Positions 1-64,000 of a DNA stretch of 64,000 nucleotides are shown piece after piece. The position numbers and the translations under genes were made by a program. Position 1 is the stretch's first letter, and each line of letters opens with the position of its first letter. Location: assembly GCA_963810095.1 (NCBI GenBank), contig CAWEMM010000006.1, positions 1,120,001-1,184,000 on the forward strand, written 5' to 3'. A model generated the notes under the pieces. That model saw only the letters and a list, made by a program, of their open reading frames with translations, searched no databases and was not told where the DNA came from. Source of the DNA: an uncultured Chloroflexia bacterium (lineage in GTDB: Bacteria > Chloroflexota > Anaerolineae > CG2-30-64-16).

Positions 1-88
1 GTTTCCATCGTACAACCCCACACGCCACTACGTCTGTGGCGACAAGATCGAGTGCCTTCCGGTCACCGGGAACCAGGGGCTCCGGCAT
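1..88 (-). CDS. probable 5' end of the next gene of the glycan locus (truncated by window edge)
   Basis: ATG at 88, 13 nt after the GT4 stop, opens MPEPLVPGDRKALDLVATDVVACGVV... and runs off the window. Too short to assign. Confidence 0.3.
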   Translation of the reverse strand, partial: MPEPLVPGDRKALDLVATDVVACGVVRWK

Positions 89-101
89 GAACACCCCAGT
101 A

Positions 102-1256
102 TCATTTGCGGCCGCATGACGGCGCGGCCAGAACTCGCTCGTAAAGCTCCAGGTTGACGCGGGCGGCCGCACACCAATCGTAATCGGCTAACAGCCGCCG
201 GCGCAGGCCCTCGGGTACGGGCCCGGCCAGCGAGGCCAGCGTCGTCTCGCGGATCGACCCGCGGCTGTAGGGATCGACAGTCCATGCGTCCGGCCCGAGC
301 ATCTCGCGGATGGCAGAGTACTGTGTCGAAATGACGCGCGTCCCCGACGCGCCGGCTTCAAGGCTCGACAGGCCGGGCAGCTCGTTCCAACTCGGCAGAA
401 TATGCGCGGCAGCGGCAGCGTAGACGAGGGGCAGCTCGGCCCTGGGCAACCAGCCCAGGAAATGCGTGCGGGCGCCGCGCTCGGCGGCCCGCCGAGCGCC
501 GGCCTGGTGGCAGCGCTCGGCGTAGTCAGGTTCGAAATAGGGCGAGACCGACCCGACGAACACCAGGTCCACCGGATCATCCCATAAAGCCTCGATGACG
601 GCAAGCTGGTTCTTTTTCGATTCGATCCGGGCGACCTCCACGACGTACGGGTCGGCCAGGTCGTGCTTGTGCCGGAAGGCGTCCAGGTCGGCGGCGGAAA
701 AGGACCGGCCGTAGAAGCCCGCGTCGATGCCGAAGCGGCTGAGGGCCATCTGGTCGCGCACGGCTTGAGGCAGCCGGAAGTGCCCGGCGACCCAGGCGTT
801 TTCCCACTGGCTCGTGGTCGCCACCACGTCGGCCGCCAGCAGCGCGCTGCGCATGGCCCGCCACACGGGCTGCATGGGTAGCCGGGAAGTCTGCCACGCC
901 CGGAAGACCGGCCAGGCAGCCCGCTTGCCGAGTACCTGTGCCAACTTGCGCCACCGCGGCGCGCCGACGATCGCTCGCTCGAACCAATCGCGAAAGTCAC
1001 AGTAGTAGAGCGGCGAAAAGACGATGCGCGCCCGGCCTGACTGTGCCCATGCCACCATCCGCTCCGCATGATCGAGCGGCGCAATGGTGAAGATATGGAG
1101 CAGGTCGAACGCCGACGCGGGCGGCATCTCGCTCTGCCGGCCCACCACGACCTCGGCGCCCAGGCTGCGCATTGCAGCGCTGAGCTTCTCCATCACCACC
1201 GTGTCGCCGCCAAAGACGCGGTCCGCGTCGGGGCGGAGGATCATCGCGATCCGCAT
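102..1256 (-). CDS. glycosyltransferase family 4 (GT-B)
   Basis: N-terminal GGDTVVM, VARIESKKNQ, and the C-terminal E-x7-E motif PSWNELPGLSSLEAGASG. Confidence 0.9.
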   Translation of the reverse strand: MRIAMILRPDADRVFGGDTVVMEKLSAAMRSLGAEVVVGRQSEMPPASAFDLLHIFTIAPLDHAERMVAWAQSGRARIVFSPLYYCDFRDWFERAIVGAPRWRKLAQVLGKRAAWPVFRAWQTSRLPMQPVWRAMRSALLAADVVATTSQWENAWVAGHFRLPQAVRDQMALSRFGIDAGFYGRSFSAADLDAFRHKHDLADPYVVEVARIESKKNQLAVIEALWDDPVDLVFVGSVSPYFEPDYAERCHQAGARRAAERGARTHFLGWLPRAELPLVYAAAAAHILPSWNELPGLSSLEAGASGTRVISTQYSAIREMLGPDAWTVDPYSRGSIRETTLASLAGPVPEGLRRRLLADYDWCAAARVNLELYERVLAAPSCGRK

Positions 1257-2443
1257 GTCGTCTCCAGCGCACCCTTCAGGTAGGTCGACAGCGTTTCCAC
1301 CCGGGCGTCCCAGGTGTGCGGCGCCACCGCAGCCCGCCGTCTGGCCCGCATTGCGTCGCTGTCAGTCGTCAGGGCCCCGCCGATCGCCTCCGCCCACTCT
1401 GCGGCAGACGTGGCAATGGAGACTACGCCCTCGAATTGGCGGGCGCCCGGCACATCTGCTGCGACGACCGGCAGGCCGGCCGCCAGGTATTCGTACACCT
1501 TGAGCGGGCTGGCGTGAATGGTCTCCTGCGTGACGCGGTAGGGCACCAGCCCCATGTCGAACGAGCGTACAAAGTCTGCGACCTGTTCGCCGGGCACGGG
1601 CGGCAGCAGGTGGACGTTGGGCAGGCCGGTGAGCCAATCCAACGCGTCCTCGCACCCGCTGCGGTAGACCGTCCCCATGAGCACCAGGGTCCACTCCGGG
1701 TGGGCTGCGAACAGCCGGTGCAGCATCCGCAGGTCCAGCCGGACGCTGATCAGCCCTACGTAGCCAAGGATCGGGCGCGGCAGTCCGGCCAATGCCGGCG
1801 GCGTTACCACGGCCCGGTCTTCGGCATATGCCGTCGCGTCAAAGCCGTTGGGCAACAGCCGGAACTTCGCGTTGTGTGCGCCGCCCTTCGAAGCAATCAG
1901 CTCGGGCGACACCGCGACGACCAGGTCGGCCCAGTCGATCAACCGGCGCTCGCGCTCGGCGTACCCGTTCCGGTGTGACTCGGGCAAGTCGTGGTAGGCC
2001 AGGTAATCGTCGACGATGTGATAGACGCGCAGGCGGGCCGGCAGGTCGAGCCGGGCGTCGTACTGGGTCGGCGTCGAAATCCAGACGACCGGTGGGCAAG
2101 TCCCGTCGATGCCGAGGGCCGCCAGATCGTGCTGCAACGTCGTCCGGCGCACCACGTGGAGCGCCCCCCGCACGGGGGCCGGGCCGCCCAGCGGCGCGAA
2201 CTGGGGCGGGTGGTACACCCACAGGTTCGAGCGCTCCGCTTCCATCCGGGTCGCCGCCAACAGCCGGCCGAGCTTGCGATCTCGGCGCAACACCCGCGCC
2301 CACACCTCGTCGACGTACGGCCGCGGTTCGACATAGACGACCTTGTTCGCACGCGCGAGGCGCGAGAGCAGTTGGTGGCGGTTGCGCCACATGCTCTGCC
2401 ACTGCTCCGGTCCGTAGTAGACGAAGCTCTCGCGCTCGATCAT
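1241..2443 (-). CDS. GT4-like glycosyltransferase (TuaH-like)
   Basis: Start MIERESFVYYG (ATG overlaps upstream stop). Motifs WRNRHQ...VVYVEP, YHIVDDY, LGYVGLI and SPLKVYEYLAAGLPVV. Confidence 0.88.
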   Translation of the reverse strand: MIERESFVYYGPEQWQSMWRNRHQLLSRLARANKVVYVEPRPYVDEVWARVLRRDRKLGRLLAATRMEAERSNLWVYHPPQFAPLGGPAPVRGALHVVRRTTLQHDLAALGIDGTCPPVVWISTPTQYDARLDLPARLRVYHIVDDYLAYHDLPESHRNGYAERERRLIDWADLVVAVSPELIASKGGAHNAKFRLLPNGFDATAYAEDRAVVTPPALAGLPRPILGYVGLISVRLDLRMLHRLFAAHPEWTLVLMGTVYRSGCEDALDWLTGLPNVHLLPPVPGEQVADFVRSFDMGLVPYRVTQETIHASPLKVYEYLAAGLPVVAADVPGARQFEGVVSIATSAAEWAEAIGGALTTDSDAMRARRRAAVAPHTWDARVETLSTYLKGALETTCGSR

Positions 2444-3720
2444 TTGCTCGTCATCCCGGTTGGCCGCACGGCTTCCAGTCTCAAACCGCCGGCCTCCTTG
2501 CGTCGCAGCGCGTCTGCCAGGATTGTCTCGATCTGTCCGACCCGGTCCTCCCAGGTCTGCCCGGCCGCGGCCGCCTTCCGTGCCGCAACCCGTCGGGCAG
2601 AGGTGTCGACCAACGCAGCGTCTATCTGTGCGGCGAATCCGCCGGCAGATTCGCCGACGTACACCAGCCCCTCGGCAAACGCCGCGTGCGCAGCCGGTAC
2701 GTCGGTCGCGACCACCGCTTTCCCGCACGCCAGGTACTCATACAGCTTCAGCGAGTCGATCGCAGCGGTCCACGGGCTCTGCTCGTAAGGCAGCAGGCAG
2801 ACGTCCATGCTCGCGATGGCCCCAGGCACTTGTTCCACCGGCACGCGGCCAGTCCAATGGACGTTGGACAGCGCTTTCAAGCCATCCGCTTTGTATGGGC
2901 TGCCGGTCAGGTCCAGCCTGCCCACCAGCACAAACTGCCATTCGGGGTGCTGCCCCGCGACGGCTGCCAGCAGGTCGAAATCCAGCTTCTCGTTCAGCGC
3001 GCCCACGTAGCCGATGCGCGGGTGCGGAATGTCTTGCAGCTGCGCCAAGGGGCCGTCGGGCCGCAGCGCCTCCCGCTCATGGTCCCGGCGGAGCAACGCA
3101 GCCTGGAAACCCGCGTAATCGACCGCGTTGGGCACCAGGTGCGTGCAGTCGTTGAAGCGGCCCTTGCTCGTCAGCAGCGCCGGCGAGGTGACCAACACCA
3201 CGTCGGCCCGGCGCAGCAGCGCCTCTTCGGCCGCCCGGAAGCCAGCCTTATCCGTCACCGTCGGGAAGCCGCTGTACTCGTCCGTGACGTGGTAGACGAC
3301 AAGCTTCTCGCCATACAACCCGATCTGGTCCGCATGGAACGGGCGCAGAAGCCACAGAATGGGCGCGTGCTGGGCGGGCGCCCCGAGCGAACGAAGCGCC
3401 GACCGCAGCGCCCGGCGGCGGATGGCCGCGGTTTGCGGACCGCCGCTCCGCCGGCCCGCGAACGGCGCATAGACCGGATCCGTGTAGATGTAAAGATTCT
3501 CGCGCTCACGCGCCAGGCGGGGCGCCACTACCTCCCGCCAGCCAACCTTGCCGTCGCGCACCTTGCGCACTGCCTCCCCCAGATAGACGCGCGGCTCGAC
3601 GTATACGACCGTGTTGCGCCGGGCCAGCCGGGTCATAATCTGGTGCCGGTTGCGCCACAGCCCGGCCCACGGGTCGGGCGCAAAGCAGAGGATGGTCTCA
3701 CCTATCAGTTCGGCGCTCAT
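2440..3720 (-). CDS. GT4-like glycosyltransferase (TuaH-like), paralog of neighbour
   Basis: Start MSAELIGETILCF at 3720. Motifs WRNRHQ...VVYVEP, YHVTDEY, IGYVGAL and DSLKLYEYLACGKAVV. Confidence 0.88.
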   Translation of the reverse strand: MSAELIGETILCFAPDPWAGLWRNRHQIMTRLARRNTVVYVEPRVYLGEAVRKVRDGKVGWREVVAPRLARERENLYIYTDPVYAPFAGRRSGGPQTAAIRRRALRSALRSLGAPAQHAPILWLLRPFHADQIGLYGEKLVVYHVTDEYSGFPTVTDKAGFRAAEEALLRRADVVLVTSPALLTSKGRFNDCTHLVPNAVDYAGFQAALLRRDHEREALRPDGPLAQLQDIPHPRIGYVGALNEKLDFDLLAAVAGQHPEWQFVLVGRLDLTGSPYKADGLKALSNVHWTGRVPVEQVPGAIASMDVCLLPYEQSPWTAAIDSLKLYEYLACGKAVVATDVPAAHAAFAEGLVYVGESAGGFAAQIDAALVDTSARRVAARKAAAAGQTWEDRVGQIETILADALRRKEAGGLRLEAVRPTGMTSK

Positions 3721-3725
3721 ACTCG

Positions 3726-5311
3726 CTACCGGCCCGTCGCCGCAACGCCGGCGGCATGACGCGCGGCCATCAGCCGGCGGCCCTGGCGGAGCAGGGTGCG
3801 CACCGTCGACCGGAATTGCACGTCGATCAGCAGCGACAGCCCGAAATAGCCGAGCACGAGGAGCGTTCCGGCCAGGAGCAGGTTCCAGCTTGCCTTGGCA
3901 AAGGGCAGGTGTGGATAAAGCCCCAGGGCGGCAAAGCCGGCCACGAGCGCCGCAGCCCAGGCAGGCGCCAGCAGGCGGGCATAAGCGTGCCACGGCGCGT
4001 CGATCAGCTTGTTCACCAGCCAGGCGGAGATCACGAAGTCGACCACGGCCACGATGGTCGACAGCCAGCTCACCCCGTTGATGTTCCACTTGAGCGCCAC
4101 CGGGACCAACAGGACGACCATGGTGATCAGCCGCCAGGTGGCGATATAGGCGAGCCACTGCGGCCGGCCCAGTCGCGCGGAAGATGCTGCCCATGTTGGC
4201 CGCGATCGAACGAATGAAGCCGTACAGGGCCAGCACCTGCAAGGGCACGATCGCCGGCGCCCAAACATCCCCATACAGCCCATAGATGAAGGCGGGCGCA
4301 AACAGGATCATGGCCACCGCAACCGGCGTCGCGATCCAGGTGACATAGCGGATGGTCGTGAAGTAGTAGCGGATGCGCAGAGGCTCGGGCAGCATCCGGG
4401 TCCGAGTCCCCCATCTTGGACAGCGCCGGAAACATGACCTGGCTCACGACGCTGGTCAGTTGCGTGGCTGGCTGGTTAGACGTGTTGTACGCAAACTGGT
4501 AGAAGCCCAGCGCCGAGTCGCCCAGGTAACGACCGACCACGGCGTTGTCGACATTGGTAATCAGGAAGATCAGGCCCTGCGACGACATGATGTGCTTGCC
4601 GTAGCCAAACAGCTCGCGGGCAGCGGGCCGGCTGAACTGCCACCGCGGGCGGTAGGGGCAGACAAAGAACACGAGCACGGTGGCCAGCGTCGTCTTGATC
4701 AACTCACGCCAGACCAGGCTCCAGACGCCGAACCCGCGGAAGGCCATGACGATCGCGATGATGCTGGCGATGATGCTGGCCGTAAGGTCGGGAAACAGCC
4801 GGCGGCGGAAATTCAGATCGCGGCTGAGCAGGACGTAGGGCACACGGCCGAAGCTGGAGATGACCACCGTCAGCGACAACACCCGCAGGATGGGAACCAC
4901 CGCTGGCTCGCGGAAGAACGCCGCGACAAGCGGCGCGGCCAGCATGGAGATGGCGCAGATCACCAGGCTTGTCAGGATGACCGTGTAAAACGCAGTGTGG
5001 CTCGCCGCGTCCACCTCCTGCTTCGCACCTCTCTTGTAGACCAGCGCGGCCTCAAACCCGATATCCTGGAACAGGGCGAGCGCGGCAAGCGCGAGGCCGG
5101 CCATGCCGACGAGACCGAACTGCTGCGGCGTTACCAGCTTGGCGAGGATCAGGGTCGTCACGTAGCCCAGCCCGCGGCCGAAGATCTGGCCGAGAGCGAC
5201 CCAGAACATCCCGCTTGCCACCTGGCGCTTGAGGCCCTGGTCGGCCGCACCGCCGGGCTTAGGCGGCTGGGGGTCCGGCGCGGCTTGGGGCCGGTTCTCG
5301 GTCGGCGTCAT
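3726..5311 (-). CDS. Wzx-type polysaccharide flippase (WzxC-like); frameshifts near 4380 and 4170
   Basis: LILAKLVTPQQFGLVGMA, NVDNAVVGRYLGDSALGFYQFAY, VMFPALSK. The TM protein continues through ORF segments 4127..5443, 2440..4395 (N-part) and 3726..4301 (C-part). Confidence 0.88.
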
Positions 5312-6054
5312 CGGCCGGCCTCCCGCCCCACCGTCGCCGCGGCGGCCTTGCGACCCACGACGATGAAATCTCGGGCAAACAGACCGGGCCGGCGCCGGGC
5401 CAACCGGGTGTAAACCCTGGCGGGCAAGCCCCGCCGCAGCCAAGCAGGATAAAGCCCCTTAACCCACAGGCTGGCGCTCCCATCCACCTTCTCGATCGCA
5501 ATGCCGCGCTTGTCCAGCCCGTCGCGGATGTCGGAAAGCGTGAAGAACCGGATGTGGAGCCAGTCGGTCGGCGTGTTCACGACGACCGGGAAGCGCCCGC
5601 GCAGCAGCCACCAACGCACACGCCAGTGCGCGGTGTTGGGCAACAGCAGCACCAGGCGTCCACCGGGGCGCAGCACCCGCGCCATCTCGTCGAGTGCATG
5701 GTCCGGGTCGAAACGGTGCTCGAGCTGCGAGTCGCAGACGACCGTGTCGAAGCTGTTGTCGCCGAAGGGCAGCGGGGCGGCATCGATCTCGCACTGCCGG
5801 GCATCGACGCCGCGGCGGCGCGCCATCTCGACGGCCACGTGCGAGAGGTCGGTCATCACGACGTGCGCGCCCCGGTCACAGAGCATCTTCGCCAGCCAGC
5901 CCGGGCCGCCGTCTACCTGGAGGACGTCGAGCGCGCCCGTTTGGGCGGCGCCCAACACGTGCTCGGCCACGAGGCGCAGCCGGCCTTGGTCGACCTTGTT
6001 ATCCCCGTCGCCCTTCGCCTGCCAGTAAGCGTCGTAGTACCCGACAAAATCCAT
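5308..6054 (-). CDS. class I SAM-dependent methyltransferase
   Basis: ATG at 6054 overlaps upstream TGA (TGATG). Motifs TDLSHVAVEMA, LPFGDNSFDTVVCDSQLEH, EMARVLRPGG and HIRFFT. Confidence 0.85.
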   Translation of the reverse strand: MDFVGYYDAYWQAKGDGDNKVDQGRLRLVAEHVLGAAQTGALDVLQVDGGPGWLAKMLCDRGAHVVMTDLSHVAVEMARRRGVDARQCEIDAAPLPFGDNSFDTVVCDSQLEHRFDPDHALDEMARVLRPGGRLVLLLPNTAHWRVRWWLLRGRFPVVVNTPTDWLHIRFFTLSDIRDGLDKRGIAIEKVDGSASLWVKGLYPAWLRRGLPARVYTRLARRRPGLFARDFIVVGRKAAAATVGREAGR

Positions 6055-9000
6055 CAGTGACTTCCGTTCAAGAGCATTGGGAGATAGGTGTGCTTGTCGC
6101 ACGCAGTGCACGGTATGCGCGTTGCGGTGGGCGTGAGCGTCGGCGTAGGCGACGGCGTAACGCCAAACGCCAGCCCGAAATCGACTTCCGTCGCGATCCC
6201 GGCGCTGACCGCGGCCTCTGCCGGGTTGCCGCTTGCGGTGGTGACCTGGTAATTCGCGGCGCGCGTTCAGGTCCACCTCCCATGCGCCCGGGGTCACGCG
6301 ATCGAACACATACCACCCGTTGCTGTCCGACGTCACATTGTTCGCAACCGCGCCGTTGCGCTTCAGCTGGACCAGTCGCCCCGCCACCCCTGCCTCGCCG
6401 GCCTCATGCACGCCATTGCGATTGCTGTCCACGAAGACGAGGCCGGTAATGCTGCCGTCGGGGGGCGTGGCGGTCGCGGTCGGGGTGTTGGTGGCCGTGG
6501 GCGTCAGGGTCGGCGTGGCCGTCGCGGTCGGCGTATTGGACGGAGTTGGCGTCAGCGGATCCTGTGTGTAGACGATGAAAAGCTGCGGCCGCCAGCCGCT
6601 CGTCAGGTAATCCGACGATGCGATGGAGAAGCCGTCCTTCACCAAGTCCCAGCCGCCGCCGGCCGGCGCGCCTTCCTGCGGGTCGACCCGCAGCGCCATG
6701 CCCCAATTGGACGCGGGATTCGCCGCCCAGCCGGCGACGAGGCCGGTCACGTCGAGCCCGTACCAGTCTGCTATGGTCGCGTCCGTGCCGCCCGAGCCCG
6801 TGAAAGCCGGGTAGACGGTGCGGCTGTCTGCGGGCTGGCCGGCCCGGTCGGCCGGAACCCCGTTTGCGCCCGCGACGTTCCACGGCGTTGCTCCGTCGGC
6901 CTGGGTCCAGGTCGCATCGGTCGCGCTCCACGGGCGATTAATCCGGTCGACCGCGAGGGGAACCGGCCCGTTCGGAACGTAGGTGACTCGCACGCTGAGC
7001 ACGGCGAAGCGGACGGTCGCGCCGGCGGGCAACCGCCCGGCGAGGTCGAAACGCAGCAGGCCGGTCTGGACCGGATGGTCGCCGTCCGCCCGCAAGGACA
7101 AGGTATAGCTCCCACCGTACTTCTTGGCGGGATCCCACCCGTTGATGTACGTGTCGGCTCCGGCCGAGTACCCGTCGACGCCCTGCCGCAGGCTCAGCGT
7201 TTTCGTGGTGGGCGGCTGCCCGCCTGCGCTCAGCCGAAGGATGAAGGCGCCCTGGGGCACGGTGGCCTGGACCTTGCCGTCGCTCGCGGTGACGAACGTC
7301 TGCGAGAAGGAGCCGTCGTCCTTGCCGACCCGTTCGAGGGTGTACGTCCCGGTCGTGGGCAACCCGATGCGCTGGAGATCGAAGGTCAGGGTCACGGGCA
7401 GGTTGCGCGGCGCCGCGACGCCCTTTGCGTTCGGGTCCCCGCTCATCGGCTTCAGGTTTTCCACGTTCAGGTCGATGGTGCCGAGGCGCCGGCTGTAGGC
7501 TGCGTGCGTCACACGCAGCCAGTGGGCCTCATTCAGGCTGGCCTCCGAAAACCCCGCGGCAATCCAGAAGTGCCCGGCGCCCGGGGGCGTGGTCCAGTCC
7601 ATGTTGAAATTGAGGTCCTGGGCGCGTCGCCCACGGGGCGGGAGAACTGCGCCAGCCAGTCCAGCTGAGTGTTGGCGAAGTTGGCCCCGTTGATCCGGTC
7701 GCCGTGAACGCCCGGGAAGTAGGTCCGCTCGACGTGGTCGGGGCCATATTCGAGCACCCGCCCGTACATGTCCTCCGCGTGACGCGGCAGAACTTTCTCG
7801 TCGCCCTCGGGATGCAAGATCCACAGCGGAAGATGCTGGTAGTTAGCGGCCCACTCGACGGGCGAGCGGCGCTGGTATTCGAAGGGGTAGTCGGGCGCCT
7901 GCCGGGCCTGGCCGGGAATGTGCGTGGGCTCGACATACGATCCCGTCTCGGCGCGGATCGCGTAGTTGATGGACGGGTTGGGCGTGGCCCCTTTCGGCTC
8001 GTCCGTCTGCGTCTCGTCTTCCCATGCCGCCAGGTCGGTCGGCGCGCTGTCAGACACGACCGCTGCGAACTTATCCGCGAAGCGAGCGCCGGCCAGCAGC
8101 GCCGTCATGCCGCCCATCGAGTGCCCGACGAGGTAGATGCGCGTGGGGTCGACGTTGTAGTGGGCTTGCATGTAGTTGACGATGTCGAGGACGTCCCACT
8201 GTGACGCCCGTGACCCCATGGAGCGGCGGCCGGTGCCCGGCATGGGAATGCCCGTGCCCGGGTCCATGACGAGAAAATCGTTCCATACTTCGCCGTGGAA
8301 GTCTGCCGATGCGAGCAGCCAGCCCCGGGCACGCGGCCGCGTCGTGGTAATCCTCCATCGACTCCCAGGCGTTCGAGCCAAAGCCGTGCGCCGAGATCAG
8401 CAAGGGGGTGGGTTTCGACCCATCGTACCCCTGCGGCTCCATAATGTCGGTCCAGGTGCCCTCGTTGGCGTACGGGGCAAGTTTGCCGGTGGTGTCGTAC
8501 CACTGCCAGTTGTTGAAGTACGTGCTGGCGATGGTGGTGAGGCGGTAATGGCGGCCGTCGACGCCCGTGCCCGTCACCTCGATCTGCGCACGGCTGATGC
8601 CCCAGCTGTTGTCAGACAGCGCGGGATCAACCTCGATCCGCAGCGTGTTCTTGCCTTGCTTGAGCACGGAGAGGTTCGTGATGGGCCAGCTCTCGGGCTG
8701 CTGCCCGCCGTCGAAGCCCCGGCACTGCGGTTCGCCGCCGTGCTTGCCGGTGGCTGCGCCGATCTGCACGCCGTTCACCTTGATCGGCCGGCCGTATGAG
8801 CCGCCCGCATTGAACTCGTACCCGACCAGGCGGGCCGCCGTGATCGTACCGGTCCAGTGAAGATAGACGTCCTGCTCGTAGACGTTGGGGTTGGGGCTGC
8901 TGAGATAGCCGCTGCCGACCTGGAGACACGCGGCCGCCGAGGACATGGCCGACCCCGAAACGGCCGGCATGGCCAGCACGGATCGCGCCTGCATGGCAGG

Positions 9001-9126
9001 CAGCAGCGCGGACACACATGCAGCAATGATGAAAAAGACGAGTGCCGCGGCCTGACGGGGCTTTCGATTAACCTGAGCGGCGCCAGTGGAAGTCACCGGC
9101 GCATCGGGAACTGCTTGAACGCTCAT
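6054..9126 (-). CDS. secreted multidomain protein: alpha/beta-hydrolase (esterase/peptidase S9-like) + DNRLRE-like domain + Thr/Pro linker + SdrD-B-like domain; frameshifts near 8335, 7610 and 6265
   Basis: Hydrophobic signal (AAALVFFIIAACVSALLP), PLLISAHGFG, RIYLVGHSMGG nucleophile elbow, ADTYI...LLRFDL, TPTPSNTPTAT, GLVFVDSNRNG. C-terminus read manually: ...KHTYLPMLLNGSH*. Confidence 0.75.
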
Positions 9127-10075
9127 TTGCTTGGCCCGAGAAAGTATCGCAGACGGCCAGGACCAGGAAGGTTGCCGCGCGACTGGGCTCTCCGCCTTGT
9201 AAGTGATGTAGATGGTCTCTGACGAAAGCCCGAGCCGCTCGAGAGCGGAGCGGAGCCAGTCGAGGCCGAAACCATAGCCGGACGACACCGGACCACGGTG
9301 CATGGCAGCGACGCAAAAACCTGCAGCCTCAAACTGGGCTCGCCAGTAGCGCCGGGTGAACAGGGTGAACTCGCGCAGGTTGCTGCCCGATGCCCCGTGT
9401 GCCGCCGGCCACAGGAGTCGCGCCAGGTACGAGCGCTGGCCGCTCGCCACCTTCGGATTATTGTCCCAGTCGTCAGCGCCCGCCGCGGAGCCTGCCGCAG
9501 CGTCCGGCCCGGTCGTGCCCGCCCGGCGCAAGCGGCGGTCCAGCCGGCCGACGATCGCGTTCACGTAGAACCCCAGCACGTGGGTCGTCTTCCAGAACGG
9601 CGACGGGACGACATGGATGGCAATGCCGTCGTCCTGCATGACCGTCCGCATCGCCCGCAGCGCCCGGCCGGGATCTGGCAGGTGTTCCAGCATGTTCGAC
9701 GAGAAGACCAGGTCGAATGTCTGGGGTTCGAACGCCTCGTCCACCCGCTCGGCGTCGCACGTCACAAACGAAACGCGGCCGAGCGACGCCCGCGTCGCCG
9801 CGCGCGACCATCGGCCGGTTCGAGCATGGTAGGGGGACGAAAGTCTATCGGACGGTAGTCCGACGCGGTCAGGCGGCAGACGTAAGGCGCCAACAAAGTG
9901 CTCTGGAAACCATCCCCCGCGCCAAGCTCAAGGCCACACGCGAAAGCGTCCTCGGGGCACCTTTCAAAGATCATCTGGATCTCGCGGCGCCGCAGCGTGC
10001 GCAGATAAGCCAGCCAATCGGCCTTGAGGCCGGCAACGTGACGCTTCAATCCGGGTCTTGAACCTCTGTGGACAT
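9123..10075 (-). CDS. class I SAM-dependent methyltransferase (frameshifted; start approximate)
   Basis: LELGAGDG (ORF 9762..10166) continues as CDAE...FDLVFSSNMLEHLPDP (ORF 8071..9765). Probable true end ...RYFLGPSK* overlaps the next ATG (ATGA at 9123-9126). Confidence 0.75.
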
Positions 10076-10169
10076 CAGGCAGCGCCGCCCGGGTGGCTTC
10101 CCATCGCTGTGGCCCGCGCACCACGCGCGGACCAGGCAGTATATCACCACGGGGCGGCGCCTCCAAACT

Positions 10170-13100
10170 TCAGCGCATTTCCGGCGTGAATTCAGCTACA
10201 ACACCGCTGATCACGAACGGAAGGTAGATACGCGGCCCCTGAAGCCCGAAACGCAGATCAAGCAGGGCGTTCGGTGCAGCGTAGATGCTATAGCTGTCGG
10301 GCGGCTGCGGTTGGCGCCAGCCGTTCGTGTGGCCAAGCTGGATCGTCCACACGCCAGGGGTCAGCGTGTAGATGGTGTACTTGCCGCCCTGGTCCGTCAA
10401 GACGCGCTGCTCGGCGCCCGCCGTGGTGGTCTCTGGCAGCGCGACGACCTCAATCCCGGCCAGCCCGCGCTCGCCCGGGTCATCCAGGCCATTGCCGTTC
10501 GCATCCTCAAACACCCGCCCGGTGATGCGGCCCATGCTCGGGTCACGAGTGGGCGTAGGCGTTGCCGTGGGCACGGGTGTCGGGGTGTACGTCGCGGTCG
10601 CGGTGGGCGTCGGCGACGGCCCCGGTGTATGGGTCGCAGTCGGCGTCTGGAGGGACGCAAGCGCGGCGTCGGCACGCACGGATACGTTGGCGCCGATGAT
10701 GAGGCCCAGGGGATTGCCCGTCAACGCCTCCATGCCGGCCGGCACGACGAATTCCACGCTGACGAGCCCGGGCTGCACCGTAGCAAATGCATAGTTGCCC
10801 TGGTCGTCGGTCCGCGTCCCGACCACGGCCCCGGCTTCCGGGACGAGCCAGATGGACACACCCCTGATGCCCGGCTCGCCCGCATCCCAGCGCGCGTTCC
10901 GATTCAGGTCGCTGAAGACGAGCCCCGTGATCTTGCCCGTCGTCGGGGTGGCCGTGGCGGTGCTCGTCGGAGACGCGGTGGCCGTCGGCGTCGCAGTCGG
11001 CGTCGCGGTGTCCGTGGGCGTCGCGCTCGGCGTCGAAGTCCGGGTTGGCTCGGGGGCGACCGGGGTGAGCGGCGCACCCGCGTAGTGCCACACCCGCCCG
11101 CTCCACTCGACCACGAAAACGTCGTCCATACCGAAAACGTACACGTCCATCAACTCGCTGCTGGCCGGGTTCTGCATTTCAGTCCAGTCCGCGCCGTTGG
11201 TGGTCCGGTAGACGACGCCACTGCCGCGGCAGGCGCCGGCCGCGCTGTCAAAGTTGGAGCAGCCGACCGCGTAGCCGTGCGTGGCGTCGAGCATGCGCAC
11301 CCGGTTGAAGGCCACCCGGGACGGGATGTTGACATTCTGCGTGGACCAGGTCTGGCCGCCGTCGGTCGTCTTGCGCAGCTCGCCCAGCGTGCCGGCCACC
11401 CAACACGTGTTAGCGTCCGTGCACGACACGCCGTTGAACGTTGCGCCGTCCGAGCCGACCGAGTGCCGCACCCACGTCACGCCGTCGTCCGTGGAGGAGA
11501 GCAGCGCGTCCTGGCTTCCGGCGGCGAAGCAGACGCCCGGCAGCGGGCACGCCAAATCGTTCTGGTCGGTACCGTAGCCCGTGCTCACCTTACCGAACGA
11601 CGTGCCGTTGGTCGACCGGAGCAGGTTGCCCTTGCTGGTGCCCACCAGCACATGTTCGTCGGTGCCGGTCCATTTGGTCGAAACCATGAAGGTCTGAAGG
11701 CCACTCGTGTTGTTGGCGAGATACCAGGTCGATCCGCCATCGTAGGTGTGCAGAACGGTGCCGTTTCTGCCCGCAATCCAGCAGCGCACGCCAGACTTGC
11801 AGTCGAGGCCCGCAAACCACGGCGCCTGGCCCACGTCCGTGCGGGTCCACGAGAGCCCGCCGTCCTTTGTCTTCAGGAACGTGCCGATGCCGGTGGTCGA
11901 GCCCCAGTCCGCGCCCCCGACGACGTACCCCGTGTTACGGTCCGTGAAATGGATGTCGCGCAAGTAGGTACTGCTGCCCTCGTACGCCTTCTCCCATCCG
12001 CTAACCACCGTAATGGGCGTCGGCGTGAAGGTGGCGGTCGCCGTGGCAGTCGGCGTCTGGGTCGGGGTATCGGTGTAAGTCGGCGTTGCGGTGGGCGTGT
12101 CGGTTGGCGTCGGCGTCGGCGTCGCCAGCGTGTGGAGCGCAAACGACAGCTCTGTCAGGGTATCGGCCGTGACGGTCGCCGGCGCCGGATTTGCCGGTGA
12201 AATCAACTCGCTGTCGGCCGGCACGGCGATCCCGACCTTCCAGTCGCCCGGCGACAAGATGTAGAAGCCGTAATGCCCGTTCTCGTCACTCGTCGCCTGG
12301 CTCATCTCCTCGTCGTTCACCGTCAGCAGGCGAAGTGCGATCCCCGGGCGCCCGGGTTCGCCCTCCTGCCGCACCCCGTCCTTGTTCAGGTCCTCGAACA
12401 CATCGCCCGCGATCATGCCGCTTCCTGTCACGGCGGTGGGCGTCCACGTGGGGGTCGAGGTAGGGGTGGGCGTCGACGTCGACGTAGAGGTCGGCGTGTG
12501 GGTGGGCGTGTTGGTGTAGGTCGGCGTTGCCGTTGCGGTTGCCGTCGGGGTGTTGGTCGCGGCCGGCGACGCGGCATAGTGCCAAATCTTGCCGGCGAAG
12601 TCGACGACGTAGTAGTCGTCCATGCTGAAGGCCCAGACATCCATGAAGTCTTTGGCCGCCGGCGCGTTGCTGACCCGGTTCCAGGTGGCGCCGTCGTCGG
12701 TGCGGTAGATCATGCCCTTGCCCAGGCAGGTATCGGTGTTGGCCGTGTCTACGTTGTCGCAGCCGACCGCATAACCGTGGCTGCTGTCCACCATCGCAAC
12801 ATCCCAGAACATGGAGGTGTTCGTCAAGCCGTTGATGGTGTTGGCGGTCCAACCTGCGCCGCTGTTCTTCGTCGACATGATGTAGGGGCCGGGGCCCTTG
12901 CCCGATACCCAGCAGGTGGCGTTGGACGTGCACGAAAGGCCGTACCAACGATAGGCGCCGGGCGAGGTCTGTGCCCAGGTCTGGCCGTCTGTGTCGCTGC
13001 GCCAGACGGCGTTCTTGCCCGCGCTGTAGCAGTAGCCTGCCGAGGGACACTCGATATCGTACTGCACGTAGCACATGTACTGGCCCGTCGCGGTGACGGC

Positions 13101-13733
13101 GGTGAAGTTCTGGCCGTTGGTCGAGCGGAGCCAGTTCGCGGTGTTGCCGGCCGACGTCGCGTCGTAGCAGGTGGTGCCCGAAAGGATAGTCGTGCCACTC
13201 CGAGTCCAGCCGGCCGACCACAGGAACTTGGTGTAGCCCGAGTTGTTGGTGAAGTTGGTCCAGGTGGCGCCGCCGTCGGTGGTCCGCTTGATCCGCATAG
13301 AGTCGTTACCCGCAACCCAGCAGTTGTTGGCATCCGTACACGTCAGGCCGCGGCCCCAGCCGCCCGTGTTCGGGATGTTGGCGGTGGTCCAGGTCTTGCC
13401 GCCGTCGGTGGTCTTGCTGATCGCGACCGGCGAGCCGTGGTCGTTGGCCGCGTTCCAGTCGGTGCCGCCCGCCACGTAACCCACGGCTTTCGAGGGAAAA
13501 TAGATGGTGTAGTAATAGACACCCGCCGGCGCCTGGTGGACCATCGTCCACGTGCCCTCAGGTGCCGTCGCCTGCTGCGGCGCACCAGTTGCGCGCACCG
13601 CACTCGCCAAGGGAGCAGCGTCGCCCCGCGCCGAGGCGACGGCGGAAAGGCCGGCCAGCAAGGCTGCGACTATGAACGGGATTACAAAAACCGCCCGGGG
13701 AAAGCGGGGACGGGTAGCGCCAGGTGCGCGCAT
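10170..13733 (-). CDS. secreted surface protein: two Cys-rich YCF48/BNR-like beta-propellers, Thr/Pro linkers, three SdrD-B-like domains
   Basis: GGAGGAG RBS, signal peptide, repeated T.DGG.TW Asp-boxes, three G.VF.D.N.[DN] domains, C-terminal RIYLPFVISG. Confidence 0.85.
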   Translation of the reverse strand: MRAPGATRPRFPRAVFVIPFIVAALLAGLSAVASARGDAAPLASAVRATGAPQQATAPEGTWTMVHQAPAGVYYYTIYFPSKAVGYVAGGTDWNAANDHGSPVAISKTTDGGKTWTTANIPNTGGWGRGLTCTDANNCWVAGNDSMRIKRTTDGGATWTNFTNNSGYTKFLWSAGWTRSGTTILSGTTCYDATSAGNTANWLRSTNGQNFTAVTATGQYMCYVQYDIECPSAGYCYSAGKNAVWRSDTDGQTWAQTSPGAYRWYGLSCTSNATCWVSGKGPGPYIMSTKNSGAGWTANTINGLTNTSMFWDVAMVDSSHGYAVGCDNVDTANTDTCLGKGMIYRTDDGATWNRVSNAPAAKDFMDVWAFSMDDYYVVDFAGKIWHYAASPAATNTPTATATATPTYTNTPTHTPTSTSTSTPTPTSTPTWTPTAVTGSGMIAGDVFEDLNKDGVRQEGEPGRPGIALRLLTVNDEEMSQATSDENGHYGFYILSPGDWKVGIAVPADSELISPANPAPATVTADTLTELSFALHTLATPTPTPTDTPTATPTYTDTPTQTPTATATATFTPTPITVVSGWEKAYEGSSTYLRDIHFTDRNTGYVVGGADWGSTTGIGTFLKTKDGGLSWTRTDVGQAPWFAGLDCKSGVRCWIAGRNGTVLHTYDGGSTWYLANNTSGLQTFMVSTKWTGTDEHVLVGTSKGNLLRSTNGTSFGKVSTGYGTDQNDLACPLPGVCFAAGSQDALLSSTDDGVTWVRHSVGSDGATFNGVSCTDANTCWVAGTLGELRKTTDGGQTWSTQNVNIPSRVAFNRVRMLDATHGYAVGCSNFDSAAGACRGSGVVYRTTNGADWTEMQNPASSELMDVYVFGMDDVFVVEWSGRVWHYAGAPLTPVAPEPTRTSTPSATPTDTATPTATPTATASPTSTATATPTTGKITGLVFSDLNRNARWDAGEPGIRGVSIWLVPEAGAVVGTRTDDQGNYAFATVQPGLVSVEFVVPAGMEALTGNPLGLIIGANVSVRADAALASLQTPTATHTPGPSPTPTATATYTPTPVPTATPTPTRDPSMGRITGRVFEDANGNGLDDPGERGLAGIEVVALPETTTAGAEQRVLTDQGGKYTIYTLTPGVWTIQLGHTNGWRQPQPPDSYSIYAAPNALLDLRFGLQGPRIYLPFVISGVVAEFTPEMR

Positions 13734-13764
13734 AGGACTCCTCCGCGTGTGTATGGTCGACGCG

Positions 13765-13821
13765 ATTATGGCAAGGGGGCATGAACGGACGATGAACGGG
13801 CGGGTCTGGGGATCGTGAACG
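13765..13821 (-). promoter_or_regulatory. extended -10 (TGcCATAAT) with 11-bp-spaced GTTCA[TC] direct repeats over the -35 region
   Basis: + strand ATGAACGG at 13781 and 13792, GTGAACG at 13815. -10 at 13765-13770. Confidence 0.5.
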
Positions 13822-13832
13822 TTTCTTCACGT

Positions 13833-13862
13833 GGTGAGGGCGGGCCGCGGCCCGCCCTCACC
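13833..13862. terminator. perfect 30-bp palindrome/hairpin after the 462-aa gene
   Basis: GGTGAGGGCGGGCCGCGGCCCGCCCTCACC is its own reverse complement. No U-tract, so it may be a stability hairpin. Confidence 0.55.
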
Positions 13863-13868
13863 CTGGCC

Positions 13869-15257
13869 CTACTGCATCAGAATGGGCAGGTAGAGGCGAA
13901 CAATCCGCTGCGTGGGCGTGCTGGTGACCGTCGGGGTCGCAGTCGGCTCGGGCGTGGTGGTCGCAGTCGGCGTTTCGGTCGGCGTCGCGGTCGGCGTCTC
14001 CGTCAAAGTCGGGGTGGCCGTCGGCGTTTCCGTCTCGGTGGCGGTCGACGTCGGGGTCGCGGTCGGCGTCTCCGTCGCCGCGGACGGGACGGCGCCGTGC
14101 CAGATCTTGCCCGCGAAGTCGACGATGTAGATGTCGTCCATGCTGAAGGCCCAGATATCCATGTAGTCCTTCGCGGCGGGGACGTTGGTCACCGGGTTCC
14201 AGGTGGTGCCGTCCTCGGTCTTGTACAGGACGCCCTTGCCCTCGCAGCGATCCGTGCTCATATTCGGGACCGTCTGCTGGGCGCTGCAGCCGACCGCATA
14301 ACCATGTTTGGGATCGACCATCGCGACATCCCAGAATTGTCCCGTGCTTCCCAGGCCGTTGACCGTGTTCGCGTACCAGTTGGCCCCGCTGTTAGTGGTC
14401 GACTTGATGAACGGGGTGTGCCCGGTGATCCAGCAGGTGTTGTTGGAAGTGCACGATGCGCCGTACCACTGCAGTGCGCCCGGCGAGGTCTGAGCCCAGT
14501 TCTGGCCGCCGTTCTGGCTGCGCCAGACGTAGGTCTTGCCGACGCTGTAGCAGTAGTTCGCAGACGGGCACTCGATGTCGTACTGCACGTAACACATATA
14601 GGTGCCCGGGGTGCCGGGTTCACTGCCCGCGGGCGGGGGCAGCGCCAGCACGCCGCTGAACGTCTGGCCGTTGGTCGAGCGCAGCCAGTTCGCCGTCGCG
14701 CCCTTGCCCTCCACCGGATCGGGGTCGTAGCAGGTGGTGCCGGAGAGGATCGTGGTGCCGCTCTTCGTCCACCCCGCCGACCACAGCCACTTGTCATATC
14801 CCGAGTAGTTCGTAAAGGGCGTCCAGGTGCTGCCCGCATCCGTGGTCCGCAGCAGGCGGATCGAGTTGTTGCCCGTCACCCAGCAGTTGTTGGCGTCGGT
14901 GCACGTGAGGCCGCGCGCCCAGCCGTCGGTGCCGGGAATCGTCGAGGGGGTCCAGGTCTTGCCGCCGTCGGTGGTCTTGGCAATCGCGATCGGCGAACCG
15001 TGACCGTTGCTGGTGTTGTTCCAGTCCGGGCCGCCCGTCACGTACCCGACATCTGGTGTGGGGAAGTAGATGGTGTAGTAATACACACCCGCCGGCGCCT
15101 GGTGCACCAGCGTCCAGGTCAGATCGCCGGCCGCGGCCGGCGCTGCGGGCGAGGCGACGGGCCCCGCCCCGTTGCTTGCAAATACGCCGACCGCCGGGAT
15201 GGCCAGCGCGGCAATGATCAAGACCGCAAAGACAACGCGGCCCTTTCCTCGAAACAT
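13869..15257 (-). CDS. secreted Cys-rich YCF48/BNR-like beta-propeller protein with Thr/Pro/Glu tail
   Basis: Signal peptide, GGAGG RBS, close paralog of the N-terminal propeller of 10170..13733. Ends RIVRLYLPILMQ*. Confidence 0.85.
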   Translation of the reverse strand: MFRGKGRVVFAVLIIAALAIPAVGVFASNGAGPVASPAAPAAAGDLTWTLVHQAPAGVYYYTIYFPTPDVGYVTGGPDWNNTSNGHGSPIAIAKTTDGGKTWTPSTIPGTDGWARGLTCTDANNCWVTGNNSIRLLRTTDAGSTWTPFTNYSGYDKWLWSAGWTKSGTTILSGTTCYDPDPVEGKGATANWLRSTNGQTFSGVLALPPPAGSEPGTPGTYMCYVQYDIECPSANYCYSVGKTYVWRSQNGGQNWAQTSPGALQWYGASCTSNNTCWITGHTPFIKSTTNSGANWYANTVNGLGSTGQFWDVAMVDPKHGYAVGCSAQQTVPNMSTDRCEGKGVLYKTEDGTTWNPVTNVPAAKDYMDIWAFSMDDIYIVDFAGKIWHGAVPSAATETPTATPTSTATETETPTATPTLTETPTATPTETPTATTTPEPTATPTVTSTPTQRIVRLYLPILMQ

Positions 15258-15329
15258 GGTGCTTCCTCCAAATGGGGTTATCGGGGTGCGGCGTGCGGCC
15301 TTGGGCCGCGCGCCGCACCCCTGGAAAGA

Positions 15330-15990
15330 CTACGGCCTGTGGCCGATGAATTTGGCGGGCACGCCGGCCGCGATGCTGTTTTCGGGCACGTCACGGGTGA
15401 CGACTGCGCCCGCGCCGATCACGGCACCCGCGCCAATGGTCACGCCGTCCAGGACGATCACGCCATAACCCAGCCATGCGCCGTCGCCGATCACGATGTC
15501 GCCGCGGGTGTGAAGCGGCTGTTTCGTAATCGGCCGGCCCCGCCGCAATGCCATGCTCGTAGGGGTAAAACGCGCAGGCGGGCGCAATCTGCACGTCGCG
15601 GCCGATCCTGATCGCACCCACATACGCGGTGAACTGGCAATTCGGCTGCACGTGTGTGTTCGGTCCGATCTCGACGCAGCCGCCCTGGCCCAACTCGATG
15701 ATCGTGCCCTTGTACAGGTGCACCCCGTCGCCCAACACGAGCTGCCCGCCGTCGCCCCGATCGAACACCACGACCTCGTCGTCCACGTAACAGTGGTTGC
15801 CGAGGCGGAGGTCGCGGCAGGTAATCTGTGCGCGCGGCGAGACATATCCCCGCCGGTTCATCTGTGCCAGCGCCCGCTTGCCCTTATAGCTGGCCGCACC
15901 CAGCGATGCCAGCCGCGTGGCCAGCCTGCCGCCGCGGCTCAGCCCACCCCGCGCCAACCAGAATTCGATCCAGCGTCTATGCAGCGACAC
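15330..15990 (-). CDS. hexapeptide-repeat (left-handed beta-helix) acyltransferase; frameshift near 15540
   Basis: GTG start after GGAGGAGG. IRIGRDVQIAP...IVIGDGAWLGYGVIVLDGVTIGAGAVIGAGAVVTRDVP...AGVPAK. Confidence 0.85.
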
Positions 15991-16007
15991 CGCGGGCCTC
16001 CTCCCGG

Positions 16008-18345
16008 TCAACCACGTCCTGCCTCGGGCGTCTGCTTGCGATACCACTCGACTGATTCTGCAAACGCCGAGCGGAGATCCGACTGTGGCATTCCGAGCTG
16101 CGCGACCGCCTTCGCCGGGTTCGCGGCCAGGCTGTCGAGGAGGCCGGTGCTGGCGGGCGCCCGGGGGCCGGGCACCGCGGGGGCCGGTGACCAGGCGCAG
16201 AAATGCGGCCTCGTCCAAATTGCCCTGACAGTGCCCCAAAATATAGGTCTCGCCCGCCGCGCCACGCTCGGCCGCCAGGAGATGGCCGGCCGCGATGTCG
16301 ACCACCGGCGCGTGGTTGATCCCTCCGGGCGGATAGGGCAGCGGCGTGCCTTGCAGCGCGGCCAGGATGCGCCTGCCGCTCGCGGTGGGCCGCCGGTCGC
16401 CCGCGCCAACGGGCGCCGTGGGCTTCACCACCACGACCTCGATCCCCGCGTCGCTCCAACTGCGCGCCAGCAACTCGCCCAGGTACTTGCTCCGCACGTA
16501 GTGGCTCGACTGGTCCCACAGGTTGAAAGGAGTGCTTTCGTCAGGCAGGGCGGGCGCGGGCGTCCTGCCGACCGTCCCAATCGTGCTGGTGTGGATGAAG
16601 CGGCCGACTCCCGCCTCCACGCACGCGGCGAGCAAAGCGCCGGTCGCACGCACGTTTACGGCAGTCATCTCGGCGGCGCGGTCCGGGCCGGCATAGAGCG
16701 CAGCGACATGGAAGCAGGCGCGGCATCCTACCAGCGCGTCCCGCCAGCCTGCCGGTGCGGCCAGGTCGCCCGGTACGATCGTGACGGACGGCAGGTCCGC
16801 CAGCATCCCCGGGTCGCTGCCCGGTCGCAGAAGCGCCAGCACGTCGGCCCCCGCCTCGATGAGGGCGCGGGCCACGTATCCGCCGATGAAGCCGCTGCCA
16901 CCGGTTAAGAAAACGCGTGATCCTGCGAGGGGATACGGCCGCGCCTGCTCGGCGAGGGGAACACCCCGCTCGCTCGCATCTGCGCCACGGGGGCGGGCCG
17001 GCGTCGGGACCTTATCGCTTTGAGCGCGCGCGCCGGACAAGGTCCGCTTCGCCCGGCTCAGCGCACGACGATACAGCGGCGGTGCGGGCCGGTTCGCCGT
17101 GCGCAAGCCCTCGAGCAGGGCAGCCGAGACAGGTTGGCTCGGCCCGTCAAGCGCAAGGCCCGAAAAACTACGGTATGCGTTGGCGTCGATCTGTGCGGAG
17201 GCCGGGAGGCGGCCGAGCGCCACCCGGGTCTGCTCGATCGACGCGGCAGACTGGCCCGGCAACCCGGCCATGACGAAGACGCGGCAGCGCAGCTCGAGCT
17301 CACGACACCACTCGGCAACCCGCTGCACCTGCGCCAGGTAGCCGGCCGCAGCACTGCTGTCGCGGACCCGGCCGAGCTGCGCCAGGAACGCGCCGTCGCC
17401 GCTCTCCATGCCGATCTTGACCGTCGTGCAGCCCGCGCGCTTCATCAGGGCCAGCAGCCCACGGTCGAAATGCTCGGGCCGCGACTCGCACTCCCAGGGC
17501 GCTGCCCGTCCGTGCGGCGGCGCCATCCGGCGCAACAGCCCTTCGCAGAGGGCCGCCACCCGTTCCCGGTCCTGGGCAAAGACGACATCGCGAAGGACCA
17601 GTCGCGGGAGACCCACGTCGCTTGCCAGCCAGACCCACTCGGCGAGCGTTCGGTCCACCGACTGGCTGCGGGTGACCAGGCCCTGGGCCGGCGCGTACGC
17701 GCAGAAACGGCACCCGGCACCACAGCCGCGGCTCGAAAGCAGCGTCGCCATGCCATACGGCTGCCAGGGAACCGCGTCCCAGGCCGGGAACGCGGTTCCG
17801 TCCAGGTCGGCCATCAGGTTCCCGGGCAGGTAAGCATCCGGCGCCAGCTCGCCCGCAGCCAGGTTCCCGCGGGCCCCGTCCAGCACTGCGTCGAGCGCGG
17901 CGGGCAATGCCAGCTCGGGTTCGCCCAGCAGCACGGCATCGGCAAGGCCCTCCTCGACCCAGCCCGCACTTGCCAGGTGCGCGGACGGACCGGTGAGAAG
18001 CAGCTTGGGTGCGCGGCGGCCACGGTACAGCGCGCGCAACAGGCGCAGAAAGTTCAGGTCCGCTTCGGCCGTACCCACCGAGACATGGATCACCAGGATG
18101 CTGCCCGGCGTCCCGACGACTTGCCGGGCGAAGGGCGCGGGCAGGCTCCTGGCGCCGTCCAGGCAAATCGCTTCATAGCCGGCCGCCCGTGCTTCAGCCA
18201 GGCACGCGGCAATCAGGTGTGGCGGGTAGGCAAAGCCGCCGCTCCCGGGGAGCAGCCCGCCCATCCCCGAGGTGGCCTCGTGGTTGGCCGTCATGTCGGG
18301 CAGGGGCGGAGCATTGACGAAGACCAGGCGGGTCGTTTCGGTCAT
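16008..18345 (-). CDS. B12-binding-type radical SAM enzyme fused in frame to an HpnA-like NAD-dependent epimerase/dehydratase; frameshift near 16150
   Basis: SSRGCGAGCRFC, GEPE, KIGMESG, then VFLTGGSGFIG, FHVAALY, YVRSK, PTAPVGAGDRRPT. C-terminus ...SVEWYRKQ in ORF 16008..16409. Confidence 0.75.
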
Positions 18346-19985
18346 GGGCTATCGACGAAGCGGTAAAGCAGCGCAGCCTGCGACCCCGTGCCGAAGGCGC
18401 GCACGTACGCGACCTCTTGGGGTGCGGTGGCGGGATCACTCAGCCCGGCATACTGGGGGCGCAGCCGGTTCAGCTCGGACAGGCTGACGAGGAGCAGAGA
18501 TGCGTGGCGCGCCCTGCCGTACTCGACCAGTTCATCCCAAGTCGCGTTCGGCGCGGCCACGACAGGTCGCCCCGCGTACAGGGCAACTTCTGTGTTCCGC
18601 GTCATCAGGACCGTATCGGGGGCGGTGTTTGCGGCCAGCCATTCTCCCGCGGCCAGATTGGCCCAGGGCATGGCGGCGGCGCCGCTGGCAAGCTGCTGTG
18701 GGGCCGCTATCACCGCCAGCACGAGGACCGCGCCTACCGTCAGGGTGGCCGCGAAGCGCGGGGCCCTCCGCGGGGCTTTCGGCCAGGCGGTCAGAAGAGA
18801 TTCGCCGGCCCATGTCGCGAGGTGAGTCAGCCCGGCCGCGGCCCACAGCATCCCGACGGGCAGCGCGCCCACGAGGAACCGGCTGATGACGAAAAAGGCC
18901 CAGAACGATGCCAGCGGCACGAGCGTTGCGACGAGCAGCGCCTCGCCCTTCCAGCGCGATGGCGACCACCCCCGGCCGAACAAGCCGAGCGCGGCCAGCG
19001 CCACGATGGCGGGGGTGAAAAGATCCTCGGCGAACAGCGCGTGGACCGTGCGGCGGATGTTCGCCAGCACATCACGCGCGAAACCCCCCGGATCGGCCGC
19101 CACCGCATCGCTCAGGCTTTTCTCGAAGCGATCGGGCGAGAGCCACATGATCTCGCTGCCTGCCGAGTCGAGGCGCGACACGGCCCGGTCGTGCGCGGCC
19201 TGGTCATTCGCCAGGTACGCGGGCGCAATGTCGAGGATGAGGCCGACCTTGCCGCTCAGCAGCCAGTGTCCCGTGGCCGAGTGGAGGTAAATCACGTAAG
19301 GGCTGATCACGAGGAGGCACGCGGCGACGGAGAGCGCCAGCCGGCCCACCGCACGGGGCAGGGCGAGGCGGTGCCTGAGCACGAAGGAGAACGTCCACCC
19401 GGCCATGAAGAGACCGAGCACGGCAAAATAGGTCAGTCCCTCGGGGCGCACGAGATAGGACAGGCCGAACCACACCCCGACCGCCGCGTACCAGAGCGTC
19501 CGCCGCCGTTCCTGCTGTCCGTAGACCGCCCGGTATACCGCCCACACCCCGCTGAAGACAAACAGCAGGAAGGGCGATTCCGTCATCGTGCTCCAGAGGT
19601 AGGGCCACGCGGCCAGCGCGGGGTAGACCGCAACCAGGCCGGCTGCGATAAATCCGGTCCGCCGGCCGTAGATGGCCCGGCCCAAGAGAAAGATCGGGAT
19701 GCAAAGGAGCGCGCCGGTCACGATGTGGATCGCTGCGGTGGCCCAGGCCGGCGCGAGGCCCAGCTTGAGCAAGGCAGCTGAGACGAGCGGCAGGAAGGGC
19801 GGCAGGTGCACGTCCAGGGTGCCCGCCAGCTCGGAATAGCCGCGGCCCCCCACGAGATGGCTCGCGACGAGCAAGTGCCCCGCTTCATCCCAGCGCACCA
19901 CGCGCGGGGTCAGCCCGTAGGCCAGCCGCAGCAAGGCCGCGGCGCCCACGATCAACCAGAGCGCAAGCCTGTCGCGGCGGCTCAT
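18342..19985 (-). CDS. GT-C membrane glycosyltransferase (GT39/ArnT/PMT-like)
   Basis: RWDE after TM1, HLPP, TESPF, LSYLVRPEG, many TM helices, small C-terminal soluble domain. Confidence 0.85.
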   Translation of the reverse strand: MSRRDRLALWLIVGAAALLRLAYGLTPRVVRWDEAGHLLVASHLVGGRGYSELAGTLDVHLPPFLPLVSAALLKLGLAPAWATAAIHIVTGALLCIPIFLLGRAIYGRRTGFIAAGLVAVYPALAAWPYLWSTMTESPFLLFVFSGVWAVYRAVYGQQERRRTLWYAAVGVWFGLSYLVRPEGLTYFAVLGLFMAGWTFSFVLRHRLALPRAVGRLALSVAACLLVISPYVIYLHSATGHWLLSGKVGLILDIAPAYLANDQAAHDRAVSRLDSAGSEIMWLSPDRFEKSLSDAVAADPGGFARDVLANIRRTVHALFAEDLFTPAIVALAALGLFGRGWSPSRWKGEALLVATLVPLASFWAFFVISRFLVGALPVGMLWAAAGLTHLATWAGESLLTAWPKAPRRAPRFAATLTVGAVLVLAVIAAPQQLASGAAAMPWANLAAGEWLAANTAPDTVLMTRNTEVALYAGRPVVAAPNATWDELVEYGRARHASLLLVSLSELNRLRPQYAGLSDPATAPQEVAYVRAFGTGSQAALLYRFVDSP

Positions 19986-21049
19986 CGCGATGCCTCGCCT
20001 CGCTGCTCCGCCGCCCCTGCCACGGCGACGGGAGGCGCCTCGTCCAGGTCTTCGCTCAGCGAGACGGCGGCCTTCGGGGAGAAACCGATGCCCTCACGCC
20101 ATCCGACGATCAGGCCGGCGATGCCAATGGGCACAATCTCCACCACGTGAAATGCGAGGCTGGCCGCGACCGCGGTCGCAGCCGGGATGCCCCAGAGGCC
20201 GAGGACGGCCACCCCGACCAACTCCTGGGTGCCCACGTAGCCGGGAGCGGCCGGCACCGCGGTGCTCAACCCGATCGCGCTGATCGAGAAAGCCGCTGCG
20301 GCCGGGCTCAACGTGACGCCAACTGCCCGCATCGCCAGCCAGTATTCCGTGATGCTTGCCATCCAGGCCAGCGCGGTGATGCCTACGACGCGCGCCAGCA
20401 GCGCGGGAGAGCGGAGCACTGCCAGCCCGTCGACGAACTTGAGCGTCCAGGCCGCGGGCTTGCCCAGCATGGGGAAACGGGCGGTCAGGCGGTCGAGGAT
20501 GCGGGCCACCAGCGGCCGTGCGGCCAGCACCAGCCATAGCATGATCAGGCCGGCCGCGAAAACTGCTCCCACAACCCGGCCCGCGGTGATCAGCCACTGG
20601 GGCGCACTTTGGGGAAGCAGCGGCATGGTCAGCAGCACCAGGGCGACCGTCGTGAGGCCGTCGATGACGCGCTCGGCCGCCACCGTGGCCAGACCCGCGC
20701 TCATCGGAACCCCTCGCGTGCGCAGGATGGCCGCCCGCAGCACCTCGCCCAGGCGCGCGGGCAGGATCAAATTGGCGGCATAACCGAGGACGGAAACGGG
20801 CCAAACCTGGCGAAGCGACAGCCGCTTGACAGGCGTAAGGAGCACGGTCCAGCGCCAGGCGCGCAGCGTCATGGCGACGAAGTACATGCCGGCCGAGGCA
20901 AAGAGGAGCCACCACTGCGCCTGGGCCAGGGCCTGGCCGACGAGCTTGAGATTGACCTCGCGCAGCAGCAGATAGATCGAGGCTGCACTGACTGCAAGCC
21001 CCACGGTCAGCTGCAGCCCTTGCCTGGCACGTGGGCTCAGTCTTCCCAC
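19982..21049 (-). CDS. UPF0104/AglD2-like flippase-type membrane protein (lysylphosphatidylglycerol synthase TM family)
   Basis: LRAWRWTVLL, ANLILPARLGEVLR, ERVIDG, PAAPGYVGTQE. Confidence 0.85.
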   Translation of the reverse strand: MGRLSPRARQGLQLTVGLAVSAASIYLLLREVNLKLVGQALAQAQWWLLFASAGMYFVAMTLRAWRWTVLLTPVKRLSLRQVWPVSVLGYAANLILPARLGEVLRAAILRTRGVPMSAGLATVAAERVIDGLTTVALVLLTMPLLPQSAPQWLITAGRVVGAVFAAGLIMLWLVLAARPLVARILDRLTARFPMLGKPAAWTLKFVDGLAVLRSPALLARVVGITALAWMASITEYWLAMRAVGVTLSPAAAAFSISAIGLSTAVPAAPGYVGTQELVGVAVLGLWGIPAATAVAASLAFHVVEIVPIGIAGLIVGWREGIGFSPKAAVSLSEDLDEAPPVAVAGAAEQRGEASR

Positions 21050-21052
21050 GCC

Positions 21053-21859
21053 CTAACCCCCCTTCAGGTCGGTGCGCAGGACCTCGGCCGCGTGGTGCCG
21101 CGAGAGAACGTCGCCCAACTGGACCTCGAACTGGCGGTAGTGGCGCAGGTGGGCGCGGTGCAGCCGGTAGCGGCTCATAACGCGCAGGGTGCTGAGCCCG
21201 TACTCCACGCTGCGCCGGAAGTTCACCGAGGACGCCTCGGCAAAGTAGCGGGTAGGGACGGCAATTTCGCCGATGCGGAATCCGAACGCCACGGCTTGCG
21301 CGATCACCTCGGTGTCGAAAACGAAGTCGTCCGAGTTGAGCAGGAAGGGAATGGTCTCGAGCAGCCCCCGGCTGTACGCGCGGAAGCCGCTGTGCATTTC
21401 AGAGAGATGCTGGCCCAAGGCCATGTTTTCGACGCCGGTTAAAAAGCGGTTCGACACGTACTTCCAAATGGGCATGCCGCCGGCCAGCGTGTCGCCCCCC
21501 AGCAAGCGCGAGCCAAGCATCATGTCTGCCTCGCCGCGCTCGATCGGCGCGATCAATTCGGGGATGCGCGTCGAGTCGTACTGGTAATCGGGGTGCAGCA
21601 TGACGACGATATCGGCGCCATCGCGCAGCGCTTCGATATAGCAGGTCTTCTGATTACCGCCGTAACCCCGGTTCTGAATGTGGATGACCACCCGCAGCCC
21701 GAGTTGGCGCGCAATCTCGACCGTCTCATCCTTGCTCACGTCGTCTACAAGGATCACTTCGTCCACGGTCTGCGGCGGGATATCGTTATAGGTGCGCTCG
21801 AGCGTCTTAGCAGCGTTATATGCAGGCATCACGACGACGACTTTGAGCTTCTCCGGCAT
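21053..21859 (-). CDS. GT2 polyprenol-phosphate glycosyltransferase (DPM1-like)
   Basis: [44 protein letters not shown]. Confidence 0.9.
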
Positions 21860-21934
21860 GCGCGATTCCTCCAATTCCCCACGAGCCCGCCCGGGCGCCT
21901 GCACGCCCGGTAGTTCCGCAAGACAAAAAACGAT

Positions 21935-22636
21935 CTACAGCGTGACCTGAAAGAGCGTCGCCAGGTGGGGACCGGCGATCAGCGTGAACATCACCAGGGC
22001 AATGCCGGCATTGGCAACCGCCCGGCGCAGCGCAAAGCTGTGCTTGCGTGAGAGCCAGGTCGCTACGAGCACCAGCCCCAGCGCGACGACGAGGTAGACC
22101 AGCGCCTCGGGGCGCGTCAGGTAGGCCAGGCCGACGAACAGCCCGCCGATCGCGGCGGGCCACAGCACGGCTTCGTCTACCGCAACGAGCAGGAAATACC
22201 AGGCCGCAGCCACCAGCAGCAGGTACATGGGCTCGATCAGCGCGGCCGCGTGGGGAAAGCTGCCGAGCATCACGGGATAAAACACGGTCGCCAGGCCCGC
22301 ACCCGCGGCGATTGCCTCGCCGCCCATGCGCCGGGCAATGCCGTAGACGGGCGCTACCAGCAGCCCGCCAAACACGACGTACATCAGCACGGTGCTCAAG
22401 GTCAGCGCCGCTGTGCCGGTCAGGCCGACGGACGCCATGGCACGCGCTACCAGCCCGGCCAGGGCAGGAAACAGCGGGGTTTGGCTGCCGCTCGTCCACG
22501 CATAAAGGGGCTGCTCGCCCCACTGGGCGCGCACCTGGCTGATCCAAAAGATACGTGCAGCAGCAGCCCCGACGAACAGCACGCCGACGGCTGCCGCTCG
22601 CTTCACGGTGTAGTTTTTCTGCTGGGTGAGTTCCAT
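21935..22636 (-). CDS. half-length GT-C-like membrane protein (paralog of the N-half of 18342..19985)
   Basis: LAYLTRPEALVY vs LSYLVRPEGLTY, GGLLVAPVY vs GALLCIPIF. About 233 aa. Confidence 0.75.
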   Translation of the reverse strand: MELTQQKNYTVKRAAAVGVLFVGAAAARIFWISQVRAQWGEQPLYAWTSGSQTPLFPALAGLVARAMASVGLTGTAALTLSTVLMYVVFGGLLVAPVYGIARRMGGEAIAAGAGLATVFYPVMLGSFPHAAALIEPMYLLLVAAAWYFLLVAVDEAVLWPAAIGGLFVGLAYLTRPEALVYLVVALGLVLVATWLSRKHSFALRRAVANAGIALVMFTLIAGPHLATLFQVTL

Positions 22637-22717
22637 TGTATTCACCTTGGGCGAGCGCCCTAAACGACCGGTCGAGGTCCTGCGGAGCAAGCTCGCGGGG
22701 GATATGTTTTTACTGGG

Positions 22718-23347
22718 TTAGCTGGCAAACCTGAACACTGCGACTTCCAGGCCGGGAATACTGTCGACCGTCCGGCTTTGCTCGTGCACGAGGCCCCCGA
22801 CCCTGGCCGGGAGTTCCGTGGTTTCGAGCGGGCTGATCACAAGCAGCAGACGTCCGCCGGGCGCCAGGTGGGGCCGGGCGCCCTCGGCAATCTCCGCCAG
22901 GAAATCGAGCCGCTTGCGCTCGAGCACGGGTTGCGTCACCCGCATGAGCGCGTTGGCCACCATGCCGACCCGCCGCAGCGTGGCCGTGACGAGCCGGCTG
23001 CTCTCGGTTTCGTCCGAGCGCATGGGTGGGTTGCATGCGATGATGTCGTACTGCCCCTGCACTGCGCTGTACAGGTCGGATGCGTAAATGTGGGGCGCCA
23101 CGCCGTTTAGTTCCGCGTTCCGCTTGGCGAGCGCCAATGCCCTGGGACTGACGTCCACCGCATCGACCTGCCAGCCCTTAAGGGCCAGGTAGATGCCGAC
23201 ATACCCGGTGCCTGCGCCCAAATCGAGCGCCCGGCACGTGTTGCAGCCTTTGCCGGTGACCTGGTAGGCCGTCTCGGCCAGCAGACGGGTATCCTCGCGG
23301 ACGCCGCAAACGCCAATACCGTCGTCAATCCTGATGTTTGCGCTCAC
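22718..23347 (-). CDS. HemK/PrmC-related SAM methyltransferase
   Basis: EDTRLLAE, LDLGAGTG, VDVSP, SDLYS, DIIACNPPM. Confidence 0.8.
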   Translation of the reverse strand: MSANIRIDDGIGVCGVREDTRLLAETAYQVTGKGCNTCRALDLGAGTGYVGIYLALKGWQVDAVDVSPRALALAKRNAELNGVAPHIYASDLYSAVQGQYDIIACNPPMRSDETESSRLVTATLRRVGMVANALMRVTQPVLERKRLDFLAEIAEGARPHLAPGGRLLLVISPLETTELPARVGGLVHEQSRTVDSIPGLEVAVFRFAS

Positions 23348-23362
23348 GCCCGCTGCTCCACT

Positions 23363-23779
23363 TCAGAAAGCTCCTGATGCACCGACGTTGCTCGAGACCT
23401 CCGCGGTCTGCTGCGAGATCGCGGCCCGGTCGGCTTTCATCGCGTCCAGTTCCTGCCGCAGCAACCCCAACTCCTGAGTCAGCACCTTGATGTGATCCGC
23501 GTTATGCGAAACGGTGAGCGACAACTGCAGGACGATCAGCATGAGCGCGATCACCGACAGGGCCAGCAGCAGTGCCGGCGGATAGGCCACGCCGAGAGCG
23601 TAGGCCAGCCGGTCGATCACATGGATGAACAAAGGGGCCAGCACCAGCCCCGCGGCGGCCAAGACCCACAAGACCGCGTAGCGTTCCTGGAGCTTACGCG
23701 TGCGCATCAGGTTGATCACGAAGGCCAACACGAAGAGGCCCACGATGAACATCGTCGCGCGTGTGCGCGGGTCAATCAT
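23363..23779 (-). CDS. DUF2304-family membrane protein
   Basis: KLQERYAVLW, LGVAYPPALL, IKVLTQELGLL. Directly follows a DPM1-like GT2, the usual context for this family. Confidence 0.8.
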   Translation of the reverse strand: MIDPRTRATMFIVGLFVLAFVINLMRTRKLQERYAVLWVLAAAGLVLAPLFIHVIDRLAYALGVAYPPALLLALSVIALMLIVLQLSLTVSHNADHIKVLTQELGLLRQELDAMKADRAAISQQTAEVSSNVGASGAF

Positions 23780-24553
23780 CGCGGCATCCTCTCGAGGGGC
23801 AGCGCCCGCCGAGGGCTGGCATGCGTGCCCTGCCGCACGAGCACCATGGCAATGGCCAGCCACATCTTGCCGACATAGTAAAAGGGCTTCCAACCGCTGT
23901 GCATCGACACGCCCGAGATGCGCTCACGCATCGTGACCGGCACTTCCTGGGTCTTGAACCCGGCGTAGTGCAGCACCAGCAGCGTATCGGCGTCGGGATA
24001 GTCTACAGGGTAGTTGTCACGGGCGAAAAATCGCATGGCCTCGGCGTTGAGGGCTTGAAAGCCGGACGTCGGATCGGTCACAGGCCGCCGTGTGACCGCC
24101 GAAACAGTCCACGCAAACACCTTCATGCCGATCCGCTTCACCAGCGGCTGGTGGTACATCATGCGGCCTCGAAAGCGGGAACCCACGGCCACGTCGGCCG
24201 CGCCGCCAAGCACCACCTCTGCCAGCAGGGGAATGCAGGCCGGGTCGTGCTGGCCGTCCGCATCGACGACGACGCACACGTCATACCCGTGCCGCACCGC
24301 GTACATGAAGCCCGTCTGCACGGCGCCACCATAACCCAAGTTGGCCGGCAGGGTGACGACGACCGCCCCCATGCACGCCCGCGACCTCGGCGGTGTCGTC
24401 TGTGCTTCCGTCATTGACGACGAGCAGATCGAAGTCTGGAGCGGCGCGATGAACCTCGGGGATGACCCGTGGAAGGTTGGTTGCTTCGTTGTGAGCGGGC
24501 ATGATGACCAACCGCTTTGCCCGCATCCGATCCTGCCCGGATGACATTATCAT
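23776..24553 (-). CDS. GT2 glycosyltransferase (DPM1-like); frameshift near 24380
   Basis: IMPAHNEA, VVNDGSTDDT, then NLGYGGAVQTG, VDADGQHDP, DPTSGFQA. Confidence 0.88.
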
Positions 24554-24571
24554 ACACGACGTCCGAATTTC

Positions 24572-25519
24572 TCAAAATATGACAAATTCACGAGTAGGAA
24601 CAATGACGTAGGACTCGGTCAATTGTCCCAGGATGTGTTCGTACAGCAGCTGCTTGGCCGTCCAAGGTTCGGCGAGGAAGCGGTAGGACGCGAGCGCCGG
24701 GTCCATGGTTGCGCCGTCCGCCGCCAGGTCGACCACGTCGGCGGCGTGGAGCAGGTAGTTGATGCGCGTGCCCCGCGCCTTACACAGCCCAAAACCCAGG
24801 TCAAACAGCCAGCGCCCCGCGGTCAGCACGAAGGTGCTGTGCATGGGCACTCGCAGCAGCGGCGTCGTCGTGACCGGCGCCTCGAGCAGCGGGCCGCCAT
24901 CCAGCGGATACGGGTGCAGGGGCGAAAAGCCGTAGCCGAAACGGCCGTAATGGGTGGGGTCCACTTCGCCCTTCGACAGCACTCGCTGCGTCGCCCGGAG
25001 CATCCCCGCGTAATAAGTCGGTAGCCGGGATGAATCGTAGCAGTAGCCGAGCTCGCCCAGGACTTCGGGCAGCCCGGGATTATAGCTGAAGCCGGGCGCT
25101 TTGAACCCCACCGGCGCCTGGCCTGCAGCGTCCGCGATCTTCTCATGCGCTTCGACCACGTCGCTGCGCAGCGCCGTGCGGCTCAGCCACGCGTACCCGT
25201 TCCGGTGCTCGGCCAAGTGATTCGCCACCTCGTGCCCGCGGCGCACCATCTCGCGGATCGTCGGGGCCTGCGCGGGTAAATCGCGTCCGCACACGAAGAA
25301 GGTCGCCCGCGCCCCGTAGCGATCGAACAGGTCGAGCAGCCGCGGGATGCCCTGCGTGAAGGCTGCCGGCTCCACGCCGGGGGGCGCCTGGCGGCCGATG
25401 CTCTCGTAATAAACCCACAGGTCGTCGACGTCGACCTGGATCGTGCCCACCGGCTTCGTCTTGCCCACTGGCTTCGTCGTGCTCCGCGTCGCGCCGGCCC
25501 CGCCGTCCGCGCCGCTCAT
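24572..25519 (-). CDS. polysaccharide deacetylase (CE4/NodB-like)
   Basis: QVDVDD, RATFFVCG, GHEVANH, GFKAPGF, YDSS, YLLH. Confidence 0.85.
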   Translation of the reverse strand: MSGADGGAGATRSTTKPVGKTKPVGTIQVDVDDLWVYYESIGRQAPPGVEPAAFTQGIPRLLDLFDRYGARATFFVCGRDLPAQAPTIREMVRRGHEVANHLAEHRNGYAWLSRTALRSDVVEAHEKIADAAGQAPVGFKAPGFSYNPGLPEVLGELGYCYDSSRLPTYYAGMLRATQRVLSKGEVDPTHYGRFGYGFSPLHPYPLDGGPLLEAPVTTTPLLRVPMHSTFVLTAGRWLFDLGFGLCKARGTRINYLLHAADVVDLAADGATMDPALASYRFLAEPWTAKQLLYEHILGQLTESYVIVPTREFVIF

Positions 25520-25529
25520 GCTGCGCCGC

Positions 25530-28060
25530 TCATGCGGCCCCGCGCTCGTCGGGCGCCGTGTTCGCCGAGGCGGGTCCCCGCGACGTGCTGAAATCGATCG
25601 TCGGCGCTTCGGCCAGGCGCAGTTCGAGCGGCAGCTCGACATGGAACGAGGTCCCGTGCCCCGCGATCCCGTCGCTTTCGATCCAGATGGCCCCGTTGTG
25701 CCGCTCCACGATGTGCCGCGAGATGGCGAGCCCCAGGCCCGTGCCGCGGTACGCCCGGTTTTCGCCGCGATCGACCTGGTAGAAACGGTCGAACACCTTC
25801 TCTTGCTCGTCGGGCGGAATGCCGATGCCCGTGTCGTGCACGGTCAGGCGCACGGTTCCGCAGGTCTCACCTGGCGCGCCCGTGCGCCGCGCCCAATGGT
25901 GATCTCCCCGTGCTGCGGGGTGAACTTGATCGCGTTTTCCACCAGGTTTGTCAGCACCTGGTCGAGACGCACGCGGTCCCCGTCGATCGTCGGGAGATCG
26001 TCCGGAAAGTCGGTGTAGAGGGTCAGGACCCCTTCCTCCGCCAGCGGCGCGAGCTTGGTCGCAACCCCGTGCGCAATGGCCGCCAGCGACACTTCCTCCA
26101 GGTTGAGCTTGATCCGGCCCGCCTCCATGCGCGAAAACTCGAGCAGGTCGTCGATCATGCGCTGCAGCACCGTGGTTTGCGTTCGCACGGTCTTGAGGAA
26201 GTCCTCCTGCAGTTCGGTCACCGGTCCGGTCTTGCCCATCAGGATGATCTCGACAAACCCCTTGATCGAATGCAGCGGCGTGCGCAGTTCATGGCTGACC
26301 ACCGACAGGAAGTTCGACTTCATGCGCTCGACTTCCTTTTGGGCGGTGATATCACGCAGCACCGCGACGACGCCGCTCACCTCCTCCGCCGAATCGAGCA
26401 CAGGCGAAGCCAACGCGCCGTATGTGCGCACCTCGCCGCCCTGCCACCGGCCCTGCCTCCGTGCAAGAGACGGGCTGGGCGGGGTCAGATCCAGCTCGCG
26501 AATCTGTTCCTGGCCGGTCGCAAGTGTCTGGGCGAGAAGGTCGGCAAATGCGGGCGCCGAGAGATACGGGTGCAGCGGAACGCCCGCGGGCGGCTCCGCT
26601 TCCAGGCCCAGGATGTCGCGCGCGACCGGGTTCATCAGGATGAGCGAGAGGTCGGTGCCCGCCACGACCACGCCGTCGCCAATCCCCGCCAGCACCGCCT
26701 CCAACTCGCGCCGTTTCTCGTACGCGTCCTGGTACAGCCGGGCGTTTTCCAGCGCGGTTGCGGCGAAGTAGGCGAAGCTCGTCAGGAGCTGCTCGGACGT
26801 GTTCAACGCGGGCGCCGCGCCCGGGCGGACCGCAGTCGAACCGTGCTCCGCCACATAGAGTGCGCCGATCGCATGCCCGCGCGAGACGAGCGCGGTGACG
26901 TAATAGGGATTCCCGCCCAGCCGCGCGCCCAGCCCGCCCGCACAATCTGGCGCCACCCTGATCGGCCGGCTGCTGCCGCCCGCGGGCACGCTGAGGTCGT
27001 CGCAGGCGTCGAAGGTGGCAGGCTCGTCGGCCGAGGACAACCGGAACGCAGCCGGTTCGCTCATCTCGTCGCTCAGCAGCGCCCCGGCCAGCGCGATGCC
27101 GTCGCGGCCCGAGTCCTCCGCACCGCCGCCCGTCCGCCGGTCGGCCTCTTCGCCGTAAGAGGGCTCGAGCAGGGCGACGGCACAGTGGCTGCTGCCGGTC
27201 GCACTTGCCAGGCGTTCGACCACCAACTGCAGGGTTTCTTCGGTGCGCAGCGTGGTTGCGAGCGCCTTCGCAACCTCCTGCAGCGCACGCAGCTCGAGGA
27301 GGCGATCGCCCAGATCCGTCGCCGTGCGCTGCAGCACTTCGGTCTGCAGCGCCAGCGCGGCCTGCTGCTGAGCCAGCACGCTTTCAAGCGCGGTCGTCTG
27401 CCGGGTGCGCCGCGCGAGCTCCATGCCGATCAACACGATGCCGATCAGCCAGACCCAGAGCAGCACGTAGCGGCTGAGGAAAGCCGGGTCGGCCAGGAAG
27501 CCGGCGCTGCCCGAAGCCAGCCAGAGCGCGCCGGCGTAGAGCGGCCCAAAGATGAACGGCAGCCAGAGCATGTTGGGCAGGACCGGGGCGAGCGCAACCG
27601 CCTTGACCGAGAGCAAGACGAGCAGGATGTAGAGTGCGCTGGCCAGGCCGCCGTCGCGCCAGATCAGCGCGCAGACGAACACCGCGTCGACGGCAAACAG
27701 CGCGTAGGCCAGGGCCGCCTGGCCCGTGCTCGCCGCCGGCGCTCGGCCGCCCCTGTCGTCAGCCTTCCCTGCTTCGGCGCGGGCAGCCCTCAGCCAGAAA
27801 AATGTCGCCCCGATGGCAACCACCGCATATGCGGCGATGATCAAGGGCCACAAGCCTTGCGATTCCCCCGTCCGCGTCCGATACAGCACCCAAACGCCGA
27901 GCGCGAGCAGCGTCCAGCGTGCGGGCACGTCGGTCAGGCGCTGGAGATAGGCCAGCGAAAGAGGGCGGCCCCGTCCTTGGGTTGTGCGTCCTGGCGTCTC
28001 GACGGACGCGACGCCAGGAGTGACGGGGAGGCTAAGGCGATCTGGCTGTGCTTGCATCAT
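25530..28060 (-). CDS. membrane sensor histidine kinase (TM-GAF-PAS-HisKA-HATPase); frameshift near 25870
   Basis: ALENARLY, VAVLRDIT, VSHELRTPL, NLVENAIKFT, then VHDTGIGIP, VFDRFYQV, GTGLGLAI. Confidence 0.92.
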
Positions 28061-28088
28061 GAATTTGTCGGGTCCGCGCCGGGGGCGC

Positions 28089-29625
28089 TTACCGGTCCTC
28101 TCGGGTCGGCGCAGGGCCGGACGTTGGAGCGCTCGTCGGCGGCAAGACCTCGGTCGGCCCTGCCTGCGGCGGCGCCGTGGGCTGGGTCTGGACCGGCGCA
28201 GTCGGCGGTGCAGCAGGCGGCGTCTCGGTCGGTGGCCTCGACGTTACAGTCGCCCTGCGCGTCGGCGTTGCTGCCGGTAGGGTGGCCGTGGGCGACGCGG
28301 TGGCGGTGAAGGTCGGCGAGGCGGTCGCCCTCACGGTTGCGGTGGGCGAGGCGGTCGCGCTCGGTGCCGCTGTCGCTTTCGCCGGCGCAGTAGGCTGCGC
28401 ACTTGGGCGCGCACTCGTCGGCGCTGCGGTCGCCGGGGCTGCGGGCACTGCGCTCGGCAGGGCCGTGACCGTACTCGTGGGTGTGGCCGTGGGCGTTGCC
28501 GGCGTCACGGGCCGCGCCCATACGCCGTCCTCGGTCGTTGCATACAGGGTCGAGCGCGTGCCGGGTTGCACGGCCAGCGACGTGACGTGCTGTGCGCGCG
28601 GCGCGCCCAGGTGGGCCCAGGTATCGCCCCGGTCAGGTGTGTGGTAAACCTGGCCCCCGCGGACCGCCGCATAAACACTGTCCCGGATGCCCGGCTCGGC
28701 CGCCAGCGACACGCCCTCGCCCGGCAGCCCGCGGGCCTCCCACGCGTCGGCCTTGTCGCCACGGAAGAACAGCATGGGCTCACCCTCTCGGGCCGCGGCG
28801 GCCCATTGTGCATCATCCCCAGCCCAAGCCGCCGCAGTCACCGGCTCATCCACCGGGCCGGCCCCATGCCACGACAGGCCACCGTTGTCGCTCACCCACA
28901 GTTCCCCATGCTTTGATAGGGCCAGGATATGCTCGGGCGTGTGGGCCTGCACCAACAGTTCGTCGACAAGGTCTTCCGCCCCCGGCCCGACCGGGTTGCC
29001 GTCCGCGCTTTCTTGCGGCCACGGTCCCCCCGGCGCCCAGGTCGCGCCGCCGTCGAGGCTGCGCTGGAGCCGCCGGGACCCCGTCGCGATCACGATTGCG
29101 GACGGGCCGTCTGCCGAGCCTGCCACCACGGCGAGTACCGGCGCAGGCGACTCGCCCGGCGCGACCTCGACCGGCTGCCACCCGGACCCGCCGTCCTCGC
29201 TGTGATACAACTGCCGCGCTTCGGCCGGTCCCGCCAGCGCGTACATCTCCAGCGGCTTCCCCGGCACGTTGCGCCAACTCGCCAGCAGCGGCGCGCCAAA
29301 GGCCGAATGTGGCAAGCCCTGGTCGATGCGCTGCCAGGAACCATCTTGCCGCGGCGGGACCGTCGACCCGACGCCAGAGCCCCCCGTGGGTTTGCGCATA
29401 GAGCGCGCTCCTGCCGTCTTCCAGCGCAACGGCAGATAGTGCGAGGACCGTCTGGCCCTGCAGCCCGTAGGGCGCCCACTCGCCGCCCGCGGCACCAAAC
29501 CCGCCCGCGCCCGTCAGGGGCACAAACAGCAGCGGAGACATGAAGAGCGCAGACGCGGCGACCAGGCCCAGCAAGACGGCGTGGGATTTCTGTGCCCGAG
29601 TTAGCCAGCGGCGAAATCGCGTCAT
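28089..29625 (-). CDS. exported BNR/Asp-box beta-propeller protein with Pro/Thr/Ala-rich tail; frameshift near 29370
   Basis: N-terminal hydrophobic segment, SEDGGSGW, SLDGGATW, SDNGGLSW, TPDRGDTW, then ~130 aa of low-complexity PTAT tail. Confidence 0.75.
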
Positions 29626-31663
29626 CTCAGGATCATCGCTCCGGCGTTGGCGCTTCTAGCCGCCTGTTCGCCCCAGAAGTCCACGACGATGCATTCGGCG
29701 CCGGGTGCAGCGATGGCCTGTGTCGGCAGCGGGCTCAGAATGCGCCAGCCCGACGGTACATCCACGGTCACAGTCACCGGCCCCGCCATCACGTCCGGCG
29801 AACCGGTAGAAACCCGAGGCCTTCGTCCGCCAGGTCTTCTCAGCCCCCGACCCATCCACCAAGCGGACCGTCCAATTCGCCAGCCCTTCTCCGCCCGCAA
29901 CGTTCAAAACGCTCCCCTGCACACACACGCTCGCCGGTGGCGTCGGGGTGCTGCGCGGGGTGCGGGTTGGGACGACGACGACAGGGGCAGCCGTGGCGGT
30001 CGGGACGCTCACTTCTTCGGCCTGCTTGAGCGGCCCTTGCACCTTCAGCGAGCGCGAAGGCACCCAGCCCTCTTTCCCGTCGGCCGTGCAGCACACCCGC
30101 AGCCAGGCGCCGTCGGAGCGGCGGCCTGTGATCGAGACGACCGCACCCTCGGCCACCTGGCCGATCTCCGGGAACCCACTCCCCGGCCCCGCTTTTGCGG
30201 TGAGCGGTCCCGACAAAACGGTCGCCCACGGCGTGGGTACGGGAGTCAACGTCGGCGTGTTCGGCTGGGTGGGCGAAGCAGTGGGAGTGGCCGCTTGGGC
30301 GAGCAGCAGGCCCTGGCGGGCGGCGCCGGTGTCACTCACTGCCAGCGCCTGCGCCCGGCCGAACTGCTCGGAGGCAGCCTGAATGTCGCCTTTCGCGAGA
30401 GCATCCCGGCCCTGCGCCACCATCAGGTCATAGAGCCGCGCAGCCGCTTGCCCGCCTGCGTAACCGGGCGCCTCAGACACCAAGGCGACCAGTTGGGTGC
30501 TGGCGCGCTCGCTGTCGCCGCGGGCCAGCGCCTGGAGTGCGTCGAGGTAGAGTCCGCCCAGCCGCCGGGCATCCGAGGCGGTGCGGTTGCGCGGGTGAAT
30601 GGCGAGCGCCTCTCCGAAATAACTCACCGCGGCCTTCACCTCGTCCATGCTGCCGCCTTCGCTCTTCAGCATGGCTTCGCCCGCGTTCAGGTAGCACACG
30701 AACAGGAACTCGTTGACGGTCTCGGTACGGTATGACCCGTCCAGGTCGCGTATTTTCTCGAACTGTTCGAGGGCCTGCTCCCACTGCCCGAGATCATAGA
30801 GGCGCCCACCGTCCGCGTACAGGCCGGCCAGCCGGCGCCGCTGGCTGACCAGGTCCGACTTGGCACGCGCATCCCGGTAGTTCGGATCGCCGGCCAGTAC
30901 GTTGGACAGTTCGAGCCCCGCCCGGTCCCAATTCTCTTCGGCGATTGCGGCTTCCGCGGCCGCATAGCCCTGGGCCAATGTTTCCTGCCGCTTTGCGCGC
31001 TCCAGGCCGAGCCGTGCTTCCGGGTCATTGGGCGACATCTCGAGCATTTTCTCAAAAGCGACCCGCGCCTTCGTTGTCGCCGGCGGCCAGCCGGGCGGTT
31101 CCCCGGTTGTAGAGCGCCTCCGCGGCCCGGTTCCCACGCCACGGCAGGCGGTCGCCGAACGCGACCAGGAGCAGCGCCGCCACGGCAAGGATGCCCAGCG
31201 TGACATAGAGCGCTGTCCGTGCGCGCGAAGGCGAGAATCGTGCCCGCCACCCCGCCCGCGTGCCCCGCGTCTCGCCCCCTGGCAGGCCCCCGGCGGGCGC
31301 GGCGTTCTGAAGCTGGAGGAACCACCGCACTTCCTCCAGGAGCGCGTCGAGGCCCGGCCGCGACGGCTGGAGTTCCTTGAGCCGGGTAAACCGGTCGAGT
31401 GCTTCCTCCCAGTTGCGGTGCTGGTACGCGGCCATACCTTCGTAGTACAGCGCCTCGATCGCATCGGGCGGCGGCACCTGCTCGAAGGTAGGCGCGGCGG
31501 CGCCACGCCCACTCCGCGCGGGGCCAAAATCCCGCCGGATGATGCGTGGTCCGGGTTCGCCGCGGCCGAGCGCCGGCTCCTCGCCGGCCTGCTCGCCCCC
31601 CGAACCCTGTGGCCCCATTTCACGTTCGGGGCCACCCTCAGGAATCGTCCGAGTTGGCGCCAT
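29622..31663 (-). CDS. membrane-anchored TPR + SH3b + C-terminal beta-sandwich protein; frameshifts near 31060 and 29810
   Basis: EALYYEGMAAY TPR, a TM helix (LYVTLGILAVAALLLVAF), further TPRs, then AKAGPGSGFPEIGQV...GAWLRVCC...EGWV (SH3-like). Confidence 0.75.
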
Positions 31664-31758
31664 CTAGCTTCCGGTCAGCCTCCCCAGGCCGGCTTGCCTG
31701 CAGGAGTAACGTTCAAGTGCACGCCGTGTCACCTCGCCGGCGCACGTCTGCCCGCCGT

Positions 31759-34700
31759 TCATTGAGCGGGCTCGTCTGCGCCCCGCGGCTCGAGCGTCTC
31801 AGTTTCGACGGCCGCAGCAGGCTCGGCGTCGGCCGCGGCCGCGGCCGCTCCGCCCGCTTGGCGGACAGTGGCGAGGAACAGCGTGCTTCGGTCGATGATC
31901 TGGATGCTGTCCACGTAGCTCCAGGTGTTGTATTTGTTGTCGGGGCGGCCGTTCTGCGGCCCGTTGCAGTTGGCAAACACCAGCTCGCCGTGCTTCCCCG
32001 CATACTTCTCGAGGTCGAGGTCCATGATCCGCCATCCCGTGTCGTACAACTGGCGGTACTTGCTCGTCGGATTTCCCGTGCGGAACAGGTACGCTGCGGG
32101 CTGCCCGTCCTCGACGAACTTCACATCGAGCGTGTCCACGTACGAGTGCAGGTAGTCGCTGTACATCACGTCGTAAGTCAGCACCCGGTACCAGAATCGC
32201 AGGGTCGGATGTCGCACCTGCTCCAGGCTCGGAATCGTGATCTGTTGGTGGATCGATCCGCAACCGGCAGGCACCGCGCCCGGCGGGTCGAGGCTGGGCC
32301 CATACCTTTCGCTCCCCAGCTGGGCCGCCAGGGTCGACACGCTGCCCGGCCCGGTCGTCCCCACCACGCCCGTGTCGAGCAGGTCGTCTACGCCTCGGCT
32401 CCAATCCGGCGGCAAGACCCCGGGGTTATCGAACCCCCCGTTCAACACGGGTTGGACCAGGACGCTCAGGTTCCCGGGCGCAACCTGGCGGTTGCCCGCA
32501 CGATCGCGGCCGTAGACCCGGAAGAAATACGTGTGTCCGCGCTGTCCCGTGAACTGTGCAGACATCAAGCGCGTCTGCTCGAGCCAGTTCTGCCACGGGC
32601 CATCATAGCCGTCGCGGACCTGTACGTCGTAGCTGGCCAGTCCCGAGCCTTCGCGCGGGTCGCCGCCGGTCCAGCTTACGTCAAACTGGGTGCTCGTCAC
32701 GGGCGGCTGCGGCCCTGAGAAGCTCGTCTGGGGTGGCGTCTGGTCGATCGCCACCTCAAACACATGCGCAATTTCGGCATTGCCTGCCCGGTCTTCCGCC
32801 CAAATGCGCACCGTGTGCCGGCCGTCGGTCGAGACCACGAGGGTCGATGCGGTCTTCAGCGTGTTGGGTGGAAAGTGAGCCGGGGCCGAGGACTGCACGG
32901 GGCCGTTGTCGATTTGGTAGTGGATCGCGAGCAGGCCAGATGCAGCGTCGGCAGCAGACATGTCGAAGGTCACCGGTTCGACATACCAGCCGTTCAACCC
33001 TGAAGCGGCCGTAGGTGTAATGACAGTTACAGGTGGGGTGCCATCGTACCATACGCTGTCGCTGATCGCAACCGCCGTCGCAGCGTTTGTGTTGCCTGCT
33101 CCGTCGCGTAGCCACAGGTAGGCCGAGTGGCGGCCCTCGCCAGGCGCCTTCACGCCGTTGATTTCGGTGGAACCCTCGTAGAACGTGCCGTCAGCGCCGC
33201 TGGTGGGCGGGGCGTCGAACTTGACATACGCGCCGCCGATCCCCGATTGGTCCCCCATGCTGGGCCACTCGAAGTGGAAGCTGTTGAAGCGGGTCCAGCC
33301 CTGCGGCGATACCAGTACGGCCGTGGGCGCGGGCGGCGCCGTGAAGTCGAGGCGCACCGTGTATTGCTGCGGCGCCTCGACGTTGCCGGCAACGTCTTCA
33401 GCGTAGTAGTCGAGAACATGCTTGTCGGCCTGCGTCACGGGAATAGTGACGGTGTTCTTCGTCACCACCTGCCACGCGCCGCCATCCAGCCGGTAGTGCA
33501 CCGCCGCGACCCCCGAAGCGCCATCCGTCGCGGTCAGCACGACCGAAACGGGCGAGAGCCACCAGCCGCCCACCCCTTGCTGCCCTTGCACCTGCACGCC
33601 GGTTACGGGCGCGGTCGCGTCGTAGCGCAGGACGGGGCTGCTCGACGAGGGCGCGAGCCCCGGGGGCCGTCTTCTGGTCCGCATTCCCCGCCGCATCGCG
33701 CAGCCACAGGTACAGGCGATACGCGCCTTCAGCCGGGACCGCCAGGCCGTCGATCCGCTGGGTCTGCGAGATCACAAGCCCGTCTTTCGGGCCGGCCGGC
33801 GCACCGCCGCCCGATAGGTCGCCCAGCTTGACGTACGCGCCCGTCACGCCGCTGAGGTCGTTGGGGCTCGTCCATTGGACATTGAAGGAGTTCGTGCGGC
33901 TCCAGCCGGCGGGCGCCGCGCTGAACCCGGCAGGCCCGGCCGGCGCAGCCGTGTCGAGCTTCACCTGGGTGACCGTCGTGGCCCCCACGTTTCCCGCCGC
34001 ATCGGTGGCATAGTAGGCCAGGTCGTAGACGCCGTCGCCCGCGAGCGGGAACTGCGTCCCTGTCTGCCAGGCGCCGCCGTTGATCTTGTAGCGCGTGGTG
34101 GCGATCCCCGCACCGTTGTCCTGGGGCAGCAACCGGACCGTGACATTCGAGACGTGCCAGCCGTTCTCGCCCACAGTCCCGTCGACAGCCTGCCCCGTGA
34201 CGGGAGGCGTCGCATCGACGTGTGCTTCCACCGCAACCAGTTTCGACCGGTTGCCGGCCGCGTCCTGCCCGTAATACTCGATGCGATACGAGCCTTCGGC
34301 GGCGAGGGTGAACGTTGCCGGGGCCGACAGCGGGCCCTCTTGCCAGGGTCCGTCGTTGAGGCGGTAATAGCCCCGGGGCCCACCTGAGGTCGTGTCGACG
34401 ACCGACAGGGTGTAGGTCACGGCGGCCGTGTACCAGCCGGTAGAGTTGGGAAGGCGGTCCGCTTGCAGGGTTGTGGTGGGCGCGGTCTTGTCGACGCCAA
34501 AGGCGAAGACCTTGTCCGGCTGCTCCAGGTTCCCTGCCCTATCGTGTGCACGATAGCGCAGCTGGTGCGGCCCTTCTGTGCTGACCGTCAGCAGCTTTGG
34601 CGCGGGGGTCCAGGGCGAAGTGTCGAGTTGGTAGTCCACTGCGGGCGGATAGGCCGGCTCTACGGGGAGGTCGGTGACGGTGAAGCTCATGGCGACGCTG

Positions 34701-35912
34701 CCCGTGTACCATCCCGTAGCCGGCAGTGTCGGCGTAAAGATCGAGGAACTGACCGGCAGCGTGCCGTCGTACCAGAACACGTTCGGATCGCCCATGGGGT
34801 ATTCCGAATTTACGTTGCCGGCCGCATCGACGAGCCAGACATAGAGATCGTGGACGCCGTCCCCGGGGACGTGAATATCGGTAATGGTGTTGCTCGTCTT
34901 AACGTACGTCCCGTCCGTGGCCGACGTCGGGGGCGTGTTGAGCTTATAGTAGGCGGCGGCAATGCCTGACAGGTCGGTCGGGTTGCGCCACGTTTCGGAG
35001 AAGCTGTTGACGTTGGTCCACTGGCGGGCAGGCGAGCCAACGGGACGGGTGGGTTGGTCTGGGGCGGTCGTATCCCAGTAGACCGTAGTGCTGGTGGCGC
35101 TTGCCGGGTTCGCCCGGCCCAGCTTGTCCTGCAGCCACACGTAAACCGGATGCGCGCCGTCGTCGACCCCCGGCGTGCCGGGCGTAATCCCTGCGATGCT
35201 GGTGGACGTCATCACGAACGTGCCGTCCGTAGGGGAAGTAGGGGCCGAGCCCACCTTGTACCAGGCGCCGGCAATGCCGGCCGCATCCCACGGATTGGTC
35301 CACGAGACTGTGAAGCTGCCCGCGTTCGTCCAGCCTTGCGGGTTGGCCGTCAGGTTCTCGGGGGCTGCCGGCGCCGAGCCGTCGACGCGCAACAGGTAGG
35401 GCAAGCTGACGGACTCCGCGCCGCCCGTCTCGACGGTGCGAAAGCGAATGTAATTAAGGCTGGCGGAGTCAGGCAGGGCAAGGCCCGCCACCACGATGTT
35501 GTGGGTGGTGGAAACCGGAATGCCCACCGTCAGCCCATCCGTCGACCACGCGCCCCAGGTCGCGCCGCCGTCTTTGCTCAGGGCGTAGGCGTCGGTCAGC
35601 GGCTCCAGGCCCGCAGGGGAGGTGGCCTGAATGGCACTGGTGAAGGGCACGGCCGTCACCCAATCGGCGGGAGCGAAGGCGCCCCACGTGACCGCCTGCG
35701 CCGCACGTGCCGCGCCACCGTGGCCGCCTTCGGGCACGGAAGCCAGGACCCCGGGGGCCGGGGCCGCCAGAATGAGCAAGAACACGAACGCGGCGATCAG
35801 GCGCCGCAGTCTCGGTGTGAAAGGGTTGAACTGGGGACCGCCGGCGGTGCGCAGCCCGGTGAAGCGCGGCCGAATCGGGGCCGCCGGCGTTATCGCTCAG
35901 TACGGGGGACAT
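31759..35912 (-). CDS. large secreted Ig-like repeat protein (OmpL47/Big-like and FnIII-like modules); frameshifts near 35840 and 33660
   Basis: Signal peptide (RRLIAAFVFLLILAAPA), repeated D.T.P and D.AGN motifs, GW[YHW] modules. ORFs 33398..35785 and 31759..33696. Confidence 0.8.
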
Positions 35913-35987
35913 ACTCTTGCTACCTCAACTGCAGCAGCACGGGCATGCGGCACGCCGGCAGACGCTCGCGGTGGCCGGCAGTGCCAC

Positions 35988-36677
35988 TCAGGCGCTGACT
36001 TCGAACTTATACCCCAGGCCGCGCGCGGTGGTAATGTAGTGAGGATCGTCGGGGTTGGGTTCCAGCTTGGAGCGCAGCCTGCGGATGTAGACCGCAACCT
36101 GGTTGGAGTAACCCTCGTAGTCGTAGCCCCACACCGTGCTGAGCAGCTGTTCATGCGTCAACACGCGGCCATTATTACGCATTAAGGTGTGCAACAGGCG
36201 AAACTCGATCGGCGTGAGTTCGACCGCCCGGCCGTTTGGCAGTGTCACGGTGTTGTTCACCGGATCCAGGCGAAACCCCTCGACGCTCAACTGGCTCTGA
36301 GGCTCGCCAAAGGTAAAGGCCTCGGCCCGCCGCAGCACGGCTCGCACACGGGCGAGCAGTTCCGAAGGCTCAAATGGCTTGGCCAGGTAATCATCCGCGC
36401 CCAGGTCCAGCCCGAATACCCGGTCGCTGGTTTCACCCTTCGCAGAAAGAATCAGGATGGGGAGGTTGGTTGTCCGTCGCAGGTTGCGAGTGACTTCCCA
36501 CCCGTCCATGCCCGGCATCATCACATCCAACACCAGCAGGTCGGGCGCCTTCTCGTCGATCATACGCAGCGCTTCGTGCCCGTTGTCTGCCGTGTATACC
36601 GTGTACCCTTCCTCGCGCAACAGAAACGCCGTCATCTTCAAGCTCGGACGGTCGTCGTCAACGATCAGGATCCGCAT
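35988..36677 (-). CDS. OmpR/PhoB-family response regulator
   Basis: MRILIVDDD, LDVMMPGMDG, GADDYLAKPF, LTPIEFRLL, VYIRRLRSKLE, TARGLGYKF. Confidence 0.95.
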   Translation of the reverse strand: MRILIVDDDRPSLKMTAFLLREEGYTVYTADNGHEALRMIDEKAPDLLVLDVMMPGMDGWEVTRNLRRTTNLPILILSAKGETSDRVFGLDLGADDYLAKPFEPSELLARVRAVLRRAEAFTFGEPQSQLSVEGFRLDPVNNTVTLPNGRAVELTPIEFRLLHTLMRNNGRVLTHEQLLSTVWGYDYEGYSNQVAVYIRRLRSKLEPNPDDPHYITTARGLGYKFEVSA

Positions 36678-36737
36678 AGCCCCTGGTCTCTCCTCGGCCG
36701 CATGGTGCCTGGGCGGCCGGTGTCCTCGTGGAGATTC

Positions 36738-36766
36738 ATCATAACATAAAGTGCGAGGAACCACAA
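36738..36766 (-). promoter_or_regulatory. sigma70-type promoter for the response regulator operon
   Basis: TTGTGG-N17-TATGAT with TGn extension, about 60 nt upstream of the ATG. Confidence 0.45.
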
Positions 36767-36947
36767 AAGCCTTGCGGCTGTCGCCGTGTCTCGCAAAGAT
36801 AGTTTCGGCCATCGGTCCTGTCGTCGTTCCTTTCTGGGCTTCGGCATCACCATACCGGCGCCGCATGAAAGGAGGATGAAGGATACCCGGACGAGATTGA
36901 CAGTCTTTTCACATGCCCGGCCGCGCCACGGCCCGGCGCAGGTGGAC

Positions 36948-38189
36948 CTATCCCGCGGCGAGGGCCTGCCCCAAGTCTTCGACGATGTCGCGCGGGTCTT
37001 CGATCCCAACCGAGAGGCGGACGAGCCCGTCGCCGATTCCAATCTGCGCCCGCATCTCGGGGGCAAGCGCCCTGTGCGAAGACATGGCCGGATAGAGCGT
37101 CAGCGTATAGACGTCGCCCAACGTGGTCGCGGGCTGGATAAGCTTCAGCCCTTCCATAAAACGAAAGACCTCGGCGCGACCGGCCCCGGCCAGGTCGAAG
37201 CTGACCATCGCACCGTAGAGCGCCTCGCCCGCGGGCGAGGTGGCGAAGAGCGCCGCGGCCAACCCGTGCTGCGGATGCGTCTTCAGCCCCGGGTAGTTGA
37301 CCTGCGCCACTTGCGGCTGCGCGGCCAGCCAGTCGGCCACGATGGCCGCGTTCCGGCACTGGCGCTCCACCCGCAGCGGCAGCGTCTTGAGCCCGCGGTG
37401 TGCCAGCCACGCCTCCTGCGGCGCCAGGTTGGCGCCCAGCAGCTTATTCAGCTCGTTCAGCGCCTGTCGTTCGGCCCGGCTGCCCACCACGACGACCCCG
37501 CCCAGCACGTCGCCGTGCCCGCCCAGGTACTTCGTGGCGCTGTGCACGACGAAATCCGCGCCCATCGCCAGCGGCCGGCACAGCACGGGCGTCGCAAAGG
37601 TATTGTCGACGATGAACTTTGCTCCGGCTTCGTGGCTCAGCCGCGCCAGCGCAGGCAAGTCGGCCACCTTCAGCAGCGGGTTCGACACGGTTTCGGCCAG
37701 CAGCGCGACGGGGTGCAGCTCGGCCAGTGCGGCGGCAACCGCGTTCAGGTCCGCAACGTCTACGAACCGAACCGTGACGCCTTGGGTCGCAAGGATGCGG
37801 TTGAGCAAGGCATAGGTCGCGCCATAGACGTCGTGTGCGGCAACGACCGCAGTTCCCGCCCGGGCGCCCGCCGCCAGCAGCGCGGCGTGAATGGCAGCCA
37901 TCCCCGAGCCATACGCCAACGCGGCCTCACCGCCTTCGAGCGCGGCCGTCGCCGCCTCGAACGCTGCGACCGTCGGGTTTCCATAGCGGGTATAGACCGG
38001 GTTGTCCGAACTGCCGGCAAAGACCGCGTCCAGGTCTTCGGTGTCCTCGTAGGTGTAGCCGACGCTGTGATGCACGGGCGTTACCACCGGCTGATAGCTG
38101 TGCCCCGCGTCCAGACCGGTGAGGGGCGTCGTCTTTGTCGCGCGCTCGCCCGCGTGAACTGCCAACGTATAAATCGAATCCTCGGCCAT
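36948..38189 (-). CDS. Cys/Met metabolism PLP enzyme (cystathionine gamma-synthase / methionine gamma-lyase family)
   Basis: YTRYGNPT, SGMAAI, VDNTFATP, HSATKYLGGHGD (PLP lysine), VRLSVGIED. Confidence 0.92.
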   Translation of the reverse strand: MAEDSIYTLAVHAGERATKTTPLTGLDAGHSYQPVVTPVHHSVGYTYEDTEDLDAVFAGSSDNPVYTRYGNPTVAAFEAATAALEGGEAALAYGSGMAAIHAALLAAGARAGTAVVAAHDVYGATYALLNRILATQGVTVRFVDVADLNAVAAALAELHPVALLAETVSNPLLKVADLPALARLSHEAGAKFIVDNTFATPVLCRPLAMGADFVVHSATKYLGGHGDVLGGVVVVGSRAERQALNELNKLLGANLAPQEAWLAHRGLKTLPLRVERQCRNAAIVADWLAAQPQVAQVNYPGLKTHPQHGLAAALFATSPAGEALYGAMVSFDLAGAGRAEVFRFMEGLKLIQPATTLGDVYTLTLYPAMSSHRALAPEMRAQIGIGDGLVRLSVGIEDPRDIVEDLGQALAAG

Positions 38190-38242
38190 GCACTTATCTC
38201 CTGAAGAGCGCCCTGCCTCGAGTGGCGCCGTTTCGCCCCATT

Positions 38243-38282
38243 CTAACGCAACTCTAACGCTTCATTTGCATCTTACTAACGC
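38243..38282. promoter_or_regulatory. three CTAACGC direct repeats on an 11-bp lattice
   Basis: Copies at 38243, 38254 and 38276 in the divergent PLP-enzyme/htpG intergenic region. Confidence 0.5.
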
Positions 38283-38378
38283 TAAAGGTTAAATCTAGCT
38301 TCGCGCAATTCTGGCGATTAACGGATCCTCGTGCGGCGAGCAGTCGCCCGCGGGACCGGCCGATCAGGAGGCTACACG

Positions 38379-40263
38379 ATGACTGACGAACCCCGTACGG
38401 CAGAGAGTGCCGGGACCGGCGCGCCCCAGACGATGGAGTTCCGCGCCGAAGTCCAGCAGCTGCTCAATATTCTGGCCCATTCGCTCTACACCGAGCGCGA
38501 GATCTTCCTGCGCGAGCTCATTTCGAACGCATCCGACGCACTGCACCGCGTGCAATTCGAGATGCTCACGAATCGCGACGTGCTCGACCCGGAGGCGGAG
38601 CTGGCAATCCGCATCGAGTCGGACCCGGTCGCGCACACGCTCACGATCTCAGACACCGGCATCGGCATGACGCGCGACGAGCTGATCGAGAACCTGGGCA
38701 CCATCGCACACTCGGGCGCGCTGGCCTTCATGCAGAAGATCGGCGAAGGGCAGAAGCCCGTCGATATTATCGGCCAGTTTGGCGTCGGCTTTTATTCGGT
38801 GTTCATGGCCGCCGACGAAGTCGTGGTCACGACGCGCTCCTACCGGCCCGGGTCTGAAGCCTGGCGCTGGACCTCGCACGGCGGCAGCCGCTTCACGCTG
38901 GAGCCCGCCGAGAAGGAAAACCGCGGGACCGAAGTCCTGATCAAGCTGAAGGAGGACGCGCAGGACTTCGCCGACTTCATGGCGGCTCGAGAACATCATC
39001 CGCCGCCATTCGAACTACGTCTCGTTCCCGATCTACCTGAAGGGCGAGGTCGTCAATCAGCGCACCGCCCTGTGGCGCACGCCCGCCCGCGACGTCAAGC
39101 CGGAAGAGTACGACGAGTTCTACCGCCAGCTCACGCTCGATCCCGAGCCGCCGCTGCTGCACACCCACATCATCACCGACGCGCCCGTCGAGATCCGTGC
39201 GGTCCTCTTCGTGCCGCGCAAGGTCGACCGCGGCGTCCTGAGCCTGCGGTCGGATTACGGCCTGCGCCTCTACTCGCGCAAGGTGCTCATCCAGGAGCAC
39301 AACAAGGAGCTGCTTCCTGAGTACCTGCGCTTCGTCGAGGGCGTGGTCGACTCGGAGGACATCCCCCTGAACGTCTCGCGCGAAACCGTGCAGAGCAACC
39401 GGGTCCTGCGAGCGATGCAAAAGGTGCTGGCAGGCCGGGTGGTCAAGGTGCTCAACGAGCTGGCAGCCGAGAAGCCGGAGGAGTACGAGGCCTTCTGGAA
39501 CGAAATGGGGGTGTTCATCAAGCAAGGCGTGGCCATGGGTGCGGGCGAAAAAGACGAGCTCCTCACGCTGCTCCGCTTCACCTCGACGCGCTCCGAGGGC
39601 AAGCCGGTCGCGCTGGTCGACTACGCGGGCCGGATGGCCGAGGGACAGGACGAGATCTACTACCTGCTCGGCAGCGATCCGCTCTCCGTCGCGGCCAGCC
39701 CCCACCTGGACCCCTTCAAGGCGCGCGGGCTGGAGGTGCTGCTGCTGGCAGACCCATTCGACGGGTACATGATGCAGAGCGTGCACGAGTTCCAGGGGAA
39801 GAAGCTGCACAACGTGGACGACCCGGGGCTGACGCTGCCGGGCGAGGCCCCGACGCAGGCGGAAGAGTCGGAACCCGTGACCGACGCGGACTGGGCCGCG
39901 GTGGTGGCGCGGTTCAAGACCGTGCTGGCCGATCGGGTGACCGAGGTGCGCGAGTCACAGCTGCTGACCGGCAGCCCCGCGCGCCTGGTCTCGACCAACA
40001 CGGGCTTCGAGCGCGAGATGCAGCGCGTGCGCCGGCTCGTCGAGGACGACTACAAGGCGCCGCCCAAGATCCTCGAGCTCAACCGCCGCCATCCGTTGGT
40101 GCGGAACCTGGCCGCCCGGATTGCGGCGGAGCCGGCGGCGCCTGTCATCGACCCTGCCATCGAGCTGCTATTCGACAACCTGTTGCTGCAGGAGGGCCTG
40201 CACCCGAACCCGGCCGGCATGGCGCCGCGCATCCAGATGATGCTGGAGCGTGCGACGCGGTAG
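38379..40263 (+). CDS. htpG: Hsp90 chaperone HtpG; frameshift near 38975
   Basis: [71 protein letters not shown]. Confidence 0.96.
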
Positions 40264-40275
40264 GGCCGAACTGAT

Positions 40276-40362
40276 CTAACCGCAAAGTCACAAAGACTCG
40301 AAGGCTACCAGATTGTTTAAGCGTCTTCGTGGGCCTTCGTGTCCTGGTGTCTTTGTGGTTAG
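40276..40362. repeat. REP-like imperfect inverted repeat built from ~9-bp AAG/CTT units (family A)
   Basis: CTAACCGCAAAG...CTTTGTGGTTAG between convergent genes. Related copy at 48978-49050. Confidence 0.65.
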
Positions 40363-40374
40363 CGCCAACCCACG

Positions 40375-43300
40375 TTATGCGACCGCCCGCCGCAGCCGCG
40401 CCACCTGCGCGGCGTGTTCGGCCGCGCCCGGCGCGCCCGTTTCCTGTTCGTACTCCACCGCCACCTGCATGACCTCAGCCGCCCGGCCCAGCTGGCCGGC
40501 GCGCTGCAGCAGCATCCCCAGCATCCACGAGTGGCGCGCCCGGCTGGCCCGGTCGCCCAGCTCGCCGTAGATTTCCACGGCCTGGCTGTACGCATCCACC
40601 GCCCGCCGCGTTTCCTCGATCTCCATCAGCGCCAGCCCCAGGTTCGCCAGCCGGTTGGCTTCCTTGCGCCGTTCGCCCAGCGCCCGGCTGATCGACACAG
40701 CCTGGCGGTAGCAGTCGACTGCGGCTTGCATGTTATTCATTTCCGCGTGCGCGTTGCCCAGGTTGTTGAGGGTGTTCCCCTCCAACGCTCGGTCGCGGGT
40801 CTCCCGGCTCACTTCCAGCGCCTTCGTGTAGAAGTCCAGGGCATCCTTCGGCATCCCGAGCTGGGCCGACGCATTGCCCAGGCTGTTCAGCAGCCCCGCC
40901 TCGGTGCGCCTGTCGCCCACCGCCCGGCACAGGAACAACGCCTGCCGGTAGCAAACCATCGCTTGCGCGTGGTCCCCCATGTCAGCGTAGGCATCGCCGA
41001 GCGTGCGCAAGACCGGCGCCCGGTTGGGCCAGGATACAACGGCCCTGGCGGCGATCATTGCGTGCTCGCCGTAGTGAATCGCCTGCTTCGTGTCACCCGC
41101 ACTCGCATACAACATGGCCAGCTTGCCCGAGAGGTCGGCTTCGGCCGGATGATCTCCGCGCTGCAGGGCCAGCTCGAGCGCCTCGTTGTACGTCCGCAGA
41201 GCGTCGTCCGGCCGGGCGTTGCCGGCGTAGACGTCGCCGAGCCGCTGCATGACTTCCGCCCGGCCGTCCTTGTCGCCTGCTGCGTCGAGCAGCCCGAGGG
41301 CAGCCTCGTACGTGGTCGCAGCTTCCTCGCCCTTGCCCGATCCCGCGCACGCTGCGGCCAACGTGCGCAGCACTGCAACCTCGTTTTGCCCGTCGCCCAG
41401 GTCCCGCAGCAGCGCGACCGCCGCCCTGTACCCTTCGACCGCCTGGTTCGCTTCGCCCGCGGCCATCCACGCATCGCTCTGCGCAATCAGGATCTTCGCC
41501 TCGGTGGCCGGCTCGTGCCGTTCCCGGCTCAGGGCCAGCGCGCTACGGTAGCAGTCGGCCGCCCGCCGCGGCTCGTGCAGCCGGCTCGCCACGGGCGCCA
41601 GGCCCAACAGCAGGGCCAGCTCAGCCCCCTTGTCGCCAAGCTCGCGGGCCACGGCCAACCCCTGGTCGTAGTGCCGGGCGGCTTCGACGTTCTCGCCCAT
41701 GGCGGCCTCGGCATCGGCCAGCCGGCGGAGCACGATCAGCTCGCGCGGCTTGTCGTCCACCTGGCGCAGGAGGATGAGCGCCCAGCGGTCGTTTTCCACG
41801 GCGGCCACAGTGTCTCCCAGGGCAATGCTCAAGCTGGCGAGCCCATAGCGTGCTTCCGCCTGCGCAGCCCGGTCGCCCAGTTCCTCGGCGAGCCGCAGCG
41901 CACGGGCATACCCGGCCACGGCCGCCGCGGGATCGACCGGTGCGTCGCGTTCGGCCAGGGCCAGCCGCGCGGCCAGCTCGCCTGCCCGGTCGCCACATTC
42001 GCTGCTGACGGCCAGCGCGACCGGCATCGAAGCGAGGGCCAGCTCGCGCTGTTCGTTCGTGGCCGCGGCCGGATAGAGCCGGAGCGCCGCGGCCGCCTCA
42101 CTCTGCTGGTCGCCGAGCGAGCGGGCCAGGGGCAGCGCATCTTCCAGGTACGCGGCCGAGGATGCGGCCCGCCCCGTCTCCCCGTCGCCCAGAAGCGAAG
42201 CCAGCGCCATCAGGGCGGCCAGTTCCGCCGGCCCATCCCCGAGCTCCCGGCTCAGCGGCAGTGCGGCCCGATAGTGGTTCGTCGCGGCCGGCAGCTTGCC
42301 GGCGGCCTGTGCGCTCCGGCCCAGCCCGACGAGCGCCGCCAGCTCGTGCACCCGGTCCTGCACGCTGCGCGCCAGCGCGAGCGCTTTCCGATAGGCTTCG
42401 GCGCAGCGGGGGATGGAGCCGAGCGCCGCCTGGACCTGTGCGAGGCCGAGCCATCCTTCGAGTTCCTCGCCGGGCAGGCCGCGTGCATGCGCGAGTTCGA
42501 TCCCGGCACGGTAGGTGTCTGCCGCCGCGGGGGCGTTTCCCAGTTGGAACTGGGTGGCGGCGAGCGAGAACTGCACCCCCGTCACCTCGCGCACGTCGCC
42601 CGCGTCGAGCAGTGTGTCGAGGGCTGCGCGGTACGCTTCCGCAGCTGCTTCCAGGTCGCCTGCCGCCACATCGAGCTTGGCCAGCCCGGCCCGTGCCAGC
42701 CCCGCCCCGCGCTTTTCGCCGGCTTCCTCACCCGCGGCCAGGGCGTCGACGAACCGGCGCCGCGCGAGCCCGTCCTCGCCGCCGGCCGCAGCCCCGGCCC
42801 CGAGCGCCAGAGACGACCAGCACACGACACGCCCGTCTCCTGCCGCCCGGCCCGCCTGCAGGGCCGCTTCGTAGGTCTCCCACCCCCGTTCACGCTCGCC
42901 CGTTCCGGCGTAGACTGCCGCCAGCCCCATGAGCGCGTTCGCCTCGACCCCCGTATCTCCTGCGCTGCGGGCCAGCCCCAGGGCCCGCTCGTGCTCGGCC
43001 GTTGCATTGGCGAAGTTGCCCGCCGCCAACTCCAGCGCGCCCAGCAGGTTGTGAGCCTGGCCTTCCAAGGCAGGGGCAGCCGGGCTCAGGCCGGCGGAAA
43101 TCGCGATCACCTGCTCCAGGCAGGCTCGCCCCGGTTCCGCTTCGCCCCCAGCCAGGTGCGCCTGGCCCCACGCCAGCAGCGCCGCAGCTTCGCCGGCCCG
43201 GTCCCCCTGGTCGGCCAACAGCCCCCACGCCTCCTGGTATGCGCGCACCGCTTCCGCATACGCGGCGGCCCGGTGTTGGTTGCGGCCCACGCCGAACAGG

Positions 43301-46300
43301 GCCGCGGCCATGTGCTCGCGATCGTCCATCGCCCGGCAGGCCTGCACCCACTCCTCGTATGACCGGATTGCGCCGGGGATGTCATTGCTCGCTTCGGCAG
43401 CTTCGGCCAGCAGGCGCAGCGCGGCCGCTTCACGGCGGCGGTCGTTGCTCGACCGCGCCAACGCCCGGGCTTCTTCGTAGCATGGCTTTGCCTCGTCGGG
43501 CAGCCCGCGGGCCGCCAGCGTCTCGCCGCGGCGCACCAGGACGTCGGCCGTTGTCGCGGAGTCGCCGGCCGCCCGGAGCAGCGGCAGCGCCTGCTGGTAA
43601 GCCAGCTCCGCCTGCCCCAGGTGCCCCTGCACACGCTGAGCCTCTGCCACCCGCAGCAGGGCCGCGCCTTCGATGTCCGCCCGCCTGTTCAGTTGGGCGA
43701 GTGTAAGGGCCTGCTCCGCCGCCTCTGAAGCGCCGGCAATGCGGCCGCCGTCTGACAAAGCCGCCGCCAGCCCCAAGAGGGCGTTCATTTCGGTCTCGGG
43801 CTGCCACAGCAACCGGGCAGCCGGCAGCGCCTGCTCGAAATACGCCGCCGCGCAGGCCGCTTCGCCCGCGGCCACGCATGCCTCGCCCAGGCGCGTCAGG
43901 AGCAGCAGTTCGCGCGGCCCGTCGGCAGCTTCTCGTGCGGCGGCCAGGGCCTCGCCATAACTCTCGATCGCGGCCCGCGGCCGCCGGGCGGCCATCTGCG
44001 CCTCGCCCAGGTGTATGAGCAAGCTGAGCGCCTCGGGATTGTTTCCCGACAGGCGGGCGGCTGCCGACGGCAGCGGCATATGCGTCGCACGCCTCGGCCG
44101 GCTGTCCGCCGGCGAGCGCCAGCCCGCCAAGCGACCGGTACGCGGCGACAGCCGTCCCGTGATCGCCCTGCGCGGCAGACAGCGGCGCGGCCACCCGATA
44201 CTCGGCGGCGGCGTCGACCCCGCGCCCGGTCCGTTCGTACCCGCGCGCGAGCTCCAGGTGGACATCGCGCTCTGCGGCCGGGTCGCCGGCCAGGTGGACC
44301 GGCTCGACCGCCCGGGCCAGGCTCGCCAGCGCCTCGGCGTCCTCGCCCATCTTCGCCTGCACGAGCGCAAGTGCGCAGAGCACCATGGCTTCGGCGCCCG
44401 CATCGCCGACCGCCCGGGCCTGCTCGAGCGCCAGATCGTACTCGCGCTCGGCCGCGGCCAGCCGGCCCTGGCGCTGATTCAGTTCCGCCAGCTCGAAATG
44501 CAGCGCGCCCGACGCCCCCCGGTCGCCCGCAGCGTCGACCAACGGCAGCGCCGCGGCGTAGTGTGCGGCCGCGGCCTCCAACTCGCCGCGCTCCGCCGCG
44601 GCGTCGCCCAGGTGCTGCAGCAGCGCCGCCTCGACCGACCGGTCGCCGAGCGCTTGAGCGAGGGCCAAGGCGGCAGAATAGGCCGCCTCGGCCGCGTCGA
44701 ACTGGGTTGCGGCATCGTGGGCAGCCCCCAGGTGCAGCAGGGCTGCGAGTTCCTCCGCCCGGTCCCCACGTTCACGGCTGGCCGCGAGCGCAACGTCGGC
44801 GTACTGCAGCGCATCGTCGGTCCGCCCGGCTTGCCGCTCCAGGTCGGCGAGGCGAAGGACCAGGTCGAGACGCGCGCCGGCAGCCCCTCCATGCACGGAC
44901 GCAGAACGGCCCTCCGCGGCCGCGCTTTCTGAGAGCTGGAGCGCCCCGCGCAGGAAGGTGATTGCTTCGTCGAGTTGGCCCTTCGCCCGGTGGCAGTCCG
45001 CCAGGCTGGTTAGGAGATCGCGCTCCACATCCGGGTGCCGCAGCGCCCGGCTCAGCTGCAGGGCCGCTTCAAAACAAGCCGCTGCCAGGTCAGGACGCTC
45101 CGTAGCGACGTGAAGGTCGCCCAGTTTGCGCAATGTGTCCAGCTCGATCTCGGCCTGGCCCAGTTCGCCGCGCGATCGGCAGCGCGCTCTCCAGACATTC
45201 GAGGCCAATGCCGCACAGCCCCAGTTCCAGGTAGGCCCGCGCCAGGTCCCCGAGCACCTGCAGTTCGACCGGCCGCGTGCCCCCGGCGCGGGCAAGGGGC
45301 AAAGCTGCCCCCAGGTCGACCAGCATCGCCTCCCAATCGCCGGCGTCACCATGCGCCCCGGCGACAACCCGCAGCGCGCGCAACTCCGCGTCCCGATCGC
45401 CCAGGCGCCGTGCCAGGGGCAAAGCCGACTCGGCCGCGAGCGCGGCTGCGGCCGCCTGGCCCGCGGCTGCGAGCGCGTCGGAGAGTAAGCACCGGGCCCG
45501 CAGCTCGGTCGCCTCGTCGCTATCGGTCATGGCGACCGCGAGCGCCCCTTCGAGCGTGCCGAGCGCATCCTCGCACTGCTCCGCCTCCAGATAGGCACGC
45601 CCGAGCCCGCACAGGATCGGGCCCTCGCGCCGGGTAACTCCCACGTCGCGTGCCAGCTTCAGGGCCGCGGTATAGTGTGCGATGGCTTCGCCCGGCGCCG
45701 TGTCCACGCACACGTCGCCCAGTTCGCCCATCAACTCGGCCTCGAGACGTGTGTCGTCGACCCGCTCGGCCAGCAGCACGGCCCGGCGGTAAGCTTCAGC
45801 CGCAGGGCCGGCCGCGCCATAACGCCCGGCGGGCAGCGAACCCTCCAACCGTGCGACCCGGCACAGCGCGTCCAGTTCCGCGTATGGGTCGCCAAGTCGC
45901 CTCGCGCAGGCTGCCTGGTCCGCCAGGAGCCGCCGCACTGCGAGGGTATCGTCCCCCGCCGTCCGGGCCGCCCGGAGTTGCTCCAGCGCACTTAGCTCGA
46001 AGCGCGCATCTCCCGAGGCCCGTGCTGAGACGAGGGCCTGCATCAGTGGCTCGACCGCCGCCCCATAATCCCCGTTCCCGTTAAGCGCCGCGCCAACCCG
46101 CAGTTGAGCGAGCCCAATGGCACCCGGATCACCGGTCTCCTGCGCAACCGCCGCGGCCTGGCGGGCCACCCGCAGGGCCGCGCCCGGCTGCCCGAGCTCG
46201 AGCTTGACTTCAGACAACGCCGCCAGGTGCCGGGCCTCCCAACGGCCGCGCCCCGGCGCCGGCGCGGGTCGCAGCGCCTGCTCGAGCCACGCCTCGCGCA

Positions 46301-47294
46301 GGCTGGGCGGCGCAACCAGGGCCAGCAGCCGCGGCGCCGCGCCGGCAAATGCGTCGACTGCGGCCCGCCCGCGCAGGTCGTCCCGGCTCGCCAGTTGTTC
46401 CCACGCAGCCGAGACCTGCAGCCAGTTCTCTGCGTAACGGTCGAGCGCGGCGCCCGCCGCCGGGCCGCCCCCGCCATAGGTCGCTTCCAAGTCCTGGGTC
46501 AGCGCCAACACGGCTTCCGCATGACGCTGACGCACCGTGTCCGCCTCTGAGTGGGCGCCCAAGCGCCACGCGGCGTGTTGCTGCACGTAAGCGGGCAGGA
46601 ACAGGTCCTCTGTCCAGCCGCGCATCTCGAGCACCCCGCAGCTGCAGAGCTCCATGAGCGCACGCCGGGCCCCGTCGTCCGACTCGCCCCAGACCCGGGC
46701 AACCAGGGCCGTGTCCAGCCCGCCCGCGGCAAACGCGCCCAGCATGCGCAAACGCCACTGCATGGCCGGCGCGAGCGTGTCATAGCAGAAGCGGGCATCG
46801 AGAACGAGGGTCAGTTCGTCTTCGCCGCTGGCTCCACCCCGCTCCGGCGCCGGCGTGGCCGCAGCCAAACGCCCGGCCAGCTGCCCGTCACCCGTCAGCA
46901 GCAGGGCCGCGGCGCCCCGCGGGATGAGGGTGTTGAGGACCCAGCGGGCCAGTTCTTCATCCTGCGGCTCCCCCAGGATAAAGAGCGCCCGGCCCCGGTT
47001 CTGCAGGCGTCGTTGGATGGCCCTCGTGCGCCGGTCCAGGTCGACGTCGCCTGAGGCGGCAATGCCCACCTGGCGTTCGGCCTGCCGCAGAACGGTCAGC
47101 GGGAGGACACCGCCCTGCATGTCCAGCCAGATCGCGCCGGCCGGAAACAGGTCGCCGCACGCCTCGACCGCGCTGCGCGCAAGCGCCGCACGCGTCCGGT
47201 CATCTTCGGCGCGGAGCGAAACCGCGTTCACACCGGATTGGGGCACGGCGGCGAGGAGCGCACACGCAGCCCGAATGATGGGTGAGCGGATCAT
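40375..47294 (-). CDS. giant (~2300 aa) TPR protein with degenerate NB-ARC/STAND-like N-terminus; frameshifts near 45170 and 44070
   Basis: Three consecutive TPR-bearing segments (45090..47294, 43430..45367, 40375..44403) with ~40-aa GD...EA..L..LG periodicity. AAGGAG RBS. Confidence 0.85.
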
Positions 47295-47340
47295 GGCGTT
47301 CTCCTTGGGTTGAGCAGGGTTATCCAGTATTTCCTATATC

Positions 47341-47369
47341 ATTGTAATACTATTTTTTAGTGGATGCAA
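47341..47369 (-). promoter_or_regulatory. near-consensus sigma70 promoter of the giant TPR gene
   Basis: TTGCAT-N17-TACAAT in an AT-rich patch. Confidence 0.7.
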
Positions 47370-47384
47370 GTAGGAAAAAAGGGG

Positions 47385-47421
47385 AAAAGAAAGGGAGGCG
47401 CACCCTTGCGAGGCGCCTCCC
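47385..47421 (-). terminator. intrinsic terminator after tRNA-Lys
   Basis: GGGAGGCG/CGCCTCCC stem followed by TTTCTTTT on the minus strand. Confidence 0.75.
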
Positions 47422-47434
47422 AGCAGGAAGAAGA

Positions 47435-47507
<73 letters not shown>

Positions 47508-47516
47508 AACGCCGTG

Positions 47517-47545
47517 ATGATAGCACAGCCGGGGGTGGGCGGCAA
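47517..47545 (-). promoter_or_regulatory. sigma70 promoter of tRNA-Lys
   Basis: TTGCCG-N17-TATCAT with TGn extension, 9 nt before the tRNA. Confidence 0.65.
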
Positions 47546-47547
47546 AC

Positions 47548-47584
47548 GCAGAAACCGGGTTTCTTCGAGAAACGGCGTTTCTGC
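47548..47584. repeat. REP-like palindrome, GAAACCGGGTTTC family (family B)
   Basis: GCAGAAACCGGGTTTCTTCGAGAAACGGCGTTTCTGC. Related copy at 56546-56595. Confidence 0.6.
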
Positions 47585-47589
47585 AGAGC

Positions 47590-48936
47590 TCAGCTGCCGA
47601 AATACTGCTCCACCGCGTCGGGCGCCCACTGCTCCACCACCGAGCGCGGCACGCCGTTCGACTGCGCAATGCGCCCGTAGATCGCGGCGCTTGTCCGCGG
47701 CGTCCGCACGCCCGTCGCCGGGTCCAGCTCGATCAGCCCGAAGCGCAGGTTCCAGCCCTCGGACCACTCGAAGTTGTCGACCAGCGTCCAGTGATAATAC
47801 CCCCGCACGTCCACGCCGTCCTGGATCGCGCGCCAGACCTCGGGCAGATACGTGCTCAGCACATACGGGCGCTGCTTGTCCTCCCGGTCGGGCACCCCGT
47901 TCTCCGTGATGTAGACCGGCTTGCCGTACTCCTGCAGCTTCTTCAGCGCCAGGTACATGCCCGGCGGGTTGATCTCGCAGAACGGCTGCCCGTCCGAGGT
48001 GCACTCGCACGACGCGACTTCAGGCGCATGGTACTGGCTGGCGAAAAACAGCGCCGGCTGCCTCGCGTCGAACTTGATGCGCGCCGTCGAGTAGTAGTTG
48101 AGCCCGATGTAATCGCTGGAGTCGATCAACTGGGGGACGACCTGGCCCATGCCAACCAACGGACCCAGCCGGCCGTAAGTAACCGCGTCCAGCGTGGAGC
48201 GATTCGCTATCTGGTCGAAGAACACGGCCAGGCGGCGGTCCAGCGGGTTGCGCGGGTCGGCCGGGAGGAAGTACCGCATGTGGTGGGCCAGGCCCACCCG
48301 GGCGTCGTTCTGAATGCGATGGATCGTGCGATAGGCGCGGCCGTGAGCCAGCAGCATAGTGCGCAGGACGCCCAACGCCCGGGGCAGGCTGGCCCCACCG
48401 GGCGGGAAGAGCCCCTGGTGGAAGCCGTAGAACGCATAGACGATCGGCTCGTTGATCGTGCACCACAGGTTGACCCGGTCGCCCAGCGCGCCCACGACCC
48501 GCTCGGTGAAACGCGAGAAGTAGTCGCCGATGAGCGGGTTCTCCCAACCGCCCAGTTCGCCAAGCCAGACTGGATCGGTGAAGTGGTGCAGCGTGACCAT
48601 CGGCTCGATGCCCCGCTCGCAGAGCAGCCCCACCATCTCCCCGTACTTCGCGAGCGCCCGGGCATCAAACTCGCCGGGCGCCGGCTCAATCCGGCTCCAT
48701 TCGACAGAGATGCGCAGTGCATTCAGCCCCATCTCGGCTGCCCGGTCGAAGTCGCTTGCGGCGGTTGCCAGGTCCCACCAGTTCGTGGCCTTCTCGCACC
48801 GCTGGCCCTCGAAGATGTGCCCCGGCTCCTGTTCCCACAGGTGCCAGTTGTTCGCGCGGTTATCGCCCTCGTTCTGGTGCGCCGCGGTTGCCGCGCCCCA
48901 GCGAAAGCCATCAGGAAAACGCAGAATGTCGGTCAT
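47590..48936 (-). CDS. glycoside hydrolase family 1 (beta-glucosidase-like)
   Basis: FRWGAATAAHQNEG, TLHHF, TINEP (acid/base), YITENG (nucleophile), DNFEWSEG. Confidence 0.95.
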   Translation of the reverse strand: MTDILRFPDGFRWGAATAAHQNEGDNRANNWHLWEQEPGHIFEGQRCEKATNWWDLATAASDFDRAAEMGLNALRISVEWSRIEPAPGEFDARALAKYGEMVGLLCERGIEPMVTLHHFTDPVWLGELGGWENPLIGDYFSRFTERVVGALGDRVNLWCTINEPIVYAFYGFHQGLFPPGGASLPRALGVLRTMLLAHGRAYRTIHRIQNDARVGLAHHMRYFLPADPRNPLDRRLAVFFDQIANRSTLDAVTYGRLGPLVGMGQVVPQLIDSSDYIGLNYYSTARIKFDARQPALFFASQYHAPEVASCECTSDGQPFCEINPPGMYLALKKLQEYGKPVYITENGVPDREDKQRPYVLSTYLPEVWRAIQDGVDVRGYYHWTLVDNFEWSEGWNLRFGLIELDPATGVRTPRTSAAIYGRIAQSNGVPRSVVEQWAPDAVEQYFGS

Positions 48937-48977
48937 CGCCTCGGCCCCCCGGCCTCGTCGCAGGCTGTCAGGAGATC

Positions 48978-49050
48978 AACCACCAAGGCCCAAAGCCACG
49001 AAGGATCACAAAGGTCTTTGTGACCCTCGTGGCTTTGTGCCTTGGTGGTT
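48978..49050. repeat. REP-like inverted repeat (family A)
   Basis: AACCACCAAGGCCCAAAGCCACGAAGG...CCTCGTGGCTTTGTGCCTTGGTGGTT. Confidence 0.65.
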
Positions 49051-49525
49051 AATTCGGGTTCTCGTTGTCCGTGCTTGCGGGCGCGGGCGCCGCGGCCCAG
49101 TGCTGTAGCTCGACGCCGGCCTCGGTCAGGAACGCGACGGCGTTCTCGTCCGGGTAATGACCCGCGTAGACCACCCGGTTGATGCCTGCGTTGATGATCA
49201 TTTTCGCGCAGGTCAGGCACGGCTGATGGGTCACATAGATCGTCCCGCCGTCCACGCTGACGCCGTGCAGGGCGGCCTGGATGATCGCGTTCTGCTCCGC
49301 ATGCAGCGTCCGCACGCAGTGGTTGGCGATCATCAGGTGGCCCACCTCGTCACAGTGCGGCAGTCCGGCCGGCGAACCGTTGTAGCCGGTGGTCAGAATG
49401 CGCCGTTCTTTGACGATGATCGAGCCGACGCGCGCCCGGTCACACGTGCTGCGCTTCGCCACCTGGAAGGTGATGTCCATGAAGTAGTCGTCCCACGAAG
49501 GGCGAACGTGGACCTGCTCGCTCAT
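49049..49525 (-). CDS. dCMP deaminase (ComEB-like)
   Basis: RPSWDDYFM, RSTC, TGYNG, HAEQNAI, PCLTC. Confidence 0.93.
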   Translation of the reverse strand: MSEQVHVRPSWDDYFMDITFQVAKRSTCDRARVGSIIVKERRILTTGYNGSPAGLPHCDEVGHLMIANHCVRTLHAEQNAIIQAALHGVSVDGGTIYVTHQPCLTCAKMIINAGINRVVYAGHYPDENAVAFLTEAGVELQHWAAAPAPASTDNENPN

Positions 49526-49541
49526 AGACGCCTCACGTTCA

Positions 49542-50183
49542 TCAGCCCGTGCCGAACTGGCGGTCGCCCGCATCGCCCAGCCCCGGCACAATGTAGCCGA
49601 TCTCGTTGAGCCGTTCGTCGACGGCCGCCAAGTGGATGGGCACGTCGGGGTGGGCGCTATGCAGCTTGTGAACGCCTTCCGGCGCGCCGATGATGCCCAC
49701 GTACTTGATGCGCGCCGCGCCCCACTTCTTAAGGATGTCGACCGTCGCCGAGGCCGAACCGCCCGTCGCCAGCATCGGATCGAGGATCAGGCACACCTGG
49801 ACCGTGGGCGAAATCGGCAGCTTGTTGTAATACTGCACCGGTCGCAGCGTTCGCTCGTCACGGAAGAGGCCGATGTGCCAGACCTCTGCGCCCGGCATCA
49901 TCTCCCAGATGCCCTCGACCATGCCCAGACCCGCCCGCAGCACCGGGACCAGGCCGATCGTCTCGGTCACCTCGCGACATTGGGCGACGGCGAGCGGCGT
50001 TTCCACGTCCTTGTCCATCAGTCGCAGGTCGGCCGTCGCTTCGTACGCCAGCAGGATGGCAATCTCGCGGATCAATTCGCGGAACTTCTTGGGCTCGGTT
50101 CGCTTGTCGCGCAGCCGCGACAGCTTGTGCTGGATGAGGGGATGGTTTGAAACGAACACGTTGTCGGGTAAGGGGTTCACCAT
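49542..50183 (-). CDS. upp: uracil phosphoribosyltransferase
   Basis: [38 protein letters not shown]. Confidence 0.97.
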
Positions 50184-50240
50184 GTCCTCCCGTGTGAAGA
50201 AACCTGTTTCTGACTGACGAATGCGACTCGTTGCTCGCAG

Positions 50241-50286
50241 AAAAAACGGGTTGGGCGGCCCGTTAAATGGGGCAGTCCCAACCCGT
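50241..50286 (-). terminator. intrinsic terminator after the DksA-like gene
   Basis: ACGGGTTGGG/CCCAACCCGT stem followed by a T-run on the minus strand. Confidence 0.65.
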
Positions 50287-50350
50287 CACAAAGCGGGCCG
50301 GTTCGCGTCTCCGGCCCTTCCTCTGCACGTACATGCACGCACGCTCCGCG

Positions 50351-50737
50351 TTATTCGATCTCTTGTGGCTCGCGCGGCAGTTGCCCGCGCTTGATCAGTT
50401 TCTCGACCTCAACCTGGCAAGTCACGCACAGGGTGGCGTCCGGGCGCACTTCCAGCCGCTCCGTGGGGATTTCCTTGCCGCAGCGCTCACACGTCCCGTA
50501 CCGGCCCTTGTCAATGGACCGCAAAGCGGCCTGCACGCGCGCCAGTCGGCCCTCGAGCTGGCTGACCAACGCGACATTCTTCTCCCGTTCGATCAGGTCG
50601 GGGTCGCCTTCTTCAGCGTCTACATCCACTTCGACCTTGAGGGCCTCGCGCAAACGCTCCAGTTCGCCCGTGATGCGCGTCTGCTCTTCGGCCAGCTTAT
50701 GGCGCTCGCGGGCAATGATTTGTGGTCTTGTCGGCAT
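50351..50737 (-). CDS. TraR/DksA C4 zinc-finger protein
   Basis: Coiled coil, then ALRSIDKGRYGTCERCGKEIPTERLEVRPDATLCVTC. AAGGAG RBS. Confidence 0.9.
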   Translation of the reverse strand: MPTRPQIIARERHKLAEEQTRITGELERLREALKVEVDVDAEEGDPDLIEREKNVALVSQLEGRLARVQAALRSIDKGRYGTCERCGKEIPTERLEVRPDATLCVTCQVEVEKLIKRGQLPREPQEIE

Positions 50738-50776
50738 CAAAAGGCTCCTTTTAGCGACCCGGAAAATGGTCGACCT

Positions 50777-50805
50777 CTTATACCACATAACGTACACGCC
50801 GTCAA
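50777..50805 (-). promoter_or_regulatory. sigma70 promoter of the DksA-like gene
   Basis: TTGACG-N17-TATAAG with TGn extension. Confidence 0.65.
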
Positions 50806-50876
50806 CGCGGTCGCTGGAGCTACAGAAACGCGGGGCGGGCGCTTGGCCCGGCAAGCCCTGTGTCACCTGCCGATCG

Positions 50877-51281
50877 TCAGCCCGGCCCTTTGTTCCACGA
50901 ACCGATCTCGATCAGGTTGCCTTCCGGGTCTGCGACCATGGACGAACGCATACCCCACGGCTCGTCGCGTGGCGCATATACCGGCCGCCCACCCAAGGCA
51001 ACCACCCGCTCAAAGGCCGGGCCAACGTCTTCAAACAGCGGCATGTCGATCGCCAGTTCGAAGGTCCCGTTCAGCCCGGTCGGATATCCCGGCTCCTGCC
51101 CGAGCAGCTCGGGCAACAGCCGCCGCTCGTACATGGACATGCGGACGCCGTCGTTCTTGAACTCCGCATACGGGCTCTCGCCATCCCACTCGACTTCGAA
51201 CATCAACACGTCGCGGTAGAACGCCACCATCCGGCGGATGTCGCTCACAAAAATGCCCACCATGTCCAGTCGCGTGCCCAT
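50877..51281 (-). CDS. VOC/glyoxalase family protein
   Basis: AFYRDVL, PRDEPWGMRSSMVADPEGNLIEI. Confidence 0.9.
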   Translation of the reverse strand: MGTRLDMVGIFVSDIRRMVAFYRDVLMFEVEWDGESPYAEFKNDGVRMSMYERRLLPELLGQEPGYPTGLNGTFELAIDMPLFEDVGPAFERVVALGGRPVYAPRDEPWGMRSSMVADPEGNLIEIGSWNKGPG

Positions 51282-51295
51282 CGGTCCTCCTTGGC

Positions 51296-52174
51296 CTACC
51301 CGGCCAGCAATTCGTCGAGGATCTGATCGAATGCCCCGACCGCGAGCGAAAGGTGGCCTTCGCCCGGCAGCAGGTGGCGCTTGGAGCCGGGGACGTGATC
51401 CGCGAGCCAGACGCCATGCGCAAACGGCACCATGCGATCCTCTGTCCCCTGCCAGATCGCGACATCGTGCAGGCCCGCCAGGTCAAAACCCCAGTCCTTG
51501 GTGAAGGCCAGGTCGTCGTCGCGCTGGCCCGCCACGCCGTTTGCCAGCGCCGCCTGGAACGAACCCAGCAGGAACTCCGCGTACTCGCCCGTCACCTGGG
51601 CCTTGTCGACCTCCGAGACCAAGCCCCCCAAGGCCTGCGCCAGGTCCGGACCCGCGAGCCCCGCCAGCGACCCGGCAAACGCCTCGAGGAAGGGCGTGAG
51701 CGGGCCGCTGCCCTGCGAGGCGAGCCCGAACTCCTCTACGTTCTCGGGTCCCATGCCGTCGAACCAATCCAGCCCCTCGGCGGGATAAGGCGCTACGCCC
51801 GCGATCGTGGCTGCGGCCAGGCAGCGCTCGGGCAGAGCAGCCGCACAGGCCAGGGCATGGGGTCCACCGCCCGACGCGCCGACCGTGCGAAAGGTCTTGA
51901 CGCCGAGTGCGCCCAGAATACAGGCGACATCTGCGGCCGCGTCGACCACTCGCCGCCCTGGTTGGGGCGTGGACGCGCCATAACCCGGCCGCGAGTAGCG
52001 CACCAGCCTCACCCCACGTGCCGCGGCCGATGCGACGTGCGCCGGCAACTCCATCCCCACGCCCGGCGTGCCGTGGTGGCTCACGATCACCGGCCCGTCC
52101 GCCGGCCCATACGTCCAGACCTCCAGCGTGCGGCCGTCGGCCGTTTCGATATGTAAGGGTAGATCGACAGTCAT
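51296..52174 (-). CDS. alpha/beta-fold hydrolase
   Basis: [51 protein letters not shown] before the ATG at 52174. Confidence 0.9.
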
Positions 52175-52294
52175 ACGACCTCCAGTCGGCAATAGTATAT
52201 CAAATATGGGCATCCGCCGGTTGGCCCTTCGTTCGTATGCGGCCCAATGCGTCCACGGCCGCGCGCCGCGTATGGCTGGAATTCGCCCGCTCCG

Positions 52295-52303
52295 TGCTAT
52301 AAT
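52295..52303 (+). promoter_or_regulatory. extended -10 promoter of metG
   Basis: TGcTATAAT, 46 nt upstream of the ATG. Confidence 0.6.
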
Positions 52304-52349
52304 AGGGGATACGCCCCGTCCGGACGGGCGTCGATCATGGAGTAGTGGT

Positions 52350-54110
52350 ATGTCTGAGAAGATCCTCGTCTGCGTCGCCTGGCCTTACTGCAACGGCGAC
52401 ATGCACATCGGCCACATCGCCGGCGCCTACCTGCCGTCTGACATCTTCGCCCGCTATCACCGGCTGGCGGGGAACGACGTGCTCATGGTCTCCGGCTCCG
52501 ACACACACGGCACGCCCATCACCGTGCGCGCCGAGGAGGAGGGTATCTCCCCGCGAGGTGGTGGACCGCTACCATCCCCGCAACGTGGAGATGATGCGGC
52601 AGTTGGGGATCAGCTTCGACCTGTTCACCGAGACCGACACGGAGAACCATTGGGCCGTCACCCAGGAGATGTTCCTCGAGCACCTCAAGAACGAGGTCGT
52701 CTACAAAGACAAGATGCCCCAGCTCTACTGCGTCGACTGCAACAAGTGGCTCGCCGACCGCTACGTGGAAGGCACTTGCCCCCATTGCGGCTACACCGGC
52801 GCGCGGGGCGACCAGTGCGACAACTGCGGCCGCACCTACGACGCCATCGAGCTGATCAACCCCCGCTGCAAGTACTGCGGCGGCTCCAACATCGAAGTGC
52901 GCGAGACCGAGCACTTTTTCCTCGACCTCGGCGCGCTGAACGACCCGCTCCTCGAGTGGGTCACCAGCGGCGCCAAGACGCACTGGCGGCCCAACGTCTA
53001 TAACTACACCGTTTCGCGCCTCGCCACCCACGAACTGCACGGCCGGCCGATCACGCGCGACCTCACGTGGGGCGTCACGATTCCGCTGCCCGGCTACGAG
53101 AACAAGCGCATCTACGTCTGGTACGACGCGGTAATCGGCTACCTGTCCGCGTCGAAGGAGTGGGCCGGCGGTCGTCGGCCGGCCCGAGGCGTGGCGCGAG
53201 TGGTGGAACGACAAGGACGCCCGCACCTACTACTTCATCGGCAAGGACAACATCGACTTCCACACCATCATCTGGCCCGGCATGCTGATCGGCTACGGCC
53301 ACGATTTGAACCTGCCCTACGACGTGCCGGCCAACGAGTACCTGAACGTCGAGGGCCGCAAGCTCTCGCAAGAGCCGGCGCTGGATGATCGTCATGGGCG
53401 ACGTGCTCGAGCGGTACGCGCCCGACCCCTGGCGCTACGCGCTCTGCGCCAGCATGCCCGAGAGCACGGACGTCAACTTCACCTGGGAAGAGTTCGTCCG
53501 CCGCAACAACGAGGAGTTGGTTGCGACCTGGGGCAACCTGGCGAACCGGGTGCTGGGCTTCGCATTCAAGCGCTACGACGGCAAGGTGCCCCAGCCCGGC
53601 TCGCTCAACGCCGACGACCAGGCCATGCTCGACGCGATCCAGCCGGCGTTCGACAAGGTCACGGCCGCACTTGAGGCCGTGAAGCTCAAGCTGGCGCTGG
53701 GCGAGGCGATGGCGCTGGCGCACGAAGCAAACCGGTACCTGAACGTCAAGGAGCCTTGGAAACAGATCAAGACCGACCCCGAGGCCGCGGCCACCAGCGT
53801 GTTCGTCGCCCTGCGGGTCATCGATACGCTCAAGACGCTCTTCGCGCCGTTCCTGCCCTACACCTGCCAGGCGCTGCACGAGTACCTGGGCTACGACGGG
53901 CAGTTGTTCGGCAGCGTGTACACCGAGACGCTGCACGAGACGGAGCGCGAACACCTCGCGCTGCGCTATGACGCGACCGGCGCGAAGGGGTGCTGGTCGG
54001 TCAGCGACCTGCAGCCGGGCCAGCCTCTCCGCGAGCCCAAGCCCCTGTTCCTCAAGCTCGAGCCAACGGTTGCCGAGGAAGAAGTCGAGCGAATGGCAGC
54101 CGGCGCGTGA
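52350..54110 (+). CDS. metG: methionine--tRNA ligase (two Zn knuckles, no C-terminal OB domain); frameshifts near 52550, 53170 and 53375
   Basis: [21 protein letters not shown], four Cxx[20 protein letters not shown] motif, [11 protein letters not shown]. Confidence 0.95.
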
Positions 54111-54116
54111 AACGCA

Positions 54117-54173
54117 GGGGTGAGGCATTCACAGCGCCGGCCGATCGGGCCGGCGCTGTGAATGCCTCTCCCC
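54117..54173. repeat. long hairpin / REP-like element after metG
   Basis: 21-bp perfect arms GAGGCATTCACAGCGCCGGCC with a 5-nt loop. A partial GAATGCCTCACCC copy recurs near 61228. Confidence 0.65.
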
Positions 54174-54187
54174 CACCGCAGGAAATA

Positions 54188-54238
54188 ACTATCAATATCT
54201 TCATAGTAATTGACAGGGGACGGGCCCTGTGCTAATAT
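54188..54238 (+). promoter_or_regulatory. strong sigma70 promoter with adjacent imperfect palindrome (candidate operator)
   Basis: TTGACA(54210)-N17-TAATAT(54233). ACTATCAA-N4-TTCATAGT at 54188-54207. Confidence 0.7.
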
Positions 54239-54307
54239 GCGGGCCTAACGCGCTCGCCGTATGAGCGGTCATGCGGCGGGCGATTTTATCAGCACGAGGC
54301 GGATTCC

Positions 54308-54976
54308 TTGCAATCAGTTCGACGGCGGATCACGGAGATTCTGAAAGAGCACGGTTCGGCCACGGTGGCCGAGCTGGCGGGCGAGCTTGAAATGGCTCAG
54401 GTCTCTGTTCGCCATCACCTCGATATCCTGGTGGGCGAGGATCTTGTCGAGCTGACCGGCGTCCGGCGCCGCGATGGTGCGGGGCGTCCTTCGCAGGTTT
54501 ACACGCTGACGACGAACGCGCAGGCGCTCTTTCCACAGCGCAACGCACAGCTCGCCGCCAGCGTGCTCACCGAGCTCAAGGCCGTCCTCTCGCCCGACGA
54601 GGTGACGCAGCTTCTGCTCCGGGTCGCCGAGCGCACGGCTGCCGAGGCTCCGCGGCCGGCAGAAGAACAAAGCCTCGAAGAACGCCTGGACCAGGTCACG
54701 AGCTTTTTAACACAGAAGGGGTACAGTGCGCGCTGGGAAGCCTGCGACGGCTATTTCGAGCTTCACGCATGCAACTGTCCCTACAGCGGCGTAGCCGACC
54801 AGCACCCGGAGCTGTGCATGATGGATCATGCGGTGATTAACCGGCTGCTGCCCGGCGCGGTCCGTTCCGACTGCATCCGGTTGCATTCACACGCGCTTGA
54901 CGGCGCAAACCGCTGCAGTTATGTCCTCAAACCGAGCGACTGGCCTACCGTGCGGCCGCCGGTCGAGGGAGAATAA
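54308..54976 (+). CDS. SufR-like (ArsR/DeoR-type HTH) Fe-S-sensing transcriptional regulator
   Basis: SVRHHLDIL, GAGRPSQVYTLT, LFPQR, C-terminal CNCPY...ELC...C ligands. Confidence 0.82.
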   Translation: MQSVRRRITEILKEHGSATVAELAGELEMAQVSVRHHLDILVGEDLVELTGVRRRDGAGRPSQVYTLTTNAQALFPQRNAQLAASVLTELKAVLSPDEVTQLLLRVAERTAAEAPRPAEEQSLEERLDQVTSFLTQKGYSARWEACDGYFELHACNCPYSGVADQHPELCMMDHAVINRLLPGAVRSDCIRLHSHALDGANRCSYVLKPSDWPTVRPPVEGE

Positions 54977-54994
54977 AAGGTCGATCCAAAGGCG

Positions 54995-56026
54995 ATGACC
55001 GAATTTTTCGCTCCAGAGATACGAATTTACGACGGCCCGGGCAAGGTTATGATCGACAGCTACGGCCGCCACTTGCACTATCTCAGGGTCTCCTTGACCG
55101 ATGCCTGTAATCTGCGCTGCGTGTATTGCATGCCGGAGGACATCCGCTTCCGGCCGTTCGCCACGTTGATGCAGGACGACGAGATTCTGACCCTGGTGCG
55201 CGTCGCGGCGAGCCTTGGCGTAGACAAGATCCGGCTGACCGGCGGGGAACCGACCATCCGTCACGGCGTCGTAGACCTGGTGCGGGCGATCAAGGGCCTT
55301 CCCGGCATCGAGCGGGTGGTGATGACCACGAACGGCGTCAAGCTGGACGAGTTGGCCGAGCCGCTGGCGCAGGCGGGCCTGGCACAGGTCAACATCAGCA
55401 TCGACTCGCTGGACCCGGAGAAGTTCCGCCGCATTACCCGGCGGGGTGACCTGGACGACGTCTGGCGCGGCATCGCCGCGGCCGAGGCAGCCGGCCTCCT
55501 GCCGATCAAGCTCAACTGCGTCGTGACGCGCGGCTTTAACGACGACGAGGTGGTGGAGCTGGCACGGTTGTCGCTGCGTAACGATTGGGAAGTCCGCTTC
55601 ATCGAGTTGATGCCGCTGGGCAGCGTCGCAGACTTCCAGGAGCACCAGGTTGTGCCGTCGGGCGAGACGAAAGCCCGCATCGAAGCGGCGCTTGGCCCGC
55701 TCGAGGTAGTGCCGGGTCACAACGGCCACGATCCCGCGCACTCGTATCGCCTGCCCGGTGCGACCGGCCGGCTCGGCTTCATCAGCAGCGTGAGCGAGCC
55801 GTTCTGTGCCGGGTGTGACCGCCTCCGCCTGACCGCGGACGGCAAGCTACGGCTTTGCCTGCTGCGCGACGACGAGGTCGATTTGCTGACACCGCTGCGC
55901 GCCGGCGCAGATTTCGATACCCTGCGTCAACTGATGGCCGACGGCGCCTACCATAAACCGTGGGGCCACCGGCTCGAACAGCACGACATCGCCACATCCC
56001 GCGAGATGAGCCAGATCGGCGGGTAA
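54995..56026 (+). CDS. moaA: GTP 3',8-cyclase MoaA
   Basis: YLRVSLTDACNLRCVYCMP, RLTGGEP, RFIELMP, FCAGCDRLRLTADGKLRLCL, C-terminal MSQIGG. Confidence 0.96.
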   Translation: MTEFFAPEIRIYDGPGKVMIDSYGRHLHYLRVSLTDACNLRCVYCMPEDIRFRPFATLMQDDEILTLVRVAASLGVDKIRLTGGEPTIRHGVVDLVRAIKGLPGIERVVMTTNGVKLDELAEPLAQAGLAQVNISIDSLDPEKFRRITRRGDLDDVWRGIAAAEAAGLLPIKLNCVVTRGFNDDEVVELARLSLRNDWEVRFIELMPLGSVADFQEHQVVPSGETKARIEAALGPLEVVPGHNGHDPAHSYRLPGATGRLGFISSVSEPFCAGCDRLRLTADGKLRLCLLRDDEVDLLTPLRAGADFDTLRQLMADGAYHKPWGHRLEQHDIATSREMSQIGG

Positions 56027-56039
56027 GTTACTTGTGTCT

Positions 56040-56087
56040 TTCCGTGCTGTGGTTTGGCGGCCTGGGCCGCCAAACCACAGCACGGAA
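56040..56087. other. long perfect hairpin between moaA and iscA/erpA
   Basis: TTCCGTGCTGTGGTTTGGCGGCC / GGCCGCCAAACCACAGCACGGAA (23-bp arms). Confidence 0.7.
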
Positions 56088-56123
56088 GAAATGCGCATTA
56101 ATCCGAGTTTGAGGGAGGATCTC

Positions 56124-56534
56124 ATGTCGGTTGAAGTTGAAACAATCGAGACCATGGAAGCGACCGAGGTCATTAACCTGACCGAGGCCGCGGCCGAGAA
56201 GCTAGATGGAATCATGCGGGAAAAGGGCGTCCGCGAGACGCATGCCCTGCGTGTGTTTGTTAGCGGCGGCGGCTGCAGCGGGCTGCAGTACGGGATGACC
56301 TTCGACCCGGCCCCGCGCGAAATCGACACCGTGGTAACGCAGCACGGCATGCGCGTCGTCATCGACCCGCAGAGCCTGCAGTACATGGGCGGCAGCACGA
56401 TCGACTACGTCGACAGCCTGATGGGCGGCGGTTTCCACATCGAGAACCCGAACGCCGTGTCGGCTTGCGGTTGCGGCCAGTCCTTCAAGACTAAGGACCA
56501 GGCCGGTTCGGGCGGCTGCTCGAGCTGCCACTAA
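56124..56534 (+). CDS. A-type Fe-S carrier (IscA/ErpA/HesB family)
   Basis: GGAGG RBS, LRVFVSGGGCSGLQY, IDYVD, NPNAVSACGCGQSF. Confidence 0.95.
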   Translation: MSVEVETIETMEATEVINLTEAAAEKLDGIMREKGVRETHALRVFVSGGGCSGLQYGMTFDPAPREIDTVVTQHGMRVVIDPQSLQYMGGSTIDYVDSLMGGGFHIENPNAVSACGCGQSFKTKDQAGSGGCSSCH

Positions 56535-56545
56535 TCTCTGACCTT

Positions 56546-56595
56546 AACAAACCGGGTTTCTCCAAGCGACAAGGTCGCACGAAACCCGGTTTGTT
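56546..56595. repeat. REP-like palindrome (family B)
   Basis: AACAAACCGGGTTTC...GAAACCCGGTTTGTT with inner GCGAC/GTCGC stem. Confidence 0.65.
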
Positions 56596-56615
56596 TGCGC
56601 TAAGCAGCATCGCCT

Positions 56616-58073
56616 ATGAAGCCCGTCACCCGCGCCGATATCCGCCAGGTCGGTGCTAACCTGTACCAGATTCCCCAGGACTTTCGGCCCGACATGCGCG
56701 TTCCGGCGCACTTTTACGCCGACGAGGGGTTTCTATCGGCCGCGCTCGAAGATCGCTCGCTCGAACAGCTGGTCAACACGGCGACGCTGCCGGGGGTGGT
56801 GGGCCAGGCGATGGCCATGCCCGACATTCACCAGGGCTACGGTTTTCCCATCGGCGGTGTCGCCGCCACCTTGCTGCCCCATGGCGTCGTCTCGCCCGGG
56901 GGGGTGGGTTACGACATCAACTGCGGGGTTCGCCTGCTCGCGTCCAACTTGACGAGCGGCGACGTGCGCCCCTACCTGCCCATGCTCGCCGACGCGCTCT
57001 ACCGCCACCTGCCCTCGGGCGTGGGGGTGAAGGGGCACCTGCACACGAACAAGACGGAGCTCGAAGGCATCCTGGCCGACGGCAGCCAGTGGGCCGCCCG
57101 GGAAGGCTATGCCCGTCCCGAAGACGTCGTCCACACGGAGGAACGCGGCCGCATGGCCGGCGCGAACCCGGACAAGGTCAGCAAGGCGGCCAAGGAGCGC
57201 GGACTCGAACAGGTGGGCACGCTCGGCTCGGGCAACCATTTCGCCGAGATCGACGAAGTCACGCAGGTTTTCGACGCCGAGGCTGCCGCAGCTTTCGGAC
57301 TGCGCAAGGGGCAGGTCGTCTTTCAGATTCACTGCGGAAGCCGGGGGCTGGGCCACCAGGTCGCGACCGATTACATCGAGAGCTTCCAGCGTGCGTCGCG
57401 GAAGTACGGCTATGATCTGCCCGACCGCCAGCTAGTGTGCGCGCCCCTGGACTCGCCCGAGGGCGAAGCGTACCTCGCCGCCATGAACGCCGCCGCAAAC
57501 TATGCATGGGCTAATCGCCAGGTGCTGACCTACCATGCGCGCGAAGCTTTCGAGGAAGTGCTTAGGGGCAAGGGCGTAGATGGCGATTTGCGATTGCTGT
57601 ACGACGTAGCCCACAACATGGCCAAGGTCGAGACGCATGCGGTTGGCGGCAAGCAGCAGCAGGTGTGCGTTCACCGCAAGGGCGCGACCCGGGCGTTCGG
57701 CCCCGGTCACCCCGACGTGCCCGAGGATTACCGCCCGCTCGGCCAGCCGGTGTTGGTGCCGGGCAGCATGGGCACCGCATCCTACGTGCTGGTCGGCACG
57801 GCCGGCGCGATGCAGCACACCTTCGGCTCCTGCTGCCACGGCGCCGGCCGCACCCTGAGCCGCGCCGAAGCCAAGCGCCAGGTGCGCGGAGACGCGCTGC
57901 GCGGCGAGCTCGAGCACGAGGGGATCGTCGTGCGTGCGGGCAGCCTCGCGGGGCTGGCCGAAGAAGCGCCCCAGGCGTACAAGAGCATCGACCGGGTGGT
58001 CGCCGTGGTCGAAGCAGCGGGCATTGCCAGAATCGTCGCCCGCGTCGAGCCGCTGGCCGTCATCAAGGGATAA
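56616..58073 (+). CDS. rtcB: RNA ligase RtcB (long, archaeal-like type)
   Basis: [66 protein letters not shown]. Confidence 0.96.
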
Positions 58074-58084
58074 TACCGGGAGAA

Positions 58085-58131
58085 ACCATTGAGGTCGCCT
58101 GACCGGTGGTCAGAGTGGCGACCTCAATGGT
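58085..58131. other. hairpin between rtcB and the first radical SAM gene
   Basis: ACCATTGAGGTCGCC / GGCGACCTCAATGGT arms with inner TGACC/GGTCA stem. Confidence 0.65.
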
Positions 58132-58157
58132 CTTGAGAGCCGGTCCAGGAGTGAGCG

Positions 58158-59634
58158 TTGCGAATCCTCTTCGTCGCCCAGGAAATCAGCTATGAGCCGC
58201 AGGGCATCATGTCGATGTCGGCCGTGCTGAAGCAGGGGGGCCATGACGTCGCCCTGACGGTCGCCGACATCGAAGACCCGGTGGCCTATGCGGTCAAGTA
58301 CCAGCCCGACATCGTCGGCTACAGCGTCATGACGGGGTCGCAGCGCGGCTACTTCGACGTGAACCTGAAGATACGCGAGGCTGTGAACCCGCTGCGCCAG
58401 AGCGCCGGCAAGAAGCCCGTCTTCTCCGTTTTCGGCGGCCCGCATCCCACATTCTTCCCCGAGATGGTGACCGAGCCGGGCGTCGATGCGATGTGCGTGG
58501 GCGAGGGCGAAGGCGCCATGCTCGAATTGGCGGACGCGCTGGCCGTGCGCAACGGGACTTATAAGACCGACATCCCGAACTGGTGGTTCAACATCGAGGG
58601 CGAGGTGATCAAGAACGCGCCCCGGCCCTTGATTCACGAGTTGTCCGATCTGCCCCATCCCGATCGCGCGTTGATCTACGACAAGATCCCGCACCTGGGC
58701 GCCGGCAACATCAAGCACTTCATCAGCTCGCGCGGGCTGCCCGTATGCCTGCACGTACTGCTTCAATCATGCGTACTACCAGCTCTACAAGCGGGAGAAG
58801 CGCGGCCAGCAGCGCAGCGTCGACGACGTCATTGCCGAAGTTAAGGCCGTGCGCGCGCGTTGGCCGCTCGAACAGGCCATCTTCATCGACGATCTGTTCG
58901 TCATCTACAACGACTGGCTCGAGGAGTTCGCCGACAAGTGGCCGCGCGAGGTGGGTTTGCCGTTCTTTGCCAATGTCCGTGCGAACCTCCTGGTTAAGGA
59001 CCCGTACAAGGTCGACCTGCTCAAGCGGGCCGGCTGCGGCACCGTCAGCATGGGTATCGAGGCCGCGAATGACCGGGTGCGCGTCGAGCTGCTCAAGCGG
59101 CGCATGACGTGCGAGGAAATCGTCGAGGCAGGCAAGATGGTGCGCGCCGCGGGTATGCACATCACCGCCACCAATATCCTGGGCCTGCCGACGACGACGC
59201 TGGAAGACGACCTGGACACCATGCGGCTGAACAGCCAGGCGCAGATGAGCTACGCCCATGCGTTCCTGTTCCAGCCTTACCCCGGCACCGAGCTCGGCCA
59301 GTTTACGGAAGAGCACGAGCTGATGGCCGGCACACTGGACGACATCGGCGAGGTCGCGTGGGACCACTCGATCCTGGTGTTCCAGGATGAAGACGACAAG
59401 CGGGCGCGCGAGCACCTGCAGCGCCTCTTCGCGCTCGGCGTCGAGTTCCCGCGGCTGGAAGGCCTGATCCGGCGCCTGATCCGCCTGCCGCATAACAAAG
59501 TGGTCGACACGGCTTTCTGGTGGGTGCACAAGCTGCACAAGGGCTACGCCATGCAGCGCCGCGTCCACCCAACGAACGCCAGCCCGGTCGAGCTGTTCAA
59601 GACCGCGCTGCACTTCATGAAGATCAAGAGCTAG
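58158..59634 (+). CDS. cobalamin-binding radical SAM enzyme #1; frameshift near 58735
   Basis: [24 protein letters not shown] (split by one extra G), FIDDLF, SMGIEA, FQPYPGT. Confidence 0.9.
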
Positions 59635-59704
59635 GTCTCTTCGCGTAAGGGCGCGGCCACCGGCACCGGTCGCCGCGCCCCCCAGAGAGACATGGAGGAA
59701 ACCT

Positions 59705-61201
59705 TTGCGAGTCGCACTGATCAACCCGAAATTCCGCCTGCCGATCGACACCCGCACGTCGCCCCATCTCGCCCTCGCGTACCTGGGCGCAGTGTCCGAG
59801 CGCCGCGGGGACGACGTGCGCGTGTACGATGCGGACGTGGAGGACCAGTCGCTGGTCGACTTCCTGCAGGAGTTCAAGCCGCACCTGGCCGGCATCACGA
59901 CGAATACGCCCCAGGTCAAGCAGTCGTGGCGCACGGCCGCTGCGATCAAGGAGGTGCTGGACATCCCGATCGTCCTGGGCGGCCCGCACGTCAGCGTGGT
60001 GTCAGAGGAACTCGACTTCGAGTCGCTGCGCCAGCCCCAGGTAGACCTGGTCGTGCGCGGCGAGGGCGAAGGGCCGTGGATCGAGATCAGCGACATCGTG
60101 GACGCGTTCCTGCGCGACCAGCCAGACTTTTCCGCCAAACGGCTGTTGGACCCCGCGCTCGACCTGTTCCACGACACAAAGGGCGTGAGCTACAAGACCG
60201 CCGACGGCCAGCTCCACCGCAACGCGGACGCCTCCCCGATCGCGGACCTGGACAGCCTGCCCTGGCCGGCCTATCACTTGTTCAAGATGAACAAGTACAC
60301 GAACCTCCAGCCGGCGACGGACGCGATTCCCGGCGAGCGCAGCTTCTCCATTATGACCAGCCGCGGCTGCCCGTATCGCTGCACCTTCTGCTCGCAGAGC
60401 ATCATGCCGATTAAGTGGCGGGCGCGCTCGTACGAGAATGTGATCGAGGAATGGCGGCACCTGGTCAAGGACCTGGGCGCGCTGGAGATCGGCGTCCTGG
60501 ACGACAGCGCAAACATCCGCAAGCAGCGCCTGGTGCAGCTGGCCGACGGCCTCATCGCCGAGAAGCTCAATCACGTGCCGTGGATCTTCGTCAATGGCAT
60601 CCGCGCCAACCTGGCCGACTAGGAGATGCTGTCGAAGCTGAAGCAGGCCGGCCTCAAGCGCACCGCGTTCGGCGTGGAGACCGGCGACGAGCAGATGATC
60701 ATCAAGATCGACAAGCACGTCGACCACGACACGATCCGGCAGGCGTTCAAGAACGCCAAGGCCGCGGGCATCGAGACCATCGGCTTCTTCATCATCGGCC
60801 TGCCCGGCGACACCCGCGAGACCATGCAGAAGACCATCGACTTTGCCATCGAGCTCGACCCCATGATCGCCAACTTCAGCATGATGACGCCCTACCCGGG
60901 CACCATCGTGTACGAACAGGTCAAGCAGAACGGCCGGTTCCTGGTGCAGGACTGGGAGGACTACGTCTTCTTCGATGCCAAGGCCCGCTATGAGATGGGC
61001 GACCTGACCGCCGACCTGATGGAAGAGATGTACCGCAAGGCGTACCGGTCCTTCTACTGGCGGCCAAAGTACGTGGCGCGGGCGATGAGCCGGAAGGACT
61101 TCTGGCTCAAGTTCGGCCGCAATGCGCGCATGGCCTACCGCACCATCGTCCCCCGCAAGGAGAAGAACGAGCTCCGGAAGGCCATGGAGTCGTCGCTATA
61201 G
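59705..61201 (+). CDS. cobalamin-binding radical SAM enzyme #2; in-frame TAG at 60620-60622
   Basis: HLALAYLGA, GGPHVS, RGEGE, TSRGCPYRCTFC, FGVETG, FIIGLPGDT, TPYPGT. Both ORF parts are in the same frame. Confidence 0.9.
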
Positions 61202-61534
61202 AGACTTGCCGGGGCGGGGCACCCAACGAATGCCTCACCCGACGCTAAATAGACAATTTGTCATTCTGACGTTGTCCATTTTGCCAGCAACTTTTCACGT
61301 TCCGGGTCTAGCGTACGCACAGCGGCGAGCAATGCCGGCCACCCGCCTGGGCCGGGATTGCTCGCCTCCGATCTTCTAAAGGGATTGGTGCGGTCACCCT
61401 AAACGCGGGCATCCTGAGCGGAGTCCCGCCAATGCGGGACGAAGCCGGAGCGCGCAGTCTCGCATCCTTCGACTTTGCAGCGCGAACAACGGCGCTGCGC
61501 CGCCCGGGATGCGTTCGATCTGCCGGAGGAATCT

Positions 61535-63010
61535 ATGCGAGTTGCTCTCGTCGGCCCTAAGTGGCACGAGATGGTTAATTCATATCCGTCCCTTGGGCTG
61601 GGATACCTCGCGGCCATCGCCGAACAGGAAGGTCATAAGGCCGCAGTCTTCGATATGGGCGCTGCGGCCCGAGACGCCGGTCGCCGACGACGTGAAGAGA
61701 TCATCGCCTGGAAGCCCGATGTGATCGCGTTCACCTCGATGACGACCTCCTACCAGCTCGGTGGAGGAGGCAGCGGCCCTGCTCAAGGCCGCACTGCCCG
61801 CGCCCATCATCATCGGCGGCCCGCACGCGACCACTCTGCCCGAACTTACCCTGCAGAACCCGCACATCGACTTCCTCGTCTACGGCGAGGGCGAATACGT
61901 CTTCCGTGACTGGCTGCGCCAGGTGGCAGCCGGCGACACGAACTGGGCCGCCAACAAGGGCCTCTGGTGCAAGGACGCGGACGGCAAGGTCGTGGACGGC
62001 GGCGAGCGCGAGCTCATCCCCGACCTGGACGAGCTGCCTTTCCCCGCCCGGCACCTGTTCGACCTGCCAGAAGTACCCCTTGTACGCGCCCAACGGCGAG
62101 ATGATGATCACCGTGCTGACCAGCCGGGGCTGCCCGTACAAGTGCTCCTTCTGCTTCAAGGGCATCGTCGGCCGCACCTACCGGCAGCGCTCGCCCGAGA
62201 ACATCGTCGCCGAACTGCGTCACCTGATCGACAAGTACGGCGTGCGCAACTTCTACTTCATGGACGACCTCTTCACGATCAACGTGAAGCGGCTCGAAGC
62301 CATCCTGGACTACTTCATCGAGCCAGAACCTGGACGTGCGCTGGCGCTGCCTGGCGCGGGTCGACCGGGTTAGCCCGGAGCTGCTGAAGAAGATGTACCA
62401 GGCGGGCTGCCGGCAGATCCACTTCGGCATCGAATCGGGCAACCCGGAAATCCTGAAGAAGACGGCCAAGCACATCGACCTGAGCCAGGTGCGCCAGGCG
62501 ATCGAGTGGACCGAGGACGCGGGGATCATGAGCAAGGGCTACTTCATGCTCGGCCTGCCCGGCGACAACGAACAGACCATGAACGAGACGATCGAGTTCG
62601 CGGCCAGCCTGCGCCTGAGCGAGGCGATGTTCTCCATCGCGACGCCCATGCCCGGCACCGAGCTGTGGGAAGAGCTGCTGCACAAGAACCCGGACACCGT
62701 CTACAACACGGACTTCACCAAGAGCTACTATTACAACTCGTACACGAGCGAGATCGCGCCCTTTATGAACGTCTCGGACGTCAGCGACGACAAGCTGAGC
62801 AAGATGGCGATCAAGGCGCGCAAGCGCTTCCTCGACAGCAAGGAAAAGCGCAAGTACGTGCGCACTTTCGGCCCAGTCTGGGGCGAGCGGATTTACAAGG
62901 TGGCCCAGGTGGAACCGATCCACAGCGTCGGCCGGTCGGTGCTGAACCTGGGGCTGTTCCCGCGCTTCCGCCAGTTGCAGCCCAAGCGGGAAGTGGAGGC
63001 GTGGGGATAA
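61535..63010 (+). CDS. cobalamin-binding radical SAM enzyme #3; frameshifts near 61660, 61755, 62070 and 62325
   Basis: GGAGGA RBS, PSLGLGYLAA, GGPHAT, YGEGE, TSRGCPYKCSFC, FMDDLF, FGIESG, TPMPGT. Confidence 0.9.
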
Positions 63011-63025
63011 ATGGCAGACAACTGA

Positions 63026-64000
63026 ATGGCGCGACAACGAGCGCTCGACGATAGGCTTTCATGGAGCAAGGTCGAGGCGGCGACCCGCTGGCGGCGCAAC
63101 CAGATGCTGCGCCCGGTGAAGTGGCTGGCCTATGAAAGCGGCCAGACCCGGCTCGTGCCGCCGCCCGACCGGCTCTACATCGAGTCGACCAACATCTGCA
63201 ACCTCTCGTGCATCATGTGCCCCACGGGACGCAAGGAGCAGATCCGCAAGAAGGGGTACATGGACTTCGAGCTCTTCAAGAGCATCGTGGACGAGATGGC
63301 GCCGTGGGTGCAGGCGACCACGCTTGCACATCTGGGGCGAGCCGCTGATGCACCCCAAGATGTTCGACATGATCGAGTACTGCCGCGCAAGAAGGGTCTG
63401 CGCAGCGAGATCAGCACGAACGCCACCCTGCTGAACGAGGAGCGCAGCAAGCGCATCCTGGACGCGGGGCTGGGCGCGATCTACCTGTGCCTCGACGGGA
63501 TGCGGCCGGAGACCTACGAGCAGATCCGCGTCAACGCGGACTACGAGAAGACCAACGAGCAACATCCGCGGCTTCATCGAACTCAAGCAGGCCGGCGGCT
63601 ACACGGCGCCCGTTCGTCAACCTCCAGATCATCGAGATGGAGAAGACGATGGGCGAGGTGGACGAGTTCGTCGAGGCGTGGAAGGTGCCCGGCGTCGACC
63701 GGATCAACGTCAAGCCATTCGACTCGTGGGGCGGGCAGATCGAGGACATCAACGCGCTGTCGACCGAGGGCAAGCCGACGCAGAAGCGGTATGCCTGCCC
63801 GAACCTGTGGTACCATACCCACGTCTATTGGGACGGCCGCATCGCCATGTGCGACCGCGACTTCAACCTGGCGTATGACCTGGGGAACGTGCGCAGCGCG
63901 GACGGCGTCGTGAGGGTCCTGGAGAACTGGAACGGGCCGAAGATGCAGGAACTGCGGCGCCGGCACGTCAAGGGCGAGGTCGGCGACGTGTCGCCCTGCA
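63026..64000 (+). CDS. radical SAM enzyme with SPASM/twitch-like C-terminus (frameshifted, runs off window)
   Basis: IESTNICNLSCIMCP, WGEPLMHP, STNATLL, then YACPNLW...WDGRIAMCDRD...LGN. Confidence 0.88.

Follow-up and report, generated by a model that had tools for sequence, protein, structure and literature searches.

The window (the whole stretch of 64,000 nucleotides that we analyzed) contains a gene on its minus strand at 40375..47294. As assembled, the gene is split into three overlapping open reading frames; reading through two shifts of one base each joins them into one gene of about 2,305 codons, which ends with a stop codon at 40375-40377. The first break is at 45167 on the minus strand (gene nt 2128), where one extra base lies between ...ALPIAR and ELGQAEIE... 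and the TPR register is unbroken. The second is at 44065 on the minus strand (gene nt ~3230), with a net change of +1 between ...AYAAAV and AAARLSGNNPEA..., and the base can be placed to within about 25 nt. At each junction, the geometry corresponds to exactly one base. Intact ORFs of 2,282-2,289 aa from the same genus are collinear with the gene over its three frames (tblastn), which bears out the proposal in the first-pass annotation that the frames join into one gene.

If both frameshifts were real, then this would be a pseudogene in the window genome, and only fragments of the protein (if anything) would be made. The assembly does show three frames, the frame changes at least 8 times in the copy of the closest relative (G001), and contigs from sequencing runs bridge neither break site. 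(Seven runs were listed, none of them of RNA and all with small word shares of 0.06-0.14, and we compared the contigs of four of them, X1, X2, X4, and X6, with the locus. The contigs that fit the gene are short and of low depth; none of them spans either break with 31 letters on each side, and the nearest, record 21 of X4, stops at 44064.) However, essential genes are broken in the same way in the same assembly: rpoC has at least 4 frame changes, rpoB has 1, and MetRS is split within the window. HtpG and two radical-SAM genes in the window are split as well. Because rpoC, rpoB, MetRS, and HtpG are frame-broken too, we read the breaks as assembly indels. Furthermore, the frame-broken copies are those of the low-contig assemblies of the genus (G000 and G001), while the copies that we read from many-contig assemblies are intact ORFs, which fits the indel errors of long reads. 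Apart from the two shifts, the gene has no in-frame stops; the repeat register and the ortholog alignment run on through both junctions; and dN/dS between G000 and G001 is 0.18-0.33. The two breaks are most likely assembly indels, and we consider a pseudogene quite improbable. As a practical warning, a broken frame in a low-contig metagenome assembly should not be taken to mean a pseudogene.

Upstream of the start codon (ATG at 47294) are a promoter, a hairpin, and a tRNA. A Shine-Dalgarno sequence, AAGGAG (47301..47306, minus strand), lies 6 nt 5' of the ATG. It is preceded by an AT-rich, promoter-like block (47335..47370, minus strand) with TTGCAT (47369-47364), a 17-nt spacer, and TACAAT (47346-47341). 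Still further upstream, a terminator-like hairpin and T-rich run (47391..47407, minus strand) comes after a tRNA-Lys and parts the gene from the upstream unit; the tRNA-Lys was the only Rfam match over 40000-48000. The first-pass annotation was right about the ribosome binding site, but to call the promoter near-consensus overstates it, because just 8 of the 12 consensus positions match and our scan for consensus promoters did not call it (only the tRNA promoter at 47545-47517 was found). Still, the promoter block is conserved within the genus: 45 nt are conserved in 6 genomes, and in two of those genomes the gene has a different neighborhood. In an alignment of promoters from 5 genomes, TTG and TATTACAATGATATA are invariant, and L021 has one mismatch. 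Allowing 0-1 mismatch, the conserved 14-mer from the promoter occurs just once in the genome; allowing 2 adds 3 sites, which are unrelated. We considered the 14-mer as the mark of a regulon and rejected this, as the genome-wide search shows no second site at 0-1 mismatch.

From aa 352 to aa 2285 (40444..46241, minus strand), the protein is an array of about 45 tandem TPR motifs, with a period of 40 aa, that form a solenoid. An iterated in-house HMM gave 48 domain matches, of which about 44-46 are credible, in good agreement with the 45-50 TPRs over roughly 1950 aa of ~40-aa repeats that had been noticed from the sequence. The Pfam models TPR_12, TPR_1, and TPR_2 also match the array (in the C-terminal fragment, 1.9e-72 for TPR_12 and 1.4e-35 for TPR_1). 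Identity between orthologs rises along the array, from 35-45% to 78-85%, and the last 500 aa are the best conserved.

The part of the protein before the TPRs has four segments, all on the minus strand. A degenerate nucleotide-binding domain, or NBD (aa 1-150; 46845..47294), is recognized by its alignment to active homologues, by the beta-alpha-beta order of an AlphaFold2 (AF2) model, and by superpositions on NLRs. A linker (aa ~151-170; 46785..46844) takes the place of the helical domain HD1, or ARC1; it coincides with a gap in the alignment, and its pLDDT is just 51-54. It is followed by a winged-helix domain, or WHD (aa ~171-250; 46545..46784), with a conserved QWRLRxLGAF and with LPA in place of the MHD-like His. 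The last is a helical domain (aa ~251-345; 46260..46544) that is equivalent to HD2 of Apaf-1 by structural alignment.

Standard models do not recognize this region. Pfam's NB-ARC model has no score on the window protein, even in a scan of its own genome, and scores just 1 of 6 orthologs (E = 0.0065). Searching the three fragments from the window with Pfam and NCBIfam gave TPR-type matches only and no NTPase model, and a sequence search of the PDB with a 6-row ortholog profile gave nothing usable (best E = 0.54). The relationship to NB-ARC STAND NTPases (PF00931) comes from a profile of the first 260 aa of 6 orthologs, which we searched against 1.84 billion representative proteins. Of the 985 proteins that this found at E <= 1e-3, 88 had E <= 1e-10, and the best homology reaches E = 1e-30. 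We then scanned 25 matches from outside the family, picked by rank along with single-stretch matches. All 25 have NB-ARC (PF00931) above the cut-off, and most have TPR_12 as well; several have EAD1/5/7, TIR_2, CHAT, or Trypsin_2 at the N-terminus.

For aa 1-350, the AF2 model (pLDDT 89.1, pTM 0.87) has the fold of a P-loop NBD and then a winged helix; its input alignment contained 15 active NB-ARC homologues. The structural search that the first-pass annotation had recommended does find similarity of the NB-ARC type: with this model, the top Foldseek match is ADP-bound Apaf-1 (E = 8.9e-7), followed by NRC4, Dark, ZAR1, 6mfv, and MalT. The model superposes on residues 127-540 of closed Apaf-1 (3sfz) with Z = 18.1 and an rmsd of 4.2 Å over 314 residues (VIA). 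Activated oligomers fit at an rmsd of 13.8-19.6 Å only, or by the NBD alone; superpositions of just the NBD on NLRs have rmsds of 2.6-3.3 Å over 144-151 residues. As modelled, the NBD, WHD, and HD2 would be packed as in a resting state, but the alignment held active homologues and AF2 often favors closed states. Profile homology and fold together show that the first 350 aa truly derive from NB-ARC.

The annotation had listed peptides in NB-ARC order, and alignment with active homologues puts each of them at the expected position. The Walker A position (GxxGxGK[ST] in active homologues) is occupied by AVSLRAEDDRTRAALAR (aa 24-40, in the translation of 45090-47294, minus strand). FPAGAIWLDM (aa 50-59) lies on the strand after Walker A (FPGGvlWL in active homologues), RALFILGEPQD (aa 102-112) on Walker B (hhhhDD), LLLTGD (aa 131-136) on sensor-1 (TTRD), FCYDTLAPAMQWRLRMLGAF (aa 169-188) on the winged-helix motif (SYxxLxxxxQxRFRxLGvF), and LPAYVQQHA (aa 233-241) on the 'LHD' (MHD-type) position. 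The catalytic motifs are indeed eroded, with the Walker A Lys, the Walker B Asp, the sensor-1 Arg, and the MHD-like His all replaced. Instead of GxxxxGK[ST], the window protein has RAEDDRTR, while 125 of 126 matches from outside the family retain GK[ST] (and the sole exception is a fragment of the window-gene family). Walker B reads ALFILGEP and sensor-1 reads LLLTGD, as compared to LLVILDD and LLTTRD in homologues. Where active homologues have LHD or LHP, the window protein has LPA and its orthologs have LEP, LTP, or AGR.

The suspected deletion of the helical (GxP) domain is also real. HD1/ARC1 with its GxP motif (GLPLAL) is absent from every ortholog of the window gene. All 110 of the matches from outside the family that cover both halves have 55-108 additional residues in this region (median 78), as compared to 4-24 in 3 members of the window-gene family. 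Nor was an N-terminal effector overlooked: the ATG at 47294 matches residue 1 of all orthologs.

One ortholog lineage (L004, P0004) keeps GGPASGKT, LDD, and TRD, yet it too lacks HD1 and the MHD-like His. Because this HD1-less lineage still has GKT, DD, and TRD, those motifs decayed after HD1 was lost. In a phylogenetic tree, the window-gene family is monophyletic (99/98) and the GKT-intact lineage is sister to the rest (86/86). We estimated dN/dS by NG86, which is rough at a genome GC3 of about 0.85. For the NBD, dN/dS is 0.27 (G005/G006), 0.26 (G004/G007), and 0.33 (G000/G001, a pair of error-prone assemblies with an almost saturated dS of about 1.2); for the TPRs, it is 0.12-0.18. The dead NBD is under purifying selection and is therefore not a neutrally drifting relic. 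The first-pass annotation had asked for a test of such selection. It had also named two observations that together would tell against its reading, namely orthologs with intact Walker motifs and neutral evolution of this copy. The first of these holds for the sister lineage, but the window lineage is not evolving neutrally.

We think it fairly probable that this is a descendant of NB-ARC-TPR STANDs that is no longer a nucleotide switch and is instead a nucleotide-independent TPR scaffold or standing sensor, with frame breaks that are assembly errors. The product of the gene would be one cytoplasmic protein, about 2,305 aa long, in an uncultured bacterium of the Anaerolineae type, from the bacterial NB-ARC-TPR branch of the STANDs. 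Its ancestor would first have lost HD1/ARC1, which in STANDs is a hinge and helps to hold the nucleotide. The Walker A Lys, Walker B Asp, sensor-1 Arg, and MHD-like His would then have decayed lineage by lineage, until none was left in the window genome. The remaining NBD-WHD-HD2 unit, resting-like in the model, would cap a very long solenoid of about 45 TPRs, and transcription would start from the gene's own conserved, predicted promoter. Judging from its motifs, the window protein has presumably lost nucleotide binding (although GKT, DD, and TRD survive in one ortholog lineage); it has probably lost the oligomerization switch as well, and it may serve as a scaffold. Its function would most likely lie in nucleotide-independent binding of proteins by the TPRs, above all by the conserved 500 aa at the C-terminus.

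The selection on the NBD (dN/dS of about 0.3) and the GKT, DD, and TRD of one lineage might instead mean that the NBD remnant binds a nucleotide or another small ligand in a non-canonical way and still gates the protein. We consider this highly improbable: in the window copy, the P-loop is acidic (EDDRTR), the Walker B Asp and the sensor-1 Arg have been lost, and neither HD1 nor the His is present.

We also examined the gene's neighbors. In three contexts (the window, L019, and L020), the gene is near genes for UPRTase, a deaminase, and GH1. Two contexts have a two-component pair, a GAF kinase and a LuxR regulator. The next gene downstream, where readable, encodes HtpG (in the window and in L020), and L013 has an HtpG-like ORF downstream. 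HtpG is a homologue of Hsp90, and in eukaryotes, TPR co-chaperones cooperate with Hsp90, so by analogy the gene might encode a TPR adaptor that cooperates with the adjoining HtpG. But HtpG is tail-to-tail with the gene in both the window and L020, and because the orientation is convergent, the two are not co-transcribed. Also, the downstream ORFs of L021 and L022 had no Pfam matches when scanned and none is HtpG, the C-terminus of HtpG (...MMLERATR) lacks an acidic, EEVD-like tail, and the whole block is housekeeping synteny. Such an adaptor seems to us the least probable of the explanations that we considered.

The first-pass annotation suggested that the protein works in trans with an active partner, as paired NLRs do. 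In this scenario, the TPRs of a dead sensor or decoy would detect a ligand and would signal via an active STAND or CHAT protein whose gene lies elsewhere, in the manner of paired sensor/helper NLRs. The absence of an effector and the dead NBD would suit such a role, and the genome offers a wide choice of possible partners, with about 22 AAA_16, 10 CHAT, and 2 NACHT matches, and 1 for NB-ARC above the cut-off. The nearest active relatives have EAD, TIR, or CHAT N-termini, which are typical of conflict systems, and inactive STANDs and the Walker-degenerate Avs8 are described in defense contexts (PMC7159879; PMC13581612). However, all of these possible partners are outside of the window, so the genome search that the annotation called for does find STAND and CHAT genes but none that is linked. 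In every context that we read, the neighbors are housekeeping genes or the two-component pair, with no linked STAND, CHAT, or other candidate partner, and a linked partner as in paired NLRs is not borne out. When the genome was searched with a profile of the window-gene family, no paralog turned up. Co-assembly via the NBD would be mechanistically difficult for a protein that lacks HD1 and the switch residues, and the C-terminal TPRs are the best-conserved part of the protein, unlike in arms-race sensors. PADLOC finds just generic TPR models (PDLC01169 and PDLC01171), plus one weak match to PDLC01078 (24-26 bits) in the C-terminal TPRs. The hallmarks of Avs and other anti-phage STANDs, a match to a defense model and an N-terminal effector, are lacking, as the protein begins with the NBD. 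Overall, a trans-acting sensor is unlikely, and we prefer a nucleotide-independent scaffold or standing sensor.

A still more doubtful idea, in our view, combines the decay with signaling. An ancestral deletion of HD1 would have turned an NB-ARC-TPR receptor into a giant TPR machine that uses no nucleotide, and a stepwise series would have followed, from GKT/DD/R through GAS/DD/R and SR/DG/D to TR/GE/G. Selection would have kept the NBD fold as a structural or regulatory cap, and the resulting constitutive, effector-less receptor would pass its signal on to STAND or CHAT executioners encoded at unlinked loci, in a filamentous lineage of Chloroflexota. If this were true, the receptor would correspond, in bacteria, to sensor/helper NLR networks and not to linked pairs.

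STAND and NLR proteins are defined by a nucleotide-driven switch. The closest known systems are the bacterial NB-ARC-TPR STAND NTPases (AP-ATPases with PF00931 and TPR_12; for example the profile matches P0011-P0153, regulators of the AfsR type, and the archaeal STAND-TPR structure 6mfv), which have the NBD-WHD-HD2-TPR order, the WHD motif, the 40-aa TPR period, and the fold in common with the window protein. Unlike them, the window protein lacks HD1/ARC1, GK[ST], hhhhD, the sensor-1 Arg, the His, and an effector or adaptor. Its TPR array is 2-3 times longer (about 2,300 aa for the window family, while the longest of the 150 matches listed has 1,682 aa). In plants, there are sensor NLRs that act in pairs and do not need their own P-loop, so they too are receptor-like STANDs with a degenerate or dispensable P-loop. 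But in plants, the genes of such a pair are linked head-to-head, and the proteins have a complete NB-ARC with ARC1, while the window gene has neither the head-to-head linkage nor ARC1.

Two kinds of bacterial STANDs with degenerate cores are described in the literature. Catalytically inactive STANDs (iSTANDs) of MoxR-vWA ternary systems (Kaur et al. 2020, eLife; PMC7159879) likewise have an inactive core and are from bacteria with multicellular habits. By that paper's description, which is the basis of our comparison, iSTANDs have MoxR and vWA neighbors and N-terminal effectors or EADs, while the window protein has no N-terminal domain. We rejected an assignment to these systems, as no MoxR (AAA_3) or vWA genes are near: none is among the 9 + 32 ORFs scanned in the window or among 18 ORFs on the flanks of four related loci. 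KpAvs8, which is described as an antiviral STAND with degenerate Walker A and B motifs (PMC13581612), is similar in having a TPR-type sensor and a degenerate ATPase. Avs proteins have effectors and defense contexts, while the window protein has no Avs match in PADLOC. In the literature, we did not come across an NB-ARC-TPR family without HD1, although the clade tables of PMC13581612, with 589 STAND clades, could list one.

Overall, the window protein is not new in kind but varies a known protein class in an unusual way. In this genus-restricted family, the hinge domain was deleted and then all of the switch residues were lost, while the fold was kept under purifying selection, and its TPR array is among the longest that are joined to an NB-ARC. 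Because one sister lineage preserves the motifs, the decay series is a ready comparison for the role of an NBD without nucleotide binding. It bears on whether effector-less bacterial STANDs are lone scaffolds or feed unlinked helpers.

The gene lies at 40375-47294 on the minus strand and is spread across three overlapping frames on that strand: 45090-47294 (734 amino acids), 43430-45367 (the first ~440 amino acids are meaningful), and 40375-44403 (meaningful from about amino acid 125 onward). By tblastn, three intact orthologs from the same genus (2,282-2,289 amino acids) are collinear through the three frames, with segments at gene nucleotides 1-2127/2136, 2129/2132-3196, and 3228-3276 to 6917, differing by ortholog. 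When we joined the frames by peptide context, the first break fell at window position 45167 (minus strand; gene nucleotide 2128), with exactly one surplus base, and the second at about 44065 (minus strand; gene nucleotide ~3230), with a net +1 shift. Across both junctions, the 40-residue repeat register and the alignment to orthologs are uninterrupted.

The two frame breaks are probably not real biological shifts, on evidence that is indirect but points one way. In the source genome assembly (16 contigs, 88.5% completeness), rpoC occupies three or more frames and contains internal TGA codons, and rpoB changes frame once (contig C14, 146935-155374). Within the window, genes for MetRS (52306-53385 and 53346-54107) and HtpG (38331-39320 and 39211-40263) and two B12-radical-SAM genes (58155-61198) are split across frames. 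(At 54977-63007, a MoaA-like gene and several B12-binding radical-SAM genes form a cluster with RtcB, at 56604-58070.) With roughly one indel per 10 kb in the window and essential or conserved genes split, any pseudogene call in this assembly requires checking against the reads. The closest relative (G001), likewise a low-contig assembly, has at least eight frame changes in its copy. In the copies read from many-contig assemblies the reading frame is unbroken (three genomes full length, two ended by the contig end); public contigs matching the region are too fragmentary to span either break. On present evidence, the gene is not a pseudogene. Nearby, at 31762-35896 on the minus strand, two overlapping ORFs with Big_13 Ig-like domains probably represent a single large surface protein that another indel has split.

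The first-pass annotation described a dead, effector-less NB-ARC module in front of TPRs. Pfam and NCBIfam find only TPRs in the window protein, just one or two of six orthologous N-termini have weak AAA_22, NB-ARC or AAA_16 matches, and a PDB sequence search with the N-terminal module found no match. A profile of the first 260 amino acids, run against 1.84 billion representatives, gave 985 matches at E ≤ 1e-3, of which 88 reached E ≤ 1e-10. The seven at E ≤ 1e-30 (P0004-P0010) are family members or their fragments, as are weaker fragment matches such as P0018. One of the seven, P0008 (132 amino acids), is near-identical to the window N-terminus to about residue 125 (four substitutions), after which its tail is unrelated; it probably comes from a second error-prone assembly of the same species. 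Among the listed non-family matches, we scanned a subset of 25, and Pfam NB-ARC was above its cut-off in 25/25; these homologues mostly carry TPR_12 arrays, and several have N-terminal EAD1/5/7, TIR_2, CHAT, Trypsin_2, methyltransferase or DUF4062 domains.

A 26-row alignment of family N-termini and active homologues bears out the earlier motif assignments: Walker A is GxxGxGK[ST] in active homologues and RAEDDRTR in the window copy, Walker B is LLVILDD and ALFILGEP, sensor-1 is LLTTRD and LLLTGD, and the MHD-like motif is LHD and LPA. GK[ST] is retained in 125/126 non-family matches (the lone exception is a fragment of the family). The segment bearing GLPLAL, which marks the helical domain HD1 (ARC1), spans 55-108 residues (median 78) and is present in 110/110 other matches but missing in the family. 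The description of a dead, effector-less protein stands.

An AF2 model of residues 1-350, built on this alignment, has a pLDDT of 89.1 and a pTM of 0.87, with a low-confidence linker at ~150-170. The proposed kinship to STAND P-loop proteins is reflected in its fold: the best Foldseek match is Apaf-1-ADP (E 8.9e-7, TMq 0.54), and next in rank are NRC4, Dark, ZAR1, the archaeal STAND-TPR protein 6mfv, NRC2, CED-4 and MalT. VIA-align gave Z 18.1 and rmsd 4.2 Å over 314 residues against closed murine Apaf-1 (3sfz, residues 127-540), Z 16.5 and 3.9 Å over 236 residues against resting NRC2, and Z 16.5 and 5.1 Å over 290 residues against MalT, while activated apoptosomes or resistosomes aligned at 13.8-19.6 Å or by the NBD alone. 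Together these results point to a predicted order of NBD, linker, winged helix (WHD) and second helical domain (HD2) in resting-like packing, a geometry modelled from an alignment that contains active homologues by a method that leans toward closed states.

The family is present in 6/7 other genomes of the genus; 33 further genomes (17 from the same family, 16 from the same class) gave one weak partial match (E 1.9e-5) and none in the rest. HD1 and the MHD-like His are missing in all four family lineages, and the remaining motifs vary. L004/P0004 (an ortholog-bearing locus and a database protein) keep Walker A GGPASGKT, Walker B LDD and sensor-1 TRD; the same-genus genomes G005/G006 have GAGAS, IDD/IDE and TRD/ARD; G004/G007/P0007 have SDSRA-type, LDG/LDS and ADD/TSD; and the window, G001 and P0006 have DDRTR-type, LGEP/LAEP and TGD. 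A tree rooted on three relatives that carry HD1 places all family members in one clade (99/98), in which the lineage keeping GKT is the sister group of all the others (86/86). From these sequences, HD1 appears to have been lost first, with erosion of the Walker and sensor motifs after.

The dead NBD is under purifying selection, weaker than on the repeats. By NG86, dN/dS for NBD, WHD and TPRs was 0.27, 0.47 and 0.12 for G005/G006 and 0.26, 0.43 and 0.17 for G004/G007. For the window's genome and G001, with dS of ~1.2 and close to saturation, it was 0.33 for the NBD (0.29 for the whole N-domain) and 0.18 for the C-terminal 574 codons of TPRs, with no value for the WHD. Constraint is strongest in the C-terminal TPRs; against the three full-length orthologs, identity climbs from 35-45% at the N-terminal end to 78-85% in the last 200 amino acids. 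An iterated in-house HMM found 48 repeat matches in the window protein, of which about 44-46 are credible (44-47 in orthologs), with a 40-residue period from residue 352 to 2285. Off-diagonal identities between repeats are ~28-34%, so the array is old, without recent expansion.

Upstream lie GH1 (47590-48936), tRNA-Lys(UUU) (47433-47508; it has a promoter-like site of its own), a hairpin with a T-rich run (47407-47391), a putative promoter (TTGCAT-17 nt-TACAAT, 47369-47341), and AAGGAG 6 nt 5' of the ATG. This promoter had been called strong and near-consensus, but it matches 8/12 hexamer positions and was not called by a promoter scan. It is conserved: TTG plus the block TATTACAATGATATA..AATACT is unchanged across five genomes with protein identities of ~40%. 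The block is unique in the source genome and recurs in locus L021 (one mismatch) despite different neighbours there. The -10 sits in an AT-rich block of 45 nt (47335-47370; also in L013, L019, L020, L021, L023) that is much more strongly conserved than the protein encoded downstream. Since this stretch reaches beyond the -10 and is in part a palindrome, an operator or leader element is a possible role.

UPRTase, cytidine deaminase and GH1 are upstream in the window, L019 (which stops before the end of the gene) and L020. HtpG is tail-to-tail with the gene in the window, L020 and, judged by ORF, L013. In L021 (4864-8547) and L022 (2463-6239), a GAF histidine kinase and a LuxR-type response regulator, directly upstream on the same strand, stand in place of GH1 and tRNA-Lys, so a tie to this regulation is possible in that lineage. 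Elsewhere in the window are a long minus-strand polysaccharide block (105-25843), with several GT1/GT2 glycosyltransferases, a Polysacc_synt_3 flippase, methyltransferases, a radical-SAM/epimerase fusion, PMT_2, an LPG_synthase_TM protein and a deacetylase, and two large SdrD_B/BNR surface-type proteins (10173-15329).

Because the HD1 hinge and all residues that hold or sense the nucleotide are absent, the established STAND mechanism makes a canonical ADP/ATP switch and switch-driven ring assembly very unlikely. The first-pass annotation proposed pairing in trans with an active STAND or CHAT partner. Candidates exist in the source genome (over cut-off, 1 NB-ARC, about 22 AAA_16, 10 CHAT and 2 NACHT, none within the window), and such richness has been reported for filamentous bacteria. 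But no STAND, CHAT, MoxR or vWA gene adjoins the gene in the contexts we read (window, L013, L019-L022), and the genome has no family paralog, so neither linkage nor paralogy supports pairing in trans; with so many STAND and CHAT genes encoded, it keeps a low probability. The retained, selected NBD-WHD-HD2 would most likely cap a long TPR solenoid as a fixed structural element, and the C-terminal portion of the solenoid most likely binds the relevant partner or partners. On balance, we lean toward a scaffold or sensor.

The gene is a real feature, correctly observed, and is a variant of NB-ARC-TPR proteins, for which no HD1-less form was previously known as far as we checked. Precedents include the iSTAND proteins of MoxR-vWA systems (PMC7159879) and KpAvs8, which has degenerate Walker motifs (PMC13581612). 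As far as the comparison goes, the family differs from both in combining HD1 deletion, effector absence and a housekeeping context.
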